Assembly: GCA_036564905.1 (NCBI GenBank)
Contig: DATCOD010000194.1
Coordinates: forward strand, 7,240 to 71,239
Reading direction: 5' to 3'
Origin: Candidatus Limnocylindria bacterium
Lineage (GTDB): Bacteria > Chloroflexota > Limnocylindria > P2-11E
DNA length: 64,000 nt
The notes beneath the pieces are model-generated. The model was given only the letters and a program-made list of their open reading frames with translations. It was not told the origin of the DNA and did not search any database. Shown here one piece after another: positions 1 through 64,000 of this stretch. The translations under genes and the position numbers were made by a program. The number at the start of each line of letters is the position of its first letter. Positions within the stretch are counted from its first letter, which is position 1.

Positions 1-2
1 AC

Positions 3-1247
3 GTGGTACGCGCGGACGCCGCCGGCAACGCGGTCGTCACGTTCTTCGATGGCAGCACGCTCACCGTCGAGTCCGGATCGCAGGTGAAGGTCGCGAGCCT
101 CACCAAGACGAGCAGCGGTGGGATCCAGGTCAGCATCGAGCAGACGTTGGGACGGACCTGGGCCTCCGTGCAGAAGCTCGCCCCGGGCAGCACGTTCGAG
201 ATCAAGACCCCGACCTCCACGGCCGCCGTGCGCGGCACGGCGTTCGAGACCGTGGTCGAGACGGTGAACGGCGTGACCACGACCACGATCAAGACGACCG
301 AAGGCCAGGTGCTGGTCCAGGCTGCCTCCGGTGGCCAGACGACCGTCGGCCCGGGCCAGGAGGTCCAGGTGCCGCAGGGCGCACCGGCTCCGGCGAACCC
401 CACGCCCCAGACGCCGACCGCGCGGCTGCGGTTCACGCCATCGGCGAATGTCGGCTTCACGATCATCGATCCGCGCGGGCTCCAGTGCAGCACCGCGGTC
501 CGTCAGGTCCCCGGCTGCGACTTCGCCGGCACGGTCGTGTCGATCGACGGCCCGGTCGCCGGGACCTACTCGATCGCGTTGACGGCCGCCGCGCCGTCGC
601 CGGGCGCGACCCTGACGGTGGATGGCACACGTGGGACGGCGAACGATTTCTCGACGAAGTTCACCACGAACCTCGCCGTCGGTGACCTGGTGCGCACGAC
701 GCTCCAGATCACCGCCCCCGCGGTCGGCGCGCTCGCGACGAGCGCCTTCACCGCCGCGGAGCTCGTGACGAGCGTCTGCGGCGCCGAGGCGACCGGCCGG
801 GTGTTCTCGTCCGGAGACGTCGGGGCCCGCGGTGACGCGCTCGCGGCGTACGGTCGTCAGGCCGCGAAACAGCCCGCGGCCATCGTGGTGTCGGCGTCCG
901 AGCTGACCCTTGCCGCCGCGGACGGCGTGAGGAACGCGAATCTGCCGGTGCCGGTCAGCGGGGTCACAGTGACGATCGATGGCGCGGGCCTGCACCTCAA
1001 CGCGCAGGCAAGTGCGGGCCCGCTCACGGTCCCGGCGACCGCGAACGTGATCGCCGGCGCCCACGACGGGAAGCTGTTCATGAAAACGCGCGATCTCGAC
1101 CTCGGTCCGATCCCGGGCACCGTCAAGGATCAGCTGATCTCGGCGTTGGACAGGTCGCTGACCGACTTCTCCGGATCGTTCCCGCTGGTGGTGGATCGGG
1201 TCGCGTTCCGCAACGGCTGCCTTGCCGTGATCGGCACGACGCCCTAG
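3..1247 (+). CDS. FecR-domain protein, 5'-truncated at window edge; Thr/Ala/Val-rich, probably secreted or envelope-associated
   Basis: ORF-track translation contains the FecR-type motif 'AAVRGTAFE' and repeated beta-rich TVxT segments. No start codon inside the window. Confidence 0.5.
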   Translation: MVRADAAGNAVVTFFDGSTLTVESGSQVKVASLTKTSSGGIQVSIEQTLGRTWASVQKLAPGSTFEIKTPTSTAAVRGTAFETVVETVNGVTTTTIKTTEGQVLVQAASGGQTTVGPGQEVQVPQGAPAPANPTPQTPTARLRFTPSANVGFTIIDPRGLQCSTAVRQVPGCDFAGTVVSIDGPVAGTYSIALTAAAPSPGATLTVDGTRGTANDFSTKFTTNLAVGDLVRTTLQITAPAVGALATSAFTAAELVTSVCGAEATGRVFSSGDVGARGDALAAYGRQAAKQPAAIVVSASELTLAAADGVRNANLPVPVSGVTVTIDGAGLHLNAQASAGPLTVPATANVIAGAHDGKLFMKTRDLDLGPIPGTVKDQLISALDRSLTDFSGSFPLVVDRVAFRNGCLAVIGTTP

Positions 1248-1371
1248 CGCGCCGGCCGGCCCAGCGAGCCGTCGGTCGCGGTCCGGTCGCCCGAGTGGGC
1301 CTTTCGTCATGGCCCCCATGGCCTCGCCGGGTCATCTACTCCCCGGGGCGACGCGGGCGGACCATCGGGCG

Positions 1372-2343
1372 ATGGACAGGCGGCCCGCGGTCCTGATCGT
1401 CGACGATGACCCGGCGACCTGCCGCATGCTGATGGAGCGACTCGCCGAGGATGGGATCGCGAGCGAGTCCGCTCACGACGGCGTGACGGCCCTGCGGCGT
1501 GCGATCGCGCTCCGGCCCCAGCTCATCATCCTCGACCTCGCCCTCCCGGAGCTGTCCGGCGATCAGGTGTTCGAGCGGCTGCAGGCCGATCACCGCACGC
1601 GGTACACGCCGGTCGTGTTCCTCACCGGCTCGTCACGGCGCGATGACAAGGTCCGTCACCTACGCGCCGGCGCCGACGACTACGTCACGAAGCCATTCGA
1701 CCTCGAGGAGCTCGCCGCGCGCGTGCAGACGGCGCTGCGGCGATCGCGGACGCTCGGCGGACTGAACCCGCTCTCCGGCCTCCCGGGGAACACGGCGATC
1801 TACGAGGAGATCACCGCGCGCCTCCGGTCTGGCGAGCGATTCGCCTGCCTCTACGTCGACATCGACAACTTCAAGAGCTTCAACGATCGCTACGGCTTCA
1901 CGCGCGGGGACACGCTCATCACCGAGCTGGCCGAGGCGATCTTCGGGGCCGTGGCGGCGGCCGGCGAGGACGCGTTCCTCGGCCACATCGGCGGGGACGA
2001 CTTCGTGATCCTGTGCTCCGTCGACCAGTCGGAAGCCCTGGCCGACGAGATCGTGGCGCGCTTCGGTGTCCGCTCACGTCAGCTGCACGACGCGGGCGAC
2101 ATCGCGGCCGGCGGCTACGAAGCGCCGGACCGTCGCGGGCTCCGGAGCCGCTGGCCATTCGCGTCGGTCTCGGTCGGCATCGCGCGATCCGACGCGCGCG
2201 CGTTCCCGACGGCCGCCGCGCTCGCGCAGGCGGCCGCTGAGATGAAGACGGTCGCGAAGCGGCAGTCCGGCCAGCGGGTCGCCCTCGATCGCCGTGGCCC
2301 GCGGGCGGAGTCGCGTGCAGAGGCGCATTCCCACCGGTCCTAG
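1372..2343 (+). CDS. Response regulator with receiver (REC) domain fused to a GGDEF diguanylate-cyclase domain; signature reads GGDDF
   Basis: N-terminus 'MDRRPAVLIVDDD...ILDLALPELSG...YVTKPF' is a typical REC domain. C-terminus 'LYVDIDNFKSFNDRYGF...HIGGDDFVIL' is a GGDEF domain. ATG at 1372 gives a canonical REC N-terminus; the longer ORF begins at 1309. Confidence 0.8.
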   Translation: MDRRPAVLIVDDDPATCRMLMERLAEDGIASESAHDGVTALRRAIALRPQLIILDLALPELSGDQVFERLQADHRTRYTPVVFLTGSSRRDDKVRHLRAGADDYVTKPFDLEELAARVQTALRRSRTLGGLNPLSGLPGNTAIYEEITARLRSGERFACLYVDIDNFKSFNDRYGFTRGDTLITELAEAIFGAVAAAGEDAFLGHIGGDDFVILCSVDQSEALADEIVARFGVRSRQLHDAGDIAAGGYEAPDRRGLRSRWPFASVSVGIARSDARAFPTAAALAQAAAEMKTVAKRQSGQRVALDRRGPRAESRAEAHSHRS

Positions 2344-2459
2344 ACTCGCTCCTCGTGGACACCCTCGAGCGGCCCGCGACCGTCACACAGTCGCAGCGGA
2401 CCGAGATCGAGGCGCAGCGCCAGGCGACGAGCGAGACCCGCCGCGCGACCGTGCCGGCG

Positions 2460-4670
2460 ATGGAAGCGCTCCTCTATCAGCCCATCCCGGTCCTCGACCA
2501 CGGCTTCATCCGGGTGATCGACTACATGGGCGACGACGCGGCGGTCGTGCAGGCCGCGCGAGTGTCGTACGGCGCCGGGACGAAGAAGATCCGCGAGGAC
2601 GCGGGCCTCATCAACTACCTGATGCGTCACCGGCACACCTCGCCGTTCGAGATGTGCGAGATCAAACTGCATGTGAAGCTGCCCATCTTCGTGGCCCGCC
2701 AGTGGATCCGGCACCGGACCGCGTGCCTTGCCGGTGACACGAAGCTCTGGTTCGACCTCCCAAATGGGCTCAAGCGGGGCGGTCGCGCAATCAGCTCGAC
2801 GACCATCGAGCGGTTCCACCGAGAGTGGCACGAAGGCTCGAGGCATCCGATCCCTAAGAAGAAGCCGACCCACATGGAGGATGTCGATCCGGAGCGCTGG
2901 TATTCGGTACCCGAACTCGCCAAGCTCGTGCACCGGCGTGCGGAATCGCTGAGGAATCAGATCCGGGAGGGGTCTCTCGAAGCCACCCAGCGACCGACGA
3001 AGGACCCCCACGAGCCGCAGCTCTGGATCAAGGGCTCTGCGTGGCATGACTTCGCGAACCACACCTACATAGCGAAGGTCGATCTGCAGGACGTGCTCTC
3101 GCGCCGGCTCCTTCGTCACTGCGACGAAAGCAGCGGTGAGATCGACGACACGCGCGTCCTGGACGTATGGGAGACCGGCGTTCGGCCCGTGTTCAAGGTG
3201 ACGCTCGCCAATGGGTACTCGGTCAAGATGACCAAGGATCACTTGTGCCTGACTTCGGATGGCTGGAAGACCTTGGAGCAGGCCACCGGAGTTCACATGG
3301 GCATGGGCGGCGGCGCTACATGGCGTGAGGATTCTCCGCGGTTCGCCGTGAATGGCGTACCGGCGCACCACGACCGCGAATGGCTACAAGCCCGCCGGGC
3401 CGAGGGGCTGCAAGTCCAAGCGATAGCCGACCGCGCAGGTGTCTCGTATCACACGATCAGAAAGGCGTTGCAGCGCCACGGGCTGCAGTTCACTGCGAAA
3501 GAGAAGGCGAAGTTCTCCGGGCTAGCCCAGCGCGGCCAACGGCGAACCTTCGCTCGGCATCAGCACAGTCCCGAGGGCCTCGCTCGGATCCGCGTGGCTC
3601 GTTCTGGCCGAGCTTCTAACTTCTGGAAGGGCGGAGTCACTGTCGAACGACAGCTGATCGGCGCATGGACGACAAGTCACGCCCGGGCGGTCCACGAACG
3701 GAACGGATTCAGCTGCGTCATGTGTGGCGGCAAGGGTCGATTGAATGCCCACCACGTCGATCCGGTCTGGCATAACCCTGAGCGATCGCGCGAGATCGAC
3801 AACCTGACGACCCTGTGCGGGCGTTGCCACCGGGACATCCATCGGATGAATCTGGAACTGGCGCTGCTTGAGGAGGCGCAGAGCGGAGACGTCGCGTCGT
3901 TCTGGCAGCGACACGCAACGTCCCAGCCACGGCACCCAGCGAAGCGCAAGCCCCCCGTGCGGAAGCTGGTCCGCGGTTGGTCGGCCGTTGAGCGCATCGA
4001 GTACGCAGGCGAAGAAATGACCTACGACATCGAGGTGCTCGGTCCGGATCACAACTTCGTGGCGAACGGGTTCATCGTTCACAACAGCGTGAACGAGTAC
4101 TCGGCTCGCTATTCGATCCTCGACCGAGAGTTCTACGTGCCTGAACCGGAACAGCTCGCCGTCCAGGCGACATCGAATCGGCAGGGACGCGGAGAGGTGA
4201 TCACCGGGGAGCGCGCCCAGCAGATCCTTAGCGTCCTCAGGCAGGACGCGGACAGGATGTATCGCGACTACGAGAGCCTCTTGAACGAGACCGCTTCAGG
4301 CGAGGTGCTCGTGCCGGAGGAGCAGGGGCTGGCACGCGAGCTCGCGCGAATGAACCTGTCGGTGAACTTCTACACGCAGTGGTACTGGAAGACGAATCTT
4401 CACAATCTTTTGAACTTCCTCTCGCTGCGCGCGGACGCGCATGCGCAGTACGAGATCCGCGTCTACGCGGAGGTTCTGCTGAAGGTGTTGAAGGACTGGG
4501 TCCCGCACACGTACTCCGCCTTCATGGACTACCGGATGGGCGCGTACGAGCTGTCGGCAAAGGGTCTCGCGGCCGTGCGCCGCTTGCTCCGTGGCGAACC
4601 GGTCGAGCGCGAGTCGACCGGCATGTCGCCGGGCGAGTGGCGCGAGCTCATGGAGACGCTCGAGCGCTGA
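2460..4670 (+). CDS. thyX: Flavin-dependent thymidylate synthase ThyX, interrupted by an in-frame intein (extein about 282 aa)
   Basis: N-extein 'LDHGFIRVIDYMGDD...YLMRHRHTSPFEMCEIKLHVKLPIFVARQWIRHRTA' followed, after the intein, by 'SVNEYSARYSILDREFYVPE'. This reconstitutes the ThyX signature RHR-X7-S (RHRTASVNEYS). Alternative longer start at 2355. Confidence 0.9.
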   Translation: MEALLYQPIPVLDHGFIRVIDYMGDDAAVVQAARVSYGAGTKKIREDAGLINYLMRHRHTSPFEMCEIKLHVKLPIFVARQWIRHRTACLAGDTKLWFDLPNGLKRGGRAISSTTIERFHREWHEGSRHPIPKKKPTHMEDVDPERWYSVPELAKLVHRRAESLRNQIREGSLEATQRPTKDPHEPQLWIKGSAWHDFANHTYIAKVDLQDVLSRRLLRHCDESSGEIDDTRVLDVWETGVRPVFKVTLANGYSVKMTKDHLCLTSDGWKTLEQATGVHMGMGGGATWREDSPRFAVNGVPAHHDREWLQARRAEGLQVQAIADRAGVSYHTIRKALQRHGLQFTAKEKAKFSGLAQRGQRRTFARHQHSPEGLARIRVARSGRASNFWKGGVTVERQLIGAWTTSHARAVHERNGFSCVMCGGKGRLNAHHVDPVWHNPERSREIDNLTTLCGRCHRDIHRMNLELALLEEAQSGDVASFWQRHATSQPRHPAKRKPPVRKLVRGWSAVERIEYAGEEMTYDIEVLGPDHNFVANGFIVHNSVNEYSARYSILDREFYVPEPEQLAVQATSNRQGRGEVITGERAQQILSVLRQDADRMYRDYESLLNETASGEVLVPEEQGLARELARMNLSVNFYTQWYWKTNLHNLLNFLSLRADAHAQYEIRVYAEVLLKVLKDWVPHTYSAFMDYRMGAYELSAKGLAAVRRLLRGEPVERESTGMSPGEWRELMETLER
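2724..4085 (+). mobile_element. Intein (454 aa) inside thyX carrying an HNH homing-endonuclease and an HTH domain
   Basis: Block A 'CLAGDTKLWFDL' with Cys1 at 2724-2726; block B 'KMTKDHLCLTSDGW'; C-terminal blocks 'EEMTYDIEVLGPDHNFVANGFIVHN' then +1 Ser. Asn codon at 4083-4085, Ser at 4086. Internal HNH 'CVMCGGKGRLNAHHVDPVWHNP...NLTTLCGRCHRDIH' and HTH 'LQVQAIADRAGVSYHTIRKALQRHG'. Confidence 0.85.
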
Positions 4671-5740
4671 AGACCGACCGCGCGGGGTTCGTGTGGGACC
4701 CGCGGCTCGCGTCCCACGTCTACCGCGCCGACCATCCGTTGAAGCCGAGGCGGCTCATCGGCGTGCATGACCGGCTCGAGCAGCTCGGCGCGTTCGGGCG
4801 CCCGAACGCCGTCCTCCTCGAGCCACGCGAGGCGACGATCGCCGAGCTCGAGCGCATCCACTCGCCGGAGTACGTGCGTGCCGTCGTGCAGGCCTCGGGC
4901 GATCCGGACCGTGACTACTCGCGCTGGGGCCTGTCGGCCGGTGGCGACACACCGCCGTTCACGGGTATGCACGAGGCGTCGCTCCTCACGACCGGCGGGA
5001 CGCTCCGCGGCATGGACGCGGTCCTCGCGGGGGACCTCCGCGTCTCGTTCAACGGAGCAGGCGGGCTGCACCACGCGATGCGCGGCCGCGCCTCGGGCTT
5101 CTGCATCTACAACGACCCCGCGATCGCCTGCGGACTGCTCGCCGATCGCGGCCTCAAGGTCGCGTACGTGGACATCGACGCGCACCACGGCGACGGCGTG
5201 CAGGCCGCGTTCTACGACACCGATCGGGTCCTCACGATCTCGCTGCACGAGACCGGACGCTCGTTGTTCCCGGGCACCGGCTTCGCCGACGAGCGGGGGA
5301 CCGGCGCGGGCGCTGGCTACAGCATCAACGTCGCGCTGCCGCCGTACACCGACGACCGCGCCTACACGACGGCGTTCGACGCGGTCGTGCCGCCGCTCGT
5401 CGAGCGCTTCCGGCCGGACGTGCTGGTGACGCAGCAGGGGATCGACTCGCACTTCAGCGACCCGCTCACGCACCTCCAGGTCTCCACGCGCGCGCGCGAG
5501 CACGTCGTCCGCGCGTTCCGCGGCTTCGACCTGCCCTGGGTCGCGATGGGTGGGGGCGGCTACGACCTCGATGCGGTCGCGCGCGGCTGGTCCATCGAGT
5601 ACCTCGTCATGCTCGGCGCGCCGGTGCCCGACGAGCTCCACGATGCCGATCCGCCGGAGTGGACCGGCGACGAACGCGACTCGATCGACATCGCGACGGA
5701 CGTGGCGGTCCAAGACGCGCTCGCGGCGGCGTTCCGTTGA
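4637..5740 (+). CDS. Histone deacetylase superfamily protein (acetoin utilisation AcuC / acetylpolyamine amidohydrolase-like)
   Basis: 'FVWDPRLASHVY...HPLKPRR', 'GGLHHAMRGRASGFCIYND', 'YVDIDAHHGDGVQAAF' are HDAC zinc-site motifs. Start inferred as the GTG just upstream of the thyX stop. Confidence 0.75.
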   Translation: MARAHGDARALKTDRAGFVWDPRLASHVYRADHPLKPRRLIGVHDRLEQLGAFGRPNAVLLEPREATIAELERIHSPEYVRAVVQASGDPDRDYSRWGLSAGGDTPPFTGMHEASLLTTGGTLRGMDAVLAGDLRVSFNGAGGLHHAMRGRASGFCIYNDPAIACGLLADRGLKVAYVDIDAHHGDGVQAAFYDTDRVLTISLHETGRSLFPGTGFADERGTGAGAGYSINVALPPYTDDRAYTTAFDAVVPPLVERFRPDVLVTQQGIDSHFSDPLTHLQVSTRAREHVVRAFRGFDLPWVAMGGGGYDLDAVARGWSIEYLVMLGAPVPDELHDADPPEWTGDERDSIDIATDVAVQDALAAAFR

Positions 5741-6420
5741 CCGAGCTGCTCGCGCTCCTGCGGTCGCCGCGGCTCGGCGCGGCCGCGGTCCTCGCGAACG
5801 GACGCCTCTCCGTCGCCGTCGGCCTGGTCATCGCGTCGACCGCGGTCGCGGCGGTGAGCGCGGCCCGGTACGCGGCGGATGTGCCGGCGAGCAGCTTCCT
5901 CTACGGCGACACGCGCAGTCCGCTCGTGACCACCCTCATCGACCTTCTCGGTCGCGATCGCGCCGCGATCATCGGCTATCTCATCGAGCAGGTCTGGACC
6001 GCGGTCATCGTCGTCACGGCGTTGTCGCCGCTGCTCGTGTGGATCCTCGGGTCCACGGCCGTGCATGCGGCGGCTCGGCTCGACGGCGCGCGCCGGCCGT
6101 TCCGGCCGACACTCGTGCTCTTCGGCTACGCCACGGCGCTCACGCGGATCCCGGCGGACGGAGCATCCGCGCTCCTTGGGAGCGGCAAGACCGCGGGCGC
6201 GCAGGTCGCGCAGGTCATCGGGACCGCGTGCCTGATCTGGCTTGGCATCATCGTGTGGCGTGCCATCGAGGCGCACTTCGCGCTCACCTCGCGGCGCGCG
6301 GCGATCGTGCTCGGCATCGCGATCGTGCTGTTCTACCTGGCGCCGCTCGTCCTCATCCTGGCCGCGTTCGTCGCGATCCTCGTCGCGGCGATCGTCCTGG
6401 ATTACGTGCCCGGGCTGTAG
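5737..6420 (+). CDS. Polytopic integral membrane protein (Yip1-like, function unknown)
   Basis: Several hydrophobic helices (VGLVIASTAVAAV, VIVVTALSPLLVWILG, IGTACLIWLGIIVW, LVLILAAFVAILVAAIVL). TTG start overlaps the upstream stop. Family assignment is weak. Confidence 0.4.
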   Translation: MTELLALLRSPRLGAAAVLANGRLSVAVGLVIASTAVAAVSAARYAADVPASSFLYGDTRSPLVTTLIDLLGRDRAAIIGYLIEQVWTAVIVVTALSPLLVWILGSTAVHAAARLDGARRPFRPTLVLFGYATALTRIPADGASALLGSGKTAGAQVAQVIGTACLIWLGIIVWRAIEAHFALTSRRAAIVLGIAIVLFYLAPLVLILAAFVAILVAAIVLDYVPGL

Positions 6421-7437
6421 CTACTCGTCCGCGCTGACCGCGGCCACGAGCGCCAGGTCTCCGGCGCGCACGGACTTCGGATCGAACTTGCGGACGTTCG
6501 CGGCCATCTTTCCGAGGGCCTCGGCCATGCGCATCGGGGGCGGCGCGCCGCGCTTCTGTGGGAGCCAGCGCACCGGGTTGCACCGGGCGACGACGACCGC
6601 CCGAAGGTACGGGCTCTTGAAGCCCATCCCCTGGAGCGTCTTCACGTGCGCCGCGACCCGGTCGTCGATGTCGAGGAGCCGCCGGCCCCACTGATCGCGC
6701 TGCCGGAGCGCGGCCGGCAGCGTGCCGTCGAGGAACACGTCCACGCGCCGGAGCATCGACTGGTAGGACGATCCCGCGAAACGACCGCGCTCCTCATAGG
6801 CCGTGCCCAGTGTGAGAAAGTGAGCGGCCTCGAACGCGACGGCGTGATCCTTCTCCCTCGAGCGTGGCTGCTCCTTCGCGAGCGACCGCGCCATCCGGAT
6901 CACCTCCACGCTGCGGTCGCGGAGGTTATGGGCCTTCTCGGTGTTCAGCGGCAGGATCCGATACGCGATCCGTGGATCGGTGACGACGAGCGCGCTCACC
7001 GTGCGCAGCCCGAGCTTCTTCGCGGCCGCGAGGCGGTGCCGGCCGTTCGGCGAGGTGAAACCGCCGTCGTCGCTCGGCACCGCGATCACCGGATCGAGGA
7101 AGACGCCGACCGCCCCGATCGCGTCGGAGATGCGGTCGGCGTGGACCTTCGAGAGATCGCGCTGGAACGGCGTCGCCTCGATCGCCCGGAGCGGGAGGCT
7201 CGCGAACAGCAAGGGTGTGCCGGCGTACGGGTCCCGGTATGCGGCCAGCGTCGCGCCACCGGCCTTGGCGATCTGCCGTGCGAGCGGTGCGACGCTCGGG
7301 TCGGCGAGGTCGATCGCGCTCTCGAGCGGCTCCGGTCCGCGTGGCGCCGCGGGGCCACGCTTCTTCGTGGTCTTTCTCTTCGCAGTGGCTGCGCCCCTTC
7401 CACCCCGGAGCACCGCGGTCGTCTTCTTCGCTGGCAT
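6421..7437 (-). CDS. ParB/Srx-fold N-terminal domain protein (ParB-like nuclease/partition family)
   Basis: Motif 'PNGRHRLAAAKKLGLRTVSALVV' is a ParB N-terminal domain signature. Basic Lys/Arg-rich N-terminus. Start chosen at the internal M (MPAKKTT). Confidence 0.5.
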   Translation of the reverse strand: MPAKKTTAVLRGGRGAATAKRKTTKKRGPAAPRGPEPLESAIDLADPSVAPLARQIAKAGGATLAAYRDPYAGTPLLFASLPLRAIEATPFQRDLSKVHADRISDAIGAVGVFLDPVIAVPSDDGGFTSPNGRHRLAAAKKLGLRTVSALVVTDPRIAYRILPLNTEKAHNLRDRSVEVIRMARSLAKEQPRSREKDHAVAFEAAHFLTLGTAYEERGRFAGSSYQSMLRRVDVFLDGTLPAALRQRDQWGRRLLDIDDRVAAHVKTLQGMGFKSPYLRAVVVARCNPVRWLPQKRGAPPPMRMAEALGKMAANVRKFDPKSVRAGDLALVAAVSADE

Positions 7438-7478
7438 CGCCGGAACGATAGAGCCACACCCCGAGTGCGTCGCGCGAT

Positions 7479-8780
7479 ATGTTCGCGGCACACGGTCGCC
7501 TGTATGGTCCGAACGTGCGGAACTTCCGCCTCTTGGCGCGGCGGAACTTCGGACTGCTCTGGGCTGGCGGGCTCATCTCGTTCATCGGCGACTGGGTCCT
7601 CTTCACCGGCATGCCGATCTCGATCTACCAGATGACCGGCTCGGCGCTCGCGACGACGCTCCTGTTCGCCGCGGGCGTGGTGCCGAGCGTGCTCCTCGGC
7701 AGCATCGCGGGCGTCTACGTCGATCGCTGGGATCGCCGGCACACCGTGATCCTCGGCAACCTCCTCCTCGCCCTCGCGCTCGTGCCCCTCGTCCTCGTGC
7801 ACGACGCCGGCACGATCTGGATCGTCTACCTGGTCGTTTTCGCCGCCGCGACCATCGGGCAGTTCGTCAACCCGGCCGTCGGAGCGCTGCTCCCGCGCCT
7901 CGTCGACCAGGACGAGCTCGTCGCGGCGAACTCGCTCAACGCGTCGAGCGCGAACCTCGCGCGGATCGTCGGTCCACCGATCGGCGGCATCATTGCCGCC
8001 GCAGCGGGGATCGCCGGCGTCGCGCTCGTCGACGCGGTCACCTTCCTCGCCCCGGTCCTGCTCGTGAGCCTGATGCGCATCGGTCCGTCGGTGGCCGCGG
8101 CGGCGGCGACCGTCGAGGACGGCGTCCGCGCATGGCGCGCGCTCTGGCGCGATTGGATCGCGGGGCTGACGGTCGTCCGCGAGCGCCGGGCGGTCAGCGT
8201 CCTCTTCCTGCTCGTCGGCGTGGCGTCCATCGGTGAGGGCGTGTTCCGGGTGCTGATCATCCTGTATGTCGTTCAGCTGCTCCACGGCGGCGCGTCCGAG
8301 CTCGGCCTGCTCATGTCGATGCAGGGCGTCGGAAGCGTCATCGGAAGCCTGGCGCTCGTCGCGATCAGCGCGCGCATCGCGCCGGCGCCGCTCATCGCCT
8401 GGACCGCGTTGTCCTTCGGGGCGATCGACCTCGTCATCTTCAACGCGCCGGGGCTCGGCGCGACGTTCGCCGTGGTCGCCGCGCTCTTCCTGCTCGTCGG
8501 CCTGCCCGGCGCGATGACGTTCCCCACGATGTTCGGCGTGATCCAGGCGAGCGTGCCGGACGCGTACCGCGGGCGGGTGCTCGGGGCGATGGGGACGACC
8601 GCCGCGCTGCTCGGGCTCGTCGGTCTGGCGATCGGCGGTTCCCTCGCGACGCCCCTTGGGACCGTGACCGTCCTGAACGTCCAGGGCCTCGCCTACGCGG
8701 TCGCGGGCGCCGCGATGTTCGTCCTGCTCCCGCGCGCGATGGAGCGCGACCGACGCGAGCCGATCCCGATCGCTGGCTAG
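7479..8780 (+). CDS. MFS transporter (EntS/DHA-like family)
   Basis: Twelve hydrophobic segments. N-terminus 'FRLLARRNFGLLWAGGLISFIGDWV' is typical of the MFS_3 family. Confidence 0.8.
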   Translation: MFAAHGRLYGPNVRNFRLLARRNFGLLWAGGLISFIGDWVLFTGMPISIYQMTGSALATTLLFAAGVVPSVLLGSIAGVYVDRWDRRHTVILGNLLLALALVPLVLVHDAGTIWIVYLVVFAAATIGQFVNPAVGALLPRLVDQDELVAANSLNASSANLARIVGPPIGGIIAAAAGIAGVALVDAVTFLAPVLLVSLMRIGPSVAAAAATVEDGVRAWRALWRDWIAGLTVVRERRAVSVLFLLVGVASIGEGVFRVLIILYVVQLLHGGASELGLLMSMQGVGSVIGSLALVAISARIAPAPLIAWTALSFGAIDLVIFNAPGLGATFAVVAALFLLVGLPGAMTFPTMFGVIQASVPDAYRGRVLGAMGTTAALLGLVGLAIGGSLATPLGTVTVLNVQGLAYAVAGAAMFVLLPRAMERDRREPIPIAG

Positions 8781-8789
8781 AGTGGGCCC

Positions 8790-10721
8790 ATGCCTGCGGC
8801 ATGGTCACCGACGGAACGCCACCTGGACCGCAGCCGGCTCCGCCGATTCGCGAACGCGCACGGCCTGACCAGCTACGACGCGCTGCTGTCCTGGGCGACC
8901 GACGACCTCGAGCGCTTCTGGCGTGCGGTCGACCGCGATCTCGGGCTCGTCTGGACCGCGCCCTACTCGGCCGCGCTGGACACCTCGCGGGGCATCCCCT
9001 GGACGACGTGGTGGACCGGCGGCCGGATGAACTACGTCGGAACCGCGCTGCGCTCGGATCGCGACCAGGATCGCGTGGCCGTGATCGCCGAGCGTGAGGA
9101 CGGGCGGGTCGATCGCCGGACCTACGGCGAGCTCCGCGCGGACGTGGCCCACTTCGGCGCGGGTCTGCGGGCCATCGGCGTGCGGAAGGGCGATCGCGTC
9201 GCGGTGTTCCTTCCGATGGGCATCGAGTGCGTCGTCGCCGTCCTCGCGCTCGGCGCGCTCGGCGCGATCTACACGCCGATCTTCTCGGGTTACGGCGCGG
9301 AGGCGATCGCCGGGCGGTTGCGCGACTGCGACGCGTCGGTCGTGATCTGCGCCGACGGGTTCCACCGGCGCGGCGCGATCGTGGCGATGAAGGAGACCGC
9401 CGACCTGGCGGCCGACGGCGCGCCCACGGTGAAGACGGTCGTCGTCGCCGAGCGGCTCGGTCGCGCGTATCCGAAGCGCGATCGCGACGTCACGTGGGCC
9501 GAGGTCGTGCGCCGCGGCAGCGCTCCGCTCGTCGCTTGGGAGGATACGAGCGCCGAGGACCCGTTCATGATCATCTACACCTCGGGCACCTCCGGCCGGC
9601 CGAAGGGCGCGGTCCACGTGCACGGCGGCTTCCCGGTGAAGGCCGCGCAGGACATGGCCCACTGCTTCGACGTGCAGAACGGCGACGTCGTCTTTTGGTT
9701 CACCGACATCGGCTGGATGATGGGCCCCTGGCTCATCGCCGGGGGGCTCATGCTCGGCGCGACGATCGTGCTCTACGACGGAACACCCGACTTCCCCGAT
9801 GAGTCGCGGCTGTGGTCGATGGTGGAACGACACGCGGTGACGCACCTCGGCATCTCGCCGACGGCGATCCGCGGCCTCATGCGCGCGGGCGAAGCGCCGG
9901 TCCGCAGGCACGACCGTTCGAGCCTGTTCGTGCTCGGGAGCACCGGCGAGCCCTGGAACCCCGAGCCGTGGTGGTGGTACTTCCGCACGGTCGGCGAGGC
10001 GCGCTGCCCGATCATCAACTACTCCGGCGGCACGGAGATCTCCGGCGGCATCCTCGGATGCACGACCTGGACGGACATCGAGCCCGGCTCGTTCCGCGGT
10101 CCGGTCCCGGGGATGGCCGCCGACGTCGTCGACGAGCACGGGCATCCGGTGCGGGGCGCGGTCGGCGAGCTCGTCCTGCGCGCCCCGTGGCCGGGGATGA
10201 CTCGTGGGTTCTGGAAGGATCGGGGGCGCTACCTCGAGACGTACTGGTCGCGCTTGACCGACGTATGGGTGCACGGTGACTGGGCGCGCGTCGACGACGA
10301 TGGCTTCTGGTACATCGAAGGGCGCAGCGACGACACGCTGAAGATCGCAGGGAAGCGCGTCGGCCCGGCCGAAGTCGAGTCCGCCGCGGTCGCCAACCCC
10401 GCGGTCGGCGAGGCCGCGGCCATCGGGGTGCCCGACGAGCTGAAAGGCGAGGCCATCGTCGTGTTCGCCGTGGCGAAGCGCGGCGTGATCATCGACGCCA
10501 CGCTGGAGCGGTCGGTCTCGGACACGATCGCCGAGCAGCTCGGGAAGCCGCTCCGGCCGAAGGCCGTGCGGTTCGTGGCGCAGCTCCCGAAGACGCGCAA
10601 CGGGAAGGTCCTCCGCCGGCTCATCCGCGGCGCGTACCTCGGCGTCACGGATCTCGGCGACACGTCAGCGCTCGAGGACCCAGCGGCCCTCGACGCGGTG
10701 CGCGCCGCGGCGCGAAGCTAG
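8790..10721 (+). CDS. AMP-forming acyl-CoA synthetase of the acetyl-/acetoacetyl-/propionyl-CoA synthetase family
   Basis: ACAS_N-like N-terminus (FW...W...YVGTAL). AMP-binding motif 'IIYTSGTSGRPKG'; 'YSGGTEISG'; conserved C-terminal Lys 'KTRNGKVLRR'. Confidence 0.85.
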   Translation: MPAAWSPTERHLDRSRLRRFANAHGLTSYDALLSWATDDLERFWRAVDRDLGLVWTAPYSAALDTSRGIPWTTWWTGGRMNYVGTALRSDRDQDRVAVIAEREDGRVDRRTYGELRADVAHFGAGLRAIGVRKGDRVAVFLPMGIECVVAVLALGALGAIYTPIFSGYGAEAIAGRLRDCDASVVICADGFHRRGAIVAMKETADLAADGAPTVKTVVVAERLGRAYPKRDRDVTWAEVVRRGSAPLVAWEDTSAEDPFMIIYTSGTSGRPKGAVHVHGGFPVKAAQDMAHCFDVQNGDVVFWFTDIGWMMGPWLIAGGLMLGATIVLYDGTPDFPDESRLWSMVERHAVTHLGISPTAIRGLMRAGEAPVRRHDRSSLFVLGSTGEPWNPEPWWWYFRTVGEARCPIINYSGGTEISGGILGCTTWTDIEPGSFRGPVPGMAADVVDEHGHPVRGAVGELVLRAPWPGMTRGFWKDRGRYLETYWSRLTDVWVHGDWARVDDDGFWYIEGRSDDTLKIAGKRVGPAEVESAAVANPAVGEAAAIGVPDELKGEAIVVFAVAKRGVIIDATLERSVSDTIAEQLGKPLRPKAVRFVAQLPKTRNGKVLRRLIRGAYLGVTDLGDTSALEDPAALDAVRAAARS

Positions 10722-10726
10722 AGGAG

Positions 10727-11161
10727 CTAGACCGGGGTCCGGTTGTTCGCGATCGCCCGTACCAATCCGACAACGAGCGCAGCGATGAGCAGCAGGGCCA
10801 CGATGGCGAGGACCGCCGGCAGGTCGAACACCACGGGTGTGTCCGTTCGCGGCCAGATCCCCTGGAACGGCCTGACGAGCGGCTCCGTGATCGCGTACAG
10901 CGCGGCGACGAGGGCCTGCTGCGGATTCGCGCCAAAGAGCTTGAGCGCGAAGCGGATGAGCAGCACGACCTCGAGGACCGTGAACACGAGCGTGATGACG
11001 CGCGTGGCGGTCCACACCGGGGCATATGGGCTCGTGCCGACGTTCGCCTGGCCCGTCGGTGGGACGGACTCGGACTCGCGGGTGCGCTCGACATGGTGTG
11101 CGATCACAGGCCTGTCGATGACCTCGGTCTCGTTGGTGTCTGGTTCGTGTGTCGTACTCAT
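10727..11161 (-). CDS. YggT-family small membrane protein
   Basis: 'ALKLFGANPQQALVAALYAITEPLVRPFQ' resembles the YGGT repeat. Hydrophobic C-terminus. Confidence 0.5.
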   Translation of the reverse strand: MSTTHEPDTNETEVIDRPVIAHHVERTRESESVPPTGQANVGTSPYAPVWTATRVITLVFTVLEVVLLIRFALKLFGANPQQALVAALYAITEPLVRPFQGIWPRTDTPVVFDLPAVLAIVALLLIAALVVGLVRAIANNRTPV

Positions 11162-11207
11162 GCCGGGAGAACGAGCAGGGCGCATGCCAAGCGGCTAGCC
11201 TCGCGAG

Positions 11208-11639
11208 ATGGCCATGACGACGGGCGAATACCCGTTCGCGCACCGCCAGCGCGTGCGGTTCGGCGAGACGGACCTGCAGGCGGTCGTCTACTACGCGAAC
11301 TACCTGCTCTTCGCGGAGGTCGGGCGGATCGCGTACCTGCGCGACCTCGGCATCGACTACAAGCGCGATCTGCTCGAGCACGGCGTCGACTTCACGATCG
11401 GCGAGGCGAGCGTGCGCTACCAGGCACCCCTCCGATTCGACGATGAGTACGACATCCGCGTCCGGGTGGGGGAGATCCGAAACTCATCCTGGGTCTTCGA
11501 GTACGCGTTCGACCGCGCCGACGGGCTGCGCTGCGCGGTCGGATCCACGGTGCAGGTGATCCTCGACCACGCGAGCGGCAAGGCCGCGCGCATCCCGCAG
11601 CACCTGCGCGACGTCCTCGAGCGCGCGAAGACCGCCTGA
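11208..11639 (+). CDS. Acyl-CoA thioesterase, 4HBT/YbgC-like hotdog fold
   Basis: 'RVRFGETDLQAVVYYANYLLFAEVGRIAYLRDLG' is the YbgC/4HBT signature, with Asp in the ETD motif. Confidence 0.8.
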   Translation: MAMTTGEYPFAHRQRVRFGETDLQAVVYYANYLLFAEVGRIAYLRDLGIDYKRDLLEHGVDFTIGEASVRYQAPLRFDDEYDIRVRVGEIRNSSWVFEYAFDRADGLRCAVGSTVQVILDHASGKAARIPQHLRDVLERAKTA

Positions 11640-12784
11640 TGGACCCGACCCTTCCGGAGGAGCTGCGGCTGCTGCAGCAGAGCATCCGCGCGTTCGTCGA
11701 GGAGCGGCTCGTGCCGCGGGCCGACGAGATCGAGAAGAGCGATCGCATCCCGCGCGACGTCATCGACGCGATGGCCGCGATGGGCCTCTTCGGGATCGGG
11801 TTCCGCGAGTCGGTCGGTGGCCAGGGTTTCGGGAAGCTCGGGTACTGCATCGCGGTCGAGCAGCTCGCGCGGGCGAACGCGTCGCTGTGGAACGTGATCG
11901 GTGGGTCGGCCGGGCTGTGCGGGACGGCGATCGATGTCGGCGGTCCGGACGACCTGCGCGAGCGGTATCTGCCGGATCTGCTCTCCGCCAAGCGCATCGG
12001 GGCGTACGGACTGTCCGAGCCCGGCGCGGGCAGCGACGCCGGCAGCCTGCACACGAGCGCCCGCCGCGACCGCGACACCTACGTCATCGACGGGGCCAAG
12101 ACGTTCATCACCAACGCGCCGATCGCCGACGTGTTCACGATCTTCGCGACGGTCGACCATGCGGCCGGATCGAAGGGCATCACCGCGTTCGTCGTCGAGC
12201 GCGGCACGCCGGGCCTCGAGGTCGGGCCGAACGACGACAAGATGGGCCTGCACGGATCGACGACCGCCCAGCTCTTCTTCAGCGATCTCCGTGTGCCGGC
12301 GTCGCAACGCATCGGCGCGGAAGGCGAGGGCTTCAAGATCGCGCTCCGCACGCTCGACCTCGGGCGGCTCGGCCTCGCGGCGCACGCGGTCGGCGCGGCC
12401 CAGCGGCTCCTCGAGGCGTCGGTGGCGCACGCGAAGGCGCGCGTGCAGTTCGGGAAGCCGATCGCGGTCCACCAGGCGATCCAGTGGATGCTCGCCGACG
12501 CGGCGACCGAGATCCACGCCGCTCGGCTCATGGTCCACGACGCGGCGTCGCGCGCGGACCGGGGGGAACGCGTTACCGATCGGGCGGCGATGACGAAGCT
12601 GTTCGCGACCGAGCTCCTCGGCCGGGTGGCGGATGCCGCCGTCCAGATCCACGGCGGGATGGGCTACATGCGCGAGCTGTGGATCGAGCGGGCCTATCGG
12701 GATGCGCGCATCTACCGGATCTACGAGGGGACGAGCGAGATCCAGCGGGTCGTGATCGCGGCCGGCCTGCTTGCGGATGGCTGA
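11639..12784 (+). CDS. Acyl-CoA dehydrogenase
   Basis: 'YGLSEPGAGSDAGSL', 'KTFITNA', 'QIHGGMGYMRE', 'YRDARIYRIYEGTSEIQR' are ACAD motifs. ATGA overlap with the upstream thioesterase. Confidence 0.9.
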   Translation: MDPTLPEELRLLQQSIRAFVEERLVPRADEIEKSDRIPRDVIDAMAAMGLFGIGFRESVGGQGFGKLGYCIAVEQLARANASLWNVIGGSAGLCGTAIDVGGPDDLRERYLPDLLSAKRIGAYGLSEPGAGSDAGSLHTSARRDRDTYVIDGAKTFITNAPIADVFTIFATVDHAAGSKGITAFVVERGTPGLEVGPNDDKMGLHGSTTAQLFFSDLRVPASQRIGAEGEGFKIALRTLDLGRLGLAAHAVGAAQRLLEASVAHAKARVQFGKPIAVHQAIQWMLADAATEIHAARLMVHDAASRADRGERVTDRAAMTKLFATELLGRVADAAVQIHGGMGYMRELWIERAYRDARIYRIYEGTSEIQRVVIAAGLLADG

Positions 12785-12907
12785 GCGTTGGACGCGTTGC
12801 GAACAGGATCGCCGTTCGAACGTCGGGTGCCGCGGGCCGTCCGGTGTGGATAACCACCCGATTCCGGTGGATAAAGCCCCTCTAGGACCCCAAACGAGCC
12901 CTTTCCT

Positions 12908-13822
12908 GTGGAAAAGCCAGCCGTGCTGAAAGCGTCCACGCCGGGCGGACATCCCGTCATTCGGGCGGTCTGGCTGACCGGGTTCCTCCTCGTGCTGGCC
13001 GCCGTCGGGCTGCGACTCGTCGGCTCGTTCGCGTCCCCGATCATCGCGCTCGTCGCCGCCGGATGGTTCCTCGCGGGCCTCGCCGCGTACCTCGTCCGGC
13101 ACGCGCGCTTCCTCGCGACGCTGTCGAGTGGGGAGCGCGCGCTGCGCGCCGGGGACCTCGCGACCGCGCGCGCGATCGTCGCGCCGCTCGTCGACCGCTA
13201 CCCGGCCTTTGCGCCGGTCCAGCGGCTCGCCGGGCTGGTCCTCTACCCGAGCGGCGACCCGCTCTCGGCCGCGACGCTCCTCGAGGCCGCGGGGAAGCAC
13301 GCCCACGACCGCGATCTCGTCGTCACGCTCGTCGCCGCGTACGCCGCGCTCAACAAGGCCGGGGATGCGCGCCGCTCGGCGGCGCTCCGGCCGAACGACC
13401 CGGACGTCCGGCTGGCGCTCGCCTGGGCGGAGCTCGTCGCGCTCGGCGGCGACCGCACACGCGGCGCGGCGCTCGCCGCCGCGCTGCCCGTGGACTCACC
13501 GGCCCGTGCCGCCATGGCCGCGACCCTGCAGGCGATCGCCGCCGCGCACCGCCGCGATGCGGACGCGGTCCGCGCCCGGCTACGTGACGCGGAGGATCGC
13601 TACGTCCTGCTGGCCGAAGACGAGCGGGCGTTCCTCGGCTATCTCGGTGGAGTCGCGCTCCGCGAGCTCGGCGCCTCCGACGACGCGCGAACGACGTTCA
13701 CGCTCGCGATGGAAGCGGCACCGGAGTCGATCGGCGAGGCGCTCGCGCGCCGTGAGCGGGCTCACTTACCGTCGGGCTCGGGCTCTCCTTCGTCCTCATC
13801 GGTCCAACCTTCGGCGGACTGA
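12908..13822 (+). CDS. Hypothetical membrane-anchored Ala-rich (TPR-like) protein
   Basis: Two N-terminal hydrophobic helices followed by Ala/Arg/Leu-rich helical repeats. No recognisable catalytic motif. Confidence 0.35.
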   Translation: MEKPAVLKASTPGGHPVIRAVWLTGFLLVLAAVGLRLVGSFASPIIALVAAGWFLAGLAAYLVRHARFLATLSSGERALRAGDLATARAIVAPLVDRYPAFAPVQRLAGLVLYPSGDPLSAATLLEAAGKHAHDRDLVVTLVAAYAALNKAGDARRSAALRPNDPDVRLALAWAELVALGGDRTRGAALAAALPVDSPARAAMAATLQAIAAAHRRDADAVRARLRDAEDRYVLLAEDERAFLGYLGGVALRELGASDDARTTFTLAMEAAPESIGEALARRERAHLPSGSGSPSSSSVQPSAD

Positions 13823-14075
13823 AGGTCGTCGGCGAACAGCTCGACGTCGAATCCGAGCCCGTCGATGACCGCGACGAGACCGTTGCGCTGCTCAGGCGGC
13901 GTCGTGCGGATCCAGCCCCGGACCACATCGTCGACGACCACCTCGTCGCCCGCGCGGTCGGACGCCACGAGCTCGCTCTCGTCGCGCGCGGCGGCCGTCG
14001 CGAGCTCGCGCAGCGTCGCGGGGACCATGTCGGCGAGCGCCCGCAGCGTCCGCTCGGCGTTGCCATCCCAGCGCA
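13762..14075 (-). CDS. Small hypothetical protein (104 aa) with acidic C-terminal tail, translationally coupled downstream of the acyl-CoA dehydrogenase
   Basis: ATG at 14075 lies 3 nt past the ACAD stop (14079-14081). The rest of the long ORF is an off-frame artefact. Confidence 0.4.
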
Positions 14076-14078
14076 TGG

Positions 14079-15251
14079 TCACGAAATGGCGTCGATGCCG
14101 GTCGCGAAACGGCTGATGATGAGCTTCTGGATCTGGCTCGTGCCCTCGTAGAGGCGGTTGACCCGAGCATCGCGCCAGTACCGCTCGACCGGGAACTCGT
14201 CCGAGAAGCCGTAGCCGCCATGGATCTGGATCGCGCCGTCGGCGGCTCGCTGCGCCGCCTCGGTCGCGTAGAGCTTCGCGATGCTCGTCTCGCGCGTGTT
14301 CGGCCGGCCCTTGTCCTTGAGGTCGCCGGCGCGCCAGACCAGGAGGCGCGCCGCCTCGGTCTCCACGACCATGTCCGCGATCAGCTCGGCGACGAGCTGA
14401 TGACCCGCGATCGGCTTTCCGAATGTCTTCCGCTGCGTCGAATACGTGACCGAGGCGTCGATGCAGGCCTGCGCCACGCCGACGGCCCCGGCCGCGACGG
14501 AGTAGCGCCCGGAGTCGAGCGCGCTCATCGCGATCTTGAAGCCGTCGCCGATCTCGCCCAGGCGGTTCGCGTCGGGCACGCGGACGTCGTCGAAGATGAG
14601 CTCCGACGAATCGCTCGAGCGCAGCCCGAGCTTCCCGTGGATGCCCTGGCTCCCGTACCGCTGCTTCTCGCGATCGAGGAGGAACGCGACGATCCCCTTG
14701 TGCCCCAGCGCCGGGTCGGTCTGCGCGAACACGAGGGCCAGCCCGCTCACGCTGCCATTGCTGATCCACATCTTCCGGCCGCGCAGGATCCAGTCAGAGC
14801 CATCGCGCTTCGCGCTCGTGCGCAGCTTCGTGGCGTCGCTGCCGACCTCGGGTTCGGTGAGGCCGAAGCAGCCGATGATCGCCCCGCTGCACAACGCCGG
14901 CAGGTACTGCCTCTTCTGCGCCTCGGTGCCCCACTTGAGGATCGTGAGCTCGACGAGCGAGATCTGGACCGACAGCGTCGTCCGGACGGACGAGTCCGCG
15001 CGGCCGATCTCCTCGGTCACGAGCGCGTGCGAGATGTAGTCGAGACCGTGACCGCCGTACGCCTCGGGGACCGGGCCGCCGAGCAGCCCGAGGGGGCCCA
15101 TCTTCTTCAGGACGTCGGCCGGGAACGTCTCGGTCCTGTCGCGCTCGCGGGCGCCGGGCGCGATCTCCCGGTCGGCGAAATCGCGCGCAAGCGCGCGGAT
15201 CGCGTCCTGTTCCGGGGAGAGGTCGTAGTCCACTGCGCCGAGTCTAGGCAA
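14079..15251 (-). CDS. Acyl-CoA dehydrogenase (glutaryl-/short-chain-like)
   Basis: 'FGLTEPEVGSDA', 'KMWISNG', 'QIHGGYGFSDEFPVERYWRDARVNRLYEGTSQIQ'. Confidence 0.9.
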   Translation of the reverse strand: MPRLGAVDYDLSPEQDAIRALARDFADREIAPGARERDRTETFPADVLKKMGPLGLLGGPVPEAYGGHGLDYISHALVTEEIGRADSSVRTTLSVQISLVELTILKWGTEAQKRQYLPALCSGAIIGCFGLTEPEVGSDATKLRTSAKRDGSDWILRGRKMWISNGSVSGLALVFAQTDPALGHKGIVAFLLDREKQRYGSQGIHGKLGLRSSDSSELIFDDVRVPDANRLGEIGDGFKIAMSALDSGRYSVAAGAVGVAQACIDASVTYSTQRKTFGKPIAGHQLVAELIADMVVETEAARLLVWRAGDLKDKGRPNTRETSIAKLYATEAAQRAADGAIQIHGGYGFSDEFPVERYWRDARVNRLYEGTSQIQKLIISRFATGIDAIS

Positions 15252-15356
15252 CGCCTCGTGTCCGAGTCGTTACCGGGCTGGGCCGGATGGCCCACGGTGA
15301 TGGTGCGGAACGGCCCTAGTCCGGCCGGTCCCGAGCGCTGACACTGGTCGGAAACC

Positions 15357-16448
15357 ATGCGCCAGCTGGAAATGCCGCTCGTCCTTGTCCTCGAGCCGGA
15401 CCAGACGCTCGCCGACCCGATCGGCGTCGCATTGCGCGGCGCCGGCCTCCAGGTGGTGTCGTGCCGTCATGCGGTCGACGCGGTCGCCGCGGTCTCGTTC
15501 CACCGTCCGAGCGTCGTCGTCATCGACGTCGGCGCAGACGACGGACACGGCTGGGATGTGCTCGTCGCGGCCCGCGACCACGGTCAGCTGCCGACCGTCG
15601 CGCTCGACCGTGAGGACGATCCGGCGACCCGGCGCGCCGCGTACGCCGCGGGTGCCGACGATGTCCTTGCCGCACGAGTGGATCCCGTGGACCTCGCGGC
15701 GCGCGTGGTCGCGCTCGCGCGGCGCGCTCGCCCGGAGTCGCGGGGCGGCGTGATCCACCGGCACCACGATCTGGTCATGGATGTCGCGGCGCACGAGGTC
15801 ACGCTCGCGGGGAAGCCGATCGCGTTCACGGCGCAGCAGTTCGCGATCCTGCGCGCGCTCCTCGAGGCAGGCGGCGCGACGTTGGGCCGCGAACAGCTCG
15901 TCAGCCGGACCGGGGCGCTCGACGACGAGCCGCCATCGGACCGGGCCATCGACCTGCACGTCACCCGGTTGCGCCGCCGGCTCGGCGACGACCCACGCGC
16001 GCCGCGGTACATCGAAGCCGTATACGGCGTCGGGTATCGGCTGGCGCATGGCACCGGCGGGGTCCAGCAGCAGCTGGGCGCCGACGCATCCGTGCTACTC
16101 GACGCGCTCCCGGACGCGGTCCTCGTGCTCGACCGCGCCCTCACCATCCGCTTCGCGAACCGCACCGCCGAGCTCCTCCTCGGCCTGCCGCGCGCGTCGC
16201 TCGCCGGCCAGCGCTGCGGCGCGATCCTCGCCTGCACGTCCTGCGGCGGCCTGCCGCTCGACGGGCCTCGCTGTATCGGTCGGGCGGCGCTCGGTGGCCT
16301 CGCACAGGTGCACGACGCGCCGGCGATCATGCGCGGTCCCGACGGTCCCCTGCCGGTCAGCCTGTCGTACGGACAGCTCGGGCTCGGCAAGGGCGACGCG
16401 CTGCTCACCTTGACCATCCGCCCGCGTTCGGCCGCGCCCGCGCCCTGA
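15357..16448 (+). CDS. Atypical response regulator: REC-like domain + OmpR/PhoB winged-helix DNA-binding domain + C-terminal PAS domain
   Basis: REC-like 'LVLVLEPDQ...VVVIDVGADDGHG'; wHTH 'FTAQQFAILRALLEAGGATLGREQLV...IEAVYGVGYRL'; PAS-like 'LLDALPDAVLVLDRALTIRFANRTAELLLG'. Confidence 0.7.
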   Translation: MRQLEMPLVLVLEPDQTLADPIGVALRGAGLQVVSCRHAVDAVAAVSFHRPSVVVIDVGADDGHGWDVLVAARDHGQLPTVALDREDDPATRRAAYAAGADDVLAARVDPVDLAARVVALARRARPESRGGVIHRHHDLVMDVAAHEVTLAGKPIAFTAQQFAILRALLEAGGATLGREQLVSRTGALDDEPPSDRAIDLHVTRLRRRLGDDPRAPRYIEAVYGVGYRLAHGTGGVQQQLGADASVLLDALPDAVLVLDRALTIRFANRTAELLLGLPRASLAGQRCGAILACTSCGGLPLDGPRCIGRAALGGLAQVHDAPAIMRGPDGPLPVSLSYGQLGLGKGDALLTLTIRPRSAAPAP

Positions 16449-16449
16449 C

Positions 16450-16468
16450 TCGGACACAGGTCGGACAC
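16450..16468. promoter_or_regulatory. Tandem direct repeat TCGGACAC-N3-TCGGACAC (11-bp periodicity) between the regulator gene and the GNAT/Bcr-like operon; candidate OmpR-type operator
   Basis: Read directly: 'tcggacac agg tcggacac' at 16450-16468, 23 nt upstream of the GNAT ATG. Confidence 0.35.
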
Positions 16469-16490
16469 GATCGGGCAGTAGCTTCGGCCC

Positions 16491-16922
16491 ATGGTCATCA
16501 CCGCGGCCGGACCGGCCATTCGCGATCTCCGCCCAACGGACATCGCCGCACTCGTCTCGCTCGGGGACGCGCTCGGCGCGGGCGAGCCCGCCCAGGTCTG
16601 GCGCCGGCGCCTGGGCGACCGTGCGATCGTGGCGATCGGCGCCGAGCAGGATGGACGGATCGTCGGCTACGCCGCCGGCAGCGTGCGCACCGCCTTCGGT
16701 CTCGAGACCGGCGGTTGGGTCGAGACCTTCGCCGTCGCGAATGCGTGGCGCGGCCGCGGGCTCGGCCGGACTCTCGCGAGCGAGCTCCTCGCGCGCTTCC
16801 GCGCCACCGGCGCGCAGCACGTCTACACGATCGTCCCGGTCCACGACCTCGCGCTGCTGCCGTTCTTCCGCGATCTCGGCTTCCGCGACCTGCCCGTGAC
16901 GGCGCTCGGACGGACGCTGTGA
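16491..16922 (+). CDS. GNAT family N-acetyltransferase
   Basis: 'FAVANAWRGRGLGRTLASELL' is the GNAT motif A (R/Q-x-x-G-x-G/A). GTGA overlap with the downstream gene. Confidence 0.75.
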   Translation: MVITAAGPAIRDLRPTDIAALVSLGDALGAGEPAQVWRRRLGDRAIVAIGAEQDGRIVGYAAGSVRTAFGLETGGWVETFAVANAWRGRGLGRTLASELLARFRATGAQHVYTIVPVHDLALLPFFRDLGFRDLPVTALGRTL

Positions 16923-18082
16923 CCCTGACGCTGGACACCACGTTCCCGGCCGCTCGGTACCGCGACGTCGTCGAGGACCGGGACTTCCCGACCGTTCGCG
17001 ACTACGCGCGACGGACCGGTCGGTCCGCCGCCGGCTGCTACCCGGTGTACGGGCCGGTCGAGCTCGTGCGCGCCGCGGGACTCCTGCCGGTCGGTCTTTT
17101 CGGCGGCGGGAACCGCATCGAGATCGCGCATGCGGACTCCCGTTTCCAGTCGTTCATCTGCTCGATCGTGAAGAGCACGATGGAGCTCGGCTTCCAGGAG
17201 AAGCTCGGGCCGTTCAAGGCCCTGCTCTTCGAGTCGATCTGCGATCCCGCGCGGAACCTCGCCAGCATCATGTCGCGCAACTTCGCCGACCAGAAGTCGG
17301 TGTACGTCCACCTCCCGCAGAACATGACGTCGCCGGCGGCGGTCGACTACCTCGTGTCGGAGTACCGGCGCGTCCTCGCCGAGCTCTGCCTGGTGACGGG
17401 CACGACCGTCACCGACGACGATCTCCGCGAGAACCTCCGTTCGTACAACGCCATGCGGGCCGCGCTCCGCGAGCTCTACGCGTTCCGAGCGCGCCGCCCC
17501 GAATCGCTCCTCACGGGCGAGCTCTACACGCTCACCCGGCTTGCGACGTTGATGGATCCCGACGAGGTCACGCCGATCCTCCGCGAGTCGCTGGCGGCGG
17601 CGAACGAGCGCCAGGACCGGCCGAAGGACCGCATCCGGGTCGTGCTCATCGGCGCGTTCTGCGAGCAGCCACCACTCGAGCTCGTCGAGAGCATCGAGGA
17701 GTCCGGCTGCTACATCGTCGACGATGACTTCATGCTCGGATGGCGGTTGTTCCGCCGCGACGTGCCGCTGGACGGCGATCCGCTCGTCGCGCTCGCGCGG
17801 GCCTACCTCGATGACAGCGTGCACCTGAGCACGAAGCACGACCTCCGCGCGCCGCGCGCGAAGGCGATCGTGGACTCGGTGCGGTCCATGAAGGCCGACG
17901 CCGCGATCTGCCTCATCGCGAAGTTCTGCGAGCCAGGGCTCTTCGACTACGCGCTCTATCGCAAGGCGTTCGACGAGAACGCGATCCCGCATCTCTACCT
18001 CGAGTTCGAAGAGAAGATGTGGCTCTACGAAAAGATCAGAACGGAGGTCGAGACCTTCGTGGAATCGATGCTCTTCCGATGA
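16919..18082 (+). CDS. Bcr/Hgd-like enzyme, HGD-D-type subunit 1 (homologous to benzoyl-CoA reductase BcrB/BadE and 2-hydroxyacyl-CoA dehydratase HgdB)
   Basis: 387-aa product with HGD-D family features (conserved Cys; '...FICSIVKSTMELG...ICDPARN...CLIAKFCEPG'). GTG start overlaps the GNAT stop. Confidence 0.75.
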   Translation: MTLTLDTTFPAARYRDVVEDRDFPTVRDYARRTGRSAAGCYPVYGPVELVRAAGLLPVGLFGGGNRIEIAHADSRFQSFICSIVKSTMELGFQEKLGPFKALLFESICDPARNLASIMSRNFADQKSVYVHLPQNMTSPAAVDYLVSEYRRVLAELCLVTGTTVTDDDLRENLRSYNAMRAALRELYAFRARRPESLLTGELYTLTRLATLMDPDEVTPILRESLAAANERQDRPKDRIRVVLIGAFCEQPPLELVESIEESGCYIVDDDFMLGWRLFRRDVPLDGDPLVALARAYLDDSVHLSTKHDLRAPRAKAIVDSVRSMKADAAICLIAKFCEPGLFDYALYRKAFDENAIPHLYLEFEEKMWLYEKIRTEVETFVESMLFR

Positions 18083-19368
18083 CCGCTGCGGTCGAGATCA
18101 AGTACCAGGGCGAGCTGCATCTCCTGCAGAAGGAGATCATGGCGAAGTACTACGCCGAGGCGACCGCGATCGCCGAGGGGAACGGCAAGAAGGCCGCGCA
18201 CCTCCTGATCGCGGGGAACCCGGTCGAGCTCCTGCGGGCGTTCGACGTGCTCCCGATCTACCCGGAGGTGAACGTCCTCCAGATCGCGGTCCGGAAGGGC
18301 TCCCTCCCGCTCATCCAGAAGGCCGAAGAGCTCGGTTACGCGACGGACAACTGCGCCTACGTGAAAGCCGACATCGGTCTCTACCACGCCGGCGGCGTCA
18401 CGCCGTTCGCCAAGATCCCGAAGCCGGACGTGCTCGTGTGCAACTACGTCGGCTGCAACGTCTACCTCAACTGGTTCGAGCATCTCGCCGAGCTGACCGG
18501 CGCGCCGGCGATGAACATCGACATCCCGTTCATCCGCACGCCCGACGGCGAGCCGACCGCGGACGACGTCCGGTACGTGGTGAAGCAGCTCGAGGAGCTC
18601 ATCGTCCTTCTGGAGAACGTGACCGGGAAGAGCCTCGACTGGAAGGAATTCACGAAGATCGTCGAGCGCTCGTCCGAGACCGGACGCCTCTGGGCCGAGA
18701 TCAAGGACATGACCAAGGCGCGCCCGGCACCGTACGACGCCTACTTCGACTCGGTCACGATGATGGCCCCGCTCTACACGCTCCGCGGCACCGAGGAGGG
18801 CCTCCGGTTCTTCGAGGTCGCGCATCGCGAGATGAGCCAGCGGGTGCGCGAAGGCCGCGGCCCGCTCCCGGAGGAGCGGTTCCGCATCGTCATCGAGGGG
18901 CCGCCACCGTGGCCGAAGCTCCGGGTCTTCCGCGACATGTTCAGTCGCTGGGGCGCCGTCGCCGTCGCGTCCACCTATTCGACCGTCGGCGGGCTCTGGG
19001 AGTTCGGCTTCCGGCACGACCCGCAGCACCCGCTGGAGTCCATCGCCGCTCACATGCTGTCGTACAACGTCTGCAACCGGACCTTCCTCCAGCGCTATGA
19101 GCAGATCGAGCGGTACGTGGACGAGTGGCACGCCGACGCCGTGGTCATCCACTCGGTGAAGTCCTGCCGGCTCTTCTCCGCGGGGCAAGGCGACATGCGC
19201 GAGCACTTCGTCCGAGACCGCGACGTCCCGACGCTCCTCATCGAGTCCGATCTCGAGGACCCGCGCTACTTCTCGGAGGCGCAGCTCCGCAACCGCATCG
19301 ACGCCTTCTTCGAGGCGCTCGAGCAGCGGCGGATCACCGCGGGCAAGGCGGCCGGAGGGGTGTCATGA
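18079..19368 (+). CDS. Bcr/Hgd-like enzyme, HGD-D-type subunit 2 (BcrC/BadD/HgdA-like)
   Basis: 'NCAYVKADIG...LVCNYVGCNVYLNWFEHLA...VIHSVKSCRLFSAGQ' is the HGD-D-family Cys pattern. ATGA overlap with subunit 1. Confidence 0.75.
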   Translation: MTAAVEIKYQGELHLLQKEIMAKYYAEATAIAEGNGKKAAHLLIAGNPVELLRAFDVLPIYPEVNVLQIAVRKGSLPLIQKAEELGYATDNCAYVKADIGLYHAGGVTPFAKIPKPDVLVCNYVGCNVYLNWFEHLAELTGAPAMNIDIPFIRTPDGEPTADDVRYVVKQLEELIVLLENVTGKSLDWKEFTKIVERSSETGRLWAEIKDMTKARPAPYDAYFDSVTMMAPLYTLRGTEEGLRFFEVAHREMSQRVREGRGPLPEERFRIVIEGPPPWPKLRVFRDMFSRWGAVAVASTYSTVGGLWEFGFRHDPQHPLESIAAHMLSYNVCNRTFLQRYEQIERYVDEWHADAVVIHSVKSCRLFSAGQGDMREHFVRDRDVPTLLIESDLEDPRYFSEAQLRNRIDAFFEALEQRRITAGKAAGGVS

Positions 19369-20165
19369 GATACGCGGCGGGCGTCGATGTCGGATCCACG
19401 CAGACGAAGGCGATCATCGTCGACGAGCAGCAGCACATCATCGCCCGGTCCCTCACCGACACCGGCGCGTACCTCGTGCGTGCGGCCGACCGGGCCTTCC
19501 AGGCAGCGCTCGACGAGTCCGGGCTCGCCCGGGGCGACGTCGAGCAGGTCATCGGCACCGGCTATGGCCGATTCAAGGTCGAGTTCGGTGACGCGCAGGT
19601 GACCGAGATCTCGTGCCACGCGAAGGGCGCCTGGGCGCTCATTCCGGCCACCCGCACGGTCATCGACATCGGCGGCCAGGACACGAAGGCGATCAAGGTG
19701 AGCGACCACGGCGAGGTCCTCGACTTCGCGATGAACGACAAGTGCGCCGCGGGGAGCGGCCGGTTCCTCACCAACTCCGCCGAGGCGGTCGGGCTGCAGG
19801 TCTCAGAGATGGGCGAGCGGTCGATGGGCGCAAAGCAGCCCGTGCGTCTCTCGACCGTGTGCACGATCTTCGTCGAGTCCGACATCCTCCAGTACCTCGC
19901 TCAGGGGAAGAAGATCGAGGACATCCTGGCCGGGGTCCACGGCTCGATCGCCGCGCGCACCGTCGCCCTCGTCCGGCGCGTCGGCGCCGAGTCCGAGGTG
20001 ACGTTCACCGGCGGGGTCTCGCGCAACGTCGGCATCGTGAAGGCCGTGGAAGAGAAGCTCGCCACGCACGTGAACGTGAGCCCTGACTCGCACTACACCG
20101 GCGCGCTCGGCGCGGCGATCTTCGCGATGGAGCGGGTCGTCGCCGGCCGGGAGGTGCTCGCATGA
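19365..20165 (+). CDS. BadF/BadG/BcrA/BcrD-type ATPase subunit 1 (HgdC-like activator, ASKHA fold)
   Basis: 'AGVDVGSTQTKAIIVD', 'IDIGGQDTKAI', 'NDKCAAGSGRFL', 'TGGVSRN' are the acetate/sugar kinase-like ATPase motifs of HgdC/BcrAD. ATGA overlap upstream. Confidence 0.85.
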   Translation: MRYAAGVDVGSTQTKAIIVDEQQHIIARSLTDTGAYLVRAADRAFQAALDESGLARGDVEQVIGTGYGRFKVEFGDAQVTEISCHAKGAWALIPATRTVIDIGGQDTKAIKVSDHGEVLDFAMNDKCAAGSGRFLTNSAEAVGLQVSEMGERSMGAKQPVRLSTVCTIFVESDILQYLAQGKKIEDILAGVHGSIAARTVALVRRVGAESEVTFTGGVSRNVGIVKAVEEKLATHVNVSPDSHYTGALGAAIFAMERVVAGREVLA

Positions 20166-20965
20166 CGCTGATCGCCGGCATCGACATGGGCTCCCGAAGC
20201 GCGAAATGCGTGCTCATCGATGGGGACGCGGTCGTCGGGAGCGGGCTCGCGCGGATGCGCCCCGACTTCGCGGGTCTTGCGAACGAGGTCCTCGAGCTCG
20301 CGCTCGCGAAGGCCGGACGGCAGCGGACCGATGTCGCCTACATCGCGACGACCGGACTCGGCCGCTACAACGTGCCGCACCGCGACATCCAGATCACCGA
20401 CATCACCTGCGTCGCGCGGGGTGCCGCGCACCTCTTCCCGAACACCAGATCGGTGATCGACATCGGCGCGCAGACGACGCGCGCGATGCGCGTCAAGGAG
20501 GGCGGCCATGTCGTGGAGTTCCGGTCGAACGACAAGTGCGCCGCCGGCGCCGGCGGGTTCGCGGAGCGCGCGGCGCGTTACCTCGAGGTGAAGCTCGAGG
20601 ATCTCGGCGACCTGTCGCTCCGTGCCGACGGGGCCGAGGCCTTTACCTCGGTCTGCGCCGTGTTCGCGGAGTCCGAGATCATCAACCTCGTCACCGCCGG
20701 CACGAGCATCGAGAACATCGTCCGCGGGATCCACGACTCGCTCTCCGAGAAGGCTCTCCAGCTCCTGAAACGGGTCGGCCTCGAGCCCGAGCTCACCTTC
20801 GTGGGCGGCATGGCCCGGCAGGCCGGCCAGGTGAAGTCCCTCGAGACGGCGCTCGGGGTGTCGGTGAACGTCTCGCCGGATCCCGATCTCGTCGCGGCGC
20901 TCGGCGCCGCCCTCCTCGGGCGGCAGCGGTACGAGGGTCGTGCTTCGCAGGAGGTGGCGGCATGA
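20162..20965 (+). CDS. BadF/BadG/BcrA/BcrD-type ATPase subunit 2 (HgdC-like)
   Basis: 'AGIDMGSRSAKCVLID', 'IDIGAQTTRAM', 'NDKCAAGAGGF', 'VGGMARQ'. Paralogous to the preceding ATPase. Confidence 0.85.
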   Translation: MTLIAGIDMGSRSAKCVLIDGDAVVGSGLARMRPDFAGLANEVLELALAKAGRQRTDVAYIATTGLGRYNVPHRDIQITDITCVARGAAHLFPNTRSVIDIGAQTTRAMRVKEGGHVVEFRSNDKCAAGAGGFAERAARYLEVKLEDLGDLSLRADGAEAFTSVCAVFAESEIINLVTAGTSIENIVRGIHDSLSEKALQLLKRVGLEPELTFVGGMARQAGQVKSLETALGVSVNVSPDPDLVAALGAALLGRQRYEGRASQEVAA

Positions 20966-21918
20966 ACGAGCTCCACGACATCGGGTACACGATCAAGGAC
21001 TGGGTGGCCACGGTCACCATCCGCCGGCCGAGCTCGTACAACGCCTACACGACCCGCACCCTGGGCGAGCTCGCGCGGGCGTTCCGCGCAGCGTCGGAGG
21101 ACGACTCGGTCGCCGTCATCGTCCTCACCGGCGAGGGGGAGCAGGCCTTCTGCACCGGTGGCGACGTCAAGGAATACGCCGACGTGTACACGAAGCGCCC
21201 GCACGAGTACTGGAAGTACATGCGCGCGTTCTCCGACGCGATCGAAGGGCTCACGCAGTCGGGCAAGCCGACGATCGCGCGGATCAATGGAATGGCCGTC
21301 GGCGGCGGGAACGAGCTCAACCTCGCCTGCGACCTGTCGGTCGCGGCGGACCATGCCCGCTTCCGCCAGGTCGGCGTGCAGGTCGGCTCCGTCGCCGCGG
21401 GCGGGGCGACCCAGTGGCTCGCGCTCACGATCGGCGAGAAGCGCGCGCGGCAGATGCTCATGACCTGCGAGTGGGTGGACGCGAAGACGGCGCTCGAGTG
21501 GGGCCTCGTGAACGAGGTCGTACCCCTGGCCGAGCTCGACGCGGCGGTCGCGCGGCTCGCCGGGAAGCTCGTCGACACGTTCCCCGAGTGCATGCGCTAC
21601 ACGAAGGCGCAGGCCAACTTCCTGAAGGACTTCGTCTGGTCGTCCACCGTGAGCCACGCCAAGGACTGGCTCTCCGTGCACTTCGGCTCGCTCGAGCCGT
21701 ACGAGGGGATGAGCGCGTTCGCGCAGAAGCGGCGCGCCGACCGCGTCGGTCTCCGTGAGAAGGCCCGCGACGGTGGCTCGAGCGAATACCTCTGGGGTCC
21801 GAACACCCAAGCCTGTCCCGGCTGCGGGGCCCTGGGCCTGCCGGCCGCCTTCAGCCACTGCGGCAGGTGTGGCCACGCCCTCATGCCCGTGGCCGAGCCC
21901 GTCCATGCTGGTCGCTAG
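20962..21918 (+). CDS. Enoyl-CoA hydratase/isomerase (crotonase) family protein, possibly MenB/BadI-like, with an unusual ~45-aa C-terminal Cys4 zinc-ribbon tail
   Basis: Crotonase core 'AFCTGGDVKEY...INGMAVGGGNELNLACDL...EGMSAFAQKRRAD', then 'CPGCGALGLPAAFSHCGRCGH'. RBS 'aggaggtggcgg' upstream; ATGA overlap with ATPase 2. Confidence 0.8.
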   Translation: MNELHDIGYTIKDWVATVTIRRPSSYNAYTTRTLGELARAFRAASEDDSVAVIVLTGEGEQAFCTGGDVKEYADVYTKRPHEYWKYMRAFSDAIEGLTQSGKPTIARINGMAVGGGNELNLACDLSVAADHARFRQVGVQVGSVAAGGATQWLALTIGEKRARQMLMTCEWVDAKTALEWGLVNEVVPLAELDAAVARLAGKLVDTFPECMRYTKAQANFLKDFVWSSTVSHAKDWLSVHFGSLEPYEGMSAFAQKRRADRVGLREKARDGGSSEYLWGPNTQACPGCGALGLPAAFSHCGRCGHALMPVAEPVHAGR

Positions 21919-22684
21919 CCGAAGCGCGACCCGTGACGCCGCGCCGCTCCTGGGGCGTGTCGCCCTCGTGACCGGCGGCTCGCGGGGCATCGGGCGCGCG
22001 ATCGCGCTCGACCTCGCCGCGCACGGAGCGGCGGTCGCGTTCACCTACGCGCACGATGCCGCCGCGGCCGGCGCGGTCACCGACCGCATCGCCGAGGCCG
22101 GGCGCGACGCGCTGGCCGTCCGGGCGGACGGCCGCACGGTTGCGGACGTCGAGCTCGCCATCGCCGCGACCGCTGAACGGTTCGGCGGCCTCGACATCCT
22201 CGTGAACAACGCCGGGATCACCCGCGACCGGATGGTCTGGAAGATGACCGATGACGAGTGGTCCGATGTGCTCGACGCCGACCTCAGCGCGTGCTTCCGG
22301 TACATCCGCGCCGCCGTGCCCCTGCTCCGCGAGCGAGGCGGTGGGCGGATCGTGAGCATCTCCTCGATCAACGCCCAGCGGGGGAAGCTCGGGCAGTCGA
22401 ACTACACCGCGTCGAAGGCGGGCATCATCGGGCTCTCCAAGAGCGTCGCGCGCGAGGTCGGGCAGTACGGCATCACGGTGAACGTCATCACCCCGGGCCT
22501 CATCGCGACCGATCTCGTCGCCGCCGCGCCCGACGAGGTCCGCACGCGCGCGCTCGGCGAGATCGTCCTCGGCAGGCTCGGTGCGCCCGAGGACGTGGCG
22601 GCGCTCGTCACGTTCCTCGCGACCGATCGCGCGAAGCACATCACCGGCGCGGTCATCCCGGTCGACGGTGGCCAATACCTCTAG
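21905..22684 (+). CDS. SDR-family oxidoreductase, FabG/BadH-like 3-oxoacyl or 2-hydroxyacyl-CoA dehydrogenase
   Basis: 'ALVTGGSRGIGRAIA', 'NNAGI', 'SSINAQRGKLGQSNYTASKAG' contain the TGxxxGxG and YxxxK motifs. Start may instead be a downstream GTG. Confidence 0.85.
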   Translation: MLVASRSATRDAAPLLGRVALVTGGSRGIGRAIALDLAAHGAAVAFTYAHDAAAAGAVTDRIAEAGRDALAVRADGRTVADVELAIAATAERFGGLDILVNNAGITRDRMVWKMTDDEWSDVLDADLSACFRYIRAAVPLLRERGGGRIVSISSINAQRGKLGQSNYTASKAGIIGLSKSVAREVGQYGITVNVITPGLIATDLVAAAPDEVRTRALGEIVLGRLGAPEDVAALVTFLATDRAKHITGAVIPVDGGQYL

Positions 22685-22693
22685 GGGGACGGC

Positions 22694-23128
22694 ATGCGGA
22701 TCATCGATCGCTTCTCACGCGAGCACGAGGCCTTCGTCGGAGCGCTCGACGCGCTCCGGATCGCCGTGGCGTCAGGCGGCGACGTTGGTCTCGCGATCGC
22801 CGCGATCCGGACGCTCGCCGAGCCGCTGCTGCGGCACGCCGCGAACGAGGAGGTCCTGCTCTTCCCGGACCTCGTGGAGAAGCTCGGAGGCGAGGACGGC
22901 GGCCCGGTGGGGGTCCTCCGGCAGGAGCACACGATCATCCACGGTCAGGTCGACACGCTGCGCGGGACCCCGACGCGGGCCGACTTCGATCGGGTGTTCA
23001 AGGCGTTCGACGCGCTGCTCCGAGAGCACATCGAGAAGGAAGAGGAGGTGCTCTTCCCGCTGTCGGCGCGGCTGCTCGGGGACGCCCGCCTCGCCGAGAT
23101 GGACGAGGAGATCGCCGCGGGGGTCTAG
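22694..23128 (+). CDS. Hemerythrin-like (HHE cation-binding) domain protein
   Basis: 'REHEAF...LLRHAANEEVLLFPDL...LRQEHTIIH...LLREHIEKEEEVLFP' has the repeated H/E-x-x-x-E spacing typical of hemerythrin HHE domains. Confidence 0.55.
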   Translation: MRIIDRFSREHEAFVGALDALRIAVASGGDVGLAIAAIRTLAEPLLRHAANEEVLLFPDLVEKLGGEDGGPVGVLRQEHTIIHGQVDTLRGTPTRADFDRVFKAFDALLREHIEKEEEVLFPLSARLLGDARLAEMDEEIAAGV

Positions 23129-23895
23129 TGGTGCACCCACCTGGGGGGGCGCTTTTCGAGGAACGCGCGGAGACCCTCCTGCGCGTCGGCCGATCCCGGT
23201 AGCGCATCGACCGAGAGCGCGTTCGCTCGCTCGATCGCGGCGAGCAGATCCGGCCACGAGACACGGAGGGAGCGGCGCGCGAGGCGCAGCGCGGATGCGC
23301 TCTTCGCTTCGAAGCCCGCGGCGACCCGCGCGGCCTCGGCGCGCAGCTCCGTCGCGGGCACGCTTCGCCAGACAAGTCCCCACGCGGCCGCCTCGGCCCC
23401 GGAGATCGGCTCGCCGGTGAGCACGAGGGCCGCGGCGCGCTGGCGGCCGATCACGCTCGGGAAGAGCGCCGCGCCGACCGGAGGGACCACCGCAAGGGTG
23501 ATCTCGGGCACGCCGATCCGGGCGTCGTCCGCGACGATCGCGAGGTCACAGAGCGCCACGAGCTCGCACGCACCACCCAGCGCCGAGCCGTGCACGACGG
23601 CCATGACCGGGACGTCGCCCTCGATGAGCCGGACGGCCACGCGGGTGAACGCGTCGAGCATCGGGCCGATCTGGTCGCCCAGGTGCTCGCCGATGTCGAC
23701 GCCCGCGGAGAACGTCTTACCGGCGCCTTCCAGGACGATGAGCTTCAGCGATCGGTCGGCCGCGAGATCGTGGAGCGTCTCGTCGAGCTCGTCCATGAGC
23801 GCCATGTTCAGGACGTTCAGCGGCGGCCGATCGAGGGTCGTCCACGCCACGCCGCCTTCGCGGCGCACGTGGACCTGGGTTCCGATGGCGGGCAT
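23125..23895 (-). CDS. Enoyl-CoA hydratase/isomerase family protein
   Basis: 'LEGAGKTFSAGVDI...AVVHGSALGGACELVALCDLAIV...GLRAFLEKRPPRW'. ATG at 23895 confirmed by the 'cat' on the plus strand. Confidence 0.85.
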   Translation of the reverse strand: MPAIGTQVHVRREGGVAWTTLDRPPLNVLNMALMDELDETLHDLAADRSLKLIVLEGAGKTFSAGVDIGEHLGDQIGPMLDAFTRVAVRLIEGDVPVMAVVHGSALGGACELVALCDLAIVADDARIGVPEITLAVVPPVGAALFPSVIGRQRAAALVLTGEPISGAEAAAWGLVWRSVPATELRAEAARVAAGFEAKSASALRLARRSLRVSWPDLLAAIERANALSVDALPGSADAQEGLRAFLEKRPPRWVHH

Positions 23896-24079
23896 GGTAG
23901 GGATGGTCGGCGCCGGCCGTGTCCGTCCGGCGTCAGCCACGGCCGGTGCGGCACGCCCCGCTGACATCGGCCGGACATCCTTCGCCGCTACGGTCCGAAG
24001 GAGACGCTCGCCGGGAGGCCTGCCCACGTCGATCGACACCGCACCAGCCGCCGACCCGACCGACGCCTTGCCGGCGACG

Positions 24080-25102
24080 ATGCGTGGCGCGGTGTTCACC
24101 GGCGGCGGCAAGCCGCTCGAGCTGCGCGTCGTTCCCCGGCCGAACGCCGGACCGGGAGAGGTCCTCGTCCGGGTGGTCGCCTGCGGGCTCTGCCACAGCG
24201 ACCTCCATTACCTCGACCACGGCACGCCGACGTTCAAGGCGCCGCCGCTCATCCTGGGCCACGAGATCTCAGGCACGGTGGTGGGCGTCGGCTCGGGAGT
24301 GAGCCCGGAGCGCACCGGTGAGGGCGTCGTCCTGTCCTCGATCTCGACCTGCGGCACGTGTCCCGCCTGCCGGTCCGGACGGGAGAACCAGTGCGCGGAG
24401 CAGCGGATGATCGGCAACTCGGTCGACGGCGGCCTCTCCGAGTACGTCGCCTGGCCGGCCCGCGACACGTTCCAGATCCCTCCTGAGGTGCCCCTCGAGG
24501 ACGCCTGCATCGTCGCCGACGCGCTCACGACCGCGTTCCACGCGGTCGTCCGCCGCGGCCGCGTCTCGTCCGGCGAGACGGTCGCGGTCTTCGGCTGTGG
24601 CGGCGTCGGACTCTCGGCCGTCCAGGTGGCCGTCCAGGCGGGCGCCCGCGTCCTCGCGATCGACATCGACCCGAAGAAGCTCGCGCTCGCGCGGGCGTTC
24701 GGCGCCGAGCTCACGTTCGACGCGAAGGATCCGGACCTCGTCAAGGCGTTGAAGCGCGCGACGTCCGGTGGACCCGACGTCGCCATCGAAGCCATCGGCA
24801 AGCCGGACGTGCAGGAGCAGGCCCTCTCGGCGCTGCGCACCGGCGGCCGGCTCGTGCTCCTGGGCTTCGCCGCGAAACCGATGTCCGTGCAGGGCGGCCG
24901 GGTGACGTTCCGGGAGCTCGAGATCATCGGCACGCTCGGCTGCCGCAACGTGGACTTCCCCCTCGTCATCGACCTCGTCCGGCGCGGCAAGCTCTTGATC
25001 ACGCCGCTCGTCTCACATCGCCATCGCCTGGAGGAGGTGAATGCGGGCTTCGACCTGTTGCGCTCGGGCGCCGGTATCCGTCACATCGTCGTGATGGAGT
25101 AG
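24080..25102 (+). CDS. Zinc-dependent alcohol dehydrogenase (MDR family)
   Basis: 'ACGLCHSDLH' and 'GHEISGTVVGVG' are the catalytic Zn site; 'CGTCPACRSGRENQC' is the structural Zn site; 'VFGCGGVGLSAV' is the NAD fold. Confidence 0.85.
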   Translation: MRGAVFTGGGKPLELRVVPRPNAGPGEVLVRVVACGLCHSDLHYLDHGTPTFKAPPLILGHEISGTVVGVGSGVSPERTGEGVVLSSISTCGTCPACRSGRENQCAEQRMIGNSVDGGLSEYVAWPARDTFQIPPEVPLEDACIVADALTTAFHAVVRRGRVSSGETVAVFGCGGVGLSAVQVAVQAGARVLAIDIDPKKLALARAFGAELTFDAKDPDLVKALKRATSGGPDVAIEAIGKPDVQEQALSALRTGGRLVLLGFAAKPMSVQGGRVTFRELEIIGTLGCRNVDFPLVIDLVRRGKLLITPLVSHRHRLEEVNAGFDLLRSGAGIRHIVVME

Positions 25103-25243
25103 CCGTCCCACGAGCGCGCACCGCGCCCGTTCCATCTGCATGGAGACCCTCATCGTCCTCGCGGTGCTCGCGACCGTGGTCTTCATCGGCCTCGCCTCGA
25201 GACCGGTCCCCGGTGCCATCGACGCCGAGTGGCTTCGGAGGCG

Positions 25244-25687
25244 CTAGCCCTCGCGATACGGCCGCGCGATCCGCATGAAGCGGCCAGCCTCGACGCGTTG
25301 CCACCCGAACTTCTCGTAGAGCCCGTGCGCATCGCGCGTCGCGAGGACGAACCCGCGCTGCACCTGTAGGTCAGGGTGCGCGACGGCCGTCGCGATGAGC
25401 CACCTCGCGAGGCCTCGGCCGCGATACGCCGGCAGCACGAAGACGTCGCAGAGCCAGGCGAACGTCGCGCCATCTGTGACAACGCGGCTGAAGCCGATCT
25501 GGGTGCCGCCGGTGCCGGCTTCGCCTTCGAACAATCCGAAGTTGAGCGACCGTTCGATGGAGTGGTCGAAGACGTCGCGCGGGATCCCGTTCGCCCAGTA
25601 CGACTCGTCATGCAGGTACCGCCAGATGACATCGCGATCGAGGTGCGCGGGATCCGTGGAGATCGTGAATCCGTCGCGTCGCCACAT
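25244..25687 (-). CDS. GNAT family N-acetyltransferase
   Basis: 'VLPAYRGRGLARWLIATAV' is the GNAT motif A. Confidence 0.7.
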   Translation of the reverse strand: MWRRDGFTISTDPAHLDRDVIWRYLHDESYWANGIPRDVFDHSIERSLNFGLFEGEAGTGGTQIGFSRVVTDGATFAWLCDVFVLPAYRGRGLARWLIATAVAHPDLQVQRGFVLATRDAHGLYEKFGWQRVEAGRFMRIARPYREG

Positions 25688-25737
25688 GCGTCGCAGTTTA
25701 CGGTCGCATCCGCGCCGCGGCCGATAGCATCGACGCG

Positions 25738-26679
25738 GTGCCGGCGGAACGCAGCGCGTCCCCAGTCGCGATCTGGACGGCGCTCGGCGTCGTCTACGTG
25801 GTCTGGGGCTCGACGTACCTCGCGATCGCGATCGCGGTGCAGACGCTCCCGCCGCTCCTCTCCGCCGGGCTACGGTTCTGCGTCGCCGGACTCGTGCTCC
25901 TTGGTCTCATCGGTGTCCGCCGCGGTCTGCGGGTCGGACGCGAGCAGCTGATCTCCGCGGCGGCGGTCGGGCTGCTGCTGCTCGTCGGCGGGAACGGGTT
26001 CGTCGTCCTCGCGGAGCGGACCGTCCCATCCGGCTTCACCGCGCTGATCGTCGCCTCGGTGCCGCTGTGGATCGTGATCCTGCGGCGGGTCGCGGGCGAC
26101 CGGATCCACCGTTCGACGTTCGTTGGCGTTGCCGTCGGGTTCGTTGGCGTGGCGGTCCTCGTCGTTCCGCGCGGCTCGAGCGGCGGCGCGGACCTGGGTG
26201 GGATCGCGCTGCTCCTGGTCGCGACGGTGTCGTGGGCCCTCGGGACATTCCTCGCGCCGCGGCTCCGCCTGCCCGCCGACGCGCTGCTCTCGACGGGCCT
26301 CCAGCAGCTCGCCGGGGGCATCGTCCTGGTCGCGCTCGGTGCCGCGATGGGGGAGCTCGCGCACCTCGAACCCGCGACGTGGTCGACGAGATCGCTCCTG
26401 GCGATGGTCTACCTCGTCGTGTTCGGCTCGCTCGTCGCGTTCACCGCGTACAGCTGGCTGCTCCAGCGCGCGCCCGTGTCGCTCGTCTCCACGTACGCGT
26501 ACGTGAATCCGGTCGTCGCGGTGCTCCTTGGCGCGCTCGTACTCGCCGAGCCGGTCACGCCGTCGATCGTCGTGGGCGCGGCGATCATCGTCGCGGCCGT
26601 CGCGTTCATCGTGAGCCGCGAGAGCGCTCGGCAGCGCGCCGCGCGCGCCTCGCCGACCCTCGCGAGCGAGGCCGACTAG
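25738..26679 (+). CDS. DMT superfamily (EamA-like) transporter
   Basis: Ten hydrophobic helices in a duplicated EamA arrangement ('VWGSTYLAI', 'SWALGTFLA'). Confidence 0.75.
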   Translation: MPAERSASPVAIWTALGVVYVVWGSTYLAIAIAVQTLPPLLSAGLRFCVAGLVLLGLIGVRRGLRVGREQLISAAAVGLLLLVGGNGFVVLAERTVPSGFTALIVASVPLWIVILRRVAGDRIHRSTFVGVAVGFVGVAVLVVPRGSSGGADLGGIALLLVATVSWALGTFLAPRLRLPADALLSTGLQQLAGGIVLVALGAAMGELAHLEPATWSTRSLLAMVYLVVFGSLVAFTAYSWLLQRAPVSLVSTYAYVNPVVAVLLGALVLAEPVTPSIVVGAAIIVAAVAFIVSRESARQRAARASPTLASEAD

Positions 26680-26685
26680 TACGGG

Positions 26686-27860
<1,175 letters not shown>

Positions 27861-27864
<4 letters not shown>

Positions 27865-28724
27865 GCCTTCATTGTCCCACTCGCCACGCGGACCGCCCGG
27901 ACGATGGCCTGTTCGACAGCATCGGCGGCCGCGGCCTGGAGCTCCACCGTGCTCGCCTCCTGCGTACCGTAGGCGAGCGAAAAGATGCAGTCGCCGTCGA
28001 AGTCCGTGTGCGCCGGCCGGATCGCGCGCGCCAGGCCGTCATGCGCCGTCAGCGCGACCCGGCGGACAGCTTCGCGGCCGAGCTTCGCGTCGGTGAGAAC
28101 GGCGCCGATCGTCGTGTTCCCCGTCTGGGGCGGCAGCGCGGCCGGTCCGGAGCGCGCGACCCACGCGTTCCGCGCACCGTCCCAGATGTCCCCGAGCGCG
28201 TTGACGACCATGACCGCGGTCACCGTCGCCGCGCCGGCCCGTGCCGACGCGATCCCCAGGCCGCCCGGGGCCGAGCCGCCCTTCAGCTTCGCGACCGTCG
28301 CGCCGGTGCCGGCGCCGACCTGTCCCTCCGCCGGGTCGACCGTCGCCATCCCGCACGCGGCATAGCCGGCGTCCGGATCGGGGCGGACCCGGCCGTCGCC
28401 CGTCGCCAGGTCGAAGATGACGGCGCCCGAGACGTGCGGGACCCGCCACTCGCGGACCGCGACGCCCACGCCGCGTTCCTCGAGGAACCGCATCACGCCG
28501 GCGTACGCGGCGAGCCCGAACGCGCTGCCGCCGGTGAGGAGCACGGCGTGGAGGATCCCCGTCGCCGAGGCCGGCCCGATGATGTCGGTCTGGATCGTGG
28601 CCGGTGCGCCGCCGCCCATGTGCACGCCGGCCGTCGCCGCGCCCTCGCAGAGGATGACCGTGCAACCGGTCTTCGCGACCGGGTCGGTCCAGTGGCCGAT
28701 CGTGAAGCCGGCGGGCAACGTCAT
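27861..28724 (-). CDS. Peptidase S58 / DmpA-family L-aminopeptidase (Ntn-hydrolase, ArgJ-like fold)
   Basis: 'TIGHWTDPVAKTGCTVIL...GGGAPATIQTD' and 'GNTTIGAV' (the Ser/Thr nucleophile region of DmpA). Its TGA overlaps the thiolase ATG (ATGA). The N-terminal 2/3 of the 809-aa ORF is an antisense artefact. Confidence 0.7.
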
Positions 28725-28754
28725 CTGCGCGGCGAGTCTGCCACCATCTGCCTC

Positions 28755-30422
28755 ATGGCGACGCGCAGCGTTCCCGACATCCGCAAGAGCGAGGCGGTCT
28801 CGACCGGCGGCATGATCACCGCGGAGCATCCGCTCGCGGCCGAGGCCGGGGCGCGGATCCTGCGCGAGGGCGGAAATGCGGTCGATGCCGCGGTCGCGGC
28901 GGCGTTCGCCATGGGCGTGGTCGAGCCGACGACGAGCGGTCTGGGCGGGGTCGCCTGGTGCGTCATCCGGCAGCCGGACGGCACGGTCACGACGATCGAC
29001 GGCTCGGGCGCGGCGCCACTTCGCGCGACCCCCGACCTGTACGAGCTGCAGTCGACCGGCGCGGCGGGGATGTACGGCTGGCCGATGACGAAGGGCAACG
29101 CCCAGAACTACGGCTACCAGGCGATCGGGCAGATGGGGGCGGTCGGCTGCCTGTGCCACGCGCTCGAGCGGTACGGATCGCTGGATCGCGAGACCGTCAT
29201 GAAGGACGCGATCTCGCTCGCCGCCGATGGGTGGGAGACCGACTGGAACCTCACGCTGGCGCTCGGCCTGTACTACGACCGGCTCGCCCCGATCGACGCG
29301 TCGCGCGCGGTCTTCTTCCGGGAGGGTCGCTACCCGCTCCGCGCGCCGACCGGGCTCGAGGCCGGCGATCGCTGCGTTCAGCGCGACCTCGCCCAGAGCC
29401 TCCGCGCCATCGCCGCCGGCGGCGCGCAGGTCTTCTATCACGGCGAGCTCGGCCGGCGCATCGTCGAGGACGTGCAGGCGCGCGGCGGGATCCTGTCGAT
29501 CGAGGACTTCACCTCGTTCGAGGTCCGCGAGCGTCCGCCGCTCGCGATCGACTACCGCGGGCTGCAGCTGCGCACGCTCCCCGGTGCGTCCGGGGCCATC
29601 ACGACCGTCGAGATGTTGCGGATCGTCGAAGGGTTCGAGCTCGGGCGGATGGACCCGCAGTCGCCGATGGCCTTGCACCTGTTGGCCGAAGCCCAGCGGC
29701 GCGCATTCGCGGACCGCTTCACATACCTCGCGGACGAGGCCATCGCCGGCTCCGCGATCTACGAGCGGCTTGCATCCGTCGAGCACGCCGCCGCCGCGCG
29801 ATCGACGATCGACCCCGGCCGGGCGACCCCGGAGGTCGCCGCGACGCCGGTCCCGCCGTCCTCGGACTGCACGACGCACGTGAACGTGATCGACCGCGAC
29901 GGACGCATGGTCGCGCTCACGACGACGCTCGGCGGCGCGTTCGGATCGGGCGTGATCGCCGCGGGCACCGGGATCATGCTCGCGAACGTCATGACCTGGT
30001 TCGATCCGCGGCCCGGACGGCCGAACTCGATCGCCGGCGGCAAGCGGATCCTGTCGGCGATCGCGCCGATGTTGGTGCTCCGCGGCGGCGCGCCGTTCGC
30101 CGCGATCGGGGCGCCGGGCGGCCGCCGGATCATGAGCGCGATGCTCCACGTCGTGACGAACCTCGTGGATTGGGTGCAGCCGCCGCAGCAGGCGGTGAAC
30201 GCGCCCCGCTCCCACTGCGAAGGAGAGCCGCTGCTCATCGACACGCGGATCGCGCAGGCCACCCGCGACGCGCTCGCGGCCATGGGGCACGCGGTGAGCC
30301 CCAAGGTCGAGACGTTCGCGTCATCGCATTTCGCGCGGCCGAGCGCGATCGTCGTGCAGGGCGCGGAAAAGCGCGCCGGCGTCGGCGCGCTCAAGAGCTC
30401 GACGGCGATCGGGGTCGACTAG
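28755..30422 (+). CDS. ggt: Gamma-glutamyltranspeptidase
   Basis: 'TAEHPLAAEAGARILREGGNAVDAAVAA', 'TTHVNVIDRDGRMVALTTTLGGAFGSG' (autocleavage Thr region), 'PGGRRIMSAM' are GGT signatures. Confidence 0.85.
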   Translation: MATRSVPDIRKSEAVSTGGMITAEHPLAAEAGARILREGGNAVDAAVAAAFAMGVVEPTTSGLGGVAWCVIRQPDGTVTTIDGSGAAPLRATPDLYELQSTGAAGMYGWPMTKGNAQNYGYQAIGQMGAVGCLCHALERYGSLDRETVMKDAISLAADGWETDWNLTLALGLYYDRLAPIDASRAVFFREGRYPLRAPTGLEAGDRCVQRDLAQSLRAIAAGGAQVFYHGELGRRIVEDVQARGGILSIEDFTSFEVRERPPLAIDYRGLQLRTLPGASGAITTVEMLRIVEGFELGRMDPQSPMALHLLAEAQRRAFADRFTYLADEAIAGSAIYERLASVEHAAAARSTIDPGRATPEVAATPVPPSSDCTTHVNVIDRDGRMVALTTTLGGAFGSGVIAAGTGIMLANVMTWFDPRPGRPNSIAGGKRILSAIAPMLVLRGGAPFAAIGAPGGRRIMSAMLHVVTNLVDWVQPPQQAVNAPRSHCEGEPLLIDTRIAQATRDALAAMGHAVSPKVETFASSHFARPSAIVVQGAEKRAGVGALKSSTAIGVD

Positions 30423-31702
30423 GAGCCGAGCAGCGCGAGCGCCGCCAGGGCCATGACCTTCGTCGCGTTCGCGAGATCCTCGAGGTCGACGTACTCATCG
30501 GGACGGTGCGCGGTCTCGAGCCGCCCTGGCCCATAGGCCACGCAATCGGCGACGCCGCCGCGGCGCACGACGTGCTTCTGGTCGTACGTCCCGGGACTCG
30601 CGATGATCTTCGCCTCACGCCCGAGCACGTCGTGGATCGCGGTCCGCACCGCGCGGGCCACCGGCGCGTCGATCGGCGTCGCGGTCGGCTCGACGAGCAT
30701 GAGCTCGCGCACGGACCAGCGGATGTCGGGGTCGCTCGCCGCCTGAAGGGCGACGACCGCCTCGAATTCGCGACGCACATCGCCGCTGGACTCTTCGGCG
30801 ATGAACCGCCGGTCGAAGATCGCGACGGAGACGTCGGGCACCATCGGTGTTTGCTCCACGCCGATCGGCTGGCCGGCGTGGAGCGCGTTCAGGCTGATGG
30901 ATGCGTGCCGAGCGCCGGGCGGCTCCACGGGCATCGCGGTCACTCGGCCCGCGAGCTTCGGCTTGAGGTCGCGCTCGATACGCGTGACGAGCCCGGCCAT
31001 CGCGTCCGCCGCGTTCCGGCCGAGGTCGGGCATGCTGCCGTGCGCGGTCACGCCCCGCGCGGTCACCTCGGCCCAGTACACCCCGCGATGCCCGATGCAC
31101 ACGCGGTCGACATCGAGGGGCTCGGTGATGATGACGTGGTCGGTCCGGGCCGCGCTGATCAGCCCCTGATCGCAGAGCTCCGCGACGCCGGCGAAGCCAC
31201 CGCTCTCCTCGTCGACCGTCCCACTCTGCTCGACGCTGCCGCGCAGGGTGAGCCCCGCGCGGCGGATCGCCTCGATCGCGTAGATGGATGCCGCGATGCC
31301 GGCCTTCTGATCGCCGGTCCCTCGGCCCCAGAGCCGGCCATCCGCGATCTCGCCGCCGAACGGCGCGCGCGCCCAGGCCGCCGGATCGCCCGCCGGGACG
31401 ACGTCGAAGTGCCCGTTGAAGTGCAGCGTCGGCCGAGCGGCGCGGCCCTCGAGACGGCCGAACACGTTCACCCGCGGCGGGCCGTCGTGCGGCGTCCGCG
31501 GCCGGACGTACTGCACCGCGTAGCCCTGGCTGGTCAGTCGATCGCCGATGAGCCGCGCGCAGTCCGCATAGCGCTCGCCCGGCGGGTTCACCGTGGGGAT
31601 CCGGACCAGCTCCTGCAGGAACGCCGCGCACTCGTCGCGCAGCGCGTCCACGGCCGCGCGGACGCGGTCGGCATCGCTCACCACGGGAACGGCGTGCGCC
31701 AT
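30419..31702 (-). CDS. M20 family metallopeptidase (ArgE/DapE/carboxypeptidase G2-like)
   Basis: 'LHFNGHFDVVPAG' and 'GRGTGDQKAG' are M20 metal-binding motifs. Confidence 0.8.
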   Translation of the reverse strand: MAHAVPVVSDADRVRAAVDALRDECAAFLQELVRIPTVNPPGERYADCARLIGDRLTSQGYAVQYVRPRTPHDGPPRVNVFGRLEGRAARPTLHFNGHFDVVPAGDPAAWARAPFGGEIADGRLWGRGTGDQKAGIAASIYAIEAIRRAGLTLRGSVEQSGTVDEESGGFAGVAELCDQGLISAARTDHVIITEPLDVDRVCIGHRGVYWAEVTARGVTAHGSMPDLGRNAADAMAGLVTRIERDLKPKLAGRVTAMPVEPPGARHASISLNALHAGQPIGVEQTPMVPDVSVAIFDRRFIAEESSGDVRREFEAVVALQAASDPDIRWSVRELMLVEPTATPIDAPVARAVRTAIHDVLGREAKIIASPGTYDQKHVVRRGGVADCVAYGPGRLETAHRPDEYVDLEDLANATKVMALAALALLGS

Positions 31703-32544
31703 AGGGCGACCGTGAACGCGAGCGCGACCGCGAGGGCGATCCAGTCGAGCCGTCCGAGCGGCCCGAGGTCCACCTTGCTCCGGCCGGCGCCGCCGACGTA
31801 GCAGCGCGACTCCATCGCGAGGATGAGATCCTCGGCCCGGCGGAACGCGGACACGAACAGCGGTACGGTCACCGGCACGAGCTGCCGGGTGCGCTGCACG
31901 AACCGCAGCCGGCCCGGGCGTCCGAAATCCGCCCCGCGGGACGCCTGGGCCTTCATCAGCCGCTCGAGCTCTTCGGCCACCGTCGGCAGGAACCGGTACG
32001 CGATCGCCAGCATCATCGCGATCTCATGGCCAGGCACCTTGAACCGCCGGAACGGCGCGAGCAGGCTCTCGATGCCCTTCGAGAGCGCGGTGATCGGCGT
32101 GGTGAGGGTGAGCAGACTGGACAGCAGGATGAGGTCGAAGACCCGGAACACGCCCTGCACGGTCTGACGCATCGAGTTATCGGTGACCGTGAACGCGAAC
32201 TGCCAGGGCCCGAGCGAGACGGGTGTGCGGAACAGCACGGCCGATCCGGTCGGGTCGTAGTTCCCGAGGAACAGGAAGTTGAAGATCGTGTAGACGACGA
32301 TGATCGGCAGGATCGGCCGAATGCCGCTGAAGAGGTAGGTCAACGGCACATCGCCGAGCGCGATGAGCAAGAGCACGGCAACAAACGCAGCCGCGTTCCC
32401 CACGTACGACGATGCCGTGATCACGCCCGCGATGATCACGAGGAAGCCGATGATCTTGGCTCGGGGATCCAGCCGATGGATCACCGATGTGCCCGGGATG
32501 TACTGACCGATCGTTACGCTGCGGGAGAACTCGAACTCGTCCAC
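31678..32544 (-). CDS. ecfT: ECF transporter transmembrane component EcfT
   Basis: 'RLDPRAKIIGFLVII...' and the conserved 'ARG' motif region 'MKAQASRGADF'. GTG start. Follows the two ATPase genes. Confidence 0.75.
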   Translation of the reverse strand: MDEFEFSRSVTIGQYIPGTSVIHRLDPRAKIIGFLVIIAGVITASSYVGNAAAFVAVLLLIALGDVPLTYLFSGIRPILPIIVVYTIFNFLFLGNYDPTGSAVLFRTPVSLGPWQFAFTVTDNSMRQTVQGVFRVFDLILLSSLLTLTTPITALSKGIESLLAPFRRFKVPGHEIAMMLAIAYRFLPTVAEELERLMKAQASRGADFGRPGRLRFVQRTRQLVPVTVPLFVSAFRRAEDLILAMESRCYVGGAGRSKVDLGPLGRLDWIALAVALAFTVALWRTPFPW

Positions 32545-33383
32545 ATCGCCTCCACCGCGTCGTCGATGGTGAGCACGTCGCCCCGCAGCGCCACGCCGCG
32601 TTCGCGCAGGGCGCCGGCGAGCTCGGCCGCGGCCGGCACCCCGAGCCCGAGCTCGCGCAGCCGGCGCTCCTCGCGGAACACCTCCCGCACGCCGCCGGAC
32701 AACACGACCTTCCCGTCCGCCAGCACGTCGACCCGGGTGACCAGCTCCGCGACCTCGTCCATGTTGTGCGACACGAAGACGAGCGCGGTGCCACGCGTGT
32801 CGTGCAGGTCGCGTAGGCCGGCAAGGAGGTCGCGGCGGGCTCGCGGGTCGAGACCGGCCGTCGGCTCGTCGAGGACGAGGACCTCCGGCTCGAGTGCCAG
32901 GACGCCCGCGAGTGCCACCTTGCGCATCTCGCCGCCGGACAGGCCGAACGTGTAACGGTCCTTGAACGTCTCGAACGGCAGGCCGACCGCGGCCATCGCC
33001 CCCTGCACGCGGCGGCGCACCTCCGCGTGATCGCAGCCGAGCTTCCGCGGACCGAACGCGATGTCTTCGGCGACGGTCGGATCGAAGAGCTGCTGCTCGG
33101 GGAACTGGAAGACGAGACCGACCCTGCGCCGCAGCGGGCGCGGATCGACGTGCGGGTCGCCCAGGTCGCTGCCGAAGACCCGCACCGATCCGCGGTGCGG
33201 ACGGAGCAGACCGTTGAAGTGCTGCACGAGCGTGGACTTGCCGGATCCGGTGTGGCCCATGATCCCGACCACCTCGCCCGCGGCGAGCGTGAAGGACGCG
33301 CCCTGCAGGGCGAGGGACTCGAGGGGCGTCTTGCGCAGATACCAGTGCCACAGATCACGGACCTCGATGATCGGCTCGATCAT
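32514..33383 (-). CDS. ecfA2: ECF transporter ATPase EcfA2
   Basis: Walker A 'GHTGSGKST', signature 'LSGGEMRKVALAG', Walker B 'LVLDEPTAGLD', and the C-terminal EcfA helix. ATGA coupling with ecfA1. Confidence 0.85.
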   Translation of the reverse strand: MIEPIIEVRDLWHWYLRKTPLESLALQGASFTLAAGEVVGIMGHTGSGKSTLVQHFNGLLRPHRGSVRVFGSDLGDPHVDPRPLRRRVGLVFQFPEQQLFDPTVAEDIAFGPRKLGCDHAEVRRRVQGAMAAVGLPFETFKDRYTFGLSGGEMRKVALAGVLALEPEVLVLDEPTAGLDPRARRDLLAGLRDLHDTRGTALVFVSHNMDEVAELVTRVDVLADGKVVLSGGVREVFREERRLRELGLGVPAAAELAGALRERGVALRGDVLTIDDAVEAMWTSSSSPAA

Positions 33384-34228
33384 CGTGCCAGGCCGACGTA
33401 CGCGTCCGCGAGCTCGGACACCGTGAGGGGCACGATGCCGACGTCCAGGCCGCGGGCGCGCAGGCGGGCGGCGATCTCCGTGACCTGCGGCACGTCGAGC
33501 TCGAGCTCCCGAAGGCGCTCCGGCTGCGCGAAGAGCTGCCGTGGCGCGGCCTCGAGCGCGACGCGCCCTTCGGCGAGCACGATCACGCGGTCGGCCAGGG
33601 TGACCTCGCTCATGAAGTGCGTGATGGCCACGATCGTGACCCCGTCGCGGTGCAGCGCCTGGGCCGCCTGCAGGACCTCGGCGCGGCCGGACGGGTCCAG
33701 CATCGCGGTCGATTCGTCGAGCACGAGTACCGCGGGTCGCATCGCCAGCACGCCGGCGATGGCCACCCGCTGCTTCTGCCCGCCGGAGAGCTGATGCGGC
33801 GCGCGCTGACGAAGGTCCTCGATCTCGAGCCGGCGCATCGCGTCCGCGACCCGCTCCGCGATCTCCGCGCGCGGCAGGCCGAGATTCTCCGGGCCAAAGG
33901 CCACATCCTCCTCGACCACTGTCGCGACGAGTTGGTTGTCCGGGTCCTGGAAGACCATGCCGACGATCTGCCGGATCCGTGCGCGCTGCTCCTCGTCGCG
34001 AGTCGAGAGACCGCCGACCGTCACCTCCCCGCGGCCGGGGACGACGAGTCCGTTGAACAGCTTGGCGAGCGTGCTCTTGCCCGAGCCGTTGTGGCCGATG
34101 ACCGTCAGCCACTCGCCGCGCCGGACCTCGAGCGACACGTCGTCGAGCGCCCGCACTCGCCCTCCGGGCACCCGATACGCGACGGAAACGGAGTCGACGC
34201 GAATGAGCGGCTCGCCCGCTCCGGTCAC
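33380..34228 (-). CDS. ecfA1: ECF transporter ATPase EcfA1
   Basis: Walker A 'GHNGSGKST', 'LSGGQKQRVAIAG', 'LVLDESTAMLD'. GTG start overlaps the upstream SDR stop (GTGA). Confidence 0.85.
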   Translation of the reverse strand: MTGAGEPLIRVDSVSVAYRVPGGRVRALDDVSLEVRRGEWLTVIGHNGSGKSTLAKLFNGLVVPGRGEVTVGGLSTRDEEQRARIRQIVGMVFQDPDNQLVATVVEEDVAFGPENLGLPRAEIAERVADAMRRLEIEDLRQRAPHQLSGGQKQRVAIAGVLAMRPAVLVLDESTAMLDPSGRAEVLQAAQALHRDGVTIVAITHFMSEVTLADRVIVLAEGRVALEAAPRQLFAQPERLRELELDVPQVTEIAARLRARGLDVGIVPLTVSELADAYVGLAR

Positions 34229-35010
34229 AGCGGCGGCTGGAACCGACCGTCGGCGGCGGTCCACCCTCCGTCGACGAACATGCACGCCCCAGTGACGTAC
34301 GAGCTCGCGTCCGAGGCGAGGTACACGACCATCCCGGCGAGCTCCTCGGGCTTGGCCCAACGGCCGAGCACGTTCTTCCGGGCGTATGCGTCGTACCAGG
34401 CGGCGTTCTGCTTGATCGGTGCGGTCAGCGGCGTCTCGACGACGCCCGGGGCGATCGCGTTCGCCCGCACGCCCCGCGGGCCGAGCTCGGCCGCGAGCGC
34501 GCGGAGCATTTGGACGATCCCGGCCTTCGTCGCCGCGTAGACGCCCTGACCGGGCTCGACGGTCAGCGACCGGATGCTCGAGAAGGCGATGATGCTGCCC
34601 TTGCCGCGCTCGGCCATCGACTCGCCCGCGGCGCGGATCAGGCGGAACGTCCCTTTGAGGTTCACGTCGATCACGCGGTCAAATTCCTCGTCGCTGATCC
34701 GCAGCAGCGGCTTCCGGACATTGATGCCCGGAGTGGAGACGAGCACGTCGATCGCGCGGTCGCGGGCGAACGCGGCCGTCACGGTCTTCGTGTCGCGGAC
34801 ATCGATGTGGATCGCGTCCGCCCGTCGGCCGGCGGCGGCGATGGACAGGGCCGTCCGCTCCGCGGCCCCGAGGTCAAGGTCGGCACAGGTGACGTGGGCG
34901 CCGAACGCCGCGAGTGCCTCCGCGCTCGTCTTGCCGATCCCACTACCCGCACCCACGACGAGCGCGCGGCGATCGTCGAGCCGGAAGAGCGATGCGTAAT
35001 CGAACACCAT
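34225..35010 (-). CDS. SDR-family oxidoreductase, first gene of the ecfA1A2T operon
   Basis: 'ALVVGAGSGIGKTSA', 'SSIRSLTVEPGQGVYAATKAG' (YxxxK). Confidence 0.8.
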   Translation of the reverse strand: MVFDYASLFRLDDRRALVVGAGSGIGKTSAEALAAFGAHVTCADLDLGAAERTALSIAAAGRRADAIHIDVRDTKTVTAAFARDRAIDVLVSTPGINVRKPLLRISDEEFDRVIDVNLKGTFRLIRAAGESMAERGKGSIIAFSSIRSLTVEPGQGVYAATKAGIVQMLRALAAELGPRGVRANAIAPGVVETPLTAPIKQNAAWYDAYARKNVLGRWAKPEELAGMVVYLASDASSYVTGACMFVDGGWTAADGRFQPPL

Positions 35011-35089
35011 GGCGAGCCCCTTCTTGACCGGCGGCGCGGACACCCGGTGGAGACCGCGTGGCCTCCGCCGGGTGTCGACCACATTTTGA

Positions 35090-35695
35090 CTAGACGGTGG
35101 ACTTCCGCATGCGGCCCGCGCCGCGAACGGCCGATCCGACCGCGACGGTGATGATGATCGCCAGGATGGCCTCCCACCATGACTGCGTCGTGACCGCGCC
35201 CCAGGCCTGCTGAGGCGTGAGGTACGGCACGCCATTCGGGCCGTTCAGCGTGACCGCCAAGCCGAGCACCAGGGCGGTGTTGGTGACGGTCCCGAACAGT
35301 CCCGCGAGGCCGAGCGCCAGCGGTTCATTGATCGGTTTCGCGGCCCGGTAGACGAAGTACGCGACCACGCCGATCAGCAGCCGCGGACCGATCGCGACGA
35401 GCGGGTTCTGGAAGAGCGGGGTCGTCGCTTGTAGAAAGCTGAATACCCCGAAGATCCCTCCGACCGCCAGGCCCGCGATCGGGCCTTCCATCACACCCGC
35501 GATGATCGCCGGAACGTGCAGGATCGTCGCATTGATCCCCGTCGGCATCGGGATGAAGCCGATCCGGGTCACTGCGAGCGCTATCGCCACTGCCGCGAGA
35601 ACGCCTGACACCACAACCGTGCGGACGGTCCGGTTGCGTGGCATGAAGCCGATCTCGTCGTCGATGGCTGTCGAGCGAGTCGTGGTGGTCGCCAT
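35090..35695 (-). CDS. ECF transporter substrate-specific (S) component; candidate pantothenate-type because it is divergent from panE
   Basis: About 200 aa, six hydrophobic helices, located upstream of SDR-ecfA1A2T. Confidence 0.5.
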   Translation of the reverse strand: MATTTTRSTAIDDEIGFMPRNRTVRTVVVSGVLAAVAIALAVTRIGFIPMPTGINATILHVPAIIAGVMEGPIAGLAVGGIFGVFSFLQATTPLFQNPLVAIGPRLLIGVVAYFVYRAAKPINEPLALGLAGLFGTVTNTALVLGLAVTLNGPNGVPYLTPQQAWGAVTTQSWWEAILAIIITVAVGSAVRGAGRMRKSTV

Positions 35696-35782
35696 GTTCC
35701 CCTCCAAGCCCTCGGTCGCTTCGCTGTTGCGGGACTCTACTCCAGCCCCCGCCTGCGTCCGGGGCCCTATCGTCGCTCCCGA

Positions 35783-36595
35783 ATGTGGGTCGCCGTGCTG
35801 GGCCAGGGTGCGATCGGGACCCTCGTGAGCCGGACGCTGGACGGGCGCGTCGGGCTCGTACGGATCGATCGCACGAAGGCGCCACTCGAAGGCGCCGGGG
35901 ACCCGGTCGATATCGCGATCGTGGCGACGAAGTCGCAGGGGACCGCGTGGGCGGCTGAGACCGCACGCCGGGTCCTCGCGACCGACGGCACGGTGCTCAC
36001 GATCCAGAATGGGCTCGGGCACCGCGAGCGCCTGGCCGCGACGGTCGGGGACGACCGCGTCGCGGTCGGCGTCATCTACGTGGGCGCCGTGCTCGACGGT
36101 GAGGAGCTCCACACGACGGGTCCGGGACGCGTCGTCCTCGGGCGCGCGCGGCACGTCGACGAGCTTGCCGCGGCGCTCCAGGCAGGCGGCATGACCGCGT
36201 CCGTCGTCGACGACCCCTGGCCCGCGGTGTGGCGCAAGCTCGTCGGCAACGCCGCGGTGAATCCGGTGAGCGCGCTCGTCGGCATCACGAACGGCGAGCT
36301 GCTCGGGCACCTCGCGGCACGCATCGTCGACCGAGCCGCGAAGGAGGCCGCACGTGTTGCCTGCGCCGAGGGGGTCGCGATCACTGACGATGAGGCGATC
36401 CGGCTGTGGCGCGCGATGGCCGAGCTCACCGCGGCGAACCGCTCGTCGATGTTGCAGGACGTGCGCAGCGGCCGGCCCACGGAGATCGATTGGATCAACG
36501 GCGAGGTCGTGCGACGAGGTCGCCGGCATGCCATCCCGACGCCGGTGAACGACGCGCTGCTACAGCTCGTCGAGGTGGTGGAGGACTACCCCTAG
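35783..36595 (+). CDS. panE: 2-dehydropantoate 2-reductase (PanE/ApbA)
   Basis: 'VAVLGQGAIGTLV' Rossmann fold; 'NGLGH'; 'SSMLQDVRSGRPTEIDWINGEVVRRG' is the ApbA C-terminal signature. Confidence 0.8.
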   Translation: MWVAVLGQGAIGTLVSRTLDGRVGLVRIDRTKAPLEGAGDPVDIAIVATKSQGTAWAAETARRVLATDGTVLTIQNGLGHRERLAATVGDDRVAVGVIYVGAVLDGEELHTTGPGRVVLGRARHVDELAAALQAGGMTASVVDDPWPAVWRKLVGNAAVNPVSALVGITNGELLGHLAARIVDRAAKEAARVACAEGVAITDDEAIRLWRAMAELTAANRSSMLQDVRSGRPTEIDWINGEVVRRGRRHAIPTPVNDALLQLVEVVEDYP

Positions 36596-37659
36596 GGGTT
36601 CGTCACCAGGTCGGCGATCACCTTCGCGTCCTCGAACGTTCGACCGGCTCGCGCGTCCACCCCGTCGATCCGGCCGGTGCGGAACGCGGCGAACAGCGCC
36701 CGCTCGATCGCGTCATGCGCCGGGGTGATCCCGACGTGGTCCAGGAGCAGGGCGAGCGCGCCAACGGCACCGACCGGGCTCGCCGCTTTCTGGCCGGTGT
36801 ACTTCGGCGCCGAGCCGTGGATCGGCTCGAACATCGAGACCCGACCGGGGTGGATGTTCCCGGATGCGGCGATGCCGAGGCCGCCGCAGATCGCCGCCCC
36901 GAGGTCGGTGATGATGTCGCCGAACAGATTCGTCGTCACGATCACGCTGAACTGCTCGGGCTTCTGCACCAGCCACATGCACGCCGCGTCGACGTACATC
37001 GCGTCGTGCTCGACGTCGGGATACTCCGCGGCGACCTCCTCGAGCACATCTCGCCACAGCTGCTGGATCGGGACGGCGTTCGACTTGTCGACCAACGTGA
37101 CCTTCTTGCGGTCCACCGTGCGGGCCCGCTCGAAGGCGTATCGAGTGATGCGTTCGACCCCGCGGCGGGTGAAGACCATGTCCACCGACACACGCTCGTC
37201 GGGGGTGCCCTGATCGGTGCGCGTGCCCTGACGGCCATACACGTCCTCGGTGTTCTCGCGCATGACGAGGATGCGGATGTCATCCTCGGTCTTGTCCTTC
37301 AACGGAGAGAGCCGCGCGTCGTAGAGGGTCAGCGGTCGCAGATTGACGTACAGGTCGAGGCCGCGCCGAAAGCCGAAGATGATGTCGGCCTCGAGCATCC
37401 CGCGCGGCACCCCGGGATGGCCGACCGCGCCAAGCAGCACCGCGTCCAGCTTCTTGATCGGCTCGAGCGCCGCCGCGTCGAAGCGCCGGCCGTCGCGGAG
37501 GTACTGCTCGCCGGACCAGTCGAAGACGGTCCGCTCCGTGCGGAAGCCGAAGCGGGCTTCGCACGCGTCGAGCACGACGAGCGCCGCGTCCACGACCTCC
37601 GGGCCGATACCGTCGCCGCCGAGGATGCCGACCTTCACCGTGCGCGTGGGGCTGCTCAT
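36592..37659 (-). CDS. leuB: 3-isopropylmalate dehydrogenase family (LeuB-like; tartrate or isocitrate dehydrogenase relatives cannot be excluded)
   Basis: 'KVGILGGDGIGPEV', 'NLRPL', 'ENTEDVYG', 'NLFGDIITDLGAAICGGLGIAASGNI' are beta-decarboxylating dehydrogenase signatures. Last gene of the his transcription unit. Confidence 0.75.
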   Translation of the reverse strand: MSSPTRTVKVGILGGDGIGPEVVDAALVVLDACEARFGFRTERTVFDWSGEQYLRDGRRFDAAALEPIKKLDAVLLGAVGHPGVPRGMLEADIIFGFRRGLDLYVNLRPLTLYDARLSPLKDKTEDDIRILVMRENTEDVYGRQGTRTDQGTPDERVSVDMVFTRRGVERITRYAFERARTVDRKKVTLVDKSNAVPIQQLWRDVLEEVAAEYPDVEHDAMYVDAACMWLVQKPEQFSVIVTTNLFGDIITDLGAAICGGLGIAASGNIHPGRVSMFEPIHGSAPKYTGQKAASPVGAVGALALLLDHVGITPAHDAIERALFAAFRTGRIDGVDARAGRTFEDAKVIADLVTNP

Positions 37660-38273
37660 CGTTGGGCTGCCTCCTTCTTCTTGTCCGCGAGCGACCGCAC
37701 GACATCGTCGGCGGTGATGCCGAGCTCGGTCGCGAGCACGAGGAGCGCGTACACGACGTCGGTGAACTCCGACAGCGCGCGCTCGGGCGACTCCGCGACC
37801 GCAGCGAGGGCGAGCTCGAGCGCCTCCTCGCCGACCTTCTGCGCGATCGCGCCGCGGCCCTTCTTGAACAGCTCCGCGCTGTACGAGCGCTCCGGGAGAT
37901 CGCGCTTGCGCTCGCGCAGGAGCGCGGCGAGCTCCGAGAGCGTCCGCGCGAGCGGAGACGCGGGATCGTCCCCCCAGCAGGTCGCGCTCCCGGTATGGCA
38001 GGCCGGCCCGTTCGGGTGCGCGCGCACGAGGATCGCGTCCCCGTCGCAATCCGCCCGCAGCTCGACCGCGTGGAGCGTGTTGCCGCTCGTCTCGCCCTTC
38101 TTCCAGAGCGCGTCGCGCGAGCGGCTGTGGAAGTGGACCAGCCCGGTCCGCTCGGTCGCCTCGATCGCCGCGCGATCCATCCAGGCGAGCATGAGCACCG
38201 TGCCCGTGCCGGCGTCCTGCACGATCGCCGGCACCAGGCCGCGCTCGTCGAACCGCACGTCGGTGCCGTTCAT
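37656..38273 (-). CDS. hisI: Bifunctional phosphoribosyl-AMP cyclohydrolase / phosphoribosyl-ATP pyrophosphatase
   Basis: HisI part 'GLVPAIVQD...MLAWMDR...ALWKKGETSGN...CDGDAILV'; HisE part 'TLSELAALLRERK...SYSAELF...KVGEEALEL'. Confidence 0.9.
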   Translation of the reverse strand: MNGTDVRFDERGLVPAIVQDAGTGTVLMLAWMDRAAIEATERTGLVHFHSRSRDALWKKGETSGNTLHAVELRADCDGDAILVRAHPNGPACHTGSATCWGDDPASPLARTLSELAALLRERKRDLPERSYSAELFKKGRGAIAQKVGEEALELALAAVAESPERALSEFTDVVYALLVLATELGITADDVVRSLADKKKEAAQR

Positions 38274-39049
38274 GCGAATGCCCGCTCGGGCGGGCGCACC
38301 GGGATGCCCGCGGCGGCGAGGGCATCCTTCACGGCCCCGACCGTCAGCAGGCCGTAGTGGAAGATCGACGCCGCGAGGCCCGCTTCCGCGCCCGTCGTCC
38401 GGAAGAGCTCGACGAAATCCGCGGCGGACGACGCGCCGCCGGACGCGATGACCGGAACGTCGACGGTGCTCGCGACCGCGGCCGTGAGCGCCAGATCGAA
38501 CCCCCGCTTCGTGCCGTCGTGGTCGATGCTGTTGAGGAGCACCTCACCGGCCCCACGCGACACGCCCTCGCGCACCCACGTGAGCGCATCCATCCCCGTG
38601 GGGACGCGTCCGCCGTCGAGCACGACCTCCCAGCGCCCGTCGCCGGCCGGCCGCGCATCGACGGACAGGACCGTGGCTTGGGACCCGTACCGGCTCGCGA
38701 TCTCCGTGATCAGCCGCGGGTCGCGCACGGCCGCGCTGTTCACCGCGACCTTGTCGGCGCCGACCCGCAGGATCTCGCCCGCGAGGTCCGCCGAGCCGAT
38801 CCCGCCGCCGACCGTGAACGGGATGAACAGCTGGTCGGCGACGGCCGAGGCGAACTCGACCATCGTGCGGCGCTTCTCGTGCGACGCGTTGATGTCAAGG
38901 AAGACGAGCTCATCGGCGCCCTCGCGGTCGTAGCGCTTCGCCAGCTCGATCGCATCCCCGACGTCCTGCGTGTCGACGAAGCGCACGCTCTTCACGACCT
39001 TGCCGTCGCGGACGTCGAGGCACGGGATGACCCGCTTCGCGAGCGTCAC
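38270..39049 (-). CDS. hisF: Imidazole glycerol phosphate synthase cyclase subunit
   Basis: 'KRVIPCLDVRDGKVVKSVRF', 'GADELVFLDI', 'FTVGGGI', 'DGTKRGFD'. GTG start overlaps the hisH stop. Confidence 0.9.
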   Translation of the reverse strand: MTLAKRVIPCLDVRDGKVVKSVRFVDTQDVGDAIELAKRYDREGADELVFLDINASHEKRRTMVEFASAVADQLFIPFTVGGGIGSADLAGEILRVGADKVAVNSAAVRDPRLITEIASRYGSQATVLSVDARPAGDGRWEVVLDGGRVPTGMDALTWVREGVSRGAGEVLLNSIDHDGTKRGFDLALTAAVASTVDVPVIASGGASSAADFVELFRTTGAEAGLAASIFHYGLLTVGAVKDALAAAGIPVRPPERAFA

Positions 39050-39675
39050 AGCGCCCCGACGCGAGCGGTCGCGTCGACGAACGCATTCAGGAGCCGAAGG
39101 CCGTTCGCGCCCGACTTCTCGGGGTGGAACTGGACGCCGAGCACGCTGCCGGCGCCCGCGATGGCGCACCGCGTCCCGCCATAGTCGACCGTGCCGAGCA
39201 CATCGCTCGCTCGCGCGGGCTCGGGCACGAAGCTGTGCACGAAATAGAACTGGTCGCCGTCCCGCGTGTCACGCAGCCACGGGTGCGCGCCGGCGAGGCC
39301 CAGCGCGTTCCAGCCGATCTGGGGCAGGCGCGGCACGTCCTTCATCTGGACGACCGTTCCCGGGAGGAAGCCAAGGCCCCGCTCGCCGCGGTCCTCGTCG
39401 CTCCCTTCGAACAGGAGCTGCATACCGACGCAGATCCCGAGGATCGGCACGCCCCGCTCGCGCGCGTCGCGCAGGGCTGGCGCGAAGCCGAACCGGTCGA
39501 ACTCCCGCGCGCAGTGGCCGAAGTTCCCGACTCCGGGGAGCACGATCGCGGTCGCGTCGCGCAGACCAGCCGGCTCGCGAACCAGCTCGGCCCGGGCGCC
39601 GACGGTCGTGAGCGCCTTCCGCACGCTCGCGAGGTTGCCCACGCCGTAATCGACGATCGCGATCGGGCTACGCAC
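39046..39675 (-). CDS. hisH: Imidazole glycerol phosphate synthase glutaminase subunit
   Basis: 'IAIVDYGVGNLASV', 'PGVGNFG', 'GICVGMQLL' (catalytic Cys), 'VQFHPEKS'. Confidence 0.9.
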   Translation of the reverse strand: MRSPIAIVDYGVGNLASVRKALTTVGARAELVREPAGLRDATAIVLPGVGNFGHCAREFDRFGFAPALRDARERGVPILGICVGMQLLFEGSDEDRGERGLGFLPGTVVQMKDVPRLPQIGWNALGLAGAHPWLRDTRDGDQFYFVHSFVPEPARASDVLGTVDYGGTRCAIAGAGSVLGVQFHPEKSGANGLRLLNAFVDATARVGAL

Positions 39676-40270
39676 CCACGCGTCCCTTGCTGGATGGCGC
39701 CTTGCCCGCGCGCCGCGGATCCGTGCGTGCCGCGGTATCGATGACCCGGCCGAGCCCCTTCATGGTCGCCTCGAGCAGGTGATGCGGGTTGCCGCCGCGG
39801 ATCTGCGTGACGTGCAGCGTGAGCCGGCCGGTCTGCGCGAGCGACTCGAGGAAGTGCGGCATGAGCGTCGTGTCGAAGGTGCCGACGATCCGCTCCGATG
39901 GCGCGAGGTCGTAGGCGAACGCCGGACGGCCGCCGAGGTCGATGGCCACATTCACGAGGCACTCGTCCATCGGGACGGTGAGCGACGCGAACCGCACGAT
40001 CCCGAGGCGATCGCCGAGTGCCTGGTCGAGCGCGCGACCGAGCACGAGCCCGAGATCCTCGACCGTGTGGTGCTGGTCCACCTGCAGATCCCCCGTGGCC
40101 TTGACGCGCAGATCCATGAGCCCATGGACCGCCATCAGCTCGAGCATGTGGTCCATAAAGGGAATTCCTGTCGCAACGCGCGCCTGACCCTTCGCGTCGA
40201 GCTTCAGCGTGATCGCGACATCGGTCTCCTTGGTCTTCCGCGCTCGGGACCCCGTCCGGGTGGGCGTCAC
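39668..40270 (-). CDS. hisB: Imidazoleglycerol-phosphate dehydratase, monofunctional (no HAD/HolPase domain)
   Basis: 'RKTKETDVAITLKLD', 'TGIPFMDHMLE', 'DQHHTVED', 'GNPHHLLEA'. 200 aa. Confidence 0.9.
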   Translation of the reverse strand: MTPTRTGSRARKTKETDVAITLKLDAKGQARVATGIPFMDHMLELMAVHGLMDLRVKATGDLQVDQHHTVEDLGLVLGRALDQALGDRLGIVRFASLTVPMDECLVNVAIDLGGRPAFAYDLAPSERIVGTFDTTLMPHFLESLAQTGRLTLHVTQIRGGNPHHLLEATMKGLGRVIDTAARTDPRRAGKAPSSKGRVGA

Positions 40271-41370
40271 GCCGCGGCCGCCTTGAAGATCGAATCGATC
40301 GCGGCGACGACGCGGCCGTTCTCGGCCGGAGTTCCGATCGATACTCGCAAGCACCGGTCGCAACCGGGCCACGACGACACGTCGCGGAGCAGGATGCTGT
40401 GCTCGAGGAATTTCGCGTGCACCTCGGCGGGGGTCCGATCGGCGAGCCGGAAGAGGATGAAGTTGGTGACCGACGGGAACGCCTCGACCCCCGGCGCGCG
40501 CTGGAGCGCCGCGTAGACGCGGTCGCGCTCCCTCGCGCACTGCGCGATCCGCCGCGCGACGTCATCGTCGCGTTGCGCGATCCGGCCGCCGACGACCGTG
40601 GTGAGCGGGCTCACGTTATATGGCAGCTGCACGGCACGGAAGATCTCCGCCACGCGCGGGTGCACGATCAGCAACCCGAGACGGAGCCCCGCGGCGGCGC
40701 GCACTTTCGAGAAGGTCTTGGTCACGATGATGTTCGGATGCGCCGGCATGGCCGGAACGATCGTGTTGCCCGCGAAGTCGCTGTAGGCCTCGTCGACGAG
40801 GATCACCGTCTCGGGGTATCGCTCCGCCGCCGCCAGGATGATCGCGTCGTCGATGAGATTCCCCGTCGGATTGTTCGGCGTCGTGAAGCACACGATGTGC
40901 GGCTTCGCCCGGTCCAGCGCGGCGAGCACGCGCTCCTTGGTCACGAGATACGGAAGGCCGATGTGCTCCTCCGCGACGGTGCCGCCGGCGATCTGCGTGA
41001 GCCGGCCGTGCATCGTGTACGTCGGCTGGAAGAGCAGCGTGCTGCGGCCATGCCCGCCGAAGACGAGGAACACGTTGAGGAGCACCTCGTTGCTCCCGTT
41101 GCCGAAGATGAGCTGATCGGCCGCGACGCCGAAGCGTTTCGCGAGGCTCAGGCGCAGGTCCGCGCTCGCCTGCGCGGTCGGATAGCGGTTGAGGAGGATC
41201 GCCTCGAGCTCGGCGGGCGACAAATAGGCGCTGACCGGGTTGGGCTCGGCCCACTCGTTCGCGTTCACCCTGACGTCGGCCGCCATCTGCTGCGTGCGGT
41301 ACGCCTGGAACGCCCCGAGGTCGTCGCGCGGGCGGGGCAGCTGGTCGCTCACCTTCATAGCCTGCCACAC
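40267..41370 (-). CDS. hisC: Histidinol-phosphate aminotransferase
   Basis: 'ANEWAEP', 'FTTPNNPTG', PLP-Lys region 'TKTFSKVRAAAGLRLG'. Start may be the internal M at 41358. Confidence 0.85.
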   Translation of the reverse strand: MWQAMKVSDQLPRPRDDLGAFQAYRTQQMAADVRVNANEWAEPNPVSAYLSPAELEAILLNRYPTAQASADLRLSLAKRFGVAADQLIFGNGSNEVLLNVFLVFGGHGRSTLLFQPTYTMHGRLTQIAGGTVAEEHIGLPYLVTKERVLAALDRAKPHIVCFTTPNNPTGNLIDDAIILAAAERYPETVILVDEAYSDFAGNTIVPAMPAHPNIIVTKTFSKVRAAAGLRLGLLIVHPRVAEIFRAVQLPYNVSPLTTVVGGRIAQRDDDVARRIAQCARERDRVYAALQRAPGVEAFPSVTNFILFRLADRTPAEVHAKFLEHSILLRDVSSWPGCDRCLRVSIGTPAENGRVVAAIDSIFKAAAA

Positions 41371-41388
41371 GCGCCGCCGGAACGAACG

Positions 41389-42630
41389 CTAGCCGCGCAG
41401 CTCCATCGAGGCGGCGTGGAACTCCATGCCTTCGTGCTTCGCGATGGCCGAGCCGGCCCGCGCCGCCGCCGCGATGTTCCGGCCCGCGGTCACCTCGGTG
41501 GTCCAGTGGACGAAATCCTCGACCCGCAGCGGCGATGCCCACCGCGCCGTGCCGCCGGTCGGCAGGCAGTGATTGGACCCGGCGACGTAGTCGCCGAACG
41601 CGACGGCCGTCCGGGTGCCGACGAACACCGCGCCCGCGTTCCGCGCTCGCCCGACGAGCCGCGCGGCCCGTGCCCCGGCGAGATGGAGGTGCTCCGGCGC
41701 GGCGAACGCGGCCGCCTCCACCGCCGCTTCGAGCGACGGCGCCCGATACAGGCCGATGGCGCGGCCACCCCCCAGGCGGGAGATGACCGCGCGCACCACC
41801 GCGAGGATCCCGTCGTCGTCGCTGAGCAGCGCGGCGAACGGCCGGCCGCCGTGCTCGGCCTGGGCCTCGAGATCCAGGACGATCGCCGCGGGATCGGCAT
41901 CCTTCGATGCGATGACCACGAGCTCGCTCGGTCCCTGGAGCGCGTCGATGCCGACATCCGCGGAGACGAGCCACTTCGCCGCGGTGGTGTACGCGTTGCC
42001 CGGCCCGACGATCTTGTCGACGGCGTCGAGCGTCTTCGTGCCGTACGCGAGCGCCGCGACGGCCGCCGCTCCGCCGGCGCGGTAGAGACCGCGCGCGCGC
42101 ACCTTCGTCGCAGCGTACGCGAGGGCCGGGTCGATGGCCCCATCGGACGGCATCGGCGACACGAGGACGAGGTCGCCGACCTCCGCGACACGCGCCGGCA
42201 CGCCGATCATCAGCGCGGTCGATGGGTATCCGACGGTCCCGCGCGGGACGCATCCGCCGACGCGCGCGAGCGCTCGGGGCACGAGCACCTCGCTGAACGC
42301 GGCGCCGCGATGCGCGATCCGCTTCGGCTTCTGCGGTCGATGGAAGCCGAGGATCGCGTCATGGGAGCGATCGAGCGCGGAACGCAGCTCGGACGGGCAG
42401 GCCCGCGCCGCCGCGCGGAGCGATCGCGCGTCGATCCAGAGATCCTTCGGCCGCGCGCCCGGGTGGTCGAATCGGCGCACGTTCGCGAGGACCGCGGCGT
42501 CGCCCCGCCGGCGGACATCGGCGACGATCCGTTGCGTCGCCCGGACGACCGCCGCGTCGAAGACCGCGGTGGCACGGCGCCGCGTGACGTCGCGGCGGAA
42601 GCCCGCGAGATCGCCGACGCGCGCGTTCAT
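41389..42630 (-). CDS. hisD: Histidinol dehydrogenase
   Basis: 'KIVGPGNAYTTAAK', 'QGPSELVVIA', 'DLEAQAEHGG', 'VAGSNHCLPTGGTARWASPL'. Alternative start at 42642. Confidence 0.9.
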   Translation of the reverse strand: MNARVGDLAGFRRDVTRRRATAVFDAAVVRATQRIVADVRRRGDAAVLANVRRFDHPGARPKDLWIDARSLRAAARACPSELRSALDRSHDAILGFHRPQKPKRIAHRGAAFSEVLVPRALARVGGCVPRGTVGYPSTALMIGVPARVAEVGDLVLVSPMPSDGAIDPALAYAATKVRARGLYRAGGAAAVAALAYGTKTLDAVDKIVGPGNAYTTAAKWLVSADVGIDALQGPSELVVIASKDADPAAIVLDLEAQAEHGGRPFAALLSDDDGILAVVRAVISRLGGGRAIGLYRAPSLEAAVEAAAFAAPEHLHLAGARAARLVGRARNAGAVFVGTRTAVAFGDYVAGSNHCLPTGGTARWASPLRVEDFVHWTTEVTAGRNIAAAARAGSAIAKHEGMEFHAASMELRG

Positions 42631-43268
42631 CGCGCCGCCCATGCTTCGAGCCGGGACGCGAGCGCCGCGATGCGCTCGCGATCGCGCGCGTAGCTCACGC
42701 GATTCGCGATGAGCCGCGCCGTGCAGACCGCGATCTCCTCGATGATCGCGAGCCGGTTCTCCTTGAGCGTCCGGCCGGTGCTGACGAGGTCCACGATCCA
42801 ATCCGCCAGCCCGACCTGCGGCGCGAGCTCGACCGAGCCGCCGAGCTTGATGATCTCCACCTGGATGCCGCGTCCCTGGAAGTGTCGCTCGGCGACCCGC
42901 GGGTATTTCGTCGCGACCTCGAGCGACCCGAGGTGCCGGTACTCGTCGAGGGAACGATCGACCGTGCCCGCCGGTGCCGCCACGACGAAGCGGCATCGCC
43001 CGTAGCGGAGATCGACGAGCTCGAGGACATCCGCGTCGCTCTCGAGGAGCACGTCCTTGCCGACGATGCCGATGTCGGCCGCGCCGTGGGCCACGTGCGT
43101 GGGCACATCGCCGGGCCGCGCGAGGATGTATTCGACGTCCGTGCCCGGGATGACGAGCCGGCGGCCGCCATCGTCGAGCTCGTCCGTCGCGAGGCCCGCG
43201 GCCGCGAGCGCGACCTTCGTGTCGGCGAGCAGGGTGCCCTGGGCGAGCGCGATGCGAAGCGCCCTCAC
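42627..43268 (-). CDS. hisG: ATP phosphoribosyltransferase, short (HisZ-dependent) form
   Basis: 213 aa; 'LRIALAQGTLLADT', 'RPGDVPTHVAHGAADIGIVGKDVL', 'DLVSTGRTLKEN'. No C-terminal regulatory domain. GTG start overlaps the hisZ stop. Confidence 0.85.
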   Translation of the reverse strand: MRALRIALAQGTLLADTKVALAAAGLATDELDDGGRRLVIPGTDVEYILARPGDVPTHVAHGAADIGIVGKDVLLESDADVLELVDLRYGRCRFVVAAPAGTVDRSLDEYRHLGSLEVATKYPRVAERHFQGRGIQVEIIKLGGSVELAPQVGLADWIVDLVSTGRTLKENRLAIIEEIAVCTARLIANRVSYARDRERIAALASRLEAWAAR

Positions 43269-44455
43269 CGCGGCCCGCCGGTCAGCGCCGCGATGACCGC
43301 TTCGAGCTCGCGCGCGACCCCTTCGTACTCCACGTGCCCGTCGTCGATCACGCGGGCGCGGCGGACATCCTGGCCCGCGCCCTCCGCGATATCGCCGATC
43401 GCGACCGCGATGCCGGCGCCACGCAGCGCGACCGCGACCCGGAGCGTCGTCGCGTCGTCGACGTGCGGCGCGAGGAGCAGGAGCGGCGACTCGGCCTGCG
43501 CCTGCCACCCCGCGGCGACGAGGGCCTGGTGCAGATGGGGGACCGCGATCCCGAAGCCCGTCGCCGGTCGATCGGCGCCGAACCGGGCGAGGAGGCCGTC
43601 GTACCGTCCACCGGCCGCGATCGGGAATCCGAGATCCGCGACGGTGACCTGGAACACCACGCCGGTGTAATACGGGAGCGCCGGAACGAGCCCGAGGTCG
43701 AACCGGACGGCGCCACCGGCGCCGGCCGCCTCGAGGAGCGGCCGAAGGGCATCGAGCGTGTCGAGCGCGCTCTGCGACGCCGCGGGCGCGCCGGCGCGGG
43801 CGCCGGCGAGATCCGCCGACCGGTGGCGAAGGCCGCGCTCGAGCGCCGCGCCACGAGCGGCGCTCAGGCCCGCCGCGCGCGCGAGCGACAGCGTGCCGAC
43901 CAGATCCCCGCTGCGCGCCGCGGCGCTCACCCCCGCGCGCGCATCGGCCGGGAGCTCCGCGATGAAGCCGTCGAGGAAGCCGACATGACCGATGTCGATA
44001 TCCGGTGCGAGCAGCCCGCAGCGCGCGAGCGCGTCGGCGAGCAGCGCGATGACCTCGGCGTCCGCGCGCAGGGTCGCGTCGCCGATCAGCTCGACGCCCG
44101 CCTGGTCGTATTCGCGCTCCGATCCACGCATGGAGGCCTCTTCGCGGAAGATCGGCGCGAAGTACGCGAGCCGCAGCGTCGCGTCGGCTTGCCGGTAGCG
44201 CTGCGCGACCACGCGCGCCACCGCGGTCGTGACATCGGGACGGAGCGCGAGCAGCTGACCATCCCGATCGAGGAACCGCAGCGTGCGCCGCTCGTCCACC
44301 GTGATCGCGCCCTGCGCGAACTCCACCGTCGGCGGCTCGAGCGGCACGTAGCCGTAGCCGGCGAACGCGTTCATCAGCGTGCGCTCGATCACGTGAAGCT
44401 CGCGCGCCTCCGTGGGCAGGATGTCGCGGAAGCCGCGGGGGAGCGCGTTCTTCAC
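43265..44455 (-). CDS. hisZ: ATP phosphoribosyltransferase regulatory subunit (HisRS paralog)
   Basis: 'LPRGFRDILP' and 'YFAPIFREE...REYDQAGVELIG' are class II aaRS-like core motifs. No anticodon-binding domain. Lies directly upstream of the short hisG. Confidence 0.8.
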   Translation of the reverse strand: MKNALPRGFRDILPTEARELHVIERTLMNAFAGYGYVPLEPPTVEFAQGAITVDERRTLRFLDRDGQLLALRPDVTTAVARVVAQRYRQADATLRLAYFAPIFREEASMRGSEREYDQAGVELIGDATLRADAEVIALLADALARCGLLAPDIDIGHVGFLDGFIAELPADARAGVSAAARSGDLVGTLSLARAAGLSAARGAALERGLRHRSADLAGARAGAPAASQSALDTLDALRPLLEAAGAGGAVRFDLGLVPALPYYTGVVFQVTVADLGFPIAAGGRYDGLLARFGADRPATGFGIAVPHLHQALVAAGWQAQAESPLLLLAPHVDDATTLRVAVALRGAGIAVAIGDIAEGAGQDVRRARVIDDGHVEYEGVARELEAVIAALTGGPR

Positions 44456-45267
44456 GCGGGCTGCGGGAAGGCGTCGACGCGTTCGAGGCCTCCCACCGCT
44501 GCGCGAAGCTCGTGGAGCGCGCGGATCCGCGCATCCGGGACGATCGTCCCGGCGGCGCCACCGTTCGTCCGGTCGAGCCAGATGCTGCGCAGCCCGGCAC
44601 GCCGCGCGCCCACGACGTCACGCTCAAGGCTATCTCCGACCATCACCGCCTCGGTGCGCTCGACGTCGAGCGCGTCCAGCGCCGCGCGGAAGATCAGCGG
44701 ATCGGGCTTGCCCGCGCCGACCTCGCCTGAGATCACGATCGCGGCGAATCGCGATGCGAGCGTGGTGGCCGCGAGCTTCTCGCGCTGCACGTCCGGCGCT
44801 CCGTTGGTGACGAGGGCGAGCCGGTGATCGCGGCCGACATCGTCGAGCGTCGCCTCGGCCTCGGGGTCGATCGGACACAGGGCCCGGCGCGCCGTGCGAT
44901 ACACCGCCACGAGCTCGTCGGCCAGCGCGCCATCCGTGATGCCCGCGGCCTCGAGTCCGCCGCTCCAGACCGCGCGGCGGAAGCCCGGCACGTACCGGCG
45001 CAGCGCCGCGAGGCCCGGCTGGTCGCCGGCGAACTCACCCCAGAGCGCCTCGCCCCACCAGATCCCCAGCGCATCCGCGTACGCGAACACTTCCGAGGAG
45101 CGGAAAAGTGCCTCCGCCGTCTCACCGGCCGCGACCTGAATGACACCGCCGTCGACCCCGGCCCGGCGGGCGGCGTGCGCGCTCGTCTGCTCCAGCGCAC
45201 GGAGGGTGGCCTCATCTTCGAGCAGCAGGGTGTTGTCGAGGTCGAAGAGGATCGCGCGGATCGGCAT
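44452..45267 (-). CDS. HAD-superfamily (subfamily IA-like) hydrolase, first gene of the his operon
   Basis: 'ILFDLDNTLL' (DxDxT motif I), 'LVTNG' (motif II), 'GKPDP...MVGDSLERDVVGARRAG' (motifs III/IV). Confidence 0.75.
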   Translation of the reverse strand: MPIRAILFDLDNTLLLEDEATLRALEQTSAHAARRAGVDGGVIQVAAGETAEALFRSSEVFAYADALGIWWGEALWGEFAGDQPGLAALRRYVPGFRRAVWSGGLEAAGITDGALADELVAVYRTARRALCPIDPEAEATLDDVGRDHRLALVTNGAPDVQREKLAATTLASRFAAIVISGEVGAGKPDPLIFRAALDALDVERTEAVMVGDSLERDVVGARRAGLRSIWLDRTNGGAAGTIVPDARIRALHELRAAVGGLERVDAFPQPA

Positions 45268-45344
45268 TGGTCGAGTTTAGGGAGCGGAGCGCGTGTCCGG
45301 CCGAGGGCTTGGCCGCGGTGCGCCGCAGTGGTACCGTAACGGCG

Positions 45345-45431
45345 ATGCGCTCCGTCGTCCTCGGCATCATCGTTATTGAGTCCCTTATCGGGGGCTTGAA
45401 CGACGCTGGGAGGCGCACCACCACCGCGTAG
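45345..45431 (+). promoter_or_regulatory. Leader peptide ORF 1 (MRSVVLGIIVIESLIGGLNDAGRRTTTA), a Val/Leu/Ile-rich attenuator leader
   Basis: Read directly from sequence. Eight of eleven codons after Met-Arg-Ser encode Val/Leu/Ile. The peptide overlaps the antiterminator segment 'ctgggaggc'. Confidence 0.7.
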
Positions 45432-45457
45432 CGAGAACAGAGACCGGAACCACCAGA

Positions 45458-45486
45458 GACCTCCCAGGACATGGGAGGTCTTTTTG
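45458..45486 (+). terminator. Rho-independent terminator of attenuator 1
   Basis: 'gacctccca ggacat tgggaggtc ttttt' is a perfect 9-bp GC-rich stem followed by a T-run. The 5' half can alternatively pair with 'tgggagg' inside the leader ORF, forming an antiterminator. Confidence 0.7.
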
Positions 45487-45584
45487 ATTCCGGGAAGTTC
45501 AGGCGAGGGAGGGCGTTGCCCGACCGAGCCGCAAGGGACCCACGAACGGAGCAAGCCGCAGCTGGCGAAGAGAGAGGGACACAA

Positions 45585-45779
45585 ATGGATGCCCGACGCG
45601 AGCTGGCCAAGCGACTGGCAAGGCTGGGTATGCACTTCGAGGGCGAGCGCCTCGACCATGCCGAGCGGATCGTCCACGCGCATGTTCCGCATCACACCTC
45701 GCTCACCGACCTGGTCCTCATGACGATCTGCGTCGAGGCCTACCGCAAGAGCGACCTCGACCTGCCGGCCTGGGTCTGA
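45585..45779 (+). CDS. Conserved small protein (64 aa), paralog of the ilvC-leuA intergenic small protein; function unknown
   Basis: 'MDARRELAKRLARLGMHFEGERLDHAERIVHAHVPHHTSLTDLVLMTICVEAYRKSDLDLPAWV'. RBS 'gagaggga' 7 nt upstream. About 50% identical to the 49659-49844 ORF. Confidence 0.65.
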   Translation: MDARRELAKRLARLGMHFEGERLDHAERIVHAHVPHHTSLTDLVLMTICVEAYRKSDLDLPAWV

Positions 45780-45789
45780 ACCGGTAGCC

Positions 45790-46380
45790 ATGGACGATCA
45801 GGCCGGGCGCACGTACGCGATCGCGTTCCTCGGCGAGGCGCGCACGCCGATCAGGACATCGGTGGTGCGGCTCGGCGCGGACGACGATCCGCGGGTCGTC
45901 GCGGAGTCGCTGCGCCACGCGGAGTCCGACCGGCTGAGCGATCCGATCCTGTCGGCGGGCCTAGGCGGGCCTCGGGATCCGGAGCGCTCCCTTCATCTGA
46001 CGGCGCTCCACGCGGAGCAGGCCGTCCGGCTCGGCCGCGCGTTGAACGGTCCCGGGCGCGTCACCGCGTTCGCGGACCTCGGCCCGTACTGCTTCGTGCT
46101 CGGCCGGCCGACGGAGGAGATCCGGATCTTCTGCCGGACGATCCTCGGGCCGCTGGCCGAGAGCGCGCAGCGCGACGAGCTGCGCACGCTCGAGGAATTC
46201 CTCCGGGCCCACGGGAGCGTGAACGCGGTCGCCCGCGCGCTCTTCCTGCACCGGAACACCGTGCGTCAGCGTCTCAAGCGGATCGGCGAGCTCACCGGCG
46301 CCGACCTCGAGGACGCCGACCAGCGCATGCAGCTCTACCTCGCGGTCCTCGGCCAGAACGCCCTGCGGGCGCTGGCGTGA
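45790..46380 (+). CDS. PucR/CdaR-family transcriptional regulator (C-terminal HTH_30)
   Basis: C-terminus 'LRTLEEFLRAHGSVNAVARALFLHRNTVRQRLKRIGELTG' is the PucR-type HTH. Starts 8 nt after the small-protein stop. Confidence 0.7.
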   Translation: MDDQAGRTYAIAFLGEARTPIRTSVVRLGADDDPRVVAESLRHAESDRLSDPILSAGLGGPRDPERSLHLTALHAEQAVRLGRALNGPGRVTAFADLGPYCFVLGRPTEEIRIFCRTILGPLAESAQRDELRTLEEFLRAHGSVNAVARALFLHRNTVRQRLKRIGELTGADLEDADQRMQLYLAVLGQNALRALA

Positions 46381-46460
46381 TCGGGACTGTGCAGAGTGCA
46401 CCGACTTCCAGGTGGAGCGTTGACGCGACCGCGGTCCGTCCGGCACTGTCCACCTTCCTG

Positions 46461-46535
46461 ATGCGGAACCTCGTGGTCGTCGTCCTTATCGGCATCGTCC
46501 TCATTGAGGACGAGGGGAGACGGCTGGGAGGCTAG
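46461..46535 (+). promoter_or_regulatory. Leader peptide ORF 2 (MRNLVVVVLIGIVLIEDEGRRLGG), the ilvB attenuator leader
   Basis: Twelve of fourteen codons after Met-Arg-Asn are Val/Leu/Ile. The stop lies inside the 'ctgggaggctag' antiterminator arm. Confidence 0.75.
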
Positions 46536-46562
46536 CGGCACACACCACGGACCATGCGAGCA

Positions 46563-46593
46563 AGGCCTCCCGGCAACGGGAGGCCTCTTTGTT
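46563..46593 (+). terminator. Rho-independent terminator of the ilvB attenuator
   Basis: 'aggcctccc ggcaac gggaggcct ctttgttg'. The alternative pairing of 'gcctccc' with 'gggaggc' in the leader gives an antiterminator. Confidence 0.7.
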
Positions 46594-46627
46594 GTCCAGG
46601 ACAGAGATGGATGAAGGAGGCACCGCG

Positions 46628-48337
46628 ATGGCGACACTTGCGACGACCGAGCTGCCCGAGGCGAGCACCGTCGTTCACCGCGGCGCCGACCTGGTCTGGC
46701 GGGCCCTCGAGCACGCCGGCGCGGACGTGGCGTTCGGCTACCCCGGTGGCGCGTGCCTGCCGCTGTACGACGCGCTCCCCGATCACCCGCGCGTGCATCA
46801 CGTCCTCGTGCGCCACGAGCAGGGCGCCGCGCACATGGCCGACGGCTACGCGCGCGCGACCGGACGGGTCGGCGTGTGCGTCGCCACCTCCGGCCCCGGC
46901 GCGACCAATCTCGTGACCGGGCTCGCCTGCGCATACATGGACAGCGTGGCGCTGGTCGCGATCACCGGCCAGGTCTCCACGCCGATGATGGGCCGGGACG
47001 CCTTCCAGGAGACCGACGTGCTCGGCATGGTCGGGCCGATCACCAAGCATTCGTTCCTCGTCGAGCGGGTCGAGGACATCGAGCCCACGATCGCGCGCGC
47101 GTTCGAGGTGGCGCGCGCGGGCCGCCCCGGACCGGTGGTGGTCGACATCCCGAAGGACATCCAGCTCCGGACCGCCACGGCGCGCTCCCGCCCGACAGAC
47201 CCGACGACCGCTCCGCAGGGCGCCGACGCGAGCGAGCTCGATCGGGCGGCGGCGCTGCTCGCGTCCGCGCGGCGGCCGGTGATCATCGCCGGCCACGGCG
47301 TGCGCCTCGGGCGCGCCCACCGCGAGCTGCGCGCGCTCGCCGAGCGCATCGACGCGCCGGTCGTGACCACACTGCTCGGCATCGGCGCGATCGCCGAGGA
47401 CCATGCGCTCGCGGCCGGGATGCTCGGGATGCACGGCAGCGCCAACGCGAACCGCATGGTGAACGACGCGGACGTGATCCTGGGCGTGGGGCTGCGCTTC
47501 GACGATCGCGTGACCGGGAAGATCAGCGCCTTCGCGCCGAACGCCAAGATCATCCATGCCGACCTCGACGCGACCCAGATCGGCAAGAACGTGCCCACCG
47601 CGATCGGCATCGTTGCCGACGCGGGAGCGGTGCTGTTCGCGCTCGCCGCCCGCCTCCAGCGCGTGTCGCGGCCGGACTGGTCCGGACGTCTCGCGACCGC
47701 TCGTTCCCGCCCGCGGCTCGCGGCATACGAGGACCGGGTCGAGCTCCCGCCGCGCCTGGTCATCCGCGCGATCCGTGAGACCGCGAGCGACGACGCGTAC
47801 TTCGTCGCCGACGTGGGTCAGCATCAGATGTGGGCCGCGCAGCATCTGCGCCTCACGAACCCGGACCGGTTCCTCACCTCGGGCGGCCTCGGCGCGATGG
47901 GCTATGCCCTGCCGGCCGCGATCGGCGCGCAGATGGGCCGGCCGACGTCAGAGGTGTGGGCCATCGCCGGCGATGGGGGCGCGCAGATGACGTTCCAGGA
48001 GCTCGGGACCGCGGTGCAGGAGCGCACGCCGGTGAAGCTCGCGATCATGAACAACGGCTACCTCGGGATGGTCCGCCAGTGGCAGCAGCTGTTCCACGAC
48101 GGTCGGATCTCACAGACCCCGATCAGCAGCCCGGACTACGTGAAGCTCGCCGACGCGTACGGCGTGCTCGGCATCATGGTCGACCGTCGCGCCGACCTCG
48201 GCCCCTCGCTCGCGCGCGCTCGCGCGCACCAGGGGCCCGTCGTGCTCGACATCCGCATCGAGCGCGAGGCCAACGTGTGGCCGATCGTGCCGCCTGGCGG
48301 CGCGAACGCGGACCTCATCGAAGAGCCGGTCTCGTGA
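46628..48337 (+). CDS. ilvB: Acetolactate synthase (AHAS) large subunit
   Basis: 'GYPGGACLPLYDAL', 'RHEQGAAHMADGYARATGRVGVCVATSGPGATNLVTG', TPP motif 'GDGGAQMTFQELGTA...NNGYLGMVRQWQ'. RBS 'gaaggagg' 8 nt upstream of the ATG. Confidence 0.9.
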   Translation: MATLATTELPEASTVVHRGADLVWRALEHAGADVAFGYPGGACLPLYDALPDHPRVHHVLVRHEQGAAHMADGYARATGRVGVCVATSGPGATNLVTGLACAYMDSVALVAITGQVSTPMMGRDAFQETDVLGMVGPITKHSFLVERVEDIEPTIARAFEVARAGRPGPVVVDIPKDIQLRTATARSRPTDPTTAPQGADASELDRAAALLASARRPVIIAGHGVRLGRAHRELRALAERIDAPVVTTLLGIGAIAEDHALAAGMLGMHGSANANRMVNDADVILGVGLRFDDRVTGKISAFAPNAKIIHADLDATQIGKNVPTAIGIVADAGAVLFALAARLQRVSRPDWSGRLATARSRPRLAAYEDRVELPPRLVIRAIRETASDDAYFVADVGQHQMWAAQHLRLTNPDRFLTSGGLGAMGYALPAAIGAQMGRPTSEVWAIAGDGGAQMTFQELGTAVQERTPVKLAIMNNGYLGMVRQWQQLFHDGRISQTPISSPDYVKLADAYGVLGIMVDRRADLGPSLARARAHQGPVVLDIRIEREANVWPIVPPGGANADLIEEPVS

Positions 48338-48591
48338 CCGACCCGCAGCACACCTTCGAGCTCACGGTCGACGCCGTGCCCGGCGCGATCGAGCGCGTGC
48401 TGTCGGTCGTGCGCCGCAGGCGGCTCGGCCTGCGCTCGTTCCGGGCGGACGCCGGCAGTCAGGGGCAGTGGAACGTCCGCATCGAGGCCGGCGCCGTCCC
48501 AACGGAAGCGGCCCTTGCGCTCAGACAATTCGCATCGCTCATCGACGTTCGCAACGCGCGCCTGTCCGATGGCGATCGCACCGCGAGCTAA
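48334..48591 (+). CDS. ilvN: Acetolactate synthase small subunit, short ACT-only form (85 aa)
   Basis: 'HTFELTVDAVPGAIERVLSVVRRRRLGLRSF' is the ACT domain of IlvN/IlvM. GTGA overlap with ilvB. Confidence 0.65.
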   Translation: MTDPQHTFELTVDAVPGAIERVLSVVRRRRLGLRSFRADAGSQGQWNVRIEAGAVPTEAALALRQFASLIDVRNARLSDGDRTAS

Positions 48592-48609
48592 AGAAAGCAG
48601 GAGGAAGAG

Positions 48610-49659
48610 ATGGCCACCATCTATTACGACAAGGACGCGGATCCGCGGGCGCTGGCCGGCAAGACGATCGCCGTGATCGGCTACGGGAGCCAGGGCCACG
48701 CCCACGCCCAGAACCTGCGCGACAGCGGGCACTCCGTCGTCATCGGCCTGGCCGCCGGCAGCAAGAGCTGGGCGACCGCCGAGCGGGACGGCTTCGACGT
48801 CCGCGAGGTTGCGGACGCCGCGCGCAACGCCGACGTGATCGTCATCCTCGTGCCTGACCCGAAACATCGGTCGGTCTATGAACGGATCGCGCCGTCGCTC
48901 GGGCGCGGGCGGACCATCGTCGTGGCGCACGCGTTCTCCGTCCATTTCAAGGAGATCGTCGCGTCGCCCGACATCGACGTCGTGCTCATCGCGCCGAAGG
49001 CCCCGGGGCACCGGATGCGCGAGCTCTTCGTCGAGGGCAAGGGCGTGCCCGCGCTCGTCGCGGTGCACCAGGACGCCAGCGGCCACGCCAAGCAGACGGC
49101 GCTCGCGTACGCGCAGGCCGTCGGCTCGACGCGCGCGGGCGTCATCCAGACCACGTTCGCGGAGGAGGTCGAGACCGATCTCTTCGGCGAGCAGACGGTC
49201 CTGTGCGGCGGTATCTCCGAGCTGGTGAAGGCCGGTTTCGAGACCCTGGTCGAAGCCGGCTACCAGCCGGAGATCGCGTACTTCGAGTGCCTGAACGAGA
49301 TGAAGCTCATCGTCGACCTCATGTACGAGGGCGGGCTCTCGTACATGCGGTACTCGGTGAGCGACACGGCCGAGTACGGCGACTACGTGTCCGGCAAGCG
49401 GGTCATCGACGCGCGCGTTCGGCAGACCATGCGTGACGTGCTCGCCGAGATCAAGGACGGCAGCTTCGCCAAGCGGTGGATCGCCGAGGCCCGGGCGGGT
49501 GCGCCCGAGCTGCTCGCGACGCGTGCCCGCGAGCAGGACTCCCAGATCGAGCGGGTCGGACGATCGCTCCGCTCGATGATGCCCTGGCTCCCGAAGCGCG
49601 AGTTCGGCCAGCCCGCGGCGCCGGACGCGCCGAAGCGCGAGACCGCGGGGGTCGCGTAA
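48610..49659 (+). CDS. ilvC: Ketol-acid reductoisomerase
   Basis: '[21 protein letters not shown]', 'LVPD', 'GHRMRELF', '[17 protein letters not shown]'. Strong RBS 'gcaggaggaagag'. Confidence 0.95.
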
Positions 49660-49844
49660 TGGAGGCGTTCCGCGACCGGCTCGCGCGGCTCGGCATGCGC
49701 TTCGGCGACGAGCAGCTCGGCCACGCCCACTCGCTGGTCACGCGCTACGGATTCGTCCCGGAGGAGCTCACCGACATCCAGCTCATGACCATCTGCGTCG
49801 AGGCCTACCGCCATCCGGATTCCGACCTGCCGTTGTGGATCTGA
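49659..49844 (+). CDS. Conserved small protein (61 aa), paralog of the 45585-45779 ORF; translationally coupled between ilvC and leuA
   Basis: '[61 protein letters not shown]'. Its ATG overlaps the ilvC TAA (TAATG). Confidence 0.65.
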   Translation: MEAFRDRLARLGMRFGDEQLGHAHSLVTRYGFVPEELTDIQLMTICVEAYRHPDSDLPLWI

Positions 49845-53268
<3,424 letters not shown>

Positions 53269-53272
<4 letters not shown>

Positions 53273-54513
53273 CCAGCACCGTCGCGGTCGCGACGCGATC
53301 CATGACCGTCGCGGACGCGGCCGTGGCCATCGCCGGGCAGGTCGAGCGCACGCCGCTCCTCGCGTCGCCGGATCTGTCCGCGCTCGCGGGCTGCGAGATC
53401 CATCTCAAGCTCGAGAACCTGCAGCGCACCGGTGCGTTCAAGCTGCGCGGCGCGCTCGCCCGGCTCCTCGCGCTCTCCAGCGAGGAGCGCGCGCGCGGCG
53501 TCGTCACCGCGTCCGCGGGCAACCACGGGCAGGGCGTCGCCGTCGGCGCCGCTGCGCTCGGGATCCCCGCCTGCGTCGTGCTCCCGCGCGGCGTGCCGCT
53601 GGCGAAGCTCACCGCGATCCAGCGCGCCGGCGCGGAGGTCGTGATCACCGGGTCGGACTACGACGAGGCGTTCGCCGCGGCGCGCGAGCTCGCCGCGGAG
53701 CGCCGCGCCGTCTACATCCACGCGTTCGACGATCCGGCCGTCATCGCGGGACAGGGGACCGTCGCTCGCGAGATGCTCGAGGACCGCCCCGACCTCGACG
53801 CCATCGTCGTGCCGGTCGGCGGTGGCGGGCTCCTCGCCGGGTCGGCCCTCGCGATCGCCGAGGCCGGCGCGTCCGTCGCGCTCGTCGGTGTCCAGGCCGC
53901 CGGCGCGACCGCGTTCGCCGACGCCGTCCGGAGCGGATCGATCGCCGCGGGCGGCAGCGCCACCATCGCCGACGGCATCGCGGTCCGCCGGCCGGCGGAG
54001 CGTACGGTGGCGATCGCGCGAGCGCACCGGGCGACGATGCGGATCGTCACGGATGAGGCGATCGCGCGCGCGATGGTGCTGCTGCTCGAGCGCCACAAGC
54101 TCCTCGCGGAGGCCGCGGGCGCCGCGGGCGTCGCCGCGCTGCTCGACGGAGCGGCCGAGCTCGCGGGCAAGCGGGTCGGCATCATCGTGAGCGGTGGCAA
54201 CATCGACCCGAACCTGCTCGGGAAGGTCGTGCAGCAGGGCCTCGCGAGCGCGGGCCGCTACCTCGCGTTCCGCACCTGGCTCGACGACCGTCCGGGACAG
54301 CTGCACGAGCTCACCGGCATCCTGGGCGGCGAGCACATCAACATCCTGCACGTCGGCATCCATCGCGTCGGGCCGTACACCGCGCTCGGGCGCGTGGGCC
54401 TCGATGTGATCGTCGATACCCGCGATGCCGCGCACGCCCAGGAGGTCCTGGCACTCGTGCGGCGCTCCGGCTTCCCGGCCGAGCAGCTCATCGACGTCCA
54501 GCCGGAGCGGTGA
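53269..54513 (+). CDS. ilvA: Threonine ammonia-lyase (biosynthetic, single regulatory domain)
   Basis: PLP-Lys '[18 protein letters not shown]', '[10 protein letters not shown]', 'GGGGLLAG', and a C-terminal ACT-like domain. ATGA overlap with ilvD. Confidence 0.9.
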
Positions 54514-54532
54514 GCTGACCGGCCGCACGCTC

Positions 54533-55918
54533 GTGGCGAAGGTGTGGGACGAGCACGTCGTCCGGCGCGCCCCGGGCGAGCCAGATCTCCTCTACGTCGA
54601 TCTGCATCTCGTGCACGAGGTGACCTCGCCGCAGGCGTTCGACGGCCTGCGCCTCGCCGGCCGCCGCGTGCGCCGTCCCGATCTCACGCTCGCGACCGCG
54701 GACCACAACATCCCGACCGTCCTGGACCGGCCGGTCGCCGACCCGGTCTCGGCGCGCCAGATCGACGCGCTGACCCGGAACTGCGCGGAGTTCGGCGTCC
54801 GCCTGTACCCGATGGGCGATGCCCGTCAGGGCATCGTGCACGTCATCGGGCCGCAGCTCGGTCTCAGCCAGCCGGGGATGGTCATCGTGTGTGGCGACAG
54901 CCACACCGCGACGCACGGCGCGCTCGGGGCGATCGCCTTCGGGATCGGGACCAGCGACGTCGAGCACGTGCTCGCGACGCAAACGATCCCGCGGACGCCT
55001 CCGCGCACGATGGCGGTCACGATCGACGGCCGGACGCCCGCGGACGTGAGCGCGAAGGACATCATCCTCGGCGTCATCGCGCGCATCGGGATCGGCGGCG
55101 GCACCGGCCACATCATCGAGTACCGCGGCGACGCGATCCGGGCCCTATCGATGGAGGGGCGGATGACCGTCTGCAACATGTCCATCGAGGCCGGCGCGCG
55201 CGCGGGGCTGATCGCGCCCGATGACACCACGTTCGCCTACCTGCGTGGCCGGATGCACGCGCCGGCCGGATCGGATTGGGACCGCGCGGTCGAGCACTGG
55301 CGCGGCCTCGCGACCGACGCCGACGCCTCGTTCGACCGCGAGGTGCGCATCGCCGCGGCCGACCTCCGGCCGTACGTGACCTGGGGCACGAATCCCGCGC
55401 AGGCCGTCGGCATCGACGGCCGGGTGCCCGACCCCGAAGCGCTCGCGGGCGATGCGGCACGGGAGAGCGCGCGGCGCGCGCTCGCGTACATGGATCTCCG
55501 CCCCGGCACGGCGATGCGCGACATCGCGGTCGATTCGGTGTTCCTGGGCTCGTGCACGAACGGGCGGATCGAGGACCTCCGGGCCGCGGCCGACGTGCTC
55601 CGCGGCCGCCGGGTCCGCGCCGGACTACGCGCGCTCGCGGTACCCGGGTCGATGGCCGTGAAGGCCCAGGCCGAGAGCGAGGGCCTCGATCGGATCTTCG
55701 TCGCGGCGGGGTTCGAGTGGCGCAGCGCCGGCTGCTCGATGTGCCTCGGGATGAACGACGACGTCGCCGCGCCGGGCGAGCGGGTCGCCTCGACGTCGAA
55801 CCGCAACTTCGAGGGCCGCCAGGGGCCGGGCGCGCGCACGCACCTCGTGTCCCCGGCCGTCGCCGCCGCCACCGCCGTGGCCGGACACCTCGCGACTCCG
55901 GCGGATCTCGCGCGATGA
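54533..55918 (+). CDS. leuC: 3-isopropylmalate dehydratase large subunit
   Basis: N-terminus '[10 protein letters not shown]' matches the LeuC N-terminus. '[24 protein letters not shown]', '[11 protein letters not shown]', '[11 protein letters not shown]', '[12 protein letters not shown]' are aconitase-family Fe-S ligand motifs. Confidence 0.9.
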
Positions 55919-56520
55919 GAGCCACCTCGCGCGTGACCGGCCGCGCGCTGCCGCTCGACCGCCGCGACGTCGACACCGATCAGATCATCCCGAGCGACTG
56001 GCTGAAGCGCGTCGAGCGCACCGGCTACGGCGCGGGGCTGTTCGCCGCGTGGCGAACGGATCCGGCATTCGCGCTCAACGACCCGCGGTTCGCGGGCGCG
56101 ACCGTCCTGGTGACCGGAGCGAACTTCGGCTGCGGGAGCTCGCGCGAGCACGCGGCCTGGGCGCTCGAGGACTGGGGCTTCCGCGCGATCGTCGCGCCGA
56201 GCTTCGCCGACATCTTCCGCTCGAACTGCCTCGCCGTCGGCCTCGTGCTCGCGGAGCTTCCGGAGGCCGACATCGCGCGCGTGCTCGCGGCGGTCGCGCG
56301 CGACCCATCGATCGAGGTCAGCGTCGACGTCGACCGGCGGATCGTCGAGGTGCCGGCGCTCGGCTACGCCGCGGCGTTCCCGCTGGACGACGCGTCGCGC
56401 GCGCGCCTGCTCGCGGGACAGGACGAGATCGACCTGAGCCTCGCCCACGCGGGCGAGATCGCGAGCTACGAGGCGCGGCGGCACGGGTGGCTGCCGCGCC
56501 TGCGGACCCCGTCGGGCTAG
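55915..56520 (+). CDS. leuD: 3-isopropylmalate dehydratase small subunit
   Basis: '[14 protein letters not shown]' and '[17 protein letters not shown]'. ATGA overlap with leuC. Confidence 0.9.
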
Positions 56521-57410
56521 CGCAGCTCCTTCGCGATCGCGCGCAGCTGCGCGAGCGTGTCGCCGCCGAGCATCTGGAGACAGACGTGGTCCGCGCCGGC
56601 GGCGTGCTGGGCCGCGACCCGGCCGGCGATGCTCCGGGCGTCGCCCGACGCGACGATCGCGTCCATCAGTTCTTCGCTCCCGCCGTCGGCCAGGTCCGCC
56701 TCGCTCCAGCCCAGGCGCCGCAGGTTGTTCGCGTAGTTCTCGAGCGCCAAGTAGTACTTGGTATGCCGTTTGGCCGCGGCGAGGATCTTCTCGCGGTCCA
56801 GGCCGACGACCGCGGCCTGCTCCACCGCGAGCAGCGGCTCGGCACCGAGCGCCTCGCGGGCGACGGCGGTGTGCTCCACCGGCACGAAGTACGGGTGCGC
56901 GCCCAGCGAACGCTCCGCCGCGAGGCGCAGCATCTGCGGGCCCAGCGCCGCCAGCACCCGGGGAGCGGGCGGCTCGTCGCGATTCGGGCCGACGAACGGC
57001 GCCGCGTCCATCGCGTCGAGGTACGCGCGCATGTGCTCCAGCGGCTTCCGGTAGGTGCCGCCCCGGATCGCGACGCTCGGCTTGTGGCTCACGCCGAGGC
57101 CCAGCAGGAACCGGTCGGGATAGGCCTCGCTGAGCGTCTTGGCGCCGTTCGCCATCGCGACCGGATCGCGGGCCCAGATGTTCGCGATGCCGGACGCGAC
57201 GATCAGGGTCTTCGTGGCCGCAAGGAGGATGCCCGCGTGGGCGAAGACCTCTTTGCTGCCCAGCGACTCCTGGATCCACAGGGTCTTGAAGCCCAGCGAT
57301 TCGACCTCGTTCGCGAACCTCCGCGCGTCCGCCGCGGTCATGCGCTCGGGGTCCGCGGACCACACGCCGACGGTGCCCAGCTGCGTTGCGGTCTCGCGTG
57401 CGGTCTTCAT
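56517..57410 (-). CDS. Luciferase-like monooxygenase (LLM) family, probable F420-dependent oxidoreductase
   Basis: Bacterial-luciferase TIM-barrel signatures 'VWSADP...FANEVESLGFKTLWIQES' and 'LGLGVSH'. Confidence 0.7.
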   Translation of the reverse strand: MKTARETATQLGTVGVWSADPERMTAADARRFANEVESLGFKTLWIQESLGSKEVFAHAGILLAATKTLIVASGIANIWARDPVAMANGAKTLSEAYPDRFLLGLGVSHKPSVAIRGGTYRKPLEHMRAYLDAMDAAPFVGPNRDEPPAPRVLAALGPQMLRLAAERSLGAHPYFVPVEHTAVAREALGAEPLLAVEQAAVVGLDREKILAAAKRHTKYYLALENYANNLRRLGWSEADLADGGSEELMDAIVASGDARSIAGRVAAQHAAGADHVCLQMLGGDTLAQLRAIAKELR

Positions 57411-57433
57411 CCGATGCGCGCATTCTCCCATCC

Positions 57434-58357
57434 GTGCGGCCATTCCGCTTCGCGATCACGACCTCCCGCGCCGGGTCCGGCCCGGAGTGGCGTGCGAAGG
57501 CCCGCCGGATCGAGGAGCTCGGCTACGACACCCTCCTGCTGACCGACCACATCACCTCGCAGCTCGCCCCGGTCCCCGCCCTGGCCGCGGCGCTCGAGGC
57601 GACGACCCGGCTGCGTGTCGGCAGCTACGTCTTCGCGAACGATTACCGCAATCCGTTCATGCTCGCGAAGGAGGTCGCCACGCTCGACGTGCTGTCCGGC
57701 GGGCGCGTCGAGTTCGGGATCGGCGCGGGGTGGCACGCGCGCGACTACGAGATGCTCGGCATCCCGTACGACGCGCCGGCGACCCGGGTCTCGCGGATGA
57801 TCGAAGCGGTCCGGCTCATCGACCGGCTCTTCGTCGAGGACACGGTCGACGCGAGTGGCCGCTACTACACGGTCCGCGGCGCGAAGCTGCTCCCCAAGCC
57901 GGTCCAGCGGCCACGGCCGCCGCTGATGATCGGCGGCGGCGGCCCGCGGATGCTCCGTTTCGCGGCGGAGCACGCGGACATCGTCGCGCTCAACCCGCAG
58001 TTCAGCGCGGACGGCCAGCCGGTCGTCTCCGACCTCACGACCGGCGCGACCGAGCGGAAGCTCGAGCGGCTACGCGCGGAGGTCGGCGCGCGGCTCGCCG
58101 AGGTGGAGCTGAACGTGTTCATCGTCGACGCGGGCGTGACCGATGAGCCGCGTTCGCGGTGGGACGCGCTGGCCACCCGCCTGAAGGGCGCGGCCGCACA
58201 GCTGGTGGACTCGCCGTACTTCCTCTACGGGTCGACCGCGGAGCTGAAGCGGCAGCTCCTCGCGCGCCGCGAGCGCCTCGGGATCACGTACATCGGGTTG
58301 CCGGAGCAGGCGATGGAGCCATTCGCGCCGCTCGTCCGGGAGATGCGCGGGGTCTAG
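57434..58357 (+). CDS. Luciferase-like monooxygenase (LLM) family, probable F420-dependent oxidoreductase
   Basis: 'FRFAITTS...ELGYDTLLLTDH', 'EFGIGAGW', 'RPPLMIGGGGPRMLRFAAEHADIV'. Divergent from the preceding LLM gene. Confidence 0.7.
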   Translation: MRPFRFAITTSRAGSGPEWRAKARRIEELGYDTLLLTDHITSQLAPVPALAAALEATTRLRVGSYVFANDYRNPFMLAKEVATLDVLSGGRVEFGIGAGWHARDYEMLGIPYDAPATRVSRMIEAVRLIDRLFVEDTVDASGRYYTVRGAKLLPKPVQRPRPPLMIGGGGPRMLRFAAEHADIVALNPQFSADGQPVVSDLTTGATERKLERLRAEVGARLAEVELNVFIVDAGVTDEPRSRWDALATRLKGAAAQLVDSPYFLYGSTAELKRQLLARRERLGITYIGLPEQAMEPFAPLVREMRGV

Positions 58358-58490
58358 GCGGATCCGTGGCGCCGCAGGTACGTCACCACCCGGTACGCGG
58401 AGAGCGCGAAGATCCACGCGGCGATCACGGCGACGCCCCACTGAACGTGCCGACGATGAGCCAGAGCAGGAGCCCGCCCACCTCGCGGTC

Positions 58491-60539
58491 CTAGATCCCG
58501 TAGCGCTCGGGCGTCCAACGCAGGCGCAGCTCGCTCGGCGGCGCCATGTATCCGAGCAACGCCGACGAGGCGACCACGGCCGGGCTCGCGAGATAGCCCT
58601 CGCCCCCGACGCCCATGCGGTTCTGCCAGTTCCGGTTGAACGACGTGATCGCGCGCTGGCCCTGCGCCAGCGCGTCGTCGCCCTGTCCGAAGCACGGGCC
58701 GCACCAGCTCATCCGGATCTCGGCACCGACCGAGCGCAGGACATCGGCGACCGACTCGCCGCCGAGGCGCGCGTCCGGCCGCTCGATCGCGTCCTTCACC
58801 GAGCCCGAGCCGGGGAAGACGACGAAATCCGTCGCCGCCTTCGTGTGGCCGGCGTCGCGCGCGCCCCGGACCACGAGGGCGGCCTGGAGCAGATCGTCGT
58901 AGCTCCCGTTCGTGCACGAGCCGATGTACGCCTTGTCGAACGCGAGGTGCTCGCTCGCAACGGCCTCCGCGGCGAACGCGTTGCCCGGCGAGAAGGGCTT
59001 CGCGATCATCGGCACGATCCCGGAAAGGTCCAGCGTCTCGTCGATCTCGTAGCGCGCGTCCCGACCGGGCCGCACGAGCGGGTAGGGGAGCGCGATGCCC
59101 ATCTTCCGGTACCAGGCGGCGGTGATCTCGTCCGCGGCGAAGATGCCGTTCTGCGCCTCGCCCTCGGCCATCATGTTCGCGATCGTGTTGCGATACGCGA
59201 TCGGCAGCTGGACGCGCTCGTCCACGAATTCGACGGACATGCCCTGCGACTGCGCGGTGCCCCAGCGCTCGAGGAGCGCCAGCACGATGTCCTTCCCGCT
59301 CACCCATGGCTGCAGGGCCCCGGTAAGCACGACGCGGCGCGCCTTCGACAGCGTCGTGAACACGTAACCGGTGGCCCAGCCGAAGCCGAGCGTCGTCGAG
59401 CCGACGCCGATGCCGACCGCGCCGTAGGCGCCGTACGCGCGCGAGTGCGAGTCCGCGCCGGCGACGAACGATCCGGGATGCACGAGCCCCTGCTCGGGGA
59501 AGTAGAAGTGGAAGATCCCGTCTCCCGGGGTCGCGTAGTACGGCGTTCGGATGCCGAACTTCTCCGCGAAGGCCTTCCCGATCGCCGTCTGCTTGTCGTC
59601 GGCCTCCTTGCGGGTGAACACGAAGTGATCGTTCGCCACCGCGATCTGCCTCGGGGCGATGGTGTCGCCGCCGGTGATCTGATTGAACGTGTGGATCGAG
59701 AACGGCGCGGTCCCGTCCGACGCCGGCAGCAGATCGGCGTACACGCGGAGCGTCGTGCCGGGCGTGACGTCGGCGTCCTTGTCGACGCGGTGCGCCCAGA
59801 TGATCCGTTCGGTCGTCGTCATCCGCCGAGCGGTCTCGTCGTCCGGCCATTCGATCTTCGGCTGCCGCCGCACCGAGTCGGCGAACTCGCGCCGGCCGAT
59901 CGTGAAGATCCCGCCCGAGCGGCGGATCTCGTCCTCCTTCGGCGTGAGCGGCTTCGGGTCGTAGGTCGTGCCCTGCGTCTCGTTCGTGAGCCTGCGGCTC
60001 GCGGGCTCGAAGCTGAACGCGTCGCCGTCCTGGGCATCGTCGACCGCGGCGGGCGATTGCACGACCTCGAGGCCGAGATTGAACGCGTTCCGGCGGAAGA
60101 TGTCGCCCATGTTGTCGCCGCACACGATCACCAGCTCGAGGCCCGCCTCCTCGGCGACGGCCTTCAGGCCGGCGGGGCTCATCTCGCGCGAGCTCCCGAT
60201 GGCGAACCGGTCGCCGGCGATCACGAACGTCTCGCCGCCGTGCACGCGCTTTCTGAAATCGGGCATCAGGAATCGGAACGAGCCGGCCTTCCAGCGCTCA
60301 TCGAGCGTATCGAGGCTCTCGGACACGCAGTCCTTGGCCGGAGTGATCTGGTCCGTGTCGATGGCGTCGAGCTTCTTCCCGGGGCGGCGCCCCGACCGAT
60401 CCCAGAAGATCAGCGACGTCCCGCGGATGCGGTGCTCTGAACGCGCGGCTTCGGGTGCGGCCGCGCGCCGCTCGATGTCCGCGGCGGTGACGCCCGGGAG
60501 GAGCTTCGCGGGCGCGATGCGATGGCGCACGTCGGTCAC
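58491..60539 (-). CDS. Aconitase-family hydro-lyase with fused LeuD-like swivel domain (N-terminal) and LeuC-like catalytic domain (C-terminal), 682 aa
   Basis: Swivel 'LDAIDTDQITPA...HGGETFVIAGDRFAIGSSREMSPAGL'; catalytic 'FVAGADSHSRAYGAYGAVGIGVGSTTLGF', 'YIGSCTNGSYDDL', 'MSWCGPCFGQGDD', 'FNRNWQNRMG'. GTG start 5 nt after the upstream stop. Confidence 0.8.
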   Translation of the reverse strand: MTDVRHRIAPAKLLPGVTAADIERRAAAPEAARSEHRIRGTSLIFWDRSGRRPGKKLDAIDTDQITPAKDCVSESLDTLDERWKAGSFRFLMPDFRKRVHGGETFVIAGDRFAIGSSREMSPAGLKAVAEEAGLELVIVCGDNMGDIFRRNAFNLGLEVVQSPAAVDDAQDGDAFSFEPASRRLTNETQGTTYDPKPLTPKEDEIRRSGGIFTIGRREFADSVRRQPKIEWPDDETARRMTTTERIIWAHRVDKDADVTPGTTLRVYADLLPASDGTAPFSIHTFNQITGGDTIAPRQIAVANDHFVFTRKEADDKQTAIGKAFAEKFGIRTPYYATPGDGIFHFYFPEQGLVHPGSFVAGADSHSRAYGAYGAVGIGVGSTTLGFGWATGYVFTTLSKARRVVLTGALQPWVSGKDIVLALLERWGTAQSQGMSVEFVDERVQLPIAYRNTIANMMAEGEAQNGIFAADEITAAWYRKMGIALPYPLVRPGRDARYEIDETLDLSGIVPMIAKPFSPGNAFAAEAVASEHLAFDKAYIGSCTNGSYDDLLQAALVVRGARDAGHTKAATDFVVFPGSGSVKDAIERPDARLGGESVADVLRSVGAEIRMSWCGPCFGQGDDALAQGQRAITSFNRNWQNRMGVGGEGYLASPAVVASSALLGYMAPPSELRLRWTPERYGI

Positions 60540-60544
60540 CGCGC

Positions 60545-61759
60545 TCAGTCTAGGTGGGCGAGCGCGCCGACCTCCTCCTCCGTGAGCAGCCGGTCCGACG
60601 CTTTCGCCGCCGCCATCACGCGATCGATCCGCGCGCGGGTCGGCTCGATGCCGCGCAGCTCGAGCCAGAACACGACGTTCGACTCGCCGCTCATCGGGCC
60701 GACCTCGATGCGCTGCTCGCGTCCCACGACGGACGCGGGGACGCCGCTGTACACGCGATCCGCGAGCGCCCGGTCCCCCATGCGGAGCGCCTTCACGACC
60801 GCGGCCGCATGCACGCCCGTCCCGGTGCGGAACGCGTCGGCACCGAGCACGGGGTAGTTCGGAGGCAATGCCGCGCCGCAGTGCTCGACCACGAGCGCGG
60901 CGTACTCGACGAGCGGCTCGAGGTCGGTCGTGATGAGCCCCCAGAGCCGGAGATTCACGAGCAGCTGGTCCATCGACGTATTGCCGACGCGCTCGCCGAT
61001 GCCGAGGGCGGTGCCGTGGACTCGATCGGCGATCGCTGTCGCGGCCAGCGCGTTGATCGTGCCGAGGCCGCGGTCGTTGTGGCCGTGGAAGTCGAGTTTC
61101 ACGTCGCGCCCCTTGATGATGTCGGCGCGGATGAAGGTCAGCAGGTTGCGCACGCCCTCGGGCGTGGCGTGGCCCACGGTGTCCGACGCGCAGATCCGTT
61201 TCGCCCCGGCGCCGATGGCGGTCTCGTACAGCGTGACGAGCGTCGACGGATCCGCGCGGGTGGTGTCCTCGGTCACGAACATGACCGGCAACCCGTTCCG
61301 GGTCGCCAGGCTGACCGACTCCTCCACCTGCTTCCGCATGGTGTCGATCGACCAGCTCTCGGCGACCCGGCGGATCGGGCTCGAGCCGATGAACGCGCAG
61401 GTCTCGATGGCCACACCTGATGCGACCGCCGCTTGGATCGCGCCGTTGATGTCGGCGGGATGCGTGCGACATGCCACGTTCGGCGTGATGCGGAGCTTCG
61501 CCGTCTCCGTCGCGAGCGCGACGATCTCCTCGCGCGCCCGCGCCGAGGCGCCGGGGAGGCCGATGTCCGCGCTCTGGATCCCGAGCTGATCCATCAGGTG
61601 GAGGAGCCGGATCTTCACGTCGAGCGGCGGATTGCGGACCGATGGGCCCTGGAGGCCGTCGCGCAGCGTCTCGTCATCGAGCTCGACGGCACGGTAATCG
61701 GCGCGCGCGGCGCGACCGTCACGGTTCCAGTCGTACACGAGGGCGTCGAGCTCGCTCAC
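60545..61759 (-). CDS. DRE-TIM metallolyase family protein (LeuA/homocitrate synthase/HMG-CoA lyase-like 2-oxoacid:acyl-CoA C-acyltransferase), 404 aa, no LeuA regulatory domain
   Basis: 'DDETLRDGLQ', 'KLDFHGHNDRGLGTINALAA', 'VHGTALGIGERVGNTSMDQL'. Confidence 0.7.
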   Translation of the reverse strand: MSELDALVYDWNRDGRAARADYRAVELDDETLRDGLQGPSVRNPPLDVKIRLLHLMDQLGIQSADIGLPGASARAREEIVALATETAKLRITPNVACRTHPADINGAIQAAVASGVAIETCAFIGSSPIRRVAESWSIDTMRKQVEESVSLATRNGLPVMFVTEDTTRADPSTLVTLYETAIGAGAKRICASDTVGHATPEGVRNLLTFIRADIIKGRDVKLDFHGHNDRGLGTINALAATAIADRVHGTALGIGERVGNTSMDQLLVNLRLWGLITTDLEPLVEYAALVVEHCGAALPPNYPVLGADAFRTGTGVHAAAVVKALRMGDRALADRVYSGVPASVVGREQRIEVGPMSGESNVVFWLELRGIEPTRARIDRVMAAAKASDRLLTEEEVGALAHLD

Positions 61760-62856
61760 CGGACCGGCCCGGCGATCGGGCGTGCCATGACCACGTGGCC
61801 GTTGTCCCAGGCGAGCAGCGCGATCTCGCGCGGATCGACGCCTACGTGGCGCGTGGCGGTGAACGTGTACGTCGTGGCGATGCCGGCGAATGTACCGCCC
61901 TCGATGCGCGCCCGCGACCGCTCGGCATCGCCGGCCGCGTCGGCGCTCGCCGCGAGCAGCGCGAGCGCATCGGTCGCGGTGGCGGCATGCGTTCCGACGG
62001 CCAGCTCCGTCGGGCGGCGCAGGCCCGGCCAGCGCACGCCCGCGGCGCTGCTGCCAAGGCGGCTCGCTTCGTTCGGGTCGGTCAGATAGGAAAGGAACAC
62101 CAGCACCGTGGTCGCCGGGTCGGCCGCCGGCACCACGCGCACCGGATCGAGGTAGGCCGCCGTCGGGCCGGTGAAGAACATGCCCGAGCTCGTGCCGAGG
62201 AATGGTCTGGACCGCTGGGCGAAGAGCTCCCGCTGATCCGGCGCCGCGCTCATCGTGAGCGGCGCGGCGCGGCCCTCCGCGCGGAACGCCCCGTCCAAGG
62301 CGACCTTCTCGCGGCCCGATGCGAGCGTGCCGCTTGTCACGACGATCCCCGGTGTGGCGGGCGTCGGGAGGGCATCGACGAGCGCCCGCGCGAGCGCGTC
62401 GGGGGTCGGCGCCAGCCCGAAGATCCAGCGCGCCGCGTCGCCGGTCGGCTCGGGGATCGGAAGCGTGAACAGCACCGGACGCCGCACGAGCGCGATCGCG
62501 CCCATGAGCGCATCGTCGAGCGTCGCGGGCACGCCGATCACGAACGCGTCGGTATCACCGGCGTCCGCGGCACGCTTCAGCTCGAGGAGCAGCTTCGCGT
62601 CGCTCCCGGCGACATCGACGATCCGCAGCTTCACCCGCGGCGACGTGCGTTGCGCGCCGCTCGATGCCCACTGCTGCATCGCGCTGCGCTGCGCGTCGCC
62701 GCGTGGCCCGCGGCTGCCCGACAGGTCGAGGAGCGCCGTGACCGCGTACGTGCCGGGCTCGCGGGTCGGCGATGGCGTCGGTGCGGCGGTCGACGGCGGT
62801 GGCGCGGCGCACGTGGCGACGAGCAGGGCGAGCCCGATGAGGCCCGCGCGCTTCAA
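61756..62856 (-). CDS. Lipoprotein, periplasmic substrate-binding protein (type I PBP / LivJ-like fold, tentative)
   Basis: Signal/lipobox 'MKRAGLIGLALLVATC' from a TTG start, then a Pro/Thr linker and an alternating beta-alpha pattern 'KLRIVDVAGSDA...AFVIGVPATLDDAL'. Family call is weak. Confidence 0.45.
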   Translation of the reverse strand: MKRAGLIGLALLVATCAAPPPSTAAPTPSPTREPGTYAVTALLDLSGSRGPRGDAQRSAMQQWASSGAQRTSPRVKLRIVDVAGSDAKLLLELKRAADAGDTDAFVIGVPATLDDALMGAIALVRRPVLFTLPIPEPTGDAARWIFGLAPTPDALARALVDALPTPATPGIVVTSGTLASGREKVALDGAFRAEGRAAPLTMSAAPDQRELFAQRSRPFLGTSSGMFFTGPTAAYLDPVRVVPAADPATTVLVFLSYLTDPNEASRLGSSAAGVRWPGLRRPTELAVGTHAATATDALALLAASADAAGDAERSRARIEGGTFAGIATTYTFTATRHVGVDPREIALLAWDNGHVVMARPIAGPVR

Positions 62857-62860
62857 CGCT

Positions 62861-63907
62861 CTACGCGCGGGTGCCGCCCGGGATGCCGTCCTTCGCGTAC
62901 ACGTGCAGAAGGAGGTCCAGGGCGCTGGGGTCGGGCGCGGCCTCGGCTTCGTCGATCGAGCGCTCGATCTCGGCCGCGATCTCCGCACGGAGCGCATCGA
63001 GCGCGGACCGCGGCACCCCCTGCGACAGGAGGTAGTCGCGACCTTTGTCGACGGGGTCCTTCGCCTGCCATTCCTTCAACGCGTCCTTTGAGCGGTAGCG
63101 CGAGTCGTCGTCGTCGGAGCTGTGCGGCTGGTAGCGGTAGCACTTGACCTCGACGATGCTCGGCCCCTCGCCGCGGCGCGCGCGGTCCGCGGCCTCCTTC
63201 GTCTTGGCGTAGACGTCGAGGACGTCCGTGCCGTCGGCGATGAGGCCGGGGATCCCGTACCCCGCGGCGCGGTCCGCGACGTTCGGCACGCTCATCTGCT
63301 TCGCGGTCGGCGTGGAGATCGCGAACAGGTTGTTCTCGATGACGAACACGACCGGGAGCTTGTGGATCGCGGCGAAGTTGACGGCCTCGTGGAAGTCGCC
63401 CGGGCTGGTGGAGCCGTCGCCGCCGTACGTGAAGACGACGCGGTCCTCCTTACGCACCTTGATCGCGAGCGCGATCCCCGCGGCCTGCGGGAACTGCGTC
63501 GCGATGCAGACCGACCCGGTGACGATGTTCGCCTCGGGCGAGCTGAACTGGTTCACGATCTGGCGCCCGCCGGAGTTCGGATCGGTCGCCTTCGCGAAGA
63601 CGCCGAGGAACTGGTCCTTCGCGGTCTGGCCGAGCACGAGCGCGACGCCGACGTCCCGGTAGTATGGATGGACCCAGTCGTGACCGCGCCGGATGAGCCA
63701 GGCGGAGCCGACCTCGGCGGCCTCGTGCCCGTCGGCCACGCCGACGAAGGCCGCGCGGCCCATCCGGTTCATCTGCATCATCCGCTCGCCGAGCATCCGG
63801 GTGAGGAGCATCGCGCGATACATCCCCTTCGCGTCGTCGAGCGTGAGGCCCAGAGCTTCATGACGCGATCGCGGCTGGGCCTTCTGTTGACCGGTCTTGA
63901 TCGCCAT
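62861..63907 (-). CDS. Thiamine-diphosphate-dependent 2-oxoacid dehydrogenase E1 component, alpha subunit
   Basis: TPP motif 'YGGDGSTSPGDFHEAVNFAAIHKLPVVFVIENN'; 'YRYQPHSSDDD'. Confidence 0.8.
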   Translation of the reverse strand: MAIKTGQQKAQPRSRHEALGLTLDDAKGMYRAMLLTRMLGERMMQMNRMGRAAFVGVADGHEAAEVGSAWLIRRGHDWVHPYYRDVGVALVLGQTAKDQFLGVFAKATDPNSGGRQIVNQFSSPEANIVTGSVCIATQFPQAAGIALAIKVRKEDRVVFTYGGDGSTSPGDFHEAVNFAAIHKLPVVFVIENNLFAISTPTAKQMSVPNVADRAAGYGIPGLIADGTDVLDVYAKTKEAADRARRGEGPSIVEVKCYRYQPHSSDDDDSRYRSKDALKEWQAKDPVDKGRDYLLSQGVPRSALDALRAEIAAEIERSIDEAEAAPDPSALDLLLHVYAKDGIPGGTRA

Positions 63908-64000
63908 CAGCGTGATGCTACCGACCGGCGGGTCACAACGGCGACGAGCAGGAGACCGTCGGCGGCCTCGACGCTCCCGCGCCGCTCGGTGAGCTCGTTG

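Follow-up and report, generated by a model that had tools for sequence, protein, structure and literature searches.

Leader-peptide attenuation is usually described as purely local control of the enzymes encoded directly behind the leader, and the classical attenuators of branched-chain amino acid (BCAA) genes are those of E. coli ilvGMEDA, ilvBN and leu. In an uncultured Candidatus Limnocylindria bacterium (GCA_036564905.1, contig DATCOD010000194.1) an attenuator of this appearance stands in front of the genes for a 64-aa protein and a transcription regulator. What does such an attenuator control, and is the regulator a controlled product in its own right or a passenger? The window analysed here is a 64,000-nt stretch of that contig, and all genes, leaders, promoters and RNA elements described below lie on its forward (+) strand.

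Leader A and its predicted RNA switch

As the first-pass annotation had reported, a 28-codon ORF rich in Val, Ile and Leu codons (leader A; 45345–45431; MRSVVLGIIVIESLIGGLNDAGRRTTTA, beginning MRSVVLGIIVIESLIGG and ending in a TAG stop) is followed by a perfect intrinsic terminator (45458–45485), which consists of region 3 (GACCTCCCA, 45458–45466), a GGACA loop, region 4 (TGGGAGGTC, 45472–45480) and the run TTTTT (45481–45485). The terminator stem is G+C-rich and of 9 bp, extendable to 12 bp. Within the ORF lie region 1 (TCCTCGGC, 45358–45365, Val-Leu-Gly codons), an internal hairpin (GAGTCCCT/GGGGGCTT, 45378–45397) directly after the Val/Ile/Leu run, and region 2 (CTGGGAGG, 45406–45413), whose predicted partner is either region 1 or region 3; the stop codon comes 16 nt downstream of region 2. 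The TGGGAGG at 45407 in the ORF is complementary to the CCTCCCA at 45460. In the minimum-energy fold of the full leader A RNA the terminator forms and region 2 is paired with the Val-Leu-Gly codons; when the 5′ part is masked and the terminator's 3′ arm left out, the partner of region 2 is the 5′ arm of the terminator. The proposal that this arm has an alternative partner inside the ORF is thus borne out by both complementarity and masked folding, and terminator and antiterminator are mutually exclusive in these folds.

The observation of an attenuator layout here is genuine, and chance is ruled out. The scaffold GGGAGG-N20–50-CCTCCC-N3–10-GGGAGG has two occurrences in the window where 0.00 are expected; none of 20 random 64-kb sequences contained a mini-ORF with at least 7/9 Val/Ile/Leu, and the window contains two such mini-ORFs with a terminator, both at the regulator/ilvB locus. 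About 50 loci from Limnocylindria and other Chloroflexota have a Val/Ile/Leu mini-ORF plus terminator before the regulator gene, and the attenuator layout is conserved across the class Limnocylindria. The leader ORF, on whose conservation in relatives the original reading depended, keeps its start and TAG stop in frame in at least 46 loci despite indels.

The codon content of the leaders is distinctive. Leader A has 10 Val/Ile/Leu codons within codons 4–18, four of them rare (GTT, ATT, CTT and TTG). The share of Val, Ile and Leu is 37–44% among leader codons and 23% among the codons of the window's genes. Of the Ile codons, ATT accounts for 1.1% in those genes, as against 22% in type-A leaders and 42% in type-B leaders, the latter being those of the leader B kind described below. 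CTT stands at 4% in the window's genes and at 35–37% in the leaders, and the rare ATT and CTT codons are 9- to 40-fold enriched in the leaders.

Across 46 loci the terminator is paired in 92% of cells, with compensatory GC↔AU changes and far above slid controls, and the antiterminator (region 2:3) in 96.9%, with UA↔CG compensation, against 40–70% in slid controls, this covariation signal coming from the flanking pairs only and possibly reflecting few independent events. The GGGAGG core of region 2 is invariant across the 46 loci, and the GGGAGG/CCUCCC cores, being invariant, are therefore silent for or against pairing. A fixed-column count of the 1:2 stem gave 66% paired, not clearly above slid controls, because region 1 is out of register between clades; for this stem the column-wise test was replaced by folding each sequence separately. 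When sequences were folded singly, the terminator formed in 46/46 loci, the antiterminator in 44/46 with a stalled ribosome simulated, and the N-terminal segment of the ORF sequestered region 2 in 45/46. The textbook ilv/leu layout of mini-ORF, terminator and antiterminator that had been claimed for the single sequence is therefore conserved in 46 loci. Equivalent internal hairpins of different sequence occur in other clades (GAGCTCC..GGGGGCT, CCTTCTC..GAGAAGG and CTCCCC..GGGG), and the hairpin at 45378–45397 may be a pause or spacer element.

A promoter for leader A can be read from the sequence at 45309–45337, with a −35 box TTGGCC (45309–45314), a 17-nt spacer and a −10 box TACCGT (45332–45337), and the layout TTGrCC, about 17 nt, TAsCsT, 7–11 nt and ATG or GTG recurs at about 50 loci. 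A scan for promoters gave no match to the sigma-70 consensus, and the promoters given here were read from alignments only; the terminator scan listed the leader B terminator alone, although the hairpin and U-run of leader A can be clearly made out in the sequence. Because the leader A ATG lies 7 nt past the −10 box and has no Shine–Dalgarno sequence, the leader A mRNA is probably leaderless, with a predicted transcription start at or beside the ATG.

Searches for known elements added little. At gathering thresholds the whole window gave zero Rfam matches, so that Leu_leader, Phe_leader, the ilvB motifs and other leader families were set aside, and a permissive Rfam scan of 45250–46650 returned chance-level matches only, among them Phe_leader at 17.9 bits, where the threshold is 55. 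A T-box riboswitch was also rejected, its covariance model (specifier loop and T-box sequence) being unmatched in the Rfam scans. Literature searches that combined PucR with leader peptides or attenuation, or Limnocylindria with attenuation, yielded no relevant report.

The short PucR-type regulator and sm64

The first gene behind the terminator, sm64-A (45585–45779; GC3 = 0.85), encodes a three-helix protein of 64 aa, and the second (45790–46380) is indeed a PucR/CdaR-type HTH regulator, as first annotated. The regulator is a protein of 196 aa with a C-terminal HTH_30 domain (Pfam PF13556, E = 2.1e-23, residues 131–186) and a weakly matched N-terminal GGDEF-like domain: Pfam finds no PF17853 in the window protein, this domain is precomputed for many homologues, and the N-terminal domain of the regulator model gave weak matches to 3onq and to GGDEF domains (best E = 4e-3). 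Among solved structures the regulator is best matched by 3onq, which represents the C-terminal half of a PucR-type protein, and the NCBIfam models CdaR, AdeR and Rv1453 match it by C-terminal parts only and far below their cut-offs. The N-terminal sensor domain of PucR-type proteins (about 400–550 aa) is absent from the 196-aa regulator, and its signal input may come from the attenuator instead.

About 25 representatives of the short PucR type group together as a high-scoring clade of their own. Several lineages have the regulator as the sole gene behind the attenuator, and it is therefore itself the controlled product. Paralogous regulators share the RNA scaffold, with leaders rich in Cys and Met codons, and third-position variation in these leaders supports their translation. 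Attenuation of all short PucR genes is ruled out, since L080, L081 and L083/L084 have no leader; L077–L079 were rejected as members, being ordinary distant HTH_30 proteins in unrelated contexts.

The protein sm64 is found in Limnocylindria only, and sm64-A has no match in Pfam or NCBIfam. Its paralogue sm64-B (49659–49844; 61 aa, 56% identity) is encoded between ilvC and leuA, with a start that overlaps the ilvC stop. An assignment of sm64 as an IPMS post-catalytic domain (PF22615) was considered and rejected: it had no Pfam match, an NCBIfam leuA_bact match of E = 0.2 only, and no match to the window's LeuA by hhalign.

The ilv operon and its own predicted attenuator

The first-pass annotation had placed the attenuator before these two genes rather than before biosynthetic genes. 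This holds for the genes directly behind leader A, but ilvBNC-leuA-ilvD lies directly downstream of the regulator, as ilvB (46628–48337), ilvN (48334–48591, with an ACT domain), ilvC (48610–49659), sm64-B, leuA (about 49848–51602) and ilvD (from 51599). The interval first annotated, which closes at 46380, leaves out a second leader and terminator slightly beyond it, at 46461–46590 before ilvB. This leader B attenuator comprises an ORF (46461–46535, MRNLVVVVLIGIVLIEDEGRRLGG), a region 2 (TGGGAGGCT, 46525–46533) and a terminator (46563–46586) with a T-rich tail; it is homologous to leader A and heads ilvB-ilvN-ilvC-sm64B-leuA-ilvD. Because ilvBNC-leuA-ilvD, downstream of the regulator, has its own homologous attenuator, the ilv control region here is two-tier. 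Corynebacterium ilvBNC is controlled by leader-peptide attenuation (PMC11857589, PMC10272879), and the presence of the same scaffold before ilvB supports attenuation at our locus because the mechanism is established for ilvB in other phyla. The conserved layout predicts a leader B promoter at 46420–46449, with a −35 box TTGACG (46420–46425), an 18-nt spacer and a weak −10 box CACTGT (46444–46449) that ends 11 nt before the ATG.

A candidate operator and the gene it would serve

Between the regulator gene and leader B lies a perfect palindrome, GTGCAGAGTGCAC (46389–46401, given without strand; GTGCA-N3-TGCAC), likewise absent from the first-pass annotation. Its centre is about 60 nt upstream of the predicted start of the leader B transcript, and in about 45 loci a motif [AG]TGC[AG]N3[CTG]GCAC is fixed 62–72 nt upstream of the leader B start codon. 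We regard the palindrome as a candidate, and probable, operator of the regulator. It is possible, although unlikely, that the attenuator has been read correctly and that the regulator nevertheless controls other genes or acts as a repressor, the palindrome belonging to another factor: the proposed binding rests on co-location, the recognition helix is nearly identical in BCAA-type and Cys/Met-type paralogues, and a Symbiobacteriaceae contig has a similar palindrome beside an unrelated full-length PucR gene. However, the palindrome keeps to the leader B promoter even where the regulator is 3 kb away, one clade has it again within the promoter of the regulator gene itself, two loci (L008 and L004) have it at the promoter of a neighbouring ACT-DUF5612 gene, and just 22 of 134 palindrome strand hits in 647 kb fall outside these contexts. 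No palindrome is present at the type-A promoter of the window itself. Near-matches in the window at 41008, 51751 and 54829, with one mismatch each, were left uncounted; that at 51751 is in the ilvD coding sequence and the others are apparently in ORFs.

The alternative that leaders A and B are tandem attenuators of one long operon, with leader A as a first gate and the regulator as a passenger, seems to us improbable. From 45486 onward the first terminator is that of leader B at 46563, and the genes from sm64-A through the ilv genes are closely spaced on one strand, but the −35/−10 promoter and upstream palindrome between regulator and leader B are conserved in about 45 loci. Moreover, leader B has no Shine–Dalgarno sequence and is apparently leaderless, so that a readthrough copy would probably go untranslated, with termination as the outcome. 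Opposite-strand genes follow the BCAA-type regulator in L028, L014 and L020, and the Cys/Met-leader paralogues too have opposite-strand genes downstream, together with a divergent gene upstream. That the 28-codon ORF is a hydrophobic micropeptide or a small RNA gene with its own terminator, the downstream genes being separately promoted, can be given very little credence, for although the leader A peptide is hydrophobic and a transcript ending at 45485 could be a stable short RNA, the peptide sequence is poorly conserved and drifts between clades while the richness in Val/Ile/Leu, the use of rare codons and the complementarity of region 2 persist, Cys/Met codons replace the hydrophobic run in paralogous loci on the same scaffold, that scaffold also precedes ilvB, and no conserved promoter-like block was seen between 45486 and 45585.

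Proposed mechanism

We consider it probable that a BCAA attenuator controls sm64-A and the short PucR regulator, and that the promoter of the ilv operon, itself attenuated, is in turn likely under the control of this regulator. The response of leader A to tRNA charging is deduced from its sequence, and would proceed as follows. Transcription would start at or beside the leader A ATG to give a leaderless mRNA. With Val-, Ile- and Leu-tRNAs charged, the ribosome would traverse the 28 codons, region 2 would be covered by the ribosome or re-paired with region 1, the hairpin at 45458–45480 and the U-run would form, and transcription would end at about 45485. With low charging, the ribosome would stall at the Val/Ile/Leu codons, among them several rare ones, and mask region 1; region 2 would then pair with region 3 (CCUCCCAG), no terminator would form, and sm64-A and the regulator would be transcribed. 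The regulator would most likely bind the palindrome upstream of the leader B/ilvB transcript. The position of the palindrome and the weak −10 box suggest that the regulator is an activator of the leader B promoter. BCAA shortage would accordingly raise the regulator first and then act again at the ilv leader, in a feed-forward relay, and the amino acid supply that the ribosome senses probably determines how much of a transcription factor, and not of the enzymes alone, is made.

More tentatively, and with chances that we put slightly short of even, the arrangement could be a modular relay, in which sensor-less short PucR paralogues stand behind leaderless leaders of differing specificity (Val/Ile/Leu or Cys/Met), each converting its readout into a trans signal that meets a second attenuator in a feed-forward AND gate. 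Such a relay would activate the promoters of biosynthetic operons with a matching attenuator, namely ilvBNC-leuA-ilvD and a ThrC-like gene with a Met leader.

Relation to known systems

The attenuation mechanism itself is classical. Leader A shares with the classical BCAA attenuators a short Val/Ile/Leu-rich ORF, four predicted pairing regions, a terminator that competes with an antiterminator and rare regulatory codons, and leader B, like them, precedes ilvBNC. In contrast to them, leader A heads a transcription regulator and a 64-aa protein rather than enzymes, its mRNA is apparently leaderless, it matches no Rfam leader, and it occurs in Chloroflexota.

A regulator under an attenuator is not unprecedented, since the mycobacterial transcription factor gene whiB7 lies behind an Ala-enriched uORF with a terminator and antiterminator, and WhiB7 feeds back on aspC (PMC10274678). 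In both systems, on our reading, transcription of the factor is set by ribosome stalling in a uORF whose composition gives the specificity, and the factor acts on biosynthesis of that same amino acid. The differences are that the factor here is a short PucR-type HTH protein and not a WhiB Fe-S protein, that the amino acids would be BCAA (Cys/Met in the paralogues) and not Ala, and that the target operon has its own matching attenuator, making two tiers, with no known link to antibiotics. Mycobacterial leaderless polycysteine short ORFs also sense the tRNA charging of one amino acid (bioRxiv 10.1101/834739), and resemble leader A, as read here, in that the sensory ORF stands first on a leaderless mRNA and in a design shared by several loci; our locus differs in its clear intrinsic terminator and in having a regulator as the product. 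In B. subtilis, anti-TRAP (rtpA) is induced by uncharged tRNA-Trp via a T-box (PMC10327191, PMC4027176), which likewise makes the level of a regulatory protein dependent on tRNA charging and adds a second layer of control to an amino acid operon, but there the T-box RNA binds tRNA directly, whereas here a leader would be translated, and anti-TRAP is a protein antagonist, whereas the factor here would bind DNA. Finally, PucR/CdaR regulators (B. subtilis PucR, E. coli CdaR and C. glutamicum GabR) usually activate adjacent operons (PMC7652997). The regulator described here shares their C-terminal HTH_30 domain and, weakly matched, their GGDEF-like domain, but at 196 aa it is without their N-terminal sensor domain.

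Biological implications

At this locus the device is conserved class-wide before a sensor-less DNA-binding regulator, and paralogues of that regulator carry leaders for other amino acids. If our reading is correct, the ribosome's readout of tRNA charging would be broadcast via a transcription factor and integrated with that of a second attenuator, local to the target operon, so that a cis-acting sensor of tRNA charging would become a trans-acting signal. The single well-studied case, whiB7, would thereby be extended to another family of regulators, to other amino acids and to another phylum, and leader, regulator and 13-bp operator would make up a compact set of parts. For a lineage that is abundant in soil and freshwater but uncultured, it would also provide a first handle on amino acid regulation.

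Organization of the regulator locus

The leader preceding the regulator gene (leader A) lies in a window of 71% G+C; the neighbouring gene, on the minus strand (44452-45267), is divergent and encodes a HAD hydrolase. The plus strand then carries a promoter-like pair read from the sequence (TTGGCC, 45309-45314, and TACCGT, 45332-45337, separated by a 17-nt spacer), a 28-codon ORF (MRSVVLGIIVIESLIGGLNDAGRRTTTA, 45345-45431) starting seven bases past TACCGT, a hairpin GACCTCCCA-GGACA-TGGGAGGTC (45458-45480) followed by TTTTT, a 64-aa ORF (sm64-A, 45585-45779) and the gene for a 196-aa regulator with a PucR-type C-terminal HTH (45790-46380; PF13556, E = 2e-23). The leader ORF includes region 2, CTGGGAGG (45406-45413, plus strand). 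In folds of the complete leader A RNA the terminator forms and region 2 pairs with the early Val-Leu-Gly codons (z = -3.3 versus shuffles); with the 5' part masked and the terminator 3' arm absent, region 2 pairs instead with CCTCCCAG of the terminator 5' arm. Masking here stands in for a stalled ribosome, which would leave region 2 free for that arm. The first-pass annotation had described a Val/Ile/Leu-rich ORF of 28 codons followed by a terminator, with alternative pairing of region 2; sequence and folding bear out this description, and the mutually exclusive terminator and antiterminator were both obtained, from the full and the masked RNA respectively.

Such an arrangement is not expected by chance. 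Twenty random 64-kb sequences yielded no mini-ORFs with at least 7/9 Val/Ile/Leu, compared with two followed by a terminator in the window, both at this locus, and the scaffold GGGAGG-N20-50-CCTCCC-N3-10-GGGAGG occurs twice in the window versus 0.00 expected. Four of the ten Val/Ile/Leu codons of leader A (GTT, ATT, CTT and TTG) are rare, each making up 1–4% of the codons for those residues in the window genes. No Rfam family matches the leader attenuators. Leader A is probably a Val/Ile/Leu leader-peptide attenuator, for which we propose the same mechanism as in classical ilv/leu attenuation.

The second leader, also on the plus strand, begins 80 bases past the regulator stop codon (leader B ORF, MRNLVVVVLIGIVLIEDEGRRLGG, 46461-46535) and is homologous in layout to leader A, with its own region 2 (TGGGAGGCT) and terminator (46563-46586). 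This attenuator as a whole (46461-46590) is directly upstream of ilvB and is kept in about 45 loci; behind it, on the same strand, are ilvB, ilvN, ilvC, a 61-aa sm64 paralogue whose start overlaps the ilvC stop (49659-49844), leuA and ilvD. The earlier statement that leader A precedes a small protein and a regulator rather than biosynthetic genes therefore holds for what lies directly behind it, but ilv genes with a second attenuator adjoin, which places the regulator inside a two-tier ilv/leu control region and not apart from biosynthesis. Wherever sm64 was found it is 3' of a Val/Ile/Leu attenuator, be it leader A or leader B. In one related locus (L007, about 4890-4990), sm64 is separated from the regulator by a further, second mini-ORF of the Val/Ile/Leu kind (MLALVLVVIVIPVLIGG...), which suggests that leader and sm64 were inserted as a unit upstream of an older leader and regulator.

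Conservation of the leaders

Homologues of the regulator, about 200 aa long, come from MAGs of Candidatus Limnocylindria and other Chloroflexota. When 1.84 billion representatives were searched with a profile, these short PucR proteins came out as a small clade of their own: only 25 representatives reach E <= 1e-30, and the PucR proteins ranked below them are ordinary ones of about 550 aa. The N-terminal sensor domain typical of the PucR family is absent from the regulator; the top match of its structure model (pLDDT 71, N-terminal domain confident) is 3onq, a structure of the C-terminal half of a PucR-type protein, and GGDEF domains come next.

Among 79 loci taken from species-representative genomes, most have ilvB(-like) and ilvC genes downstream of the regulator. 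A script scan found a Val/Ile/Leu-rich mini-ORF and terminator 5' of the regulator in about 50 loci, so that the leader ORF, on whose conservation in relatives the first-pass annotation had let its reading depend, is indeed conserved; the scan found another such pair 5' of ilvB. The peptide differs by clade (MRSVVLGIIVIE..., MSQPIIVIVPVDLLVLEK..., MALVIVLIVPV..., MSRELVLIVIVELPIL...), but the Val/Ile/Leu run, the open frame between start codon and TAG, region 2 (GGGAGG) and the CCTCCC-loop-GGGAGG terminator are kept. ATT accounts for 22% of Ile codons in type-A and 42% in type-B leaders versus 1.1% in genes, and CTT for 35–37% in both types versus 4%. Type-A, type-B and Cys/Met leaders alike end in TAG followed by C.

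In 46 aligned type-A leaders the terminator is paired in 92% of cells (35–65% in slid controls), with GC<->AU compensation at two pairs, and the antiterminator, in which region 2 pairs with the terminator 5' arm (region 3) about 55 nt away, in 96.9% (40–70% in slid controls), with UA<->CG (26 versus 11) and CG/UA/GC exchanges at its flanking pairs. Folded singly, 46/46 form the terminator at minimum energy, 45/46 sequester region 2 by the N-terminal ORF segment and 44/46 form the antiterminator in the simulated stalled-ribosome fold. In a column-wise test of the stem between regions 1 and 2, region 1 was out of register between clades.

Type-A start codons lie, in every clade, 7–11 nt past a TAnnnT-like -10 box that is paired with a TTGrCC -35 box about 17 nt upstream; the 7–11 nt spacing recurs at the other leader types, and neither these nor the type-A starts have a Shine-Dalgarno sequence (fetched loci; window 45309-45347 and 46420-46463). 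Together these features imply a leaderless or nearly leaderless mRNA with a predicted transcription start, a layout resembling that of mycobacterial sensory short ORFs (10.1101/834739).

The regulator as the probable attenuated product

As judged from comparison of loci, the controlled product of the attenuator is the regulator. Opposite-strand genes follow the BCAA-type regulator in three relatives (L028, L014 and L020). A paralogous regulator group, 46–50% identical (L039, L047, L049-L053, L056-L061, L063, L064, L067, L068, L071 and L072), shares the terminator scaffold about 150 nt upstream (about 150–280 nt upstream of the regulator match), but its 30-codon leader ORF is a distinct and conserved one with many Cys and Met codons, such as MLYRCCAMAMPEAHCTCVCAMGDHGLGGGS; between-species changes in this ORF fall at third codon positions. 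These Cys/Met-type regulator genes are monocistronic, flanked by a divergent leuB-like gene on one side and convergent genes on the other. A few kb away on the same contigs, a Met-rich leader with the same scaffold (MVQRISMSMPMAPMAGPATRLGG in L039) precedes a ThrC-like PLP enzyme with a zinc-ribbon N-terminus; such a leader, with its terminator, stands before this enzyme in L050 (8488-8640, MAQRSSMSMPMAPMAGPATRLGG) and in L042, L045, L046, L048, L058, L061, L067 and L068 as well.

Of the more distant short PucR proteins, one has a BCAA leader (L082), two have a Leu/Val-rich mini-ORF (L086 and L087) and three had no leader when one was looked for (L080, L081 and L083); coupling of leader and regulator is thus specific to certain subclades. 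In L086 (about 855-930) and L087 (about 12-72) the mini-ORF MPSVDLVLVLVLLRSLEEGV and a hairpin GAAGGCCTCC...GGAGGCCTTC stand at the 5' end of the short PucR gene, and the public gene call overruns the hairpin.

A candidate operator

The ilvB-leader promoter has a good -35 and a poor -10 box, and 18 nt separate its -35 box from a perfect palindrome farther upstream, GTGCAGAGTGCAC (46389-46401). Searched on both strands of 647 kb of loci, the pattern [AG]TGC[AG]N3[CTG]GCAC gave 134 strand hits. Of these, 88 (about 45 loci) keep a fixed distance of 62–72 nt from the leader B start codon, on its upstream side; 24, all in one clade, fall within the promoter of the regulator itself, between -35 and -10; and 22 lie elsewhere, including ACT-DUF5612 gene promoter sites in L008 and L004. 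By the usual logic of comparative genomics, the palindrome is a candidate operator of the regulator; the weakness of the -10 box and a palindrome centred at about -60 both suggest activation, and the regulator would thus act as an activator at the ilvB-leader promoter. We regard the step from regulator through palindrome to ilv promoter as evenly poised.

In some relatives (L008 3972-4715; L004 2861-4581; L003 1760), the stretch from the HAD gene to the regulator locus also contains the palindrome, at promoters of genes for an ACT + DUF5612 protein, a DUF4395-thioredoxin protein and an NMT1-like binding protein. These genes are possible additional members of the regulon, and the window has none of them in that interval. 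A related half-palindrome occupies the corresponding position in the Met-leader promoter, with a conserved TTGTGCAACCTGCCCGA about 22 nt upstream of -35, and the recognition helix is near-identical in BCAA-type and Cys/Met-type regulators. In a Symbiobacteriaceae contig (L077, 5464), GTGCACTGTGCAC lies directly behind a full-length 597-aa PucR-type gene, a hint that the half-site GTGCA may be recognized more widely in the PucR family.

Relation to known systems

An attenuator upstream of a regulator is supported at the sequence and comparative level, but the principle has precedent. The closest is whiB7, an attenuator-controlled transcription factor gene whose uORF, enriched in Ala, determines specificity and whose product acts back on aspC (PMC10274678). 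A conceptual relative is anti-TRAP, whose induction runs through a T-box (PMC10327191). In our literature searches, no paper linked leader-peptide attenuation to Limnocylindria or to regulators of the PucR type. As read from the sequences compared here, the system is different from known cases in its regulator family, its phylum, its paralogues with other amino-acid specificity and its two-tier wiring with a conserved candidate operator.

What the first reader, a model, noticed from the sequence alone, without database searches (positions are those of the whole stretch)
45585..45779. Conserved 64-aa protein of unknown function downstream of attenuator 1 (paralog of the ilvC-leuA intergenic ORF)
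MDARRELAKRLARLGMHFEGERLDHAERIVHAHVPHHTSLTDLVLMTICVEAYRKSDLDLPAWV shares the pattern RLARLGM-F-E-L-HA...LTD--LMTICVEAYR--D-DLP-W with the 61-aa ORF at 49659-49844 (~50% identity). It has a good RBS and is followed 8 nt later by the PucR-type regulator. Two diverged copies, both embedded in BCAA gene context, argue that it is a real BCAA-related small protein. It could be a regulatory or allosteric accessory, for example one that compensates for the truncated IlvN.
Basis: seen in the sequence. Interest (0 to 1): 0.75.

Follow-up and report, generated by a model that had tools for sequence, protein, structure and literature searches.

The report
Stand-alone copy of a leucine-enzyme subdomain
Two small genes in the branched-chain amino-acid operon of an uncultured soil Chloroflexota bacterium encode real, conserved 61-64-residue proteins; they are free-standing copies of the three-helix "accessory subdomain II" of isopropylmalate synthase, so they are probably small add-on regulators of that enzyme family, not partners of acetolactate synthase.

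Summary
ORF1 (45585-45779, 64 aa) and ORF2 (49659-49844, 61 aa) are 55% identical paralogs (E 7e-20). Both are genuine protein-coding genes: orthologs occur in at least 35 Chloroflexota (Ca. Limnocylindria) assemblies, dN/dS is 0.15-0.19, and out-of-frame controls give values above 2.

The ORF2 type always follows ilvC and usually precedes leuA. The ORF1 type always follows a Val/Ile/Leu-rich leader-peptide attenuator, and in about 10 genomes it is the only gene that attenuator controls.

The most likely function is inferred, not shown: a starvation-induced accessory-domain mimic that docks on IPMS-type enzymes.

The parts
45585..45779 (+). sORF1: 64-aa acidic three-helix protein, a stand-alone homolog of IPMS accessory subdomain II. 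It is the first gene after attenuator 1.
49659..49844 (+). sORF2: 61-aa paralog (55% identity). Its ATG overlaps the ilvC stop (TAATG), and leuA starts 3 nt after its stop.
45345..45431 (+). Leader peptide 1, MRSVVLGIIVIESLIGGLNDAGRRTTTA (10 of 15 consecutive residues are Val/Ile/Leu). It controls sORF1.
   Evidence: A homologous leader (MRSxVLGIVVIELLIGG..DAGR..) lies upstream of sORF1 in all 23 loci with enough upstream sequence, whatever follows sORF1.
45455..45486 (+). Intrinsic terminator of attenuator 1: a 12-bp G+C-rich hairpin followed by TTTTT. An alternative pairing uses the upstream GCUGGGAGGC segment.
   Evidence: Sequence. RNA fold with and without the 3' arm. A T-run lies 16-38 nt upstream of sORF1 in nearly all orthologous loci, against about 100 nt here.
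45790..46380 (+). Neighbour: a 196-aa PucR-type regulator (C-terminal HTH_30 only), 10 nt after sORF1.
   Evidence: Pfam HTH_30, E 2e-23. It follows sORF1 in the window and 8 of the related loci, and is absent there in the others.
46461..46596 (+). Attenuator 2: leader peptide MRNLVVVVLIGIVLIEDEGRRLGG plus the terminator at 46563-46586 with its T-run. It lies ahead of ilvB and controls the operon that contains sORF2.
46589..49659 (+). Neighbours ilvB (46589-48337), ilvN with an ACT domain only (48334-48591) and ilvC (48610-49659).
   Evidence: Pfam.
49848..51602 (+). Neighbour leuA, the long (TIGR00970-type) isopropylmalate synthase, with its own complete accessory and regulatory domains.
   Evidence: HMGL-like 41-318, IPMS_D2 337-401, LeuA_dimer 430-562. 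TIGR00970 scores 783 bits. The sORF profile does not hit it.

Best explanation
sORF1 and sORF2 are two paralogous genes for a small (58-66 aa), acidic, three-helix protein specific to Limnocylindria. The family arose by duplication of the 3' end of a gene for a short, regulatory-domain-less 2-isopropylmalate synthase (IPMS). It corresponds to accessory subdomain II, the helical module that in IPMS dimers sits on the catalytic barrel of the partner chain, is needed for activity, and relays leucine feedback.

The family has since been kept under purifying selection as a free-standing protein inside the BCAA regulon.
- sORF2 is made together with IlvC and LeuA from the attenuator-2 operon.
- sORF1 is made when ribosomes stall on the Val/Ile/Leu-rich leader of attenuator 1, that is, when BCAAs are scarce.

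Proposed mechanism (inferred, not shown): the free subdomain docks on an IPMS-family enzyme (long LeuA, the short IPMS, or the homocitrate-synthase-like enzyme). It binds at or next to the surface normally used by the enzyme's own subdomain II. This shifts the open/closed and feedback-inhibited equilibrium, most plausibly keeping the enzyme active during starvation.

My probabilities for each step:
- real translated gene, about 0.95
- homology to IPMS subdomain II, about 0.9
- membership of the BCAA-starvation regulon, about 0.85
- action on an IPMS-type enzyme, about 0.3-0.35
For: Real gene:
- 109 clusters of close homologs.
- About 25 further 50%-identity clusters of 61-82 aa.
- dN/dS of 0.15 and 0.19, against more than 2 in the off frames.

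Homology to IPMS subdomain II:
- The A1 profile found P0141 at E 2.3e-4 in 1.84 billion proteins. P0141 is the C-terminus of a short IPMS; it matches N. meningitidis IPMS 3rmj residues 322-367 at E 4.7e-7 and Pfam HCS_D2.
- The A2 HMM hits residues ~333-388 of the 390-400-aa Limnocylindria IPMS at 37-48 bits.
- hhalign gives 97.9%, E 4.7e-13, over 57 columns, and 96.6% against P0198.
- All 54 distinct sORFs hit the same region by sensitive BLASTP, at 34-52% identity.

Regulon membership:
- Every sORF2-type copy directly follows ilvC. It precedes leuA, ilvD, leuC, an aminotransferase-leuCD-leuA set, or the short IPMS itself, with overlapping stop and start in L033 and L044.
- Every sORF1-type copy follows the BCAA leader.
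- In about 10 loci sORF1 is monocistronic. It sits between a divergent leuB-like gene and a convergent gene, a few kb from an aconitase-like plus HMGL-like pair.

Role of the parent domain:
- The accessory domain caps the active site of the other chain.
- Truncations that remove it impair catalysis.
- Subdomain II contacts relay Leu inhibition (PMC9860122).

Features suggesting a partner-binding surface:
- Helix 3 (LMTICVEAYR) is conserved on all faces, and the conserved C-terminal tail is predicted to be disordered. This is inference.
Against: - No interaction was tested; the tools give no complex prediction.
- All IPMS-family enzymes seen next to the sORFs have their own subdomain II, so nothing obviously needs complementing.
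- Some copies lie next to ilvB or ilvD with leuA elsewhere (L009, L037, L042, L043), so the partner could be another BCAA enzyme.
- The Pfam models HCS_D2 and IPMS_D2 do not detect the sORFs.
- A profile search of PDB sequences found nothing.
- Foldseek E-values are not significant.
- One default BLASTP pair found nothing.
- The AF2 models have only moderate confidence (pLDDT 72).
Confidence: 0.4

Rival explanations
1. The small protein is an accessory or regulatory partner of another BCAA enzyme, such as AHAS (IlvB with the ACT-only IlvN), IlvC or IlvD. The IPMS-derived fold has been re-used as a generic adaptor. This includes the first reader's idea of compensation for a truncated IlvN.
For: sORF1 lies directly before ilvB in L009, L011, L012, L014, L019 and L037. 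sORF2-type copies are always coupled to ilvC, and some precede ilvD. IlvN is ACT-only.
Against: The proteins have no similarity to ACT or ALS_ss_C domains. ACT-only AHAS small subunits work without a helper in other bacteria; this is established knowledge (E. coli IlvN and IlvM) and was not tested here. The only detectable relatives are IPMS subdomains.
Confidence: 0.2
2. It works in transcription control, as a co-factor or anti-factor of the short PucR-type regulator encoded 10 nt downstream of sORF1. Together they would form a two-protein switch for the ilv-leu operon.
For: The 10-nt sORF1-PucR spacing is conserved in L002, L013, L018, L020 and L022, as in the window (14-22 nt in L021). PucR here lacks the usual N-terminal sensor domains.
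Against: About 15 loci have sORF1 without an adjacent PucR. PucR sits directly behind the same leader without sORF1 in L024 and L029. sORF2 and the single-copy deep-branching members are never next to PucR. The proteins are acidic (net charge 0 to -6), and no HTH family matches.
Confidence: 0.1
3. The ORFs are decaying remnants of a former short IPMS gene, or merely spacer or uORF sequence that couples translation of flanking genes. The peptide itself would have no function.
For: The family clearly derives from the 3' end of an IPMS gene. sORF2 is wedged between ilvC and leuA with overlapping or near-overlapping signals.
Against: dN/dS is 0.15-0.19, with variation concentrated at third codon positions. 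ORF length, start and stop are intact in 54 distinct sequences. Helix 3 is more conserved than in the parent domain. The family was duplicated, and monocistronic copies keep their own attenuator.
Confidence: 0.03

Closest known systems
Accessory subdomain II of 2-isopropylmalate synthase, methylthioalkylmalate synthase and homocitrate synthase (PDB 6e1j, 4ov9, 3fig, 3rmj; C-terminal part of Pfam HCS_D2 PF22617; TIGR00973 positions ~332-385)
   Different: It is free-standing, with no TIM barrel, no subdomain I and no GK(L/H)SGR linker motif. Helix 3 has its own near-invariant motif, LMT(I/V)(C/A)VEAY(R/G). The acidic residue two positions before the conserved Gly is a nearly invariant Arg in the sORFs. 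That residue is Asp345 in N. meningitidis IPMS, which pairs with Arg35 of the partner barrel in the Leu-bound state (PMC9860122), and it is Glu in the short Limnocylindria IPMS. Pfam models do not detect the family.
MicroProteins (miPs) of plants and animals, and dominant-negative protein fragments in bacteria (PMC9638782, PMC9245647)
   Same: A small single-domain protein evolutionarily derived from an interaction domain of a larger multidomain protein. It would be expected to act by binding the parent protein family.
   Different: Known miPs mostly target transcription factors in eukaryotes. Here the parent is a metabolic enzyme in a bacterium, the gene is under a leader-peptide attenuator, and binding has not been shown.
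HisZ, the HisRS-derived regulatory subunit of short ATP phosphoribosyltransferase (PMC9734150; a hisZ gene lies at 43265-44455 in this window)
   Same: A stand-alone protein, derived by duplication from another enzyme, that serves as an allosteric or accessory subunit in amino-acid biosynthesis.
   Different: HisZ is a full-length paralog of about 390 aa with a proven role. The sORF is a single 60-aa subdomain with no experimental data.
AHAS small subunits IlvN, IlvH and IlvM
   Same: Small proteins encoded in ilv operons that modulate a BCAA enzyme.
   Different: They have an ACT (beta-alpha-beta-beta-alpha-beta) fold, whereas the sORFs are all-helical. There is no sequence or structural similarity.
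Naturally regulatory-domain-less IPMS isoforms (MAM synthase 6e1j; banana IPMS splice isoform, PMC12994207; the 390-aa Limnocylindria IPMS P0145)
   Same: The parent lineage of the sORF ends exactly at subdomain II. This shows the module is an autonomous C-terminal unit in this family.
   Different: Those are whole enzymes. The sORF keeps only the last ~55 residues.

Membership tests
IPMS/HCS accessory subdomain II (homology) | Statistically significant sequence similarity to the post-catalytic three-helix module of IPMS-family enzymes | tested here: met
   HMM scores of 37-48 bits on residues ~333-388 of 390-400-aa IPMS. hhalign 97.9%, E 4.7e-13, and 96.6%. P0141 at E 2.3e-4 in 1.84 billion proteins. 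All 54 distinct sORFs hit by BLASTP at 34-52% identity.
IPMS/HCS accessory subdomain II (homology) | Match to the curated Pfam domain models (HCS_D2 PF22617, IPMS_D2 PF22615) at or near the gathering score | tested here: not met
   No hit at E<=1 for the two window proteins or at E<=10 for 50 family members. HCS_D2 covers only the first ~25 residues of the matching region: residues 285-357 in P0145, against 333-388.
IPMS/HCS accessory subdomain II (homology) | Three-helix fold that superposes on subdomain II of solved IPMS-family structures | tested here: met
IPMS-family enzyme (LeuA, CimA, HCS) | HMGL-like TIM-barrel catalytic domain in the same polypeptide | tested here: not met
   The ORFs are 58-66 codons long with their own start and stop in all 54 distinct copies. 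They are not enzymes.
AHAS small subunit (IlvN/IlvH) | ACT domain (with or without ALS_ss_C) | tested here: not met
   No ACT or ALS_ss_C hit. The prediction is all-helical.
Leader peptide or regulatory uORF of an attenuator | Short ORF enriched in the regulatory codons, overlapping alternative RNA hairpins, with weak constraint on the peptide outside the codon run | tested here: not met
   The true leaders lie upstream (45345-45431 and 46461-46535). The sORFs show selection along the whole peptide (dN/dS 0.15-0.19) and have no run of Val/Ile/Leu codons like the leaders'.
MicroProtein (miP) type regulator | Small single-domain protein related to a domain of a larger protein | tested here: met
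MicroProtein (miP) type regulator | Acts by binding the parent protein or its partners | not testable with these tools
   No complex prediction or interaction data are available.
Partner of the PucR-type regulator | Consistent co-occurrence with, and adjacency to, the regulator | tested here: not met
   Adjacent in the window and 8 of the related loci only. sORF1 occurs without PucR in about 15 loci, and PucR occurs behind the same leader without sORF1 in L024 and L029.
Helix-turn-helix DNA-binding protein | HTH family match and a basic surface | tested here: not met
   No HTH model hit. Net charge is 0 to -6, median -2.

The most novel reading that the evidence does not exclude
A bacterial "microProtein" for metabolism. 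A 60-residue module, copied from the enzyme's own inter-domain relay (IPMS subdomain II), is placed under a BCAA leader-peptide attenuator. It is produced when Val/Ile/Leu run short and binds IPMS-type enzymes to override or retune leucine feedback inhibition. This would add a protein-level derepression step to classical attenuation. The charge reversal at the Asp345-equivalent contact (Arg in the sORFs) would then be the feature that stops it from locking the enzyme in the inhibited state.
Probability: 0.25. Interest if true: 0.8.

Novelty: new variant of a known kind. Interest (0 to 1): 0.58.

Why it matters
If the proposed role is right, it would be a rare bacterial case of a metabolic enzyme regulated by a free-standing copy of one of its own subdomains. 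That subdomain II is exactly the piece whose role in IPMS catalysis and allostery is still debated. A natural, soluble, trans-acting subdomain II would be a ready tool to probe that mechanism. It might also help de-regulate leucine, isobutanol or isopentanol production.

Independently of mechanism, three results stand:
- The work assigns an evolutionary origin and a regulon to a previously unannotated "hypothetical protein" family that is common in abundant, uncultured soil Chloroflexota.
- It shows that partial gene duplication can create a selectable small protein.
- It documents a monocistronic small-protein gene under a leader-peptide attenuator.

Tried and rejected
- **Pfam and NCBIfam scans of both proteins and of 50 family members.** No family was found. 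The only trace was a weak (E 0.2) ORF2 hit to TIGR00973 positions 332-385, which turned out to be the right lead.
- **Profile searches of PDB sequences with A1 and A2.** Only chance hits at E>0.3.
- **Default BLASTP of the L033 sORF against its neighbouring enzyme.** No alignment. Sensitive settings and profiles were needed.
- **Rfam over 40-56 kb.** No known RNA family, so the attenuators are not catalogued elements.
- **Long repeat proteins in the representative search.** P0108, P0117, P0123, P0134-P0140 and P0142 match only profile positions ~16-44, several times each (motif ...RxVERxGxTPESLRDLSVSL...). I judged these to be repeat-driven partial matches, not homologs.
- **Derivation from the adjacent long LeuA.** Rejected, because the sORF profile does not hit the window's leuA.
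- **A split IPMS lacking subdomain II that the sORF would complete.** Rejected. Long LeuA, the short IPMS and the HMGL-like enzyme all extend through that region.
- **A read-through sORF2-LeuA fusion for structure prediction.** Not run. The tool returns no coordinates or inter-chain confidence, so an interface could not be read.

Full report
**1. Observation**

The two ORFs exist as described.
- ORF1 runs 45585-45779 and encodes MDARRELAKRLARLGMHFEGERLDHAERIVHAHVPHHTSLTDLVLMTICVEAYRKSDLDLPAWV.
- ORF2 runs 49659-49844 and encodes [61 protein letters not shown].
- They are 55% identical, E 7e-20, and no further copy lies in the window.
- The ORF2 ATG overlaps the ilvC stop (TAATG), and leuA starts 3 nt after the ORF2 stop.
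- ORF1 is followed after 10 nt by a 196-aa protein with only a PucR-type HTH_30 domain.

The window has 71% G+C. Names attached to near-identical database proteins place it in Candidatus Limnocylindria, Chloroflexota.

**2. They are real genes**

- Word-indexed searches found 51 and 58 clusters of close homologs, all 49-78 aa and all "hypothetical".
- An exhaustive profile search of 1.84 billion representatives found about 25 further small-protein clusters.
- A pattern scan of one genome per GTDB species returned 44 loci. All are from Chloroflexota/Limnocylindria MAGs, except two contigs binned as Saccharimonadales that look mis-binned. That scan used one peptide pattern, so the taxonomic limit is provisional.
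- Codon analysis shows purifying selection on the peptide. dN/dS is 0.15 for 21 ORF1 orthologs and 0.19 for 17 ORF2 orthologs, and variation is concentrated at third positions. The same DNA in the other frames gives 2.1-2.8.
- Fifty-four distinct copies keep the ORF, start and stop.

**3. What the protein is**

No Pfam or NCBIfam model covers it, and PDB sequence profiles find nothing. Several independent lines nevertheless converge on accessory subdomain II of 2-isopropylmalate synthase (IPMS).

- (a) ORF2 gave a weak hit to TIGR00973 (leuA_bact) positions 332-385.
- (b) The profile search picked up P0141 at E 2.3e-4. This 78-aa fragment is the C-terminus of an IPMS: it matches N. meningitidis IPMS 3rmj 322-367 at E 4.7e-7 and Pfam HCS_D2.
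- (c) In loci L033 and L044 the small ORF is immediately followed, with overlap, by a 390-aa IPMS that has the HMGL-like barrel and HCS_D2 but no regulatory domain. It matches IPMS models only up to position ~385 of 516.
- (d) The family HMM hits the last ~55 residues (about 333-388) of 120 such enzymes at 37-48 bits.
- (e) hhalign gives 97.9% probability, E 4.7e-13, over 57 columns, and 96.6% against one enzyme.
- (f) With sensitive BLASTP, all 54 distinct small proteins hit that same region at 34-52% identity. Window ORF1 versus P0178 is 46% identical over 54 aa.
- (g) Two AlphaFold models, one per paralog, predict a three-helix bundle with a disordered C-terminal tail (pLDDT 72.4 and 71.6).

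Caveats:
- Foldseek is not significant for so small a domain.
- One default BLASTP pair failed.
- The sORF profile does not hit the neighbouring long LeuA. The source was therefore the short, leuA_bact-type enzyme of the lineage, not the adjacent gene.

**4. Genomic anatomy and regulation**

In the window the order is:
- HAD hydrolase (minus strand)
- leader peptide 1 (45345-45431) and terminator (~45455-45486)
- sORF1
- PucR
- leader peptide 2 (46461-46535) and terminator (46563-46586)
- ilvB, ilvN (ACT only), ilvC
- sORF2
- leuA (long form), ilvD
- ilvA-like gene (53269-54513), leuC, leuD
- a convergent luciferase-like gene

.

Across the 44 loci, sORF2-type copies always follow ilvC. They precede one of the following:
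- leuA, in most loci
- ilvD
- leuC
- an aminotransferase-leuC-leuD-leuA set
- the short IPMS

sORF1-type copies always follow a conserved leader, MRSxVLGIVVIELLIGG..DAGR.. This holds in all 23 loci with enough upstream sequence. Downstream of sORF1 there are three arrangements:
- PucR-ilvB
- ilvB directly
- in about 10 loci, nothing co-directional

In that last group sORF1 is a monocistronic unit. It lies between a divergent isopropylmalate/isocitrate-dehydrogenase gene and a convergent luciferase-like gene. A fused LeuD/LeuC-like aconitase and a homocitrate-synthase-like HMGL enzyme lie about 4.5 kb away. The window has the same luciferase-like, aconitase-like and HMGL-like genes beyond leuD. 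The ilv-leu block is therefore either inserted in or lost from the site right after sORF1.

The same leader type also sits directly before PucR without sORF1 (L024, L029). Some assemblies carry three copies.

Inference: sORF1 is expressed when BCAA-charged tRNAs are limiting, and sORF2 is made in step with IlvC and LeuA.

**5. Mechanism**

In IPMS dimers the accessory domain (subdomains I and II) of one chain caps the active site of the other. Truncations that remove part of it impair catalysis. Subdomain II contacts with the partner barrel (Arg35-Asp345, Arg32-Asp375) and with the regulatory domain (Arg470-Glu353) transmit leucine inhibition (PMC9860122).

Aligning via P0141 and 3rmj (chain numbering minus 6), N. 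meningitidis Asp345 corresponds to Glu in the short Limnocylindria IPMS. It corresponds to a nearly invariant Arg (R13 of sORF1) in the small proteins.

Helix 3 carries a family-specific, almost invariant motif, LMT(I/V)(C/A)VEAY(R/G). The conserved tail PDxDLPxW(I/V) is predicted to be disordered. Both features fit a partner-binding surface, but this is inference.

The proteins are acidic, and no HTH family matches, which argues against DNA binding.

My best reading is a trans-acting mimic of subdomain II. It would bind IPMS-type enzymes and retune activity or feedback during BCAA limitation. This step is not demonstrated, and I give it 0.3-0.35.

Rivals:
- another BCAA enzyme as partner (0.2)
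- PucR co-factor (0.1)
- non-functional remnant (0.03, contradicted by selection)

The remainder is an unknown role.

**6. Comparison and novelty**

The family is homologous to IPMS subdomain II but is not an IPMS: it has no barrel, and it fails the Pfam models. Functionally it most resembles eukaryotic microProteins (PMC9638782) and enzyme-derived regulatory subunits such as HisZ (PMC9734150). Full-text searches found no description of a stand-alone IPMS subdomain or of this family. I classify it as a new variant of a known kind: a domain-derived small accessory protein, here from a metabolic enzyme and under attenuator control.

**7. Verdict**

- Interest is moderate to high (0.58). Origin and regulon are well supported and unexpected. 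The mechanism is open but directly testable.

Noticed in passing
window 45345-45486 and 46461-46596: Two tandem leader-peptide attenuators have different Val/Ile/Leu-rich leaders: MRSVVLGIIVIESLIGGLNDAGRRTTTA and MRNLVVVVLIGIVLIEDEGRRLGG. Each is followed by a G+C-rich hairpin and a T-run. Neither matches any Rfam family. Both leader types are conserved across Limnocylindria loci. The first gates sORF1/PucR and the second gates ilvBNC-sORF2-leuA-ilvD.
   Followed up: partly
window 45790-46380: The PucR-type regulator is only 196 aa. It has the C-terminal HTH_30 domain but none of the usual N-terminal PucR or GGDEF-like sensor domains. In related genomes it sits directly behind a type-1 BCAA leader (L024, L029), so its own synthesis appears to be attenuator-controlled.
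   Followed up: partly
window 48334-48591: The AHAS small subunit is 85 aa with an ACT domain only and no ALS_ss_C. Its start overlaps the end of ilvB.
   Followed up: no
window 56517-61759: Beyond leuD lies a second 2-oxoacid chain-elongation-like cluster. It has two overlapping, divergent luciferase-like monooxygenase genes (56517-57443 minus, 57386-58357 plus), an aconitase-like gene on the minus strand (a fused LeuD/LeuC-like protein of ~682 aa in related loci), and a 404-aa HMGL-like, homocitrate-synthase-like gene (60545-61759 minus). In about 10 related genomes sORF1 directly abuts this cluster.
   Followed up: partly
L033 6183-7355, L044 6183-7355; proteins P0145-P0263: Limnocylindria carry a 390-400-aa 2-isopropylmalate-synthase-like enzyme that ends at subdomain II and lacks the leucine-binding regulatory domain. 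In L044 it is followed by a threonine-dehydratase-like gene, so it may be a feedback-insensitive IPMS or a citramalate synthase.
   Followed up: partly
L006 (DATJHW010000147.1) and L035 (DATLEG010000183.1): Two contigs deposited as Candidatus Saccharimonadales carry Limnocylindria-type sORF, ilv and leu genes at 60-89% identity to the window. They are probably mis-binned contigs.
   Followed up: no
proteins P0108, P0117, P0123, P0134-P0140, P0142: Long proteins of 465-1602 aa match profile positions ~16-44 many times, through tandem ~37-aa repeats such as ...SLELARRIVERYGETPESLRDLSVSL.... They look like TPR-like repeat proteins. I treated them as repeat-driven matches, not homologs.
   Followed up: partly
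window 41389-45267 (minus strand): A histidine-biosynthesis block with hisD, hisG(short) and hisZ, followed by a HAD-family hydrolase, runs divergently from attenuator 1. hisZ is itself an example of an enzyme-derived regulatory subunit.
   Followed up: no
window 51590-51602; L033 ~7340-7355: The long LeuA ends in ...TQPVA and the unrelated short IPMS ends in ...PQPVA or ...ALPVA. The shared tail may reflect constraints from the overlapping start signals of the downstream gene, not homology.
   Followed up: no

What the first reader, a model, noticed from the sequence alone, without database searches (positions are those of the whole stretch)
46461..46593. Second, paralogous attenuator directly upstream of ilvB: tandem attenuation
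The second leader (MRNLVVVVLIGIVLIEDEGRRLGG) and its terminator (aggcctccc...gggaggcct CTTTGTTG) share the same design as the first, including the 'ctgggaggc' antiterminator arm that overlaps the leader stop. Two attenuators 1.1 kb apart, the first controlling a regulator and the second controlling ilvBNC-leuA-ilvDA-leuCD, suggest a feed-forward circuit. Leader-peptide attenuation of ilvB is known in Actinobacteria. The duplication is the unusual part.
Basis: partly seen in the sequence, partly recalled or inferred. Interest (0 to 1): 0.5.

Follow-up and report, generated by a model that had tools for sequence, protein, structure and literature searches.

The report
Paired BCAA attenuators flanking a regulator
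Just upstream of the ilvB operon of an uncultured soil Chloroflexota bacterium lies a real leader-peptide attenuator, and a sister copy 1.1 kb upstream controls a small DNA-binding regulator; this pairing is conserved across the whole class and probably forms a two-stage starvation switch.

Summary
At 46461-46535 a 24-codon ORF (MRNLVVVVLIGIVLIEDEGRRLGG) is followed by a 10-bp GC-rich hairpin and U-tract (46563-46594). The arm CUGGGAGGCU, which abuts the stop codon, can pair with the 5' arm of that hairpin. Across 29 relatives the terminator is 97.9% paired and the antiterminator 93.9% paired, both with compensatory changes. A covariance model built only from leader-2-type sequences hits leader 1 (45345-45490) end to end (E=4.5e-11) and nothing else on the + strand of the window.

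The interpretation needs three corrections:
- The organism is Chloroflexota, class Ca. Limnocylindria, not Actinobacteria.
- The two elements are not tandem in one leader. Each has its own conserved promoter.
- The pairing is not a local duplication. It recurs in about 44 related loci.

New here: a conserved palindrome (GTGCA-N3-TGCAC, 46387-46403) sits about 18 nt upstream of the -35 of the leader-2 promoter in every subgroup. It is a likely operator for the PucR-like regulator that attenuator 1 controls, which would give a feed-forward amplifier. A parallel Met/Cys version exists in the same class. Attenuation itself is classical; the circuit is a new variant. Every functional step is inferred from sequence.

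The parts
45309..45337 (+). Putative promoter P1 of leader 1: -35 TTGGCC (45309-14), 17-nt spacer, extended -10 TGG-TACCGT (45329-37). The ATG starts 8 nt after the last base of the -10, so the transcript is probably leaderless.
   Evidence: Sequence. TT of the -35, TG-N-TACCGT and the distance to GATG are conserved in 10 relatives. The transcription start is inferred and not mapped.
45345..45431 (+). Leader ORF 1, MRSVVLGIIVIESLIGGLNDAGRRTTTA*. It has 10 Val/Ile/Leu among codons 4-15, including the rare codons GTT, ATT, CTT and TTG.
   Evidence: Conserved as an ORF with a BCAA run upstream of the PucR-like gene in relatives.
45406..45413 (+). Region 2 of attenuator 1 (CUGGGAGG). It pairs with 45460-45467, the 5' arm of terminator 1, to form the antiterminator.
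   Evidence: 97.1% of cells paired in 26 sequences, with 2 pairs showing compensatory changes. Slid controls give at most 72%.
45455..45490 (+). Terminator 1: stem AGAGACCUCCCA / UGGGAGGUCUUU followed by a U-tract (UUUUUGAUU).
   Evidence: 97.2% paired, 3 pairs with compensatory changes.
45585..45779 (+). ORFA, a 64-aa protein of unknown family and first gene of the operon behind attenuator 1. It is a paralogue of ORFB at 49659-49844.
   Evidence: 55-58% identity between ORFA and ORFB. No Pfam or NCBIfam hit. Homologues only in Limnocylindria. Predicted three-helix fold with no structural match.
45790..46380 (+). Short PucR-type transcription regulator (196 aa): a GGDEF-like N-terminal half plus a C-terminal HTH_30 domain.
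   Evidence: Pfam PF13556, E=2.1e-23. 326 homologues, those that carry an organism name being Limnocylindria/Chloroflexota. PDB sequence relatives 9f80 (Rv2242/MabR) and 3onq. Structure model and 3onq as top fold hit.
46387..46403 (.). Palindrome CTGTGCAGAGTGCACCG (consensus CTGTGCAC-N-GTGCACAG, core GTGCA-N3-TGCAC). Candidate operator, centred about 61 nt upstream of the inferred P2 start.
   Evidence: Nearly invariant in 13 close relatives within an otherwise variable spacer. Present at the same distance from TTGAC in all subgroups. 43 of 68 motif sites in 511 kb of loci lie 14-22 nt upstream of a TTGAC. It is the only exact core match in the window. Which protein binds it is inferred.
46420..46449 (+). 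Putative promoter P2 of leader 2: -35 TTGACG (46420-25), 18-nt spacer, -10 CACTGT (46444-49). The ATG lies 12 nt after the last base of the -10.
   Evidence: TTGAC and A..GT of the -10 are invariant in 13 relatives. TTGAC and a -10 at the same spacing are present in all 38 leader-2 upstream regions. The consensus scan did not list it, because the -10 is weak by E. coli rules.
46461..46535 (+). Leader ORF 2, MRNLVVVVLIGIVLIEDEGRRLGG*. It has 11 Val/Ile/Leu among codons 4-15, including the rare codons CTT and ATT. No Shine-Dalgarno sequence precedes it.
   Evidence: In 29 relatives ATG is at least 90% conserved, TAG is invariant, and indels in the ORF are in multiples of three. 40 leader-2-type peptides are 23-28 aa long and 36-50% BCAA, against a 23% background.
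46523..46533 (+). Region 2 of attenuator 2 (GCUGGGAGGCU). It pairs with 46564-46574 to form the antiterminator and runs into the stop codon.
   Evidence: 93.9% paired in 29 sequences with 3 pairs showing compensatory changes. The pair at columns 74/140 is C-G, U-G or U-A, and column 140 also covaries with its terminator partner (column 147). It is the MFE pairing of the nascent RNA that ends at region 3.
46563..46594 (+). Terminator 2: AGGCCUCCCG-GCAA-CGGGAGGCCU followed by CUUUGUUG.
   Evidence: 97.9% paired, 3 pairs with compensatory changes, slid controls at most 66%.
46628..56520 (+). Regulated operon: ilvB (46628-48337), ilvN (about 48334-48591), ilvC (48610-49659), ORFB (49659-49844), leuA (49848-51602), ilvD (to 53272), ilvA (53269-54513), leuC (to 55918), leuD (to 56520).
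   Evidence: Pfam assignments. Synteny in relatives. No further attenuator-like hit in this stretch. Operon continuity is inferred from short or overlapping gene junctions.

Best explanation
The element at 46461-46594 is a classical ribosome-mediated transcription attenuator at the head of the ilvBNC-ORFB-leuA-ilvDA-leuCD operon.

Proposed mechanism of attenuator 2:
- RNA polymerase starts at its own promoter P2, a few bases before the AUG, and transcribes a 24-codon leader rich in Val, Ile and Leu codons.
- When charged BCAA-tRNAs are plentiful, the ribosome runs to the UAG stop. There it covers region 2 (GCUGGGAGGCU), so region 3 pairs with region 4, the GC-rich hairpin plus U-tract forms, and transcription stops before ilvB.
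- When any BCAA-tRNA is scarce, the ribosome stalls in codons 4-15. Region 2 stays free and pairs with region 3 as it emerges, the terminator cannot form, and the operon is transcribed.

A paralogous attenuator (45345-45490) with its own promoter P1 applies the same logic to a two-gene operon encoding ORFA and a short PucR-type regulator.

Proposed link between the two: the regulator binds the conserved palindrome centred near -61 of P2 and activates it. BCAA-tRNA shortage would then act twice, on initiation (through the regulator) and on readthrough (directly). That is a coherent feed-forward, multiplicative switch.

What is shown: ORFs, helices, covariation, promoter and palindrome conservation, and synteny across the class Limnocylindria.

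What is inferred: transcription start sites, ribosome stalling, termination, which protein binds the palindrome, and the sign of its effect.
For: Anatomy and fold statistics.

Structure in relatives: terminator and antiterminator helices keep pairing in 29 leader-2 and 26 leader-1 homologues, with compensatory changes and low slid controls. The invariant GGGAGG core is read in different frames in the two leaders (A-G-R versus L-G-G), so the constraint is on the RNA.

Leader ORF: length, start, stop and frame are conserved, while the peptide sequence drifts within V/I/L. Rare BCAA codons are enriched. ATT is 1 of 111 Ile codons in six neighbouring genes, yet occurs once in each leader, and the ATT of leader 2 lies in a nearly invariant stretch in 13 close relatives.

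Folding of intermediates: region 2 pairs with the BCAA-codon run in 25/29 and 18/26 single-sequence folds. The nascent RNA ending at region 3 folds into the antiterminator.

Promoters: each leader has its own conserved promoter.

Operator: the palindrome sits at a fixed distance from the P2 -35 in every subgroup. This includes loci where the regulator gene lies about 3 kb from leader 2. In one subgroup the same palindrome lies inside the P1 spacer, which suggests autoregulation.

Conservation of the pairing: both attenuators flank a PucR-like gene in about 44 loci.

Relatedness of the two.
Against: - There are no expression, transcription-start or ribosome-profiling data; everything is sequence inference.
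- Thermodynamically the terminator state beats the antiterminator state by 14-16 kcal/mol, even with the first 45-55 nt masked. The model therefore needs co-transcriptional kinetics, as in the E. coli trp attenuator (my own knowledge).
- The 1:2 'protector' helix drawn from the window's own fold is not conserved column by column: 63.1% paired against 62.6% in shuffles.
- With no ribosome, the nascent RNA already prefers 2:3 in about half of the sequences, so the untranslated default state is unclear.
- The U-tract of terminator 2 is interrupted (CUUUGUUG).
- In Streptomyces coelicolor, mutating the candidate regulatory codons of a comparable ilvB leader had no effect on regulation (PMC1262725). 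Anatomy alone can mislead.
- The palindrome-regulator link rests only on co-localisation. A related motif also precedes the Met-type second leaders, so a shared factor that is not locally encoded is possible.
Confidence: 0.7

Rival explanations
1. True tandem (in-series) attenuation. One transcript from P1 passes attenuator 1, ORFA and the regulator gene, then must also pass attenuator 2 to reach ilvB. P2 is weak or absent.
For: No terminator-like site lies between the regulator's stop codon (46380) and leader 2, so readthrough from P1 must reach attenuator 2. L007 does carry a third attenuator in series, between ORFA and the regulator gene.
Against: TTGAC, an 18-nt spacer and a -10 are conserved just upstream of leader 2 in all subgroups. 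In the L014-type loci leader 2 lies about 3 kb from the regulator, separated by unrelated genes, yet keeps the same promoter and palindrome. Leader 2 has no Shine-Dalgarno sequence and looks built for (near-)leaderless initiation. That would work poorly from inside a long P1 transcript (inference).
Confidence: 0.12
2. Two independent attenuators with no feed-forward link. The PucR-like protein regulates something else, or represses, and the palindrome is bound by another factor.
For: The link is by co-localisation only. A similar half-palindromic motif (GTGCA-ACC-TGCCC) precedes the Met-type second leaders, which fits a shared factor. No ligand or target is known for this protein subfamily.
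Against: The motif is almost confined to these promoters: 43 of 68 sites lie 14-22 nt upstream of a TTGAC, the spacing seen at P2, and about 10 more in the P1 spacer of one subgroup. There is only one exact site in the 64-kb window. The regulator gene keeps its position next to ilv operons across the class. The Met-type paralogues are about 48% identical to the window protein, which could explain related motifs.
Confidence: 0.25
3. The two attenuators are convergent and not paralogous. The same design arose twice because BCAA codons and an SD/anti-SD-like GGGAGG/CCUCCC hairpin are easy solutions.
For: The strongest shared elements are functional ones: BCAA codons and the GGGAGG/CCUCCC cores. 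Met/Cys leaders with entirely different peptides use the same terminator core.
Against: A full-length model hit (positions 1-144) at 42.9 bits. The best local alignment lies in the coding part, CGTCGTCC..TCGGCATC.TC.T.ATTGAG, and beats 1000/1000 shuffles. A recent extra copy in L007 shows that these units do duplicate.
Confidence: 0.2
4. Chance ORF plus the ordinary terminator of the regulator gene; no attenuation.
For: The hairpin lies downstream of the regulator gene and would also end its transcript.
Against: ORF length, start, stop, frame and BCAA content are conserved. The alternative helix covaries. A conserved promoter sits between the gene and the ORF. The same unit occurs far from any regulator gene in L014-type loci.
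Confidence: 0.03

Closest known systems
Classical leader-peptide attenuators of BCAA operons (E. coli ivbL-ilvBN, ilvL-ilvGMEDA, leuL-leuABCD)
   Same: A short ORF with a run of Val/Ile/Leu codons. Region 2 sits at or before the stop codon and can pair with the 5' arm of an intrinsic terminator. Rare regulatory codons are used. (The E. coli mechanism is from established knowledge; the anatomy here is.)
   Different: No detectable sequence relationship: there is no Rfam hit at gathering score, and only E>5 hits to Phe_leader. The phylum differs (Chloroflexota). The leader is probably (near-)leaderless and has no Shine-Dalgarno sequence. A second copy controls a regulator gene.
Candidate ilvB leader peptides with terminators in Actinobacteria (Corynebacterium, Mycobacterium, Streptomyces; PMC1262725, PMC11857589, PMC10272879)
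   Same: High-GC Gram-positive-type genomes, the ilvBNC operon, and a short V/I/L-rich uORF overlapping or preceding a terminator.
   Different: Those are single elements. No regulator gene under a sister attenuator is mentioned in the passages of PMC1262725 that were read. In S. coelicolor, mutating the regulatory codons had no effect (PMC1262725). The window is not actinobacterial.
Tandem attenuators of the Salmonella mgtCBR leader (PMC3641672)
   Same: Two short ORF-dependent attenuators act on one locus.
   Different: In mgtCBR both ORFs lie in one long leader of one transcript and sense different signals. Here the two units are 1.1 kb apart, each has its own promoter, both sense BCAA, and a regulator gene lies between them.
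B. subtilis anti-TRAP (rtpA) circuit (PMC10327191, PMC4027176)
   Same: A sensor of tRNA charging controls synthesis of a regulator, and that regulator modulates an attenuated amino-acid operon. This is two-layer sensing of the same amino acid.
   Different: There the sensor is a T-box and the regulator is a protein antagonist of the RNA-binding protein TRAP. Here the sensor is a leader peptide, and the regulator is a DNA-binding PucR-type protein presumed to act on initiation.
PucR/CdaR-family regulators (PucR, GabR PMC7652997, MabR PMC11617747)
   Same: A C-terminal HTH_30 domain preceded by a GGDEF-like domain. Several family members are activators (GabR, PMC7652997; NCBIfam names for AdeR and PmfR).
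   Different: The protein is only 196 aa and lacks an N-terminal sensory domain such as MabR's globin-like one (PMC11617747). It is placed under a leader-peptide attenuator. No characterised member regulates BCAA synthesis to my knowledge, and the literature search found none.

Membership tests
Ribosome-mediated (leader-peptide) transcription attenuator | A short translatable ORF with a cluster of codons for the end-product amino acid(s) | tested here: met
   24 codons with 11 V/I/L in codons 4-15. Conserved in length, frame, start, stop and BCAA content in 40 relatives.
Ribosome-mediated (leader-peptide) transcription attenuator | An intrinsic terminator (GC-rich hairpin plus U-tract) between the leader ORF and the first structural gene | tested here: met
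   46563-46594. 97.9% paired with compensatory changes. The U-tract is interrupted (CUUUGUUG).
Ribosome-mediated (leader-peptide) transcription attenuator | A mutually exclusive antiterminator helix whose 5' arm is covered by a ribosome that reaches the end of the leader ORF | tested here: met
   46523-46533 pairs with 46564-46574 and the arm abuts the UAG. 93.9% paired, 3 covarying pairs. It is the MFE pairing of the nascent RNA.
Ribosome-mediated (leader-peptide) transcription attenuator | A 1:2 helix that sequesters region 2 when the leader is not translated | tested here: inconclusive
   Present in single-sequence folds of 25/29 relatives, but not conserved column by column and not always favoured over 2:3.
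Ribosome-mediated (leader-peptide) transcription attenuator | Amino-acid-dependent readthrough in vivo or in vitro | not testable with these tools
   Needs reporter fusions, Term-seq or in vitro coupled transcription-translation.
Rfam leader families (Leu_leader, Phe_leader, Thr_leader, etc.) | Score at or above the family's gathering threshold | tested here: not met
   0 hits at gathering score in the window. The best hit is Phe_leader at 18.2 bits against a threshold of 55.
Tandem attenuators in a single leader (mgtCBR type) | Both short ORFs and their structures lie in one 5' leader of one transcript | tested here: not met
   The two are 1.1 kb apart, with two genes and a conserved promoter between them.
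PucR/CdaR family transcription regulator (the gene behind attenuator 1) | C-terminal PucR-type HTH (PF13556) | tested here: met
   E=2.1e-23, 82.3 bits against a cut-off of 27.
PucR/CdaR family transcription regulator (the gene behind attenuator 1) | N-terminal sensory domain of full-length members (globin-like in MabR) | tested here: not met
   The protein is 196 aa. Only HTH-type families were found, and relatives carry PF17853 plus PF13556. It matches only the C-terminal part of the PDB relatives: residues 148-254 of 9f80 and 147-247 of 3onq.

The most novel reading that the evidence does not exclude
Limnocylindria use a reusable two-stage module for amino-acid biosynthesis. An amino-acid-specific leader-peptide attenuator controls synthesis of a minimal PucR-type activator. 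That activator turns on, from an operator near -61, the promoter of a second attenuator of the same specificity at the head of the biosynthetic operon. tRNA charging would therefore be read twice and multiplied. The module exists in at least a BCAA version and a Met/Cys version, and it spreads by duplication of the attenuator unit, as in the third copy in L007. The lineage-specific ORFA/ORFB three-helix proteins may be further parts of the circuit.
Probability: 0.4. Interest if true: 0.75.

Novelty: new variant of a known kind. Interest (0 to 1): 0.55.

Why it matters
Leader-peptide attenuation is textbook biology, but it has been described almost only for enzyme operons of Proteobacteria, Firmicutes and Actinobacteria. 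Three things are different here.

- It is well supported by comparative evidence in an uncultured, abundant soil and freshwater class of Chloroflexota.
- It controls a transcription factor gene.
- It is wired in a conserved pair with a second attenuator and a candidate operator.

If the regulator activates P2, this is a natural coherent feed-forward loop in which a single signal, tRNA charging, gates both initiation and elongation of the same operon. That gives a steep, multiplicative response.

It would also assign a first function and a candidate DNA motif to a large orphan subfamily of short PucR-like proteins, and it provides compact parts for high-GC synthetic biology. The parallel Met/Cys module suggests a general regulatory strategy in the lineage.

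Tried and rejected
- Rfam, at gathering score and at permissive thresholds: no family. The weak Phe_leader, ctRNA and HIV frameshift hits only reflect the hairpin.
- A palindrome ACCGCGGT/GCCGCGGT that I noticed in both promoter spacers: dropped, because the spacer is not conserved in relatives.
- The 1:2 helix taken from the window's own fold: its pairs are not conserved by column. I kept only the weaker per-sequence statement.
- The operator palindrome upstream of P1 in the window: absent. It occurs in the P1 spacer only in a distant subgroup.
- TTG at 46589 as an alternative ilvB start using the terminator's GGGAGG as a Shine-Dalgarno sequence: rejected. The stretch between the terminator and the ATG varies in length and sequence, while GAAGGAGG plus ATGGCGAC is conserved.
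- ORFA/ORFB identity: no Pfam, NCBIfam or PDB sequence hit and no fold match. The PDB sequence hit was to a de novo designed protein, and the Foldseek hits had E>2.
- Fold search with the regulator model gave only the expected PucR-family entry 3onq at E=1.8e-3. The HTH half of the model has low confidence.
- Literature searches for Limnocylindria or Chloroflexi leader peptides, or for PucR-BCAA links, found nothing specific.
- I did not use the metagenome scan, the representative-protein search or the third homology search, because the genome loci already gave enough relatives.

Full report
**1. What is in the sequence**

Reading 44800-47000 and listing ORFs gives this layout on the + strand:
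- A divergent hisZ and HAD-hydrolase pair ends at 45267 (Pfam).
- A short ORF runs 45345-45431 (MRSVVLGIIVIESLIGGLNDAGRRTTTA).
- A hairpin with a U-tract lies at 45455-45490.
- A 64-aa ORF (ORFA) runs 45585-45779.
- A 196-aa protein with a PucR C-terminal HTH runs 45790-46380 (PF13556, E=2.1e-23).
- The reported ORF runs 46461-46535 (MRNLVVVVLIGIVLIEDEGRRLGG).
- The hairpin AGGCCTCCCG-GCAA-CGGGAGGCCT lies at 46563-46586, followed by CTTTGTTG.
- ilvB starts at 46628.

Downstream genes are ilvN, ilvC, a 61-aa paralogue of ORFA (ORFB), leuA, ilvD, ilvA, leuC and leuD.

**2. Is it more than chance?**

- Leader 2 folds with z=-4.24 and leader 1 with z=-3.63. No shuffle out of 200 did as well for either.
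- CCTCCC-N3-9-GGGAGG occurs only at the two terminators, against 0.07 expected.
- Rfam has no family for either element.

**3. Source organism and relatives**

Homologues of the PucR-like protein that carry an organism name are annotated Candidatus Limnocylindria or Chloroflexota; the rest are unnamed metagenome sequences. A scan of one genome per species returned 80 loci, almost all from that class. The window is therefore from Chloroflexota, not Actinobacteria.

tblastn on these loci shows two arrangements:
- The order regulator-ilvB-(ilvN)-ilvC-ORFB-leuA in the closer subgroups.
- The order regulator, a different TPP enzyme, ilvC and a LeuA-like gene in a more distant subgroup.

**4. Conservation of both attenuators**

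My own scan for BCAA-rich short ORFs followed by terminators found one such unit upstream of the regulator gene, and one between it and the ilv genes, in about 30 loci.

A covariance model built only from 29 leader-2-type sequences gave these results:
- In the window it scores leader 2 at 131.8 bits and leader 1 at 42.9 bits over its full length (E=4.5e-11). It hits nothing else on the + strand of the 64 kb; the only other matches are weak antisense hits on the two terminator hairpins.
- In the loci it finds leader-2-type units at 92-144 bits and leader-1-type units at 31-67 bits upstream of the regulator gene. Both are present in about 44 loci.
- Loci that lack one unit are mostly cut by contig ends.

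The pairing is therefore an old, conserved architecture of the class and not a local duplication.

L007 even has a third unit (MLALVLVVIVIPVLIGGSELGRPIAAR plus a hairpin) between ORFA and the regulator gene.

**5. RNA structure evidence**

On a MAFFT alignment of 29 leader-2 units:
- The terminator is 97.9% paired, with compensatory changes at three pairs.
- The antiterminator (46523-46533 with 46564-46574) is 93.9% paired, with three covarying pairs.
- The nucleotide at column 140 covaries with both its antiterminator partner and its terminator partner. That is the signature of two mutually exclusive helices.
- Slid controls drop to 66% or less.

For 26 leader-1 units the values are 97.2% and 97.1%, again with compensatory changes.

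The invariant GGGAGG core is read as A-G-R in leader 1 and as L-G-G in leader 2, so the constraint acts on the RNA and not on the peptide.

The upstream 1:2 helix drawn from the window's own fold is not conserved by column. However, in single-sequence folds region 2 pairs with the BCAA-codon run in 25/29 and 18/26 cases.

Thermodynamically the terminator state is 14-16 kcal/mol more stable than the antiterminator state. The nascent RNA that ends at region 3 does fold into the antiterminator. The switch must therefore be kinetic, as in the classical trp case (my own knowledge).

**6. Leader ORF evidence**

- Across relatives the ATG is at least 90% conserved and the TAG invariant, and indels are in threes.
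- The length is 23-28 codons, and BCAA content is 36-50% against a 23% background.
- The actual residues drift among V, I and L. That is expected if the codons matter and the peptide does not.
- Both leaders use BCAA codons that are rare in neighbouring genes: ATT 0.9%, CTT 4.8%, GTT 2.5%, TTG 0.9% of their families.

**7. Promoters and a candidate operator**

Alignment of the regulator-ilvB spacer in 13 close relatives shows three conserved features:
- An invariant TTGAC, an 18-nt spacer and cA..GT.
- A GATG about 12 nt after the -10.
- Further upstream, a nearly invariant palindrome CTGTGCAC-N-GTGCACAG (window 46387-46403).

The rest of the spacer is variable.

The same core, GTGCA-N3-TGCAC, lies 17-18 nt upstream of TTGAC in all 38 leader-2 upstream regions examined. 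This includes loci where leader 2 is about 3 kb away from the regulator gene.

Of 68 sites matching the degenerate core in 511 kb of loci:
- 43 lie 14-22 nt upstream of a TTGAC, the spacing seen at P2, one per locus.
- About 10 more lie inside the -35/-10 spacer of the leader-1 promoter in one distant subgroup.

The window has a single exact site.

Leader 1 has its own conserved TTGGCC-17-TGnTACCGT, with the ATG 8 nt after the last base of the -10. Neither leader has a Shine-Dalgarno sequence. I infer that both are translated from leaderless or nearly leaderless transcripts.

The palindrome centre, about -61 from the inferred start, is a typical activator position (established knowledge of class I activation). 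Several PucR-family members are activators (PMC7652997; NCBIfam names). This is why I favour activation, but neither binding nor sign is shown.

**8. The regulator and the small proteins**

The 196-aa regulator corresponds to the C-terminal GGDEF-like plus HTH part of PucR-type regulators such as MabR (PMC11617747). It lacks an N-terminal sensory domain.

ORFA and ORFB:
- They are 55-58% identical to each other.
- They are restricted to this class.
- They are predicted to form three helices.
- They match no known family or fold.

Attenuator 1 directly precedes the regulator gene in most lineages. ORFA is inserted between them only in the window's subgroup.

**9. A parallel module**

Paralogues of the regulator (46-50% identity) are not next to ilv genes. 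Each has these neighbours:
- Upstream, a Cys/Met-rich leader, for example MTYRCCAMAMPEAHCTCVCAMGDHGLGGGS, with the same GGCCUCCC/GGGAGGCC terminator.
- About 3 kb downstream, a Met-rich leader (MTQRVSMSMPMAPLAGPATRLGG) ahead of a PLP enzyme that looks like threonine synthase.
- A related motif, GTGCA-ACC-TGCCC, at the same place upstream of that second promoter.

**10. Comparison with what is known**

- The attenuators work like the classical E. coli ilv/leu leaders and like the candidate actinobacterial ilvB leaders (PMC1262725, PMC11857589), but show no sequence membership in any Rfam family.
- 'Tandem attenuators' in the strict sense (Salmonella mgtCBR, PMC3641672) share one leader, and these do not.
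- The nearest logical analogue is the B. subtilis anti-TRAP circuit, where a tRNA-charging sensor controls a regulator of an attenuated operon (PMC10327191, PMC4027176).
- I found no report of leader peptides in Limnocylindria or of a PucR-type regulator tied to BCAA synthesis.

**11. Verdict**

Attenuator anatomy, paralogy and regulator control are supported. The 'tandem' label and the actinobacterial context are not. The feed-forward idea is strengthened by a candidate operator but remains unproven.
- The attenuator itself is an ordinary kind of element in a new lineage.
- The conserved attenuator-regulator-operator-attenuator circuit, and its Met/Cys twin, are a new variant worth an experiment.

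Noticed in passing
L054 3720-3864 and 7496-7625; likewise L039, L046, L050, L059, L062, L068, L069: Paralogues of the PucR-like regulator (46-50% identity) are preceded by a Cys/Met-rich leader ORF plus a GGCCUCCC/GGGAGGCC terminator. About 3 kb downstream lies a Met-rich leader (M.QR.SMSMPMAP..) ahead of a threonine-synthase-like PLP enzyme. This looks like a Met/Cys version of the same two-attenuator module.
   Followed up: partly
window 45585-45779 (ORFA) and 49659-49844 (ORFB): Two paralogous 61-64-aa proteins, 55-58% identical: one behind attenuator 1 and one between ilvC and leuA. They are conserved only in Limnocylindria, are predicted to form three helices, and match no Pfam, NCBIfam, PDB sequence or fold. 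Function unknown; possibly part of the circuit.
   Followed up: partly
L007 3847-3992: A third BCAA leader (MLALVLVVIVIPVLIGGSELGRPIAAR*) with a hairpin lies between ORFA and the regulator gene, giving three attenuator units in 1.3 kb. This shows that the unit duplicates.
   Followed up: partly
L027 2118, L042 3685, L045 3686, L048 2825, L055 35, L067 298, L070 835, L071 26: In one distant subgroup the palindrome (GTGCG-NNN-CGCAC) lies inside the -35/-10 spacer of the leader-1 promoter. This suggests autorepression of the regulator operon. It is absent from the window's P1.
   Followed up: partly
window 45491-45584: About 95 extra bases separate terminator 1 from the ORFA start. In close relatives ORFA starts about 15-20 nt after the terminator, behind a GGGGAG Shine-Dalgarno sequence. 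This is an insertion of unknown meaning.
   Followed up: no
L041 3513-3390 (- strand): A further leader-like ORF (MSHAVAVIVIVGSIQEAGSGGAPS) with the same type of terminator points away from the regulator operon, towards a hisZ-like gene (2361-1246). The covariance model scores it at 45.6 bits.
   Followed up: no
window 46536-46552 and the aligned columns in relatives: The bases just after the leader-2 stop (UAGCGGCACACAC) are highly conserved, although they lie outside all three helices I tested. The reason is unknown; it could be stop-codon context, a pause site or another pairing.
   Followed up: no
L022, L055, L060 (record titles): Three loci with the same module are labelled Dormiibacterota, Eisenbacteria and Acidiferrales. 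This is probably mis-binning of Limnocylindria contigs, or else horizontal transfer.
   Followed up: no

Follow-up and report, generated by a model that had tools for sequence, protein, structure and literature searches.

A stand-alone homolog of accessory subdomain II of IPMS-type synthases is encoded between ilvC and leuA in Limnocylindria

In a branched-chain amino acid (BCAA) operon of a Candidatus Limnocylindria bacterium, a 61-codon ORF lies between ilvC and leuA. This raises the questions of whether so short a frame is a gene, where its product comes from and what it might act on. The window, the whole 64,000 nt stretch of DNA analysed here, has a G+C content of 71%, and long spurious ORFs are abundant in high G+C DNA. 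The 11 kb surrounding the small ORF (sORF) contain 84 ORFs of 40 aa or more, and its length alone is therefore not above chance. The sORF and its immediate neighbours are:

48610-49659, forward strand: ilvC, ketol-acid reductoisomerase (KARI), 349 aa (Pfam KARI_N and KARI_C)
49659-49844, forward strand: sORF, 61 aa plus stop, with a predicted three-helix domain (helices at residues 2-10, 17-29 and 39-50) and a conserved C-terminal tail
49848-51602, forward strand: leuA, long form (HMGL-like, IPMS_D2 and LeuA_dimer by Pfam), with a probable GTG start and an alternative ATG at 49878

The DNA at the end of ilvC reads ...GGGGGTCGCG TAA TG GAG..., with the ilvC TAA at 49657-49659 and the sORF ATG at 49659-49661, so that the two overlap by one base (TAATG); the sORF stops at the TGA at 49842-49844. 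This overlap had been described in an earlier sequence-only reading of the locus and was confirmed here, as was the 61-aa translation, which was identical to ours. The same reading placed the leuA ATG 33 nt beyond the sORF stop. That is the literal distance to the ATG of 'MPFGKYRPF' at 49878, but an in-frame GTG at 49848 sits 3 nt past the stop. An ATG or GTG follows the small-ORF stop by 2-4 nt in about 18 of 20 related species, and the Pro-Pro-x-Ser codons after this putative start vary synonymously among species (CCA CCC, CCG CCG, CCC CCG). Because the start codon and Pro-Pro-x-Ser are both kept in these species, leuA most probably starts at GTG 49848. The gap is then 3 nt, and the sORF would therefore be tightly joined on both sides.

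The sORF is part of a chain of coupled frames, in which ilvB and ilvN overlap by GTGA (approximately 48334-48337), ilvC and the sORF by TAATG, the sORF and leuA are separated by 3 nt, and leuA and ilvD overlap by ATGA (51599-51602). The coordinates of the ilvB/ilvN and leuA/ilvD overlaps were checked by translation. It is reasonable to infer from this coupling, as had been proposed, that the sORF product would be made in a fixed ratio with KARI and IPMS; the efficiency of translational coupling is seldom 1:1. In the window the sORF and leuA share a reading frame, with TGA-TCC between them. We considered a read-through fusion of the sORF to LeuA and rejected it: the gaps are 2 or 4 nt in three relatives (L005, L019 and L020), so the frame relation is not conserved and such a fusion is unsupported.

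The base composition of the sORF is that of a protein-coding gene. G+C at the three codon positions was 0.68/0.40/0.94 in the sORF, 0.69/0.46/0.94 in ilvC and 0.70/0.47/0.93 in leuA, and this pattern was absent from the other two frames across the sORF. The doubts raised in the sequence-only reading, that the frame might lack codon-usage adaptation and that relatives might lack the ORF, were both answered, as this composition matches that of the flanking genes and the ORF was found in related loci. A search of 5.8 billion protein clusters returned 58 clusters of sORF orthologs at 90% identity, 72-97% identical to the sORF and 49-78 aa long. All were unnamed or 'hypothetical', and their named sources were Candidatus Limnocylindria or Chloroflexota MAGs. 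At the orthologous ilvC-leuA junctions (L001-L007), all contigs examined have the small gene starting on the final base of the ilvC stop codon, with leuA next, and the stop/start overlap with ilvC is retained in relatives as TAATG, TGATG or TAGTG.

Scanning one genome per species gave 30 loci, almost all from records named Limnocylindria or Chloroflexota, and we annotated the genes around these loci by tblastn using the proteins of the window. One bin among them is labelled Saccharimonadales and is probably mis-binned. The order (pucR)-ilvB-ilvN-ilvC-small-leuA was present in all of L012-L027, followed in most by ilvD-ilvA-leuC. The small gene, which had been described as an unusual insertion into the operon, is thus no one-off: the family is class-wide and duplicated, with varied neighbours. 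We also compared dN/dS ratios (Nei-Gojobori, 66-78 species pairs, dS approximately 0.54 for all genes compared). Median dN/dS was 0.22 for the sORF (78 pairs), 0.19 for leuA, 0.15 for the paralog of the sORF described below (sPar) and 0.10 for ilvC. Purifying selection on the sORF is therefore about as strong as on leuA.

The paralog lies upstream of the operon. The sequence-only reading had pointed to it at 45585, and the relationship held up, with sPar and the sORF 55% identical (BLASTP E 7e-20). Orthologs of sPar formed 51 clusters, all of them 'hypothetical' in their sources, and no third copy of the small gene was found in the window. The region from the first leader to the ilvB attenuator contains the following features:

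45347-45433, forward strand: leader peptide 1, MRSVVLGIIVIESLIGGLNDAGRRTTTA and stop, Val/Ile/Leu-rich, upstream of sPar (read from the DNA)
approximately 45455-45490, forward strand: intrinsic terminator hairpin of attenuator 1, a AGAGACCTCCCA-GGACA-TGGGAGGTCTTT core and then a T-run (RNA fold, -28.1 kcal/mol, z -5.2)
45585-45779, forward strand: sPar, 64 aa, which has a Shine-Dalgarno-like AGAGAGAGGGA of its own and ends 10 nt before the regulator gene
45790-46380, forward strand: short PucR-type HTH_30 transcription regulator, 196 aa (Pfam PF13556, E 2e-23)
46462-46536, forward strand: leader peptide 2, MRNLVVVVLIGIVLIEDEGRRLGG and stop, Val/Ile/Leu-rich, upstream of ilvB (read from the DNA)
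46563-46596, forward strand: intrinsic terminator of attenuator 2, AGGCCTCCCG-GCAA-CGGGAGGCCT and then CTTTGTTG (terminator scan and RNA fold, -27.0 kcal/mol, z -3.7)

Attenuator 1 precedes sPar and the PucR-type regulator gene, and attenuator 2 precedes ilvB and the genes that follow it, including the sORF and leuA. No Rfam family matched in 44000-58000, a region that includes both attenuators, and a riboswitch, T-box or known leader RNA was rejected accordingly. In L040 (UBA4730), a near-identical leader and terminator stand before sPar alone, with a convergent gene after it, which makes sPar in that genome a monocistronic gene under attenuator control. We infer from these sequences that both small proteins would be made when Val, Ile or Leu is scarce, by ribosome-mediated attenuation.

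With true leaders at 45347 and 46462, the sORF itself might be suspected of being a leader or attenuator ORF for leuA, or else a chance ORF of the kind that abounds in G+C-rich DNA. In E. coli, ilvL and leuL encode the leader peptides of the ilv and leu attenuators, and the sORF is likewise a short ORF within a BCAA operon. It differs from such leaders in having 61 codons, a predicted domain, selection at the amino acid level, no enrichment in regulatory codons, and Leu codons that are scattered with no run of them. The terminator scan found no terminator between 49659 and 50000, and thus none between the sORF and leuA, and the sORF had no Rfam match. A chance ORF is opposed by the conservation evidence (ortholog clusters, synteny and selection). 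We regard this pair of explanations as extremely improbable. Codon-position G+C, the paralog, the 58 ortholog clusters, conserved synteny and purifying selection together place the sORF above chance.

We then asked what the small proteins are related to. Pfam gave no match to any small member among the sORF, sPar and 33 aligned members, at E values up to 10. Its HCS_D2 family (PF22617) was matched only by P0145, a true synthase fragment. The first lead came from NCBIfam, in which TIGR00973 (leuA_bact) matched at positions 332-385 with E 0.2. When members were searched one by one, five different small proteins matched leuA_bact or PRK00915 in the same register, 333-386, with E 0.005-0.2 and scores of 10-15 bits, far under the cut-offs. 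We built a profile from 24 small-protein sequences (A1) and ran it with HMMER against 1.84 billion representative proteins, which brought in approximately 25 further small proteins of 61-88 aa, with identity down to approximately 30%. The profile also matched the synthase C-terminus P0145 (E 8e-4 among 1.8 billion proteins), which itself matched the NCBIfam IPMS model with E 4e-11. We rejected P0145 as a bridging small protein and took it out of the small-protein set, as its frame is open to the contig edge, making it the C-terminal end of a complete short synthase whose gene precedes ilvD. Proteins of 84-146 aa that match HCS_D2 only were similarly rejected as small proteins. These are fragments, some from frameshift-ridden long-read contigs, and were used solely as a source of accessory-domain sequence.

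Using P0145, we gathered 28 accessory-domain fragments of short synthases that have no regulatory domain (A4). This alignment matched crystal structures of IPMS, MAM synthase and HCS with E 3e-31 to 5e-9. Comparison by hhalign of 32 small proteins (A3) with A4 gave a probability of 94.8% and E 4.8e-8 over 56 columns at 30% identity, and aligned sORF residues 1-55 with the segment after 'GKLSGR'. Searches of PDB sequences with profiles A1 and A2 gave nothing significant, with 6e1j appearing only at E 1.8. Since the NCBIfam register matches, the A1 search and the hhalign comparison agree, the small proteins are homologous to accessory subdomain II of short-form IPMS/CMS/HCS-type synthases, which is the C-terminal half of PF22617 HCS_D2 and approximately positions 333-386 of TIGR00973, and is represented in structures 6e1j, 4ov9, 3rmj, 2ztj and 3ivs. 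No similarity to the adjacent long-form LeuA was detected (hhalign probability 0.1%), and we rejected a recent duplication of a piece of leuA on this basis; the sORF co-occurs with a complete LeuA that it does not resemble. The A1 search also gave long matches (P0108, P0117 and others) that we judged not to be homologs. These are TPR-like repeat proteins ('RRIVAEYPVTPESLRDLS') that match A1 positions 16-44 only, in up to 16 repeats, and their scores were judged to be summed helical-hairpin resemblance.

The small proteins differ from the IPMS, citramalate, homocitrate and methylthioalkylmalate synthases in standing alone, at 61-64 aa, with neither TIM barrel nor subdomain I, and the GKxSGR motif is absent from them. 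The sORF is a separate 61-aa polypeptide, and the frame upstream of it is ilvC, with no DRE-TIM (HMGL-like) barrel or subdomain I. We classify it neither as a synthase nor as an HCS_D2 member, because it scores below the curated thresholds and has no barrel, subdomain I or GKxSGR. Judged by its sequence, the sORF product is a known domain, the second half of HCS_D2, in a diverged and free-standing form. We hold it highly probable that 49659-49844 encodes a real, conserved Limnocylindria protein of IPMS subdomain II ancestry.

The predicted model of the sORF product is all-helical, with three helices, and can be superposed on subdomain II of solved synthases. This structural match involves a predicted model, and small helical domains are a class prone to many weak matches. 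The positions common to the small proteins and the synthases are mostly core or helix-cap positions and not known interface residues. The small proteins also end in a conserved extension, ...LMTICVEAYRxPDxDLPxW[IV]-COOH, and thus carry a tail (EAYRxPDxDLPxW[IV]) that the synthase domain lacks; in more distant members the C-terminus reads PxW[VI] or E[LIV]V. This tail is disordered in the predicted model, and a conserved disordered tail of this sort would be typical of docking motifs.

The gene neighbourhoods suggest how such a protein could have arisen. Most species have the sORF type between ilvC and a long leuA, three loci have it with overlaps before a short leuA (L010, L044 and L045), and single loci have ilvC-small-ilvD (L028) or ilvC-small-aminotransferase (L046); ilvC is the most constant neighbour of this type. 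The ilvC-small-leuA position is kept by more distant homologs even with a short-form leuA. The sPar type occurs before pucR, as in the window, directly before or overlapping ilvB (L022-24, L027 and L028), or alone (L029-36 and L040-41), and a distant member (P0130) precedes an ilvB-like gene in L009. In L008 and L042, a short synthase with no regulatory domain is found between ilvC and ilvD. Because these form a series of ilvC-synthase-ilvD (L008 and L042), ilvC-small-ilvD (L028) and ilvC-small-leuA-ilvD, the family most likely arose from the 3' end of a short synthase gene, devoid of a regulatory domain, that was formerly located between ilvC and ilvD. The remnant would then have been retained and duplicated, with the long-form leuA placed behind it in most Limnocylindria. 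This history would be a clean example of a gene remnant turned new gene.

The same series allows that the sORF is a functionless relic of the 3' end of a short-form synthase, a spacer whose translation, and not its product, hands ribosomes on from ilvC to leuA. Its position is that of the synthase 3' end in the ilvC-synthase-ilvD operons of L008 and L042, and it is tightly coupled on both sides. A spacer would not, however, preserve an amino acid sequence, and the sORF has a median dN/dS close to that of leuA (0.22 over 78 pairs) and a protein-like second-position G+C of 0.40. Further, sPar has been maintained as a monocistronic gene that has an attenuator and a ribosome-binding site of its own and a dN/dS of 0.15, and the C-terminal tail, missing in synthases, is conserved even in distant members. 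We consider a functionless relic very unlikely.

If the sORF is a functional derivative of subdomain II, the role of that subdomain in IPMS may indicate what it does. In IPMS, the active site of one chain is capped by its partner's accessory domain. Subdomain II makes leucine-dependent salt bridges to the partner barrel (Arg32A-Asp375B and Arg35A-Asp345B) and to the regulatory domain (Arg470B-Glu353B), inhibition by leucine amounts to the locking of a closed, asymmetric state, and truncations that cut into the accessory domain impair catalysis (PMC9860122).

The sORF probably acts on a branched-chain amino acid enzyme. The best explanation overall, to which we assign a probability of roughly 45%, is a domain-derived small protein that would be expressed in starvation and may mimic subdomain II on IPMS. 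The sORF would be well placed as a mimic acting in trans because it is a free subdomain II, is predicted to be starvation-induced and directly precedes leuA on a shared mRNA. Under a shortage of branched-chain amino acids, attenuation would be relieved and the sORF and sPar products made. The free sORF protein would bind IPMS at the catalytic barrel or at the regulatory domain, where the PDxDLPxW[IV] tail of the small protein could provide an additional anchor, and would change the gating of the enzyme or its sensitivity to leucine feedback during starvation. The sPar product may act likewise on another partner, for example AHAS or the PucR-type regulator. This trans-mimic ('microProtein') mechanism for the sORF on IPMS is tentative, and we place it well short of even odds. 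IPMS is the putative target on account of ancestry and gene position. Against IPMS as the target count the neighbours that are not leuA, namely ilvD in L028, an aminotransferase in L046 and ilvB in L009, L022-24, L027 and L028, as well as the solitary sPar of L040. The constancy of ilvC beside the sORF type could merely reflect origin.

MicroProteins are small single-domain proteins derived from a domain of a larger protein, such as plant LITTLE ZIPPER and animal ID proteins. By analogy, the sORF product is small, has a single domain and is homologous to the relay domain of a larger protein, with which it would share a physiological signal and, as proposed, an action. The known examples are eukaryotic and target transcription factors, whereas the sORF is bacterial and its putative parent is a metabolic enzyme. 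A wider microProtein layer of BCAA control, in which end-product feedback is overridden or retuned by the sORF through IPMS and by sPar through AHAS or the PucR-type regulator, seems doubtful. In such a layer the decoys would compete with, or supplement, the active-site cap and the allosteric relay that the enzyme itself carries, and control would be post-translational, by a decoy domain derived from the same enzyme family. We found nothing relevant in the literature on Limnocylindria BCAA genes or on trans-acting IPMS accessory domains, and no description of the sORF family. The family is 'hypothetical' in every source and has no Pfam or NCBIfam model, yet it lies within a core biosynthetic operon of Limnocylindria, a class of widespread soil and freshwater Chloroflexota. 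Subdomain II ancestry gives a cheaply testable idea, that the 7-kDa sORF protein binds IPMS and alters its inhibition by leucine. If true, IPMS would join the rare metabolic enzymes of bacteria that are regulated by a separate copy of one of their own domains, and production of leucine and keto acids could be de-regulated in a new way.

Other partners were weighed against IPMS. The small proteins could bind the short HTH_30 PucR-type regulator and activate or antagonise it, so that the sORF feeds back on transcription of the operon. At 196 aa, this regulator is truncated relative to full-length PucR/CdaR, matches only the C-terminal parts of models of approximately 400 positions and has no usual N-terminal sensor. 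Its gene follows sPar by 10 nt in the window and adjoins it in many relatives, and with one paralog beside the regulator and the other within the regulated operon, the layout would suit a feedback loop. However, sPar is found with no pucR directly before or overlapping ilvB in L022-24, L027 and L028, it is monocistronic at a separate locus in L029-36 and L040-41, and sORF-type genes never adjoin pucR. Among 1.8 billion proteins we found no fusion of the small-protein domain to an HTH protein, and the ancestry of the small proteins is an enzyme domain rather than a regulator. We rate this as unlikely.

Less probable again is that the small proteins modulate or assemble another BCAA enzyme, a reading that we see as decidedly unlikely. 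The candidates are KARI (IlvC), whose gene always lies upstream of the sORF type, and AHAS (IlvB with IlvN), whose gene follows sPar in several species. Adjacency of ilvC and the small gene persists where leuA is not present (L028 and L046), but descent from a synthase gene located after ilvC explains this adjacency equally well. For AHAS, sPar overlaps the start of ilvB in L024 and L027, P0130 is directly upstream of an ilvB-like gene, and the IlvN of the window is unusually short, at 84 aa with an ACT domain only. No contact of the IPMS accessory subdomain with KARI or AHAS is known, and Pfam gave no match to the C-terminal domain of AHAS small subunits at E values up to 10. The AHAS small subunits IlvN, IlvM and IlvH do resemble the sORF product in being small, encoded in ilv operons, translationally coupled and located beside a feedback-controlled first-step enzyme. 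They differ in having the ACT fold (βαββαβ), whereas the sORF product is predicted to be helical and has no ACT or ALS_ss_C match, and a separate ilvN is present alongside it.

Two elements in the BCAA locus of the window were identified from the sequence as predicted classical BCAA attenuators, and Rfam contained no model for either.

45347-45490 (+): predicted BCAA attenuator 1, with a leader peptide (MRSVVLGIIVIESLIGG...) rich in Val, Ile and Leu, then a strong hairpin and a T-run
46462-46596 (+): predicted BCAA attenuator 2, with a leader peptide (MRNLVVVVLIGIVLIEDEG...) rich in Val, Ile and Leu, then a strong hairpin and a T-run

Attenuator 1 would control sPar, the 64-aa paralog of the small gene between ilvC and leuA (sORF), together with the adjacent pucR, and attenuator 2 would control ilvB and the genes beyond. 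The same leader as in attenuator 1 also lies upstream of a monocistronic sPar in the related locus L040 (4787-4870).

Two short genes belong to the BCAA locus.

45790-46380 (+): PucR-type HTH_30 regulator, 196 aa
48334-48591 (+): ilvN, AHAS small subunit, only ~84 aa

Compared with full-length PucR/CdaR proteins, the regulator is missing the N-terminal sensor domain. Its length is 220-234 aa in the related loci L015 and L005. Some species have it between sPar and ilvB; others do not, and there sPar abuts ilvB. The start of ilvN overlaps the stop of ilvB (GTGA); the C-terminal ALS_ss_C domain is absent from ilvN, and its homologs in relatives gave only a weak match, to ACT_5.

The leuA start in the window is likely GTG 49848, 3 nt past the sORF stop, rather than ATG 49878; gene callers differ on leuA length in two related loci, L001 and L002 (579 vs 569 aa). 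In the window, leuA is in frame with sORF, a relation that is not conserved. Three related loci carry operon variants resembling evolutionary intermediates.

L028, 4989-5212: ilvC-small-ilvD, where small is an sORF-type gene, without leuA
L008, 18-254, and L042, 7001-8559: ilvC-(short synthase without regulatory domain)-ilvD

L042, like L043, is a long-read contig in which numerous genes are split by frameshifts.

Upstream of the BCAA locus lies a divergent histidine cluster.

39342-45267 (-): histidine biosynthesis cluster, including hisB/hisC/hisD-like ORFs and a short hisG
43265-44455 (-): hisZ, a member of this cluster
44452-45267 (-): HAD hydrolase adjoining hisZ

The hisZ-HAD/sPar adjacency is conserved in L031 and L035, even with the ilv operon located elsewhere.

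About 2 kb from monocistronic sPar, a convergent cluster (L029 3776-6911, L033 5159-8010, L040 7319-10149, - strand) encodes a homocitrate/IPMS-like synthase that has no regulatory domain and terminates in ...DRLLTEEELDALARLD*, along with a LeuD-LeuC-like fusion protein of some 690-730 aa with 28-30% identity to window LeuC and LeuD. The cluster may represent a second pathway for 2-oxoacid elongation.

Long matches in the HMMER search with the sORF-family profile, among them P0108 (1602 aa), P0117 and P0120, were NTPase/TPR-like repeat proteins, with scores inflated by multiple repeat matches (E 3e-42). Their repeat, ESLxIxRRIVAEYPVTPESLRDLSxSL, fits profile positions 16-44 up to 16 times, a resemblance that probably reflects convergent helical-hairpin similarity.
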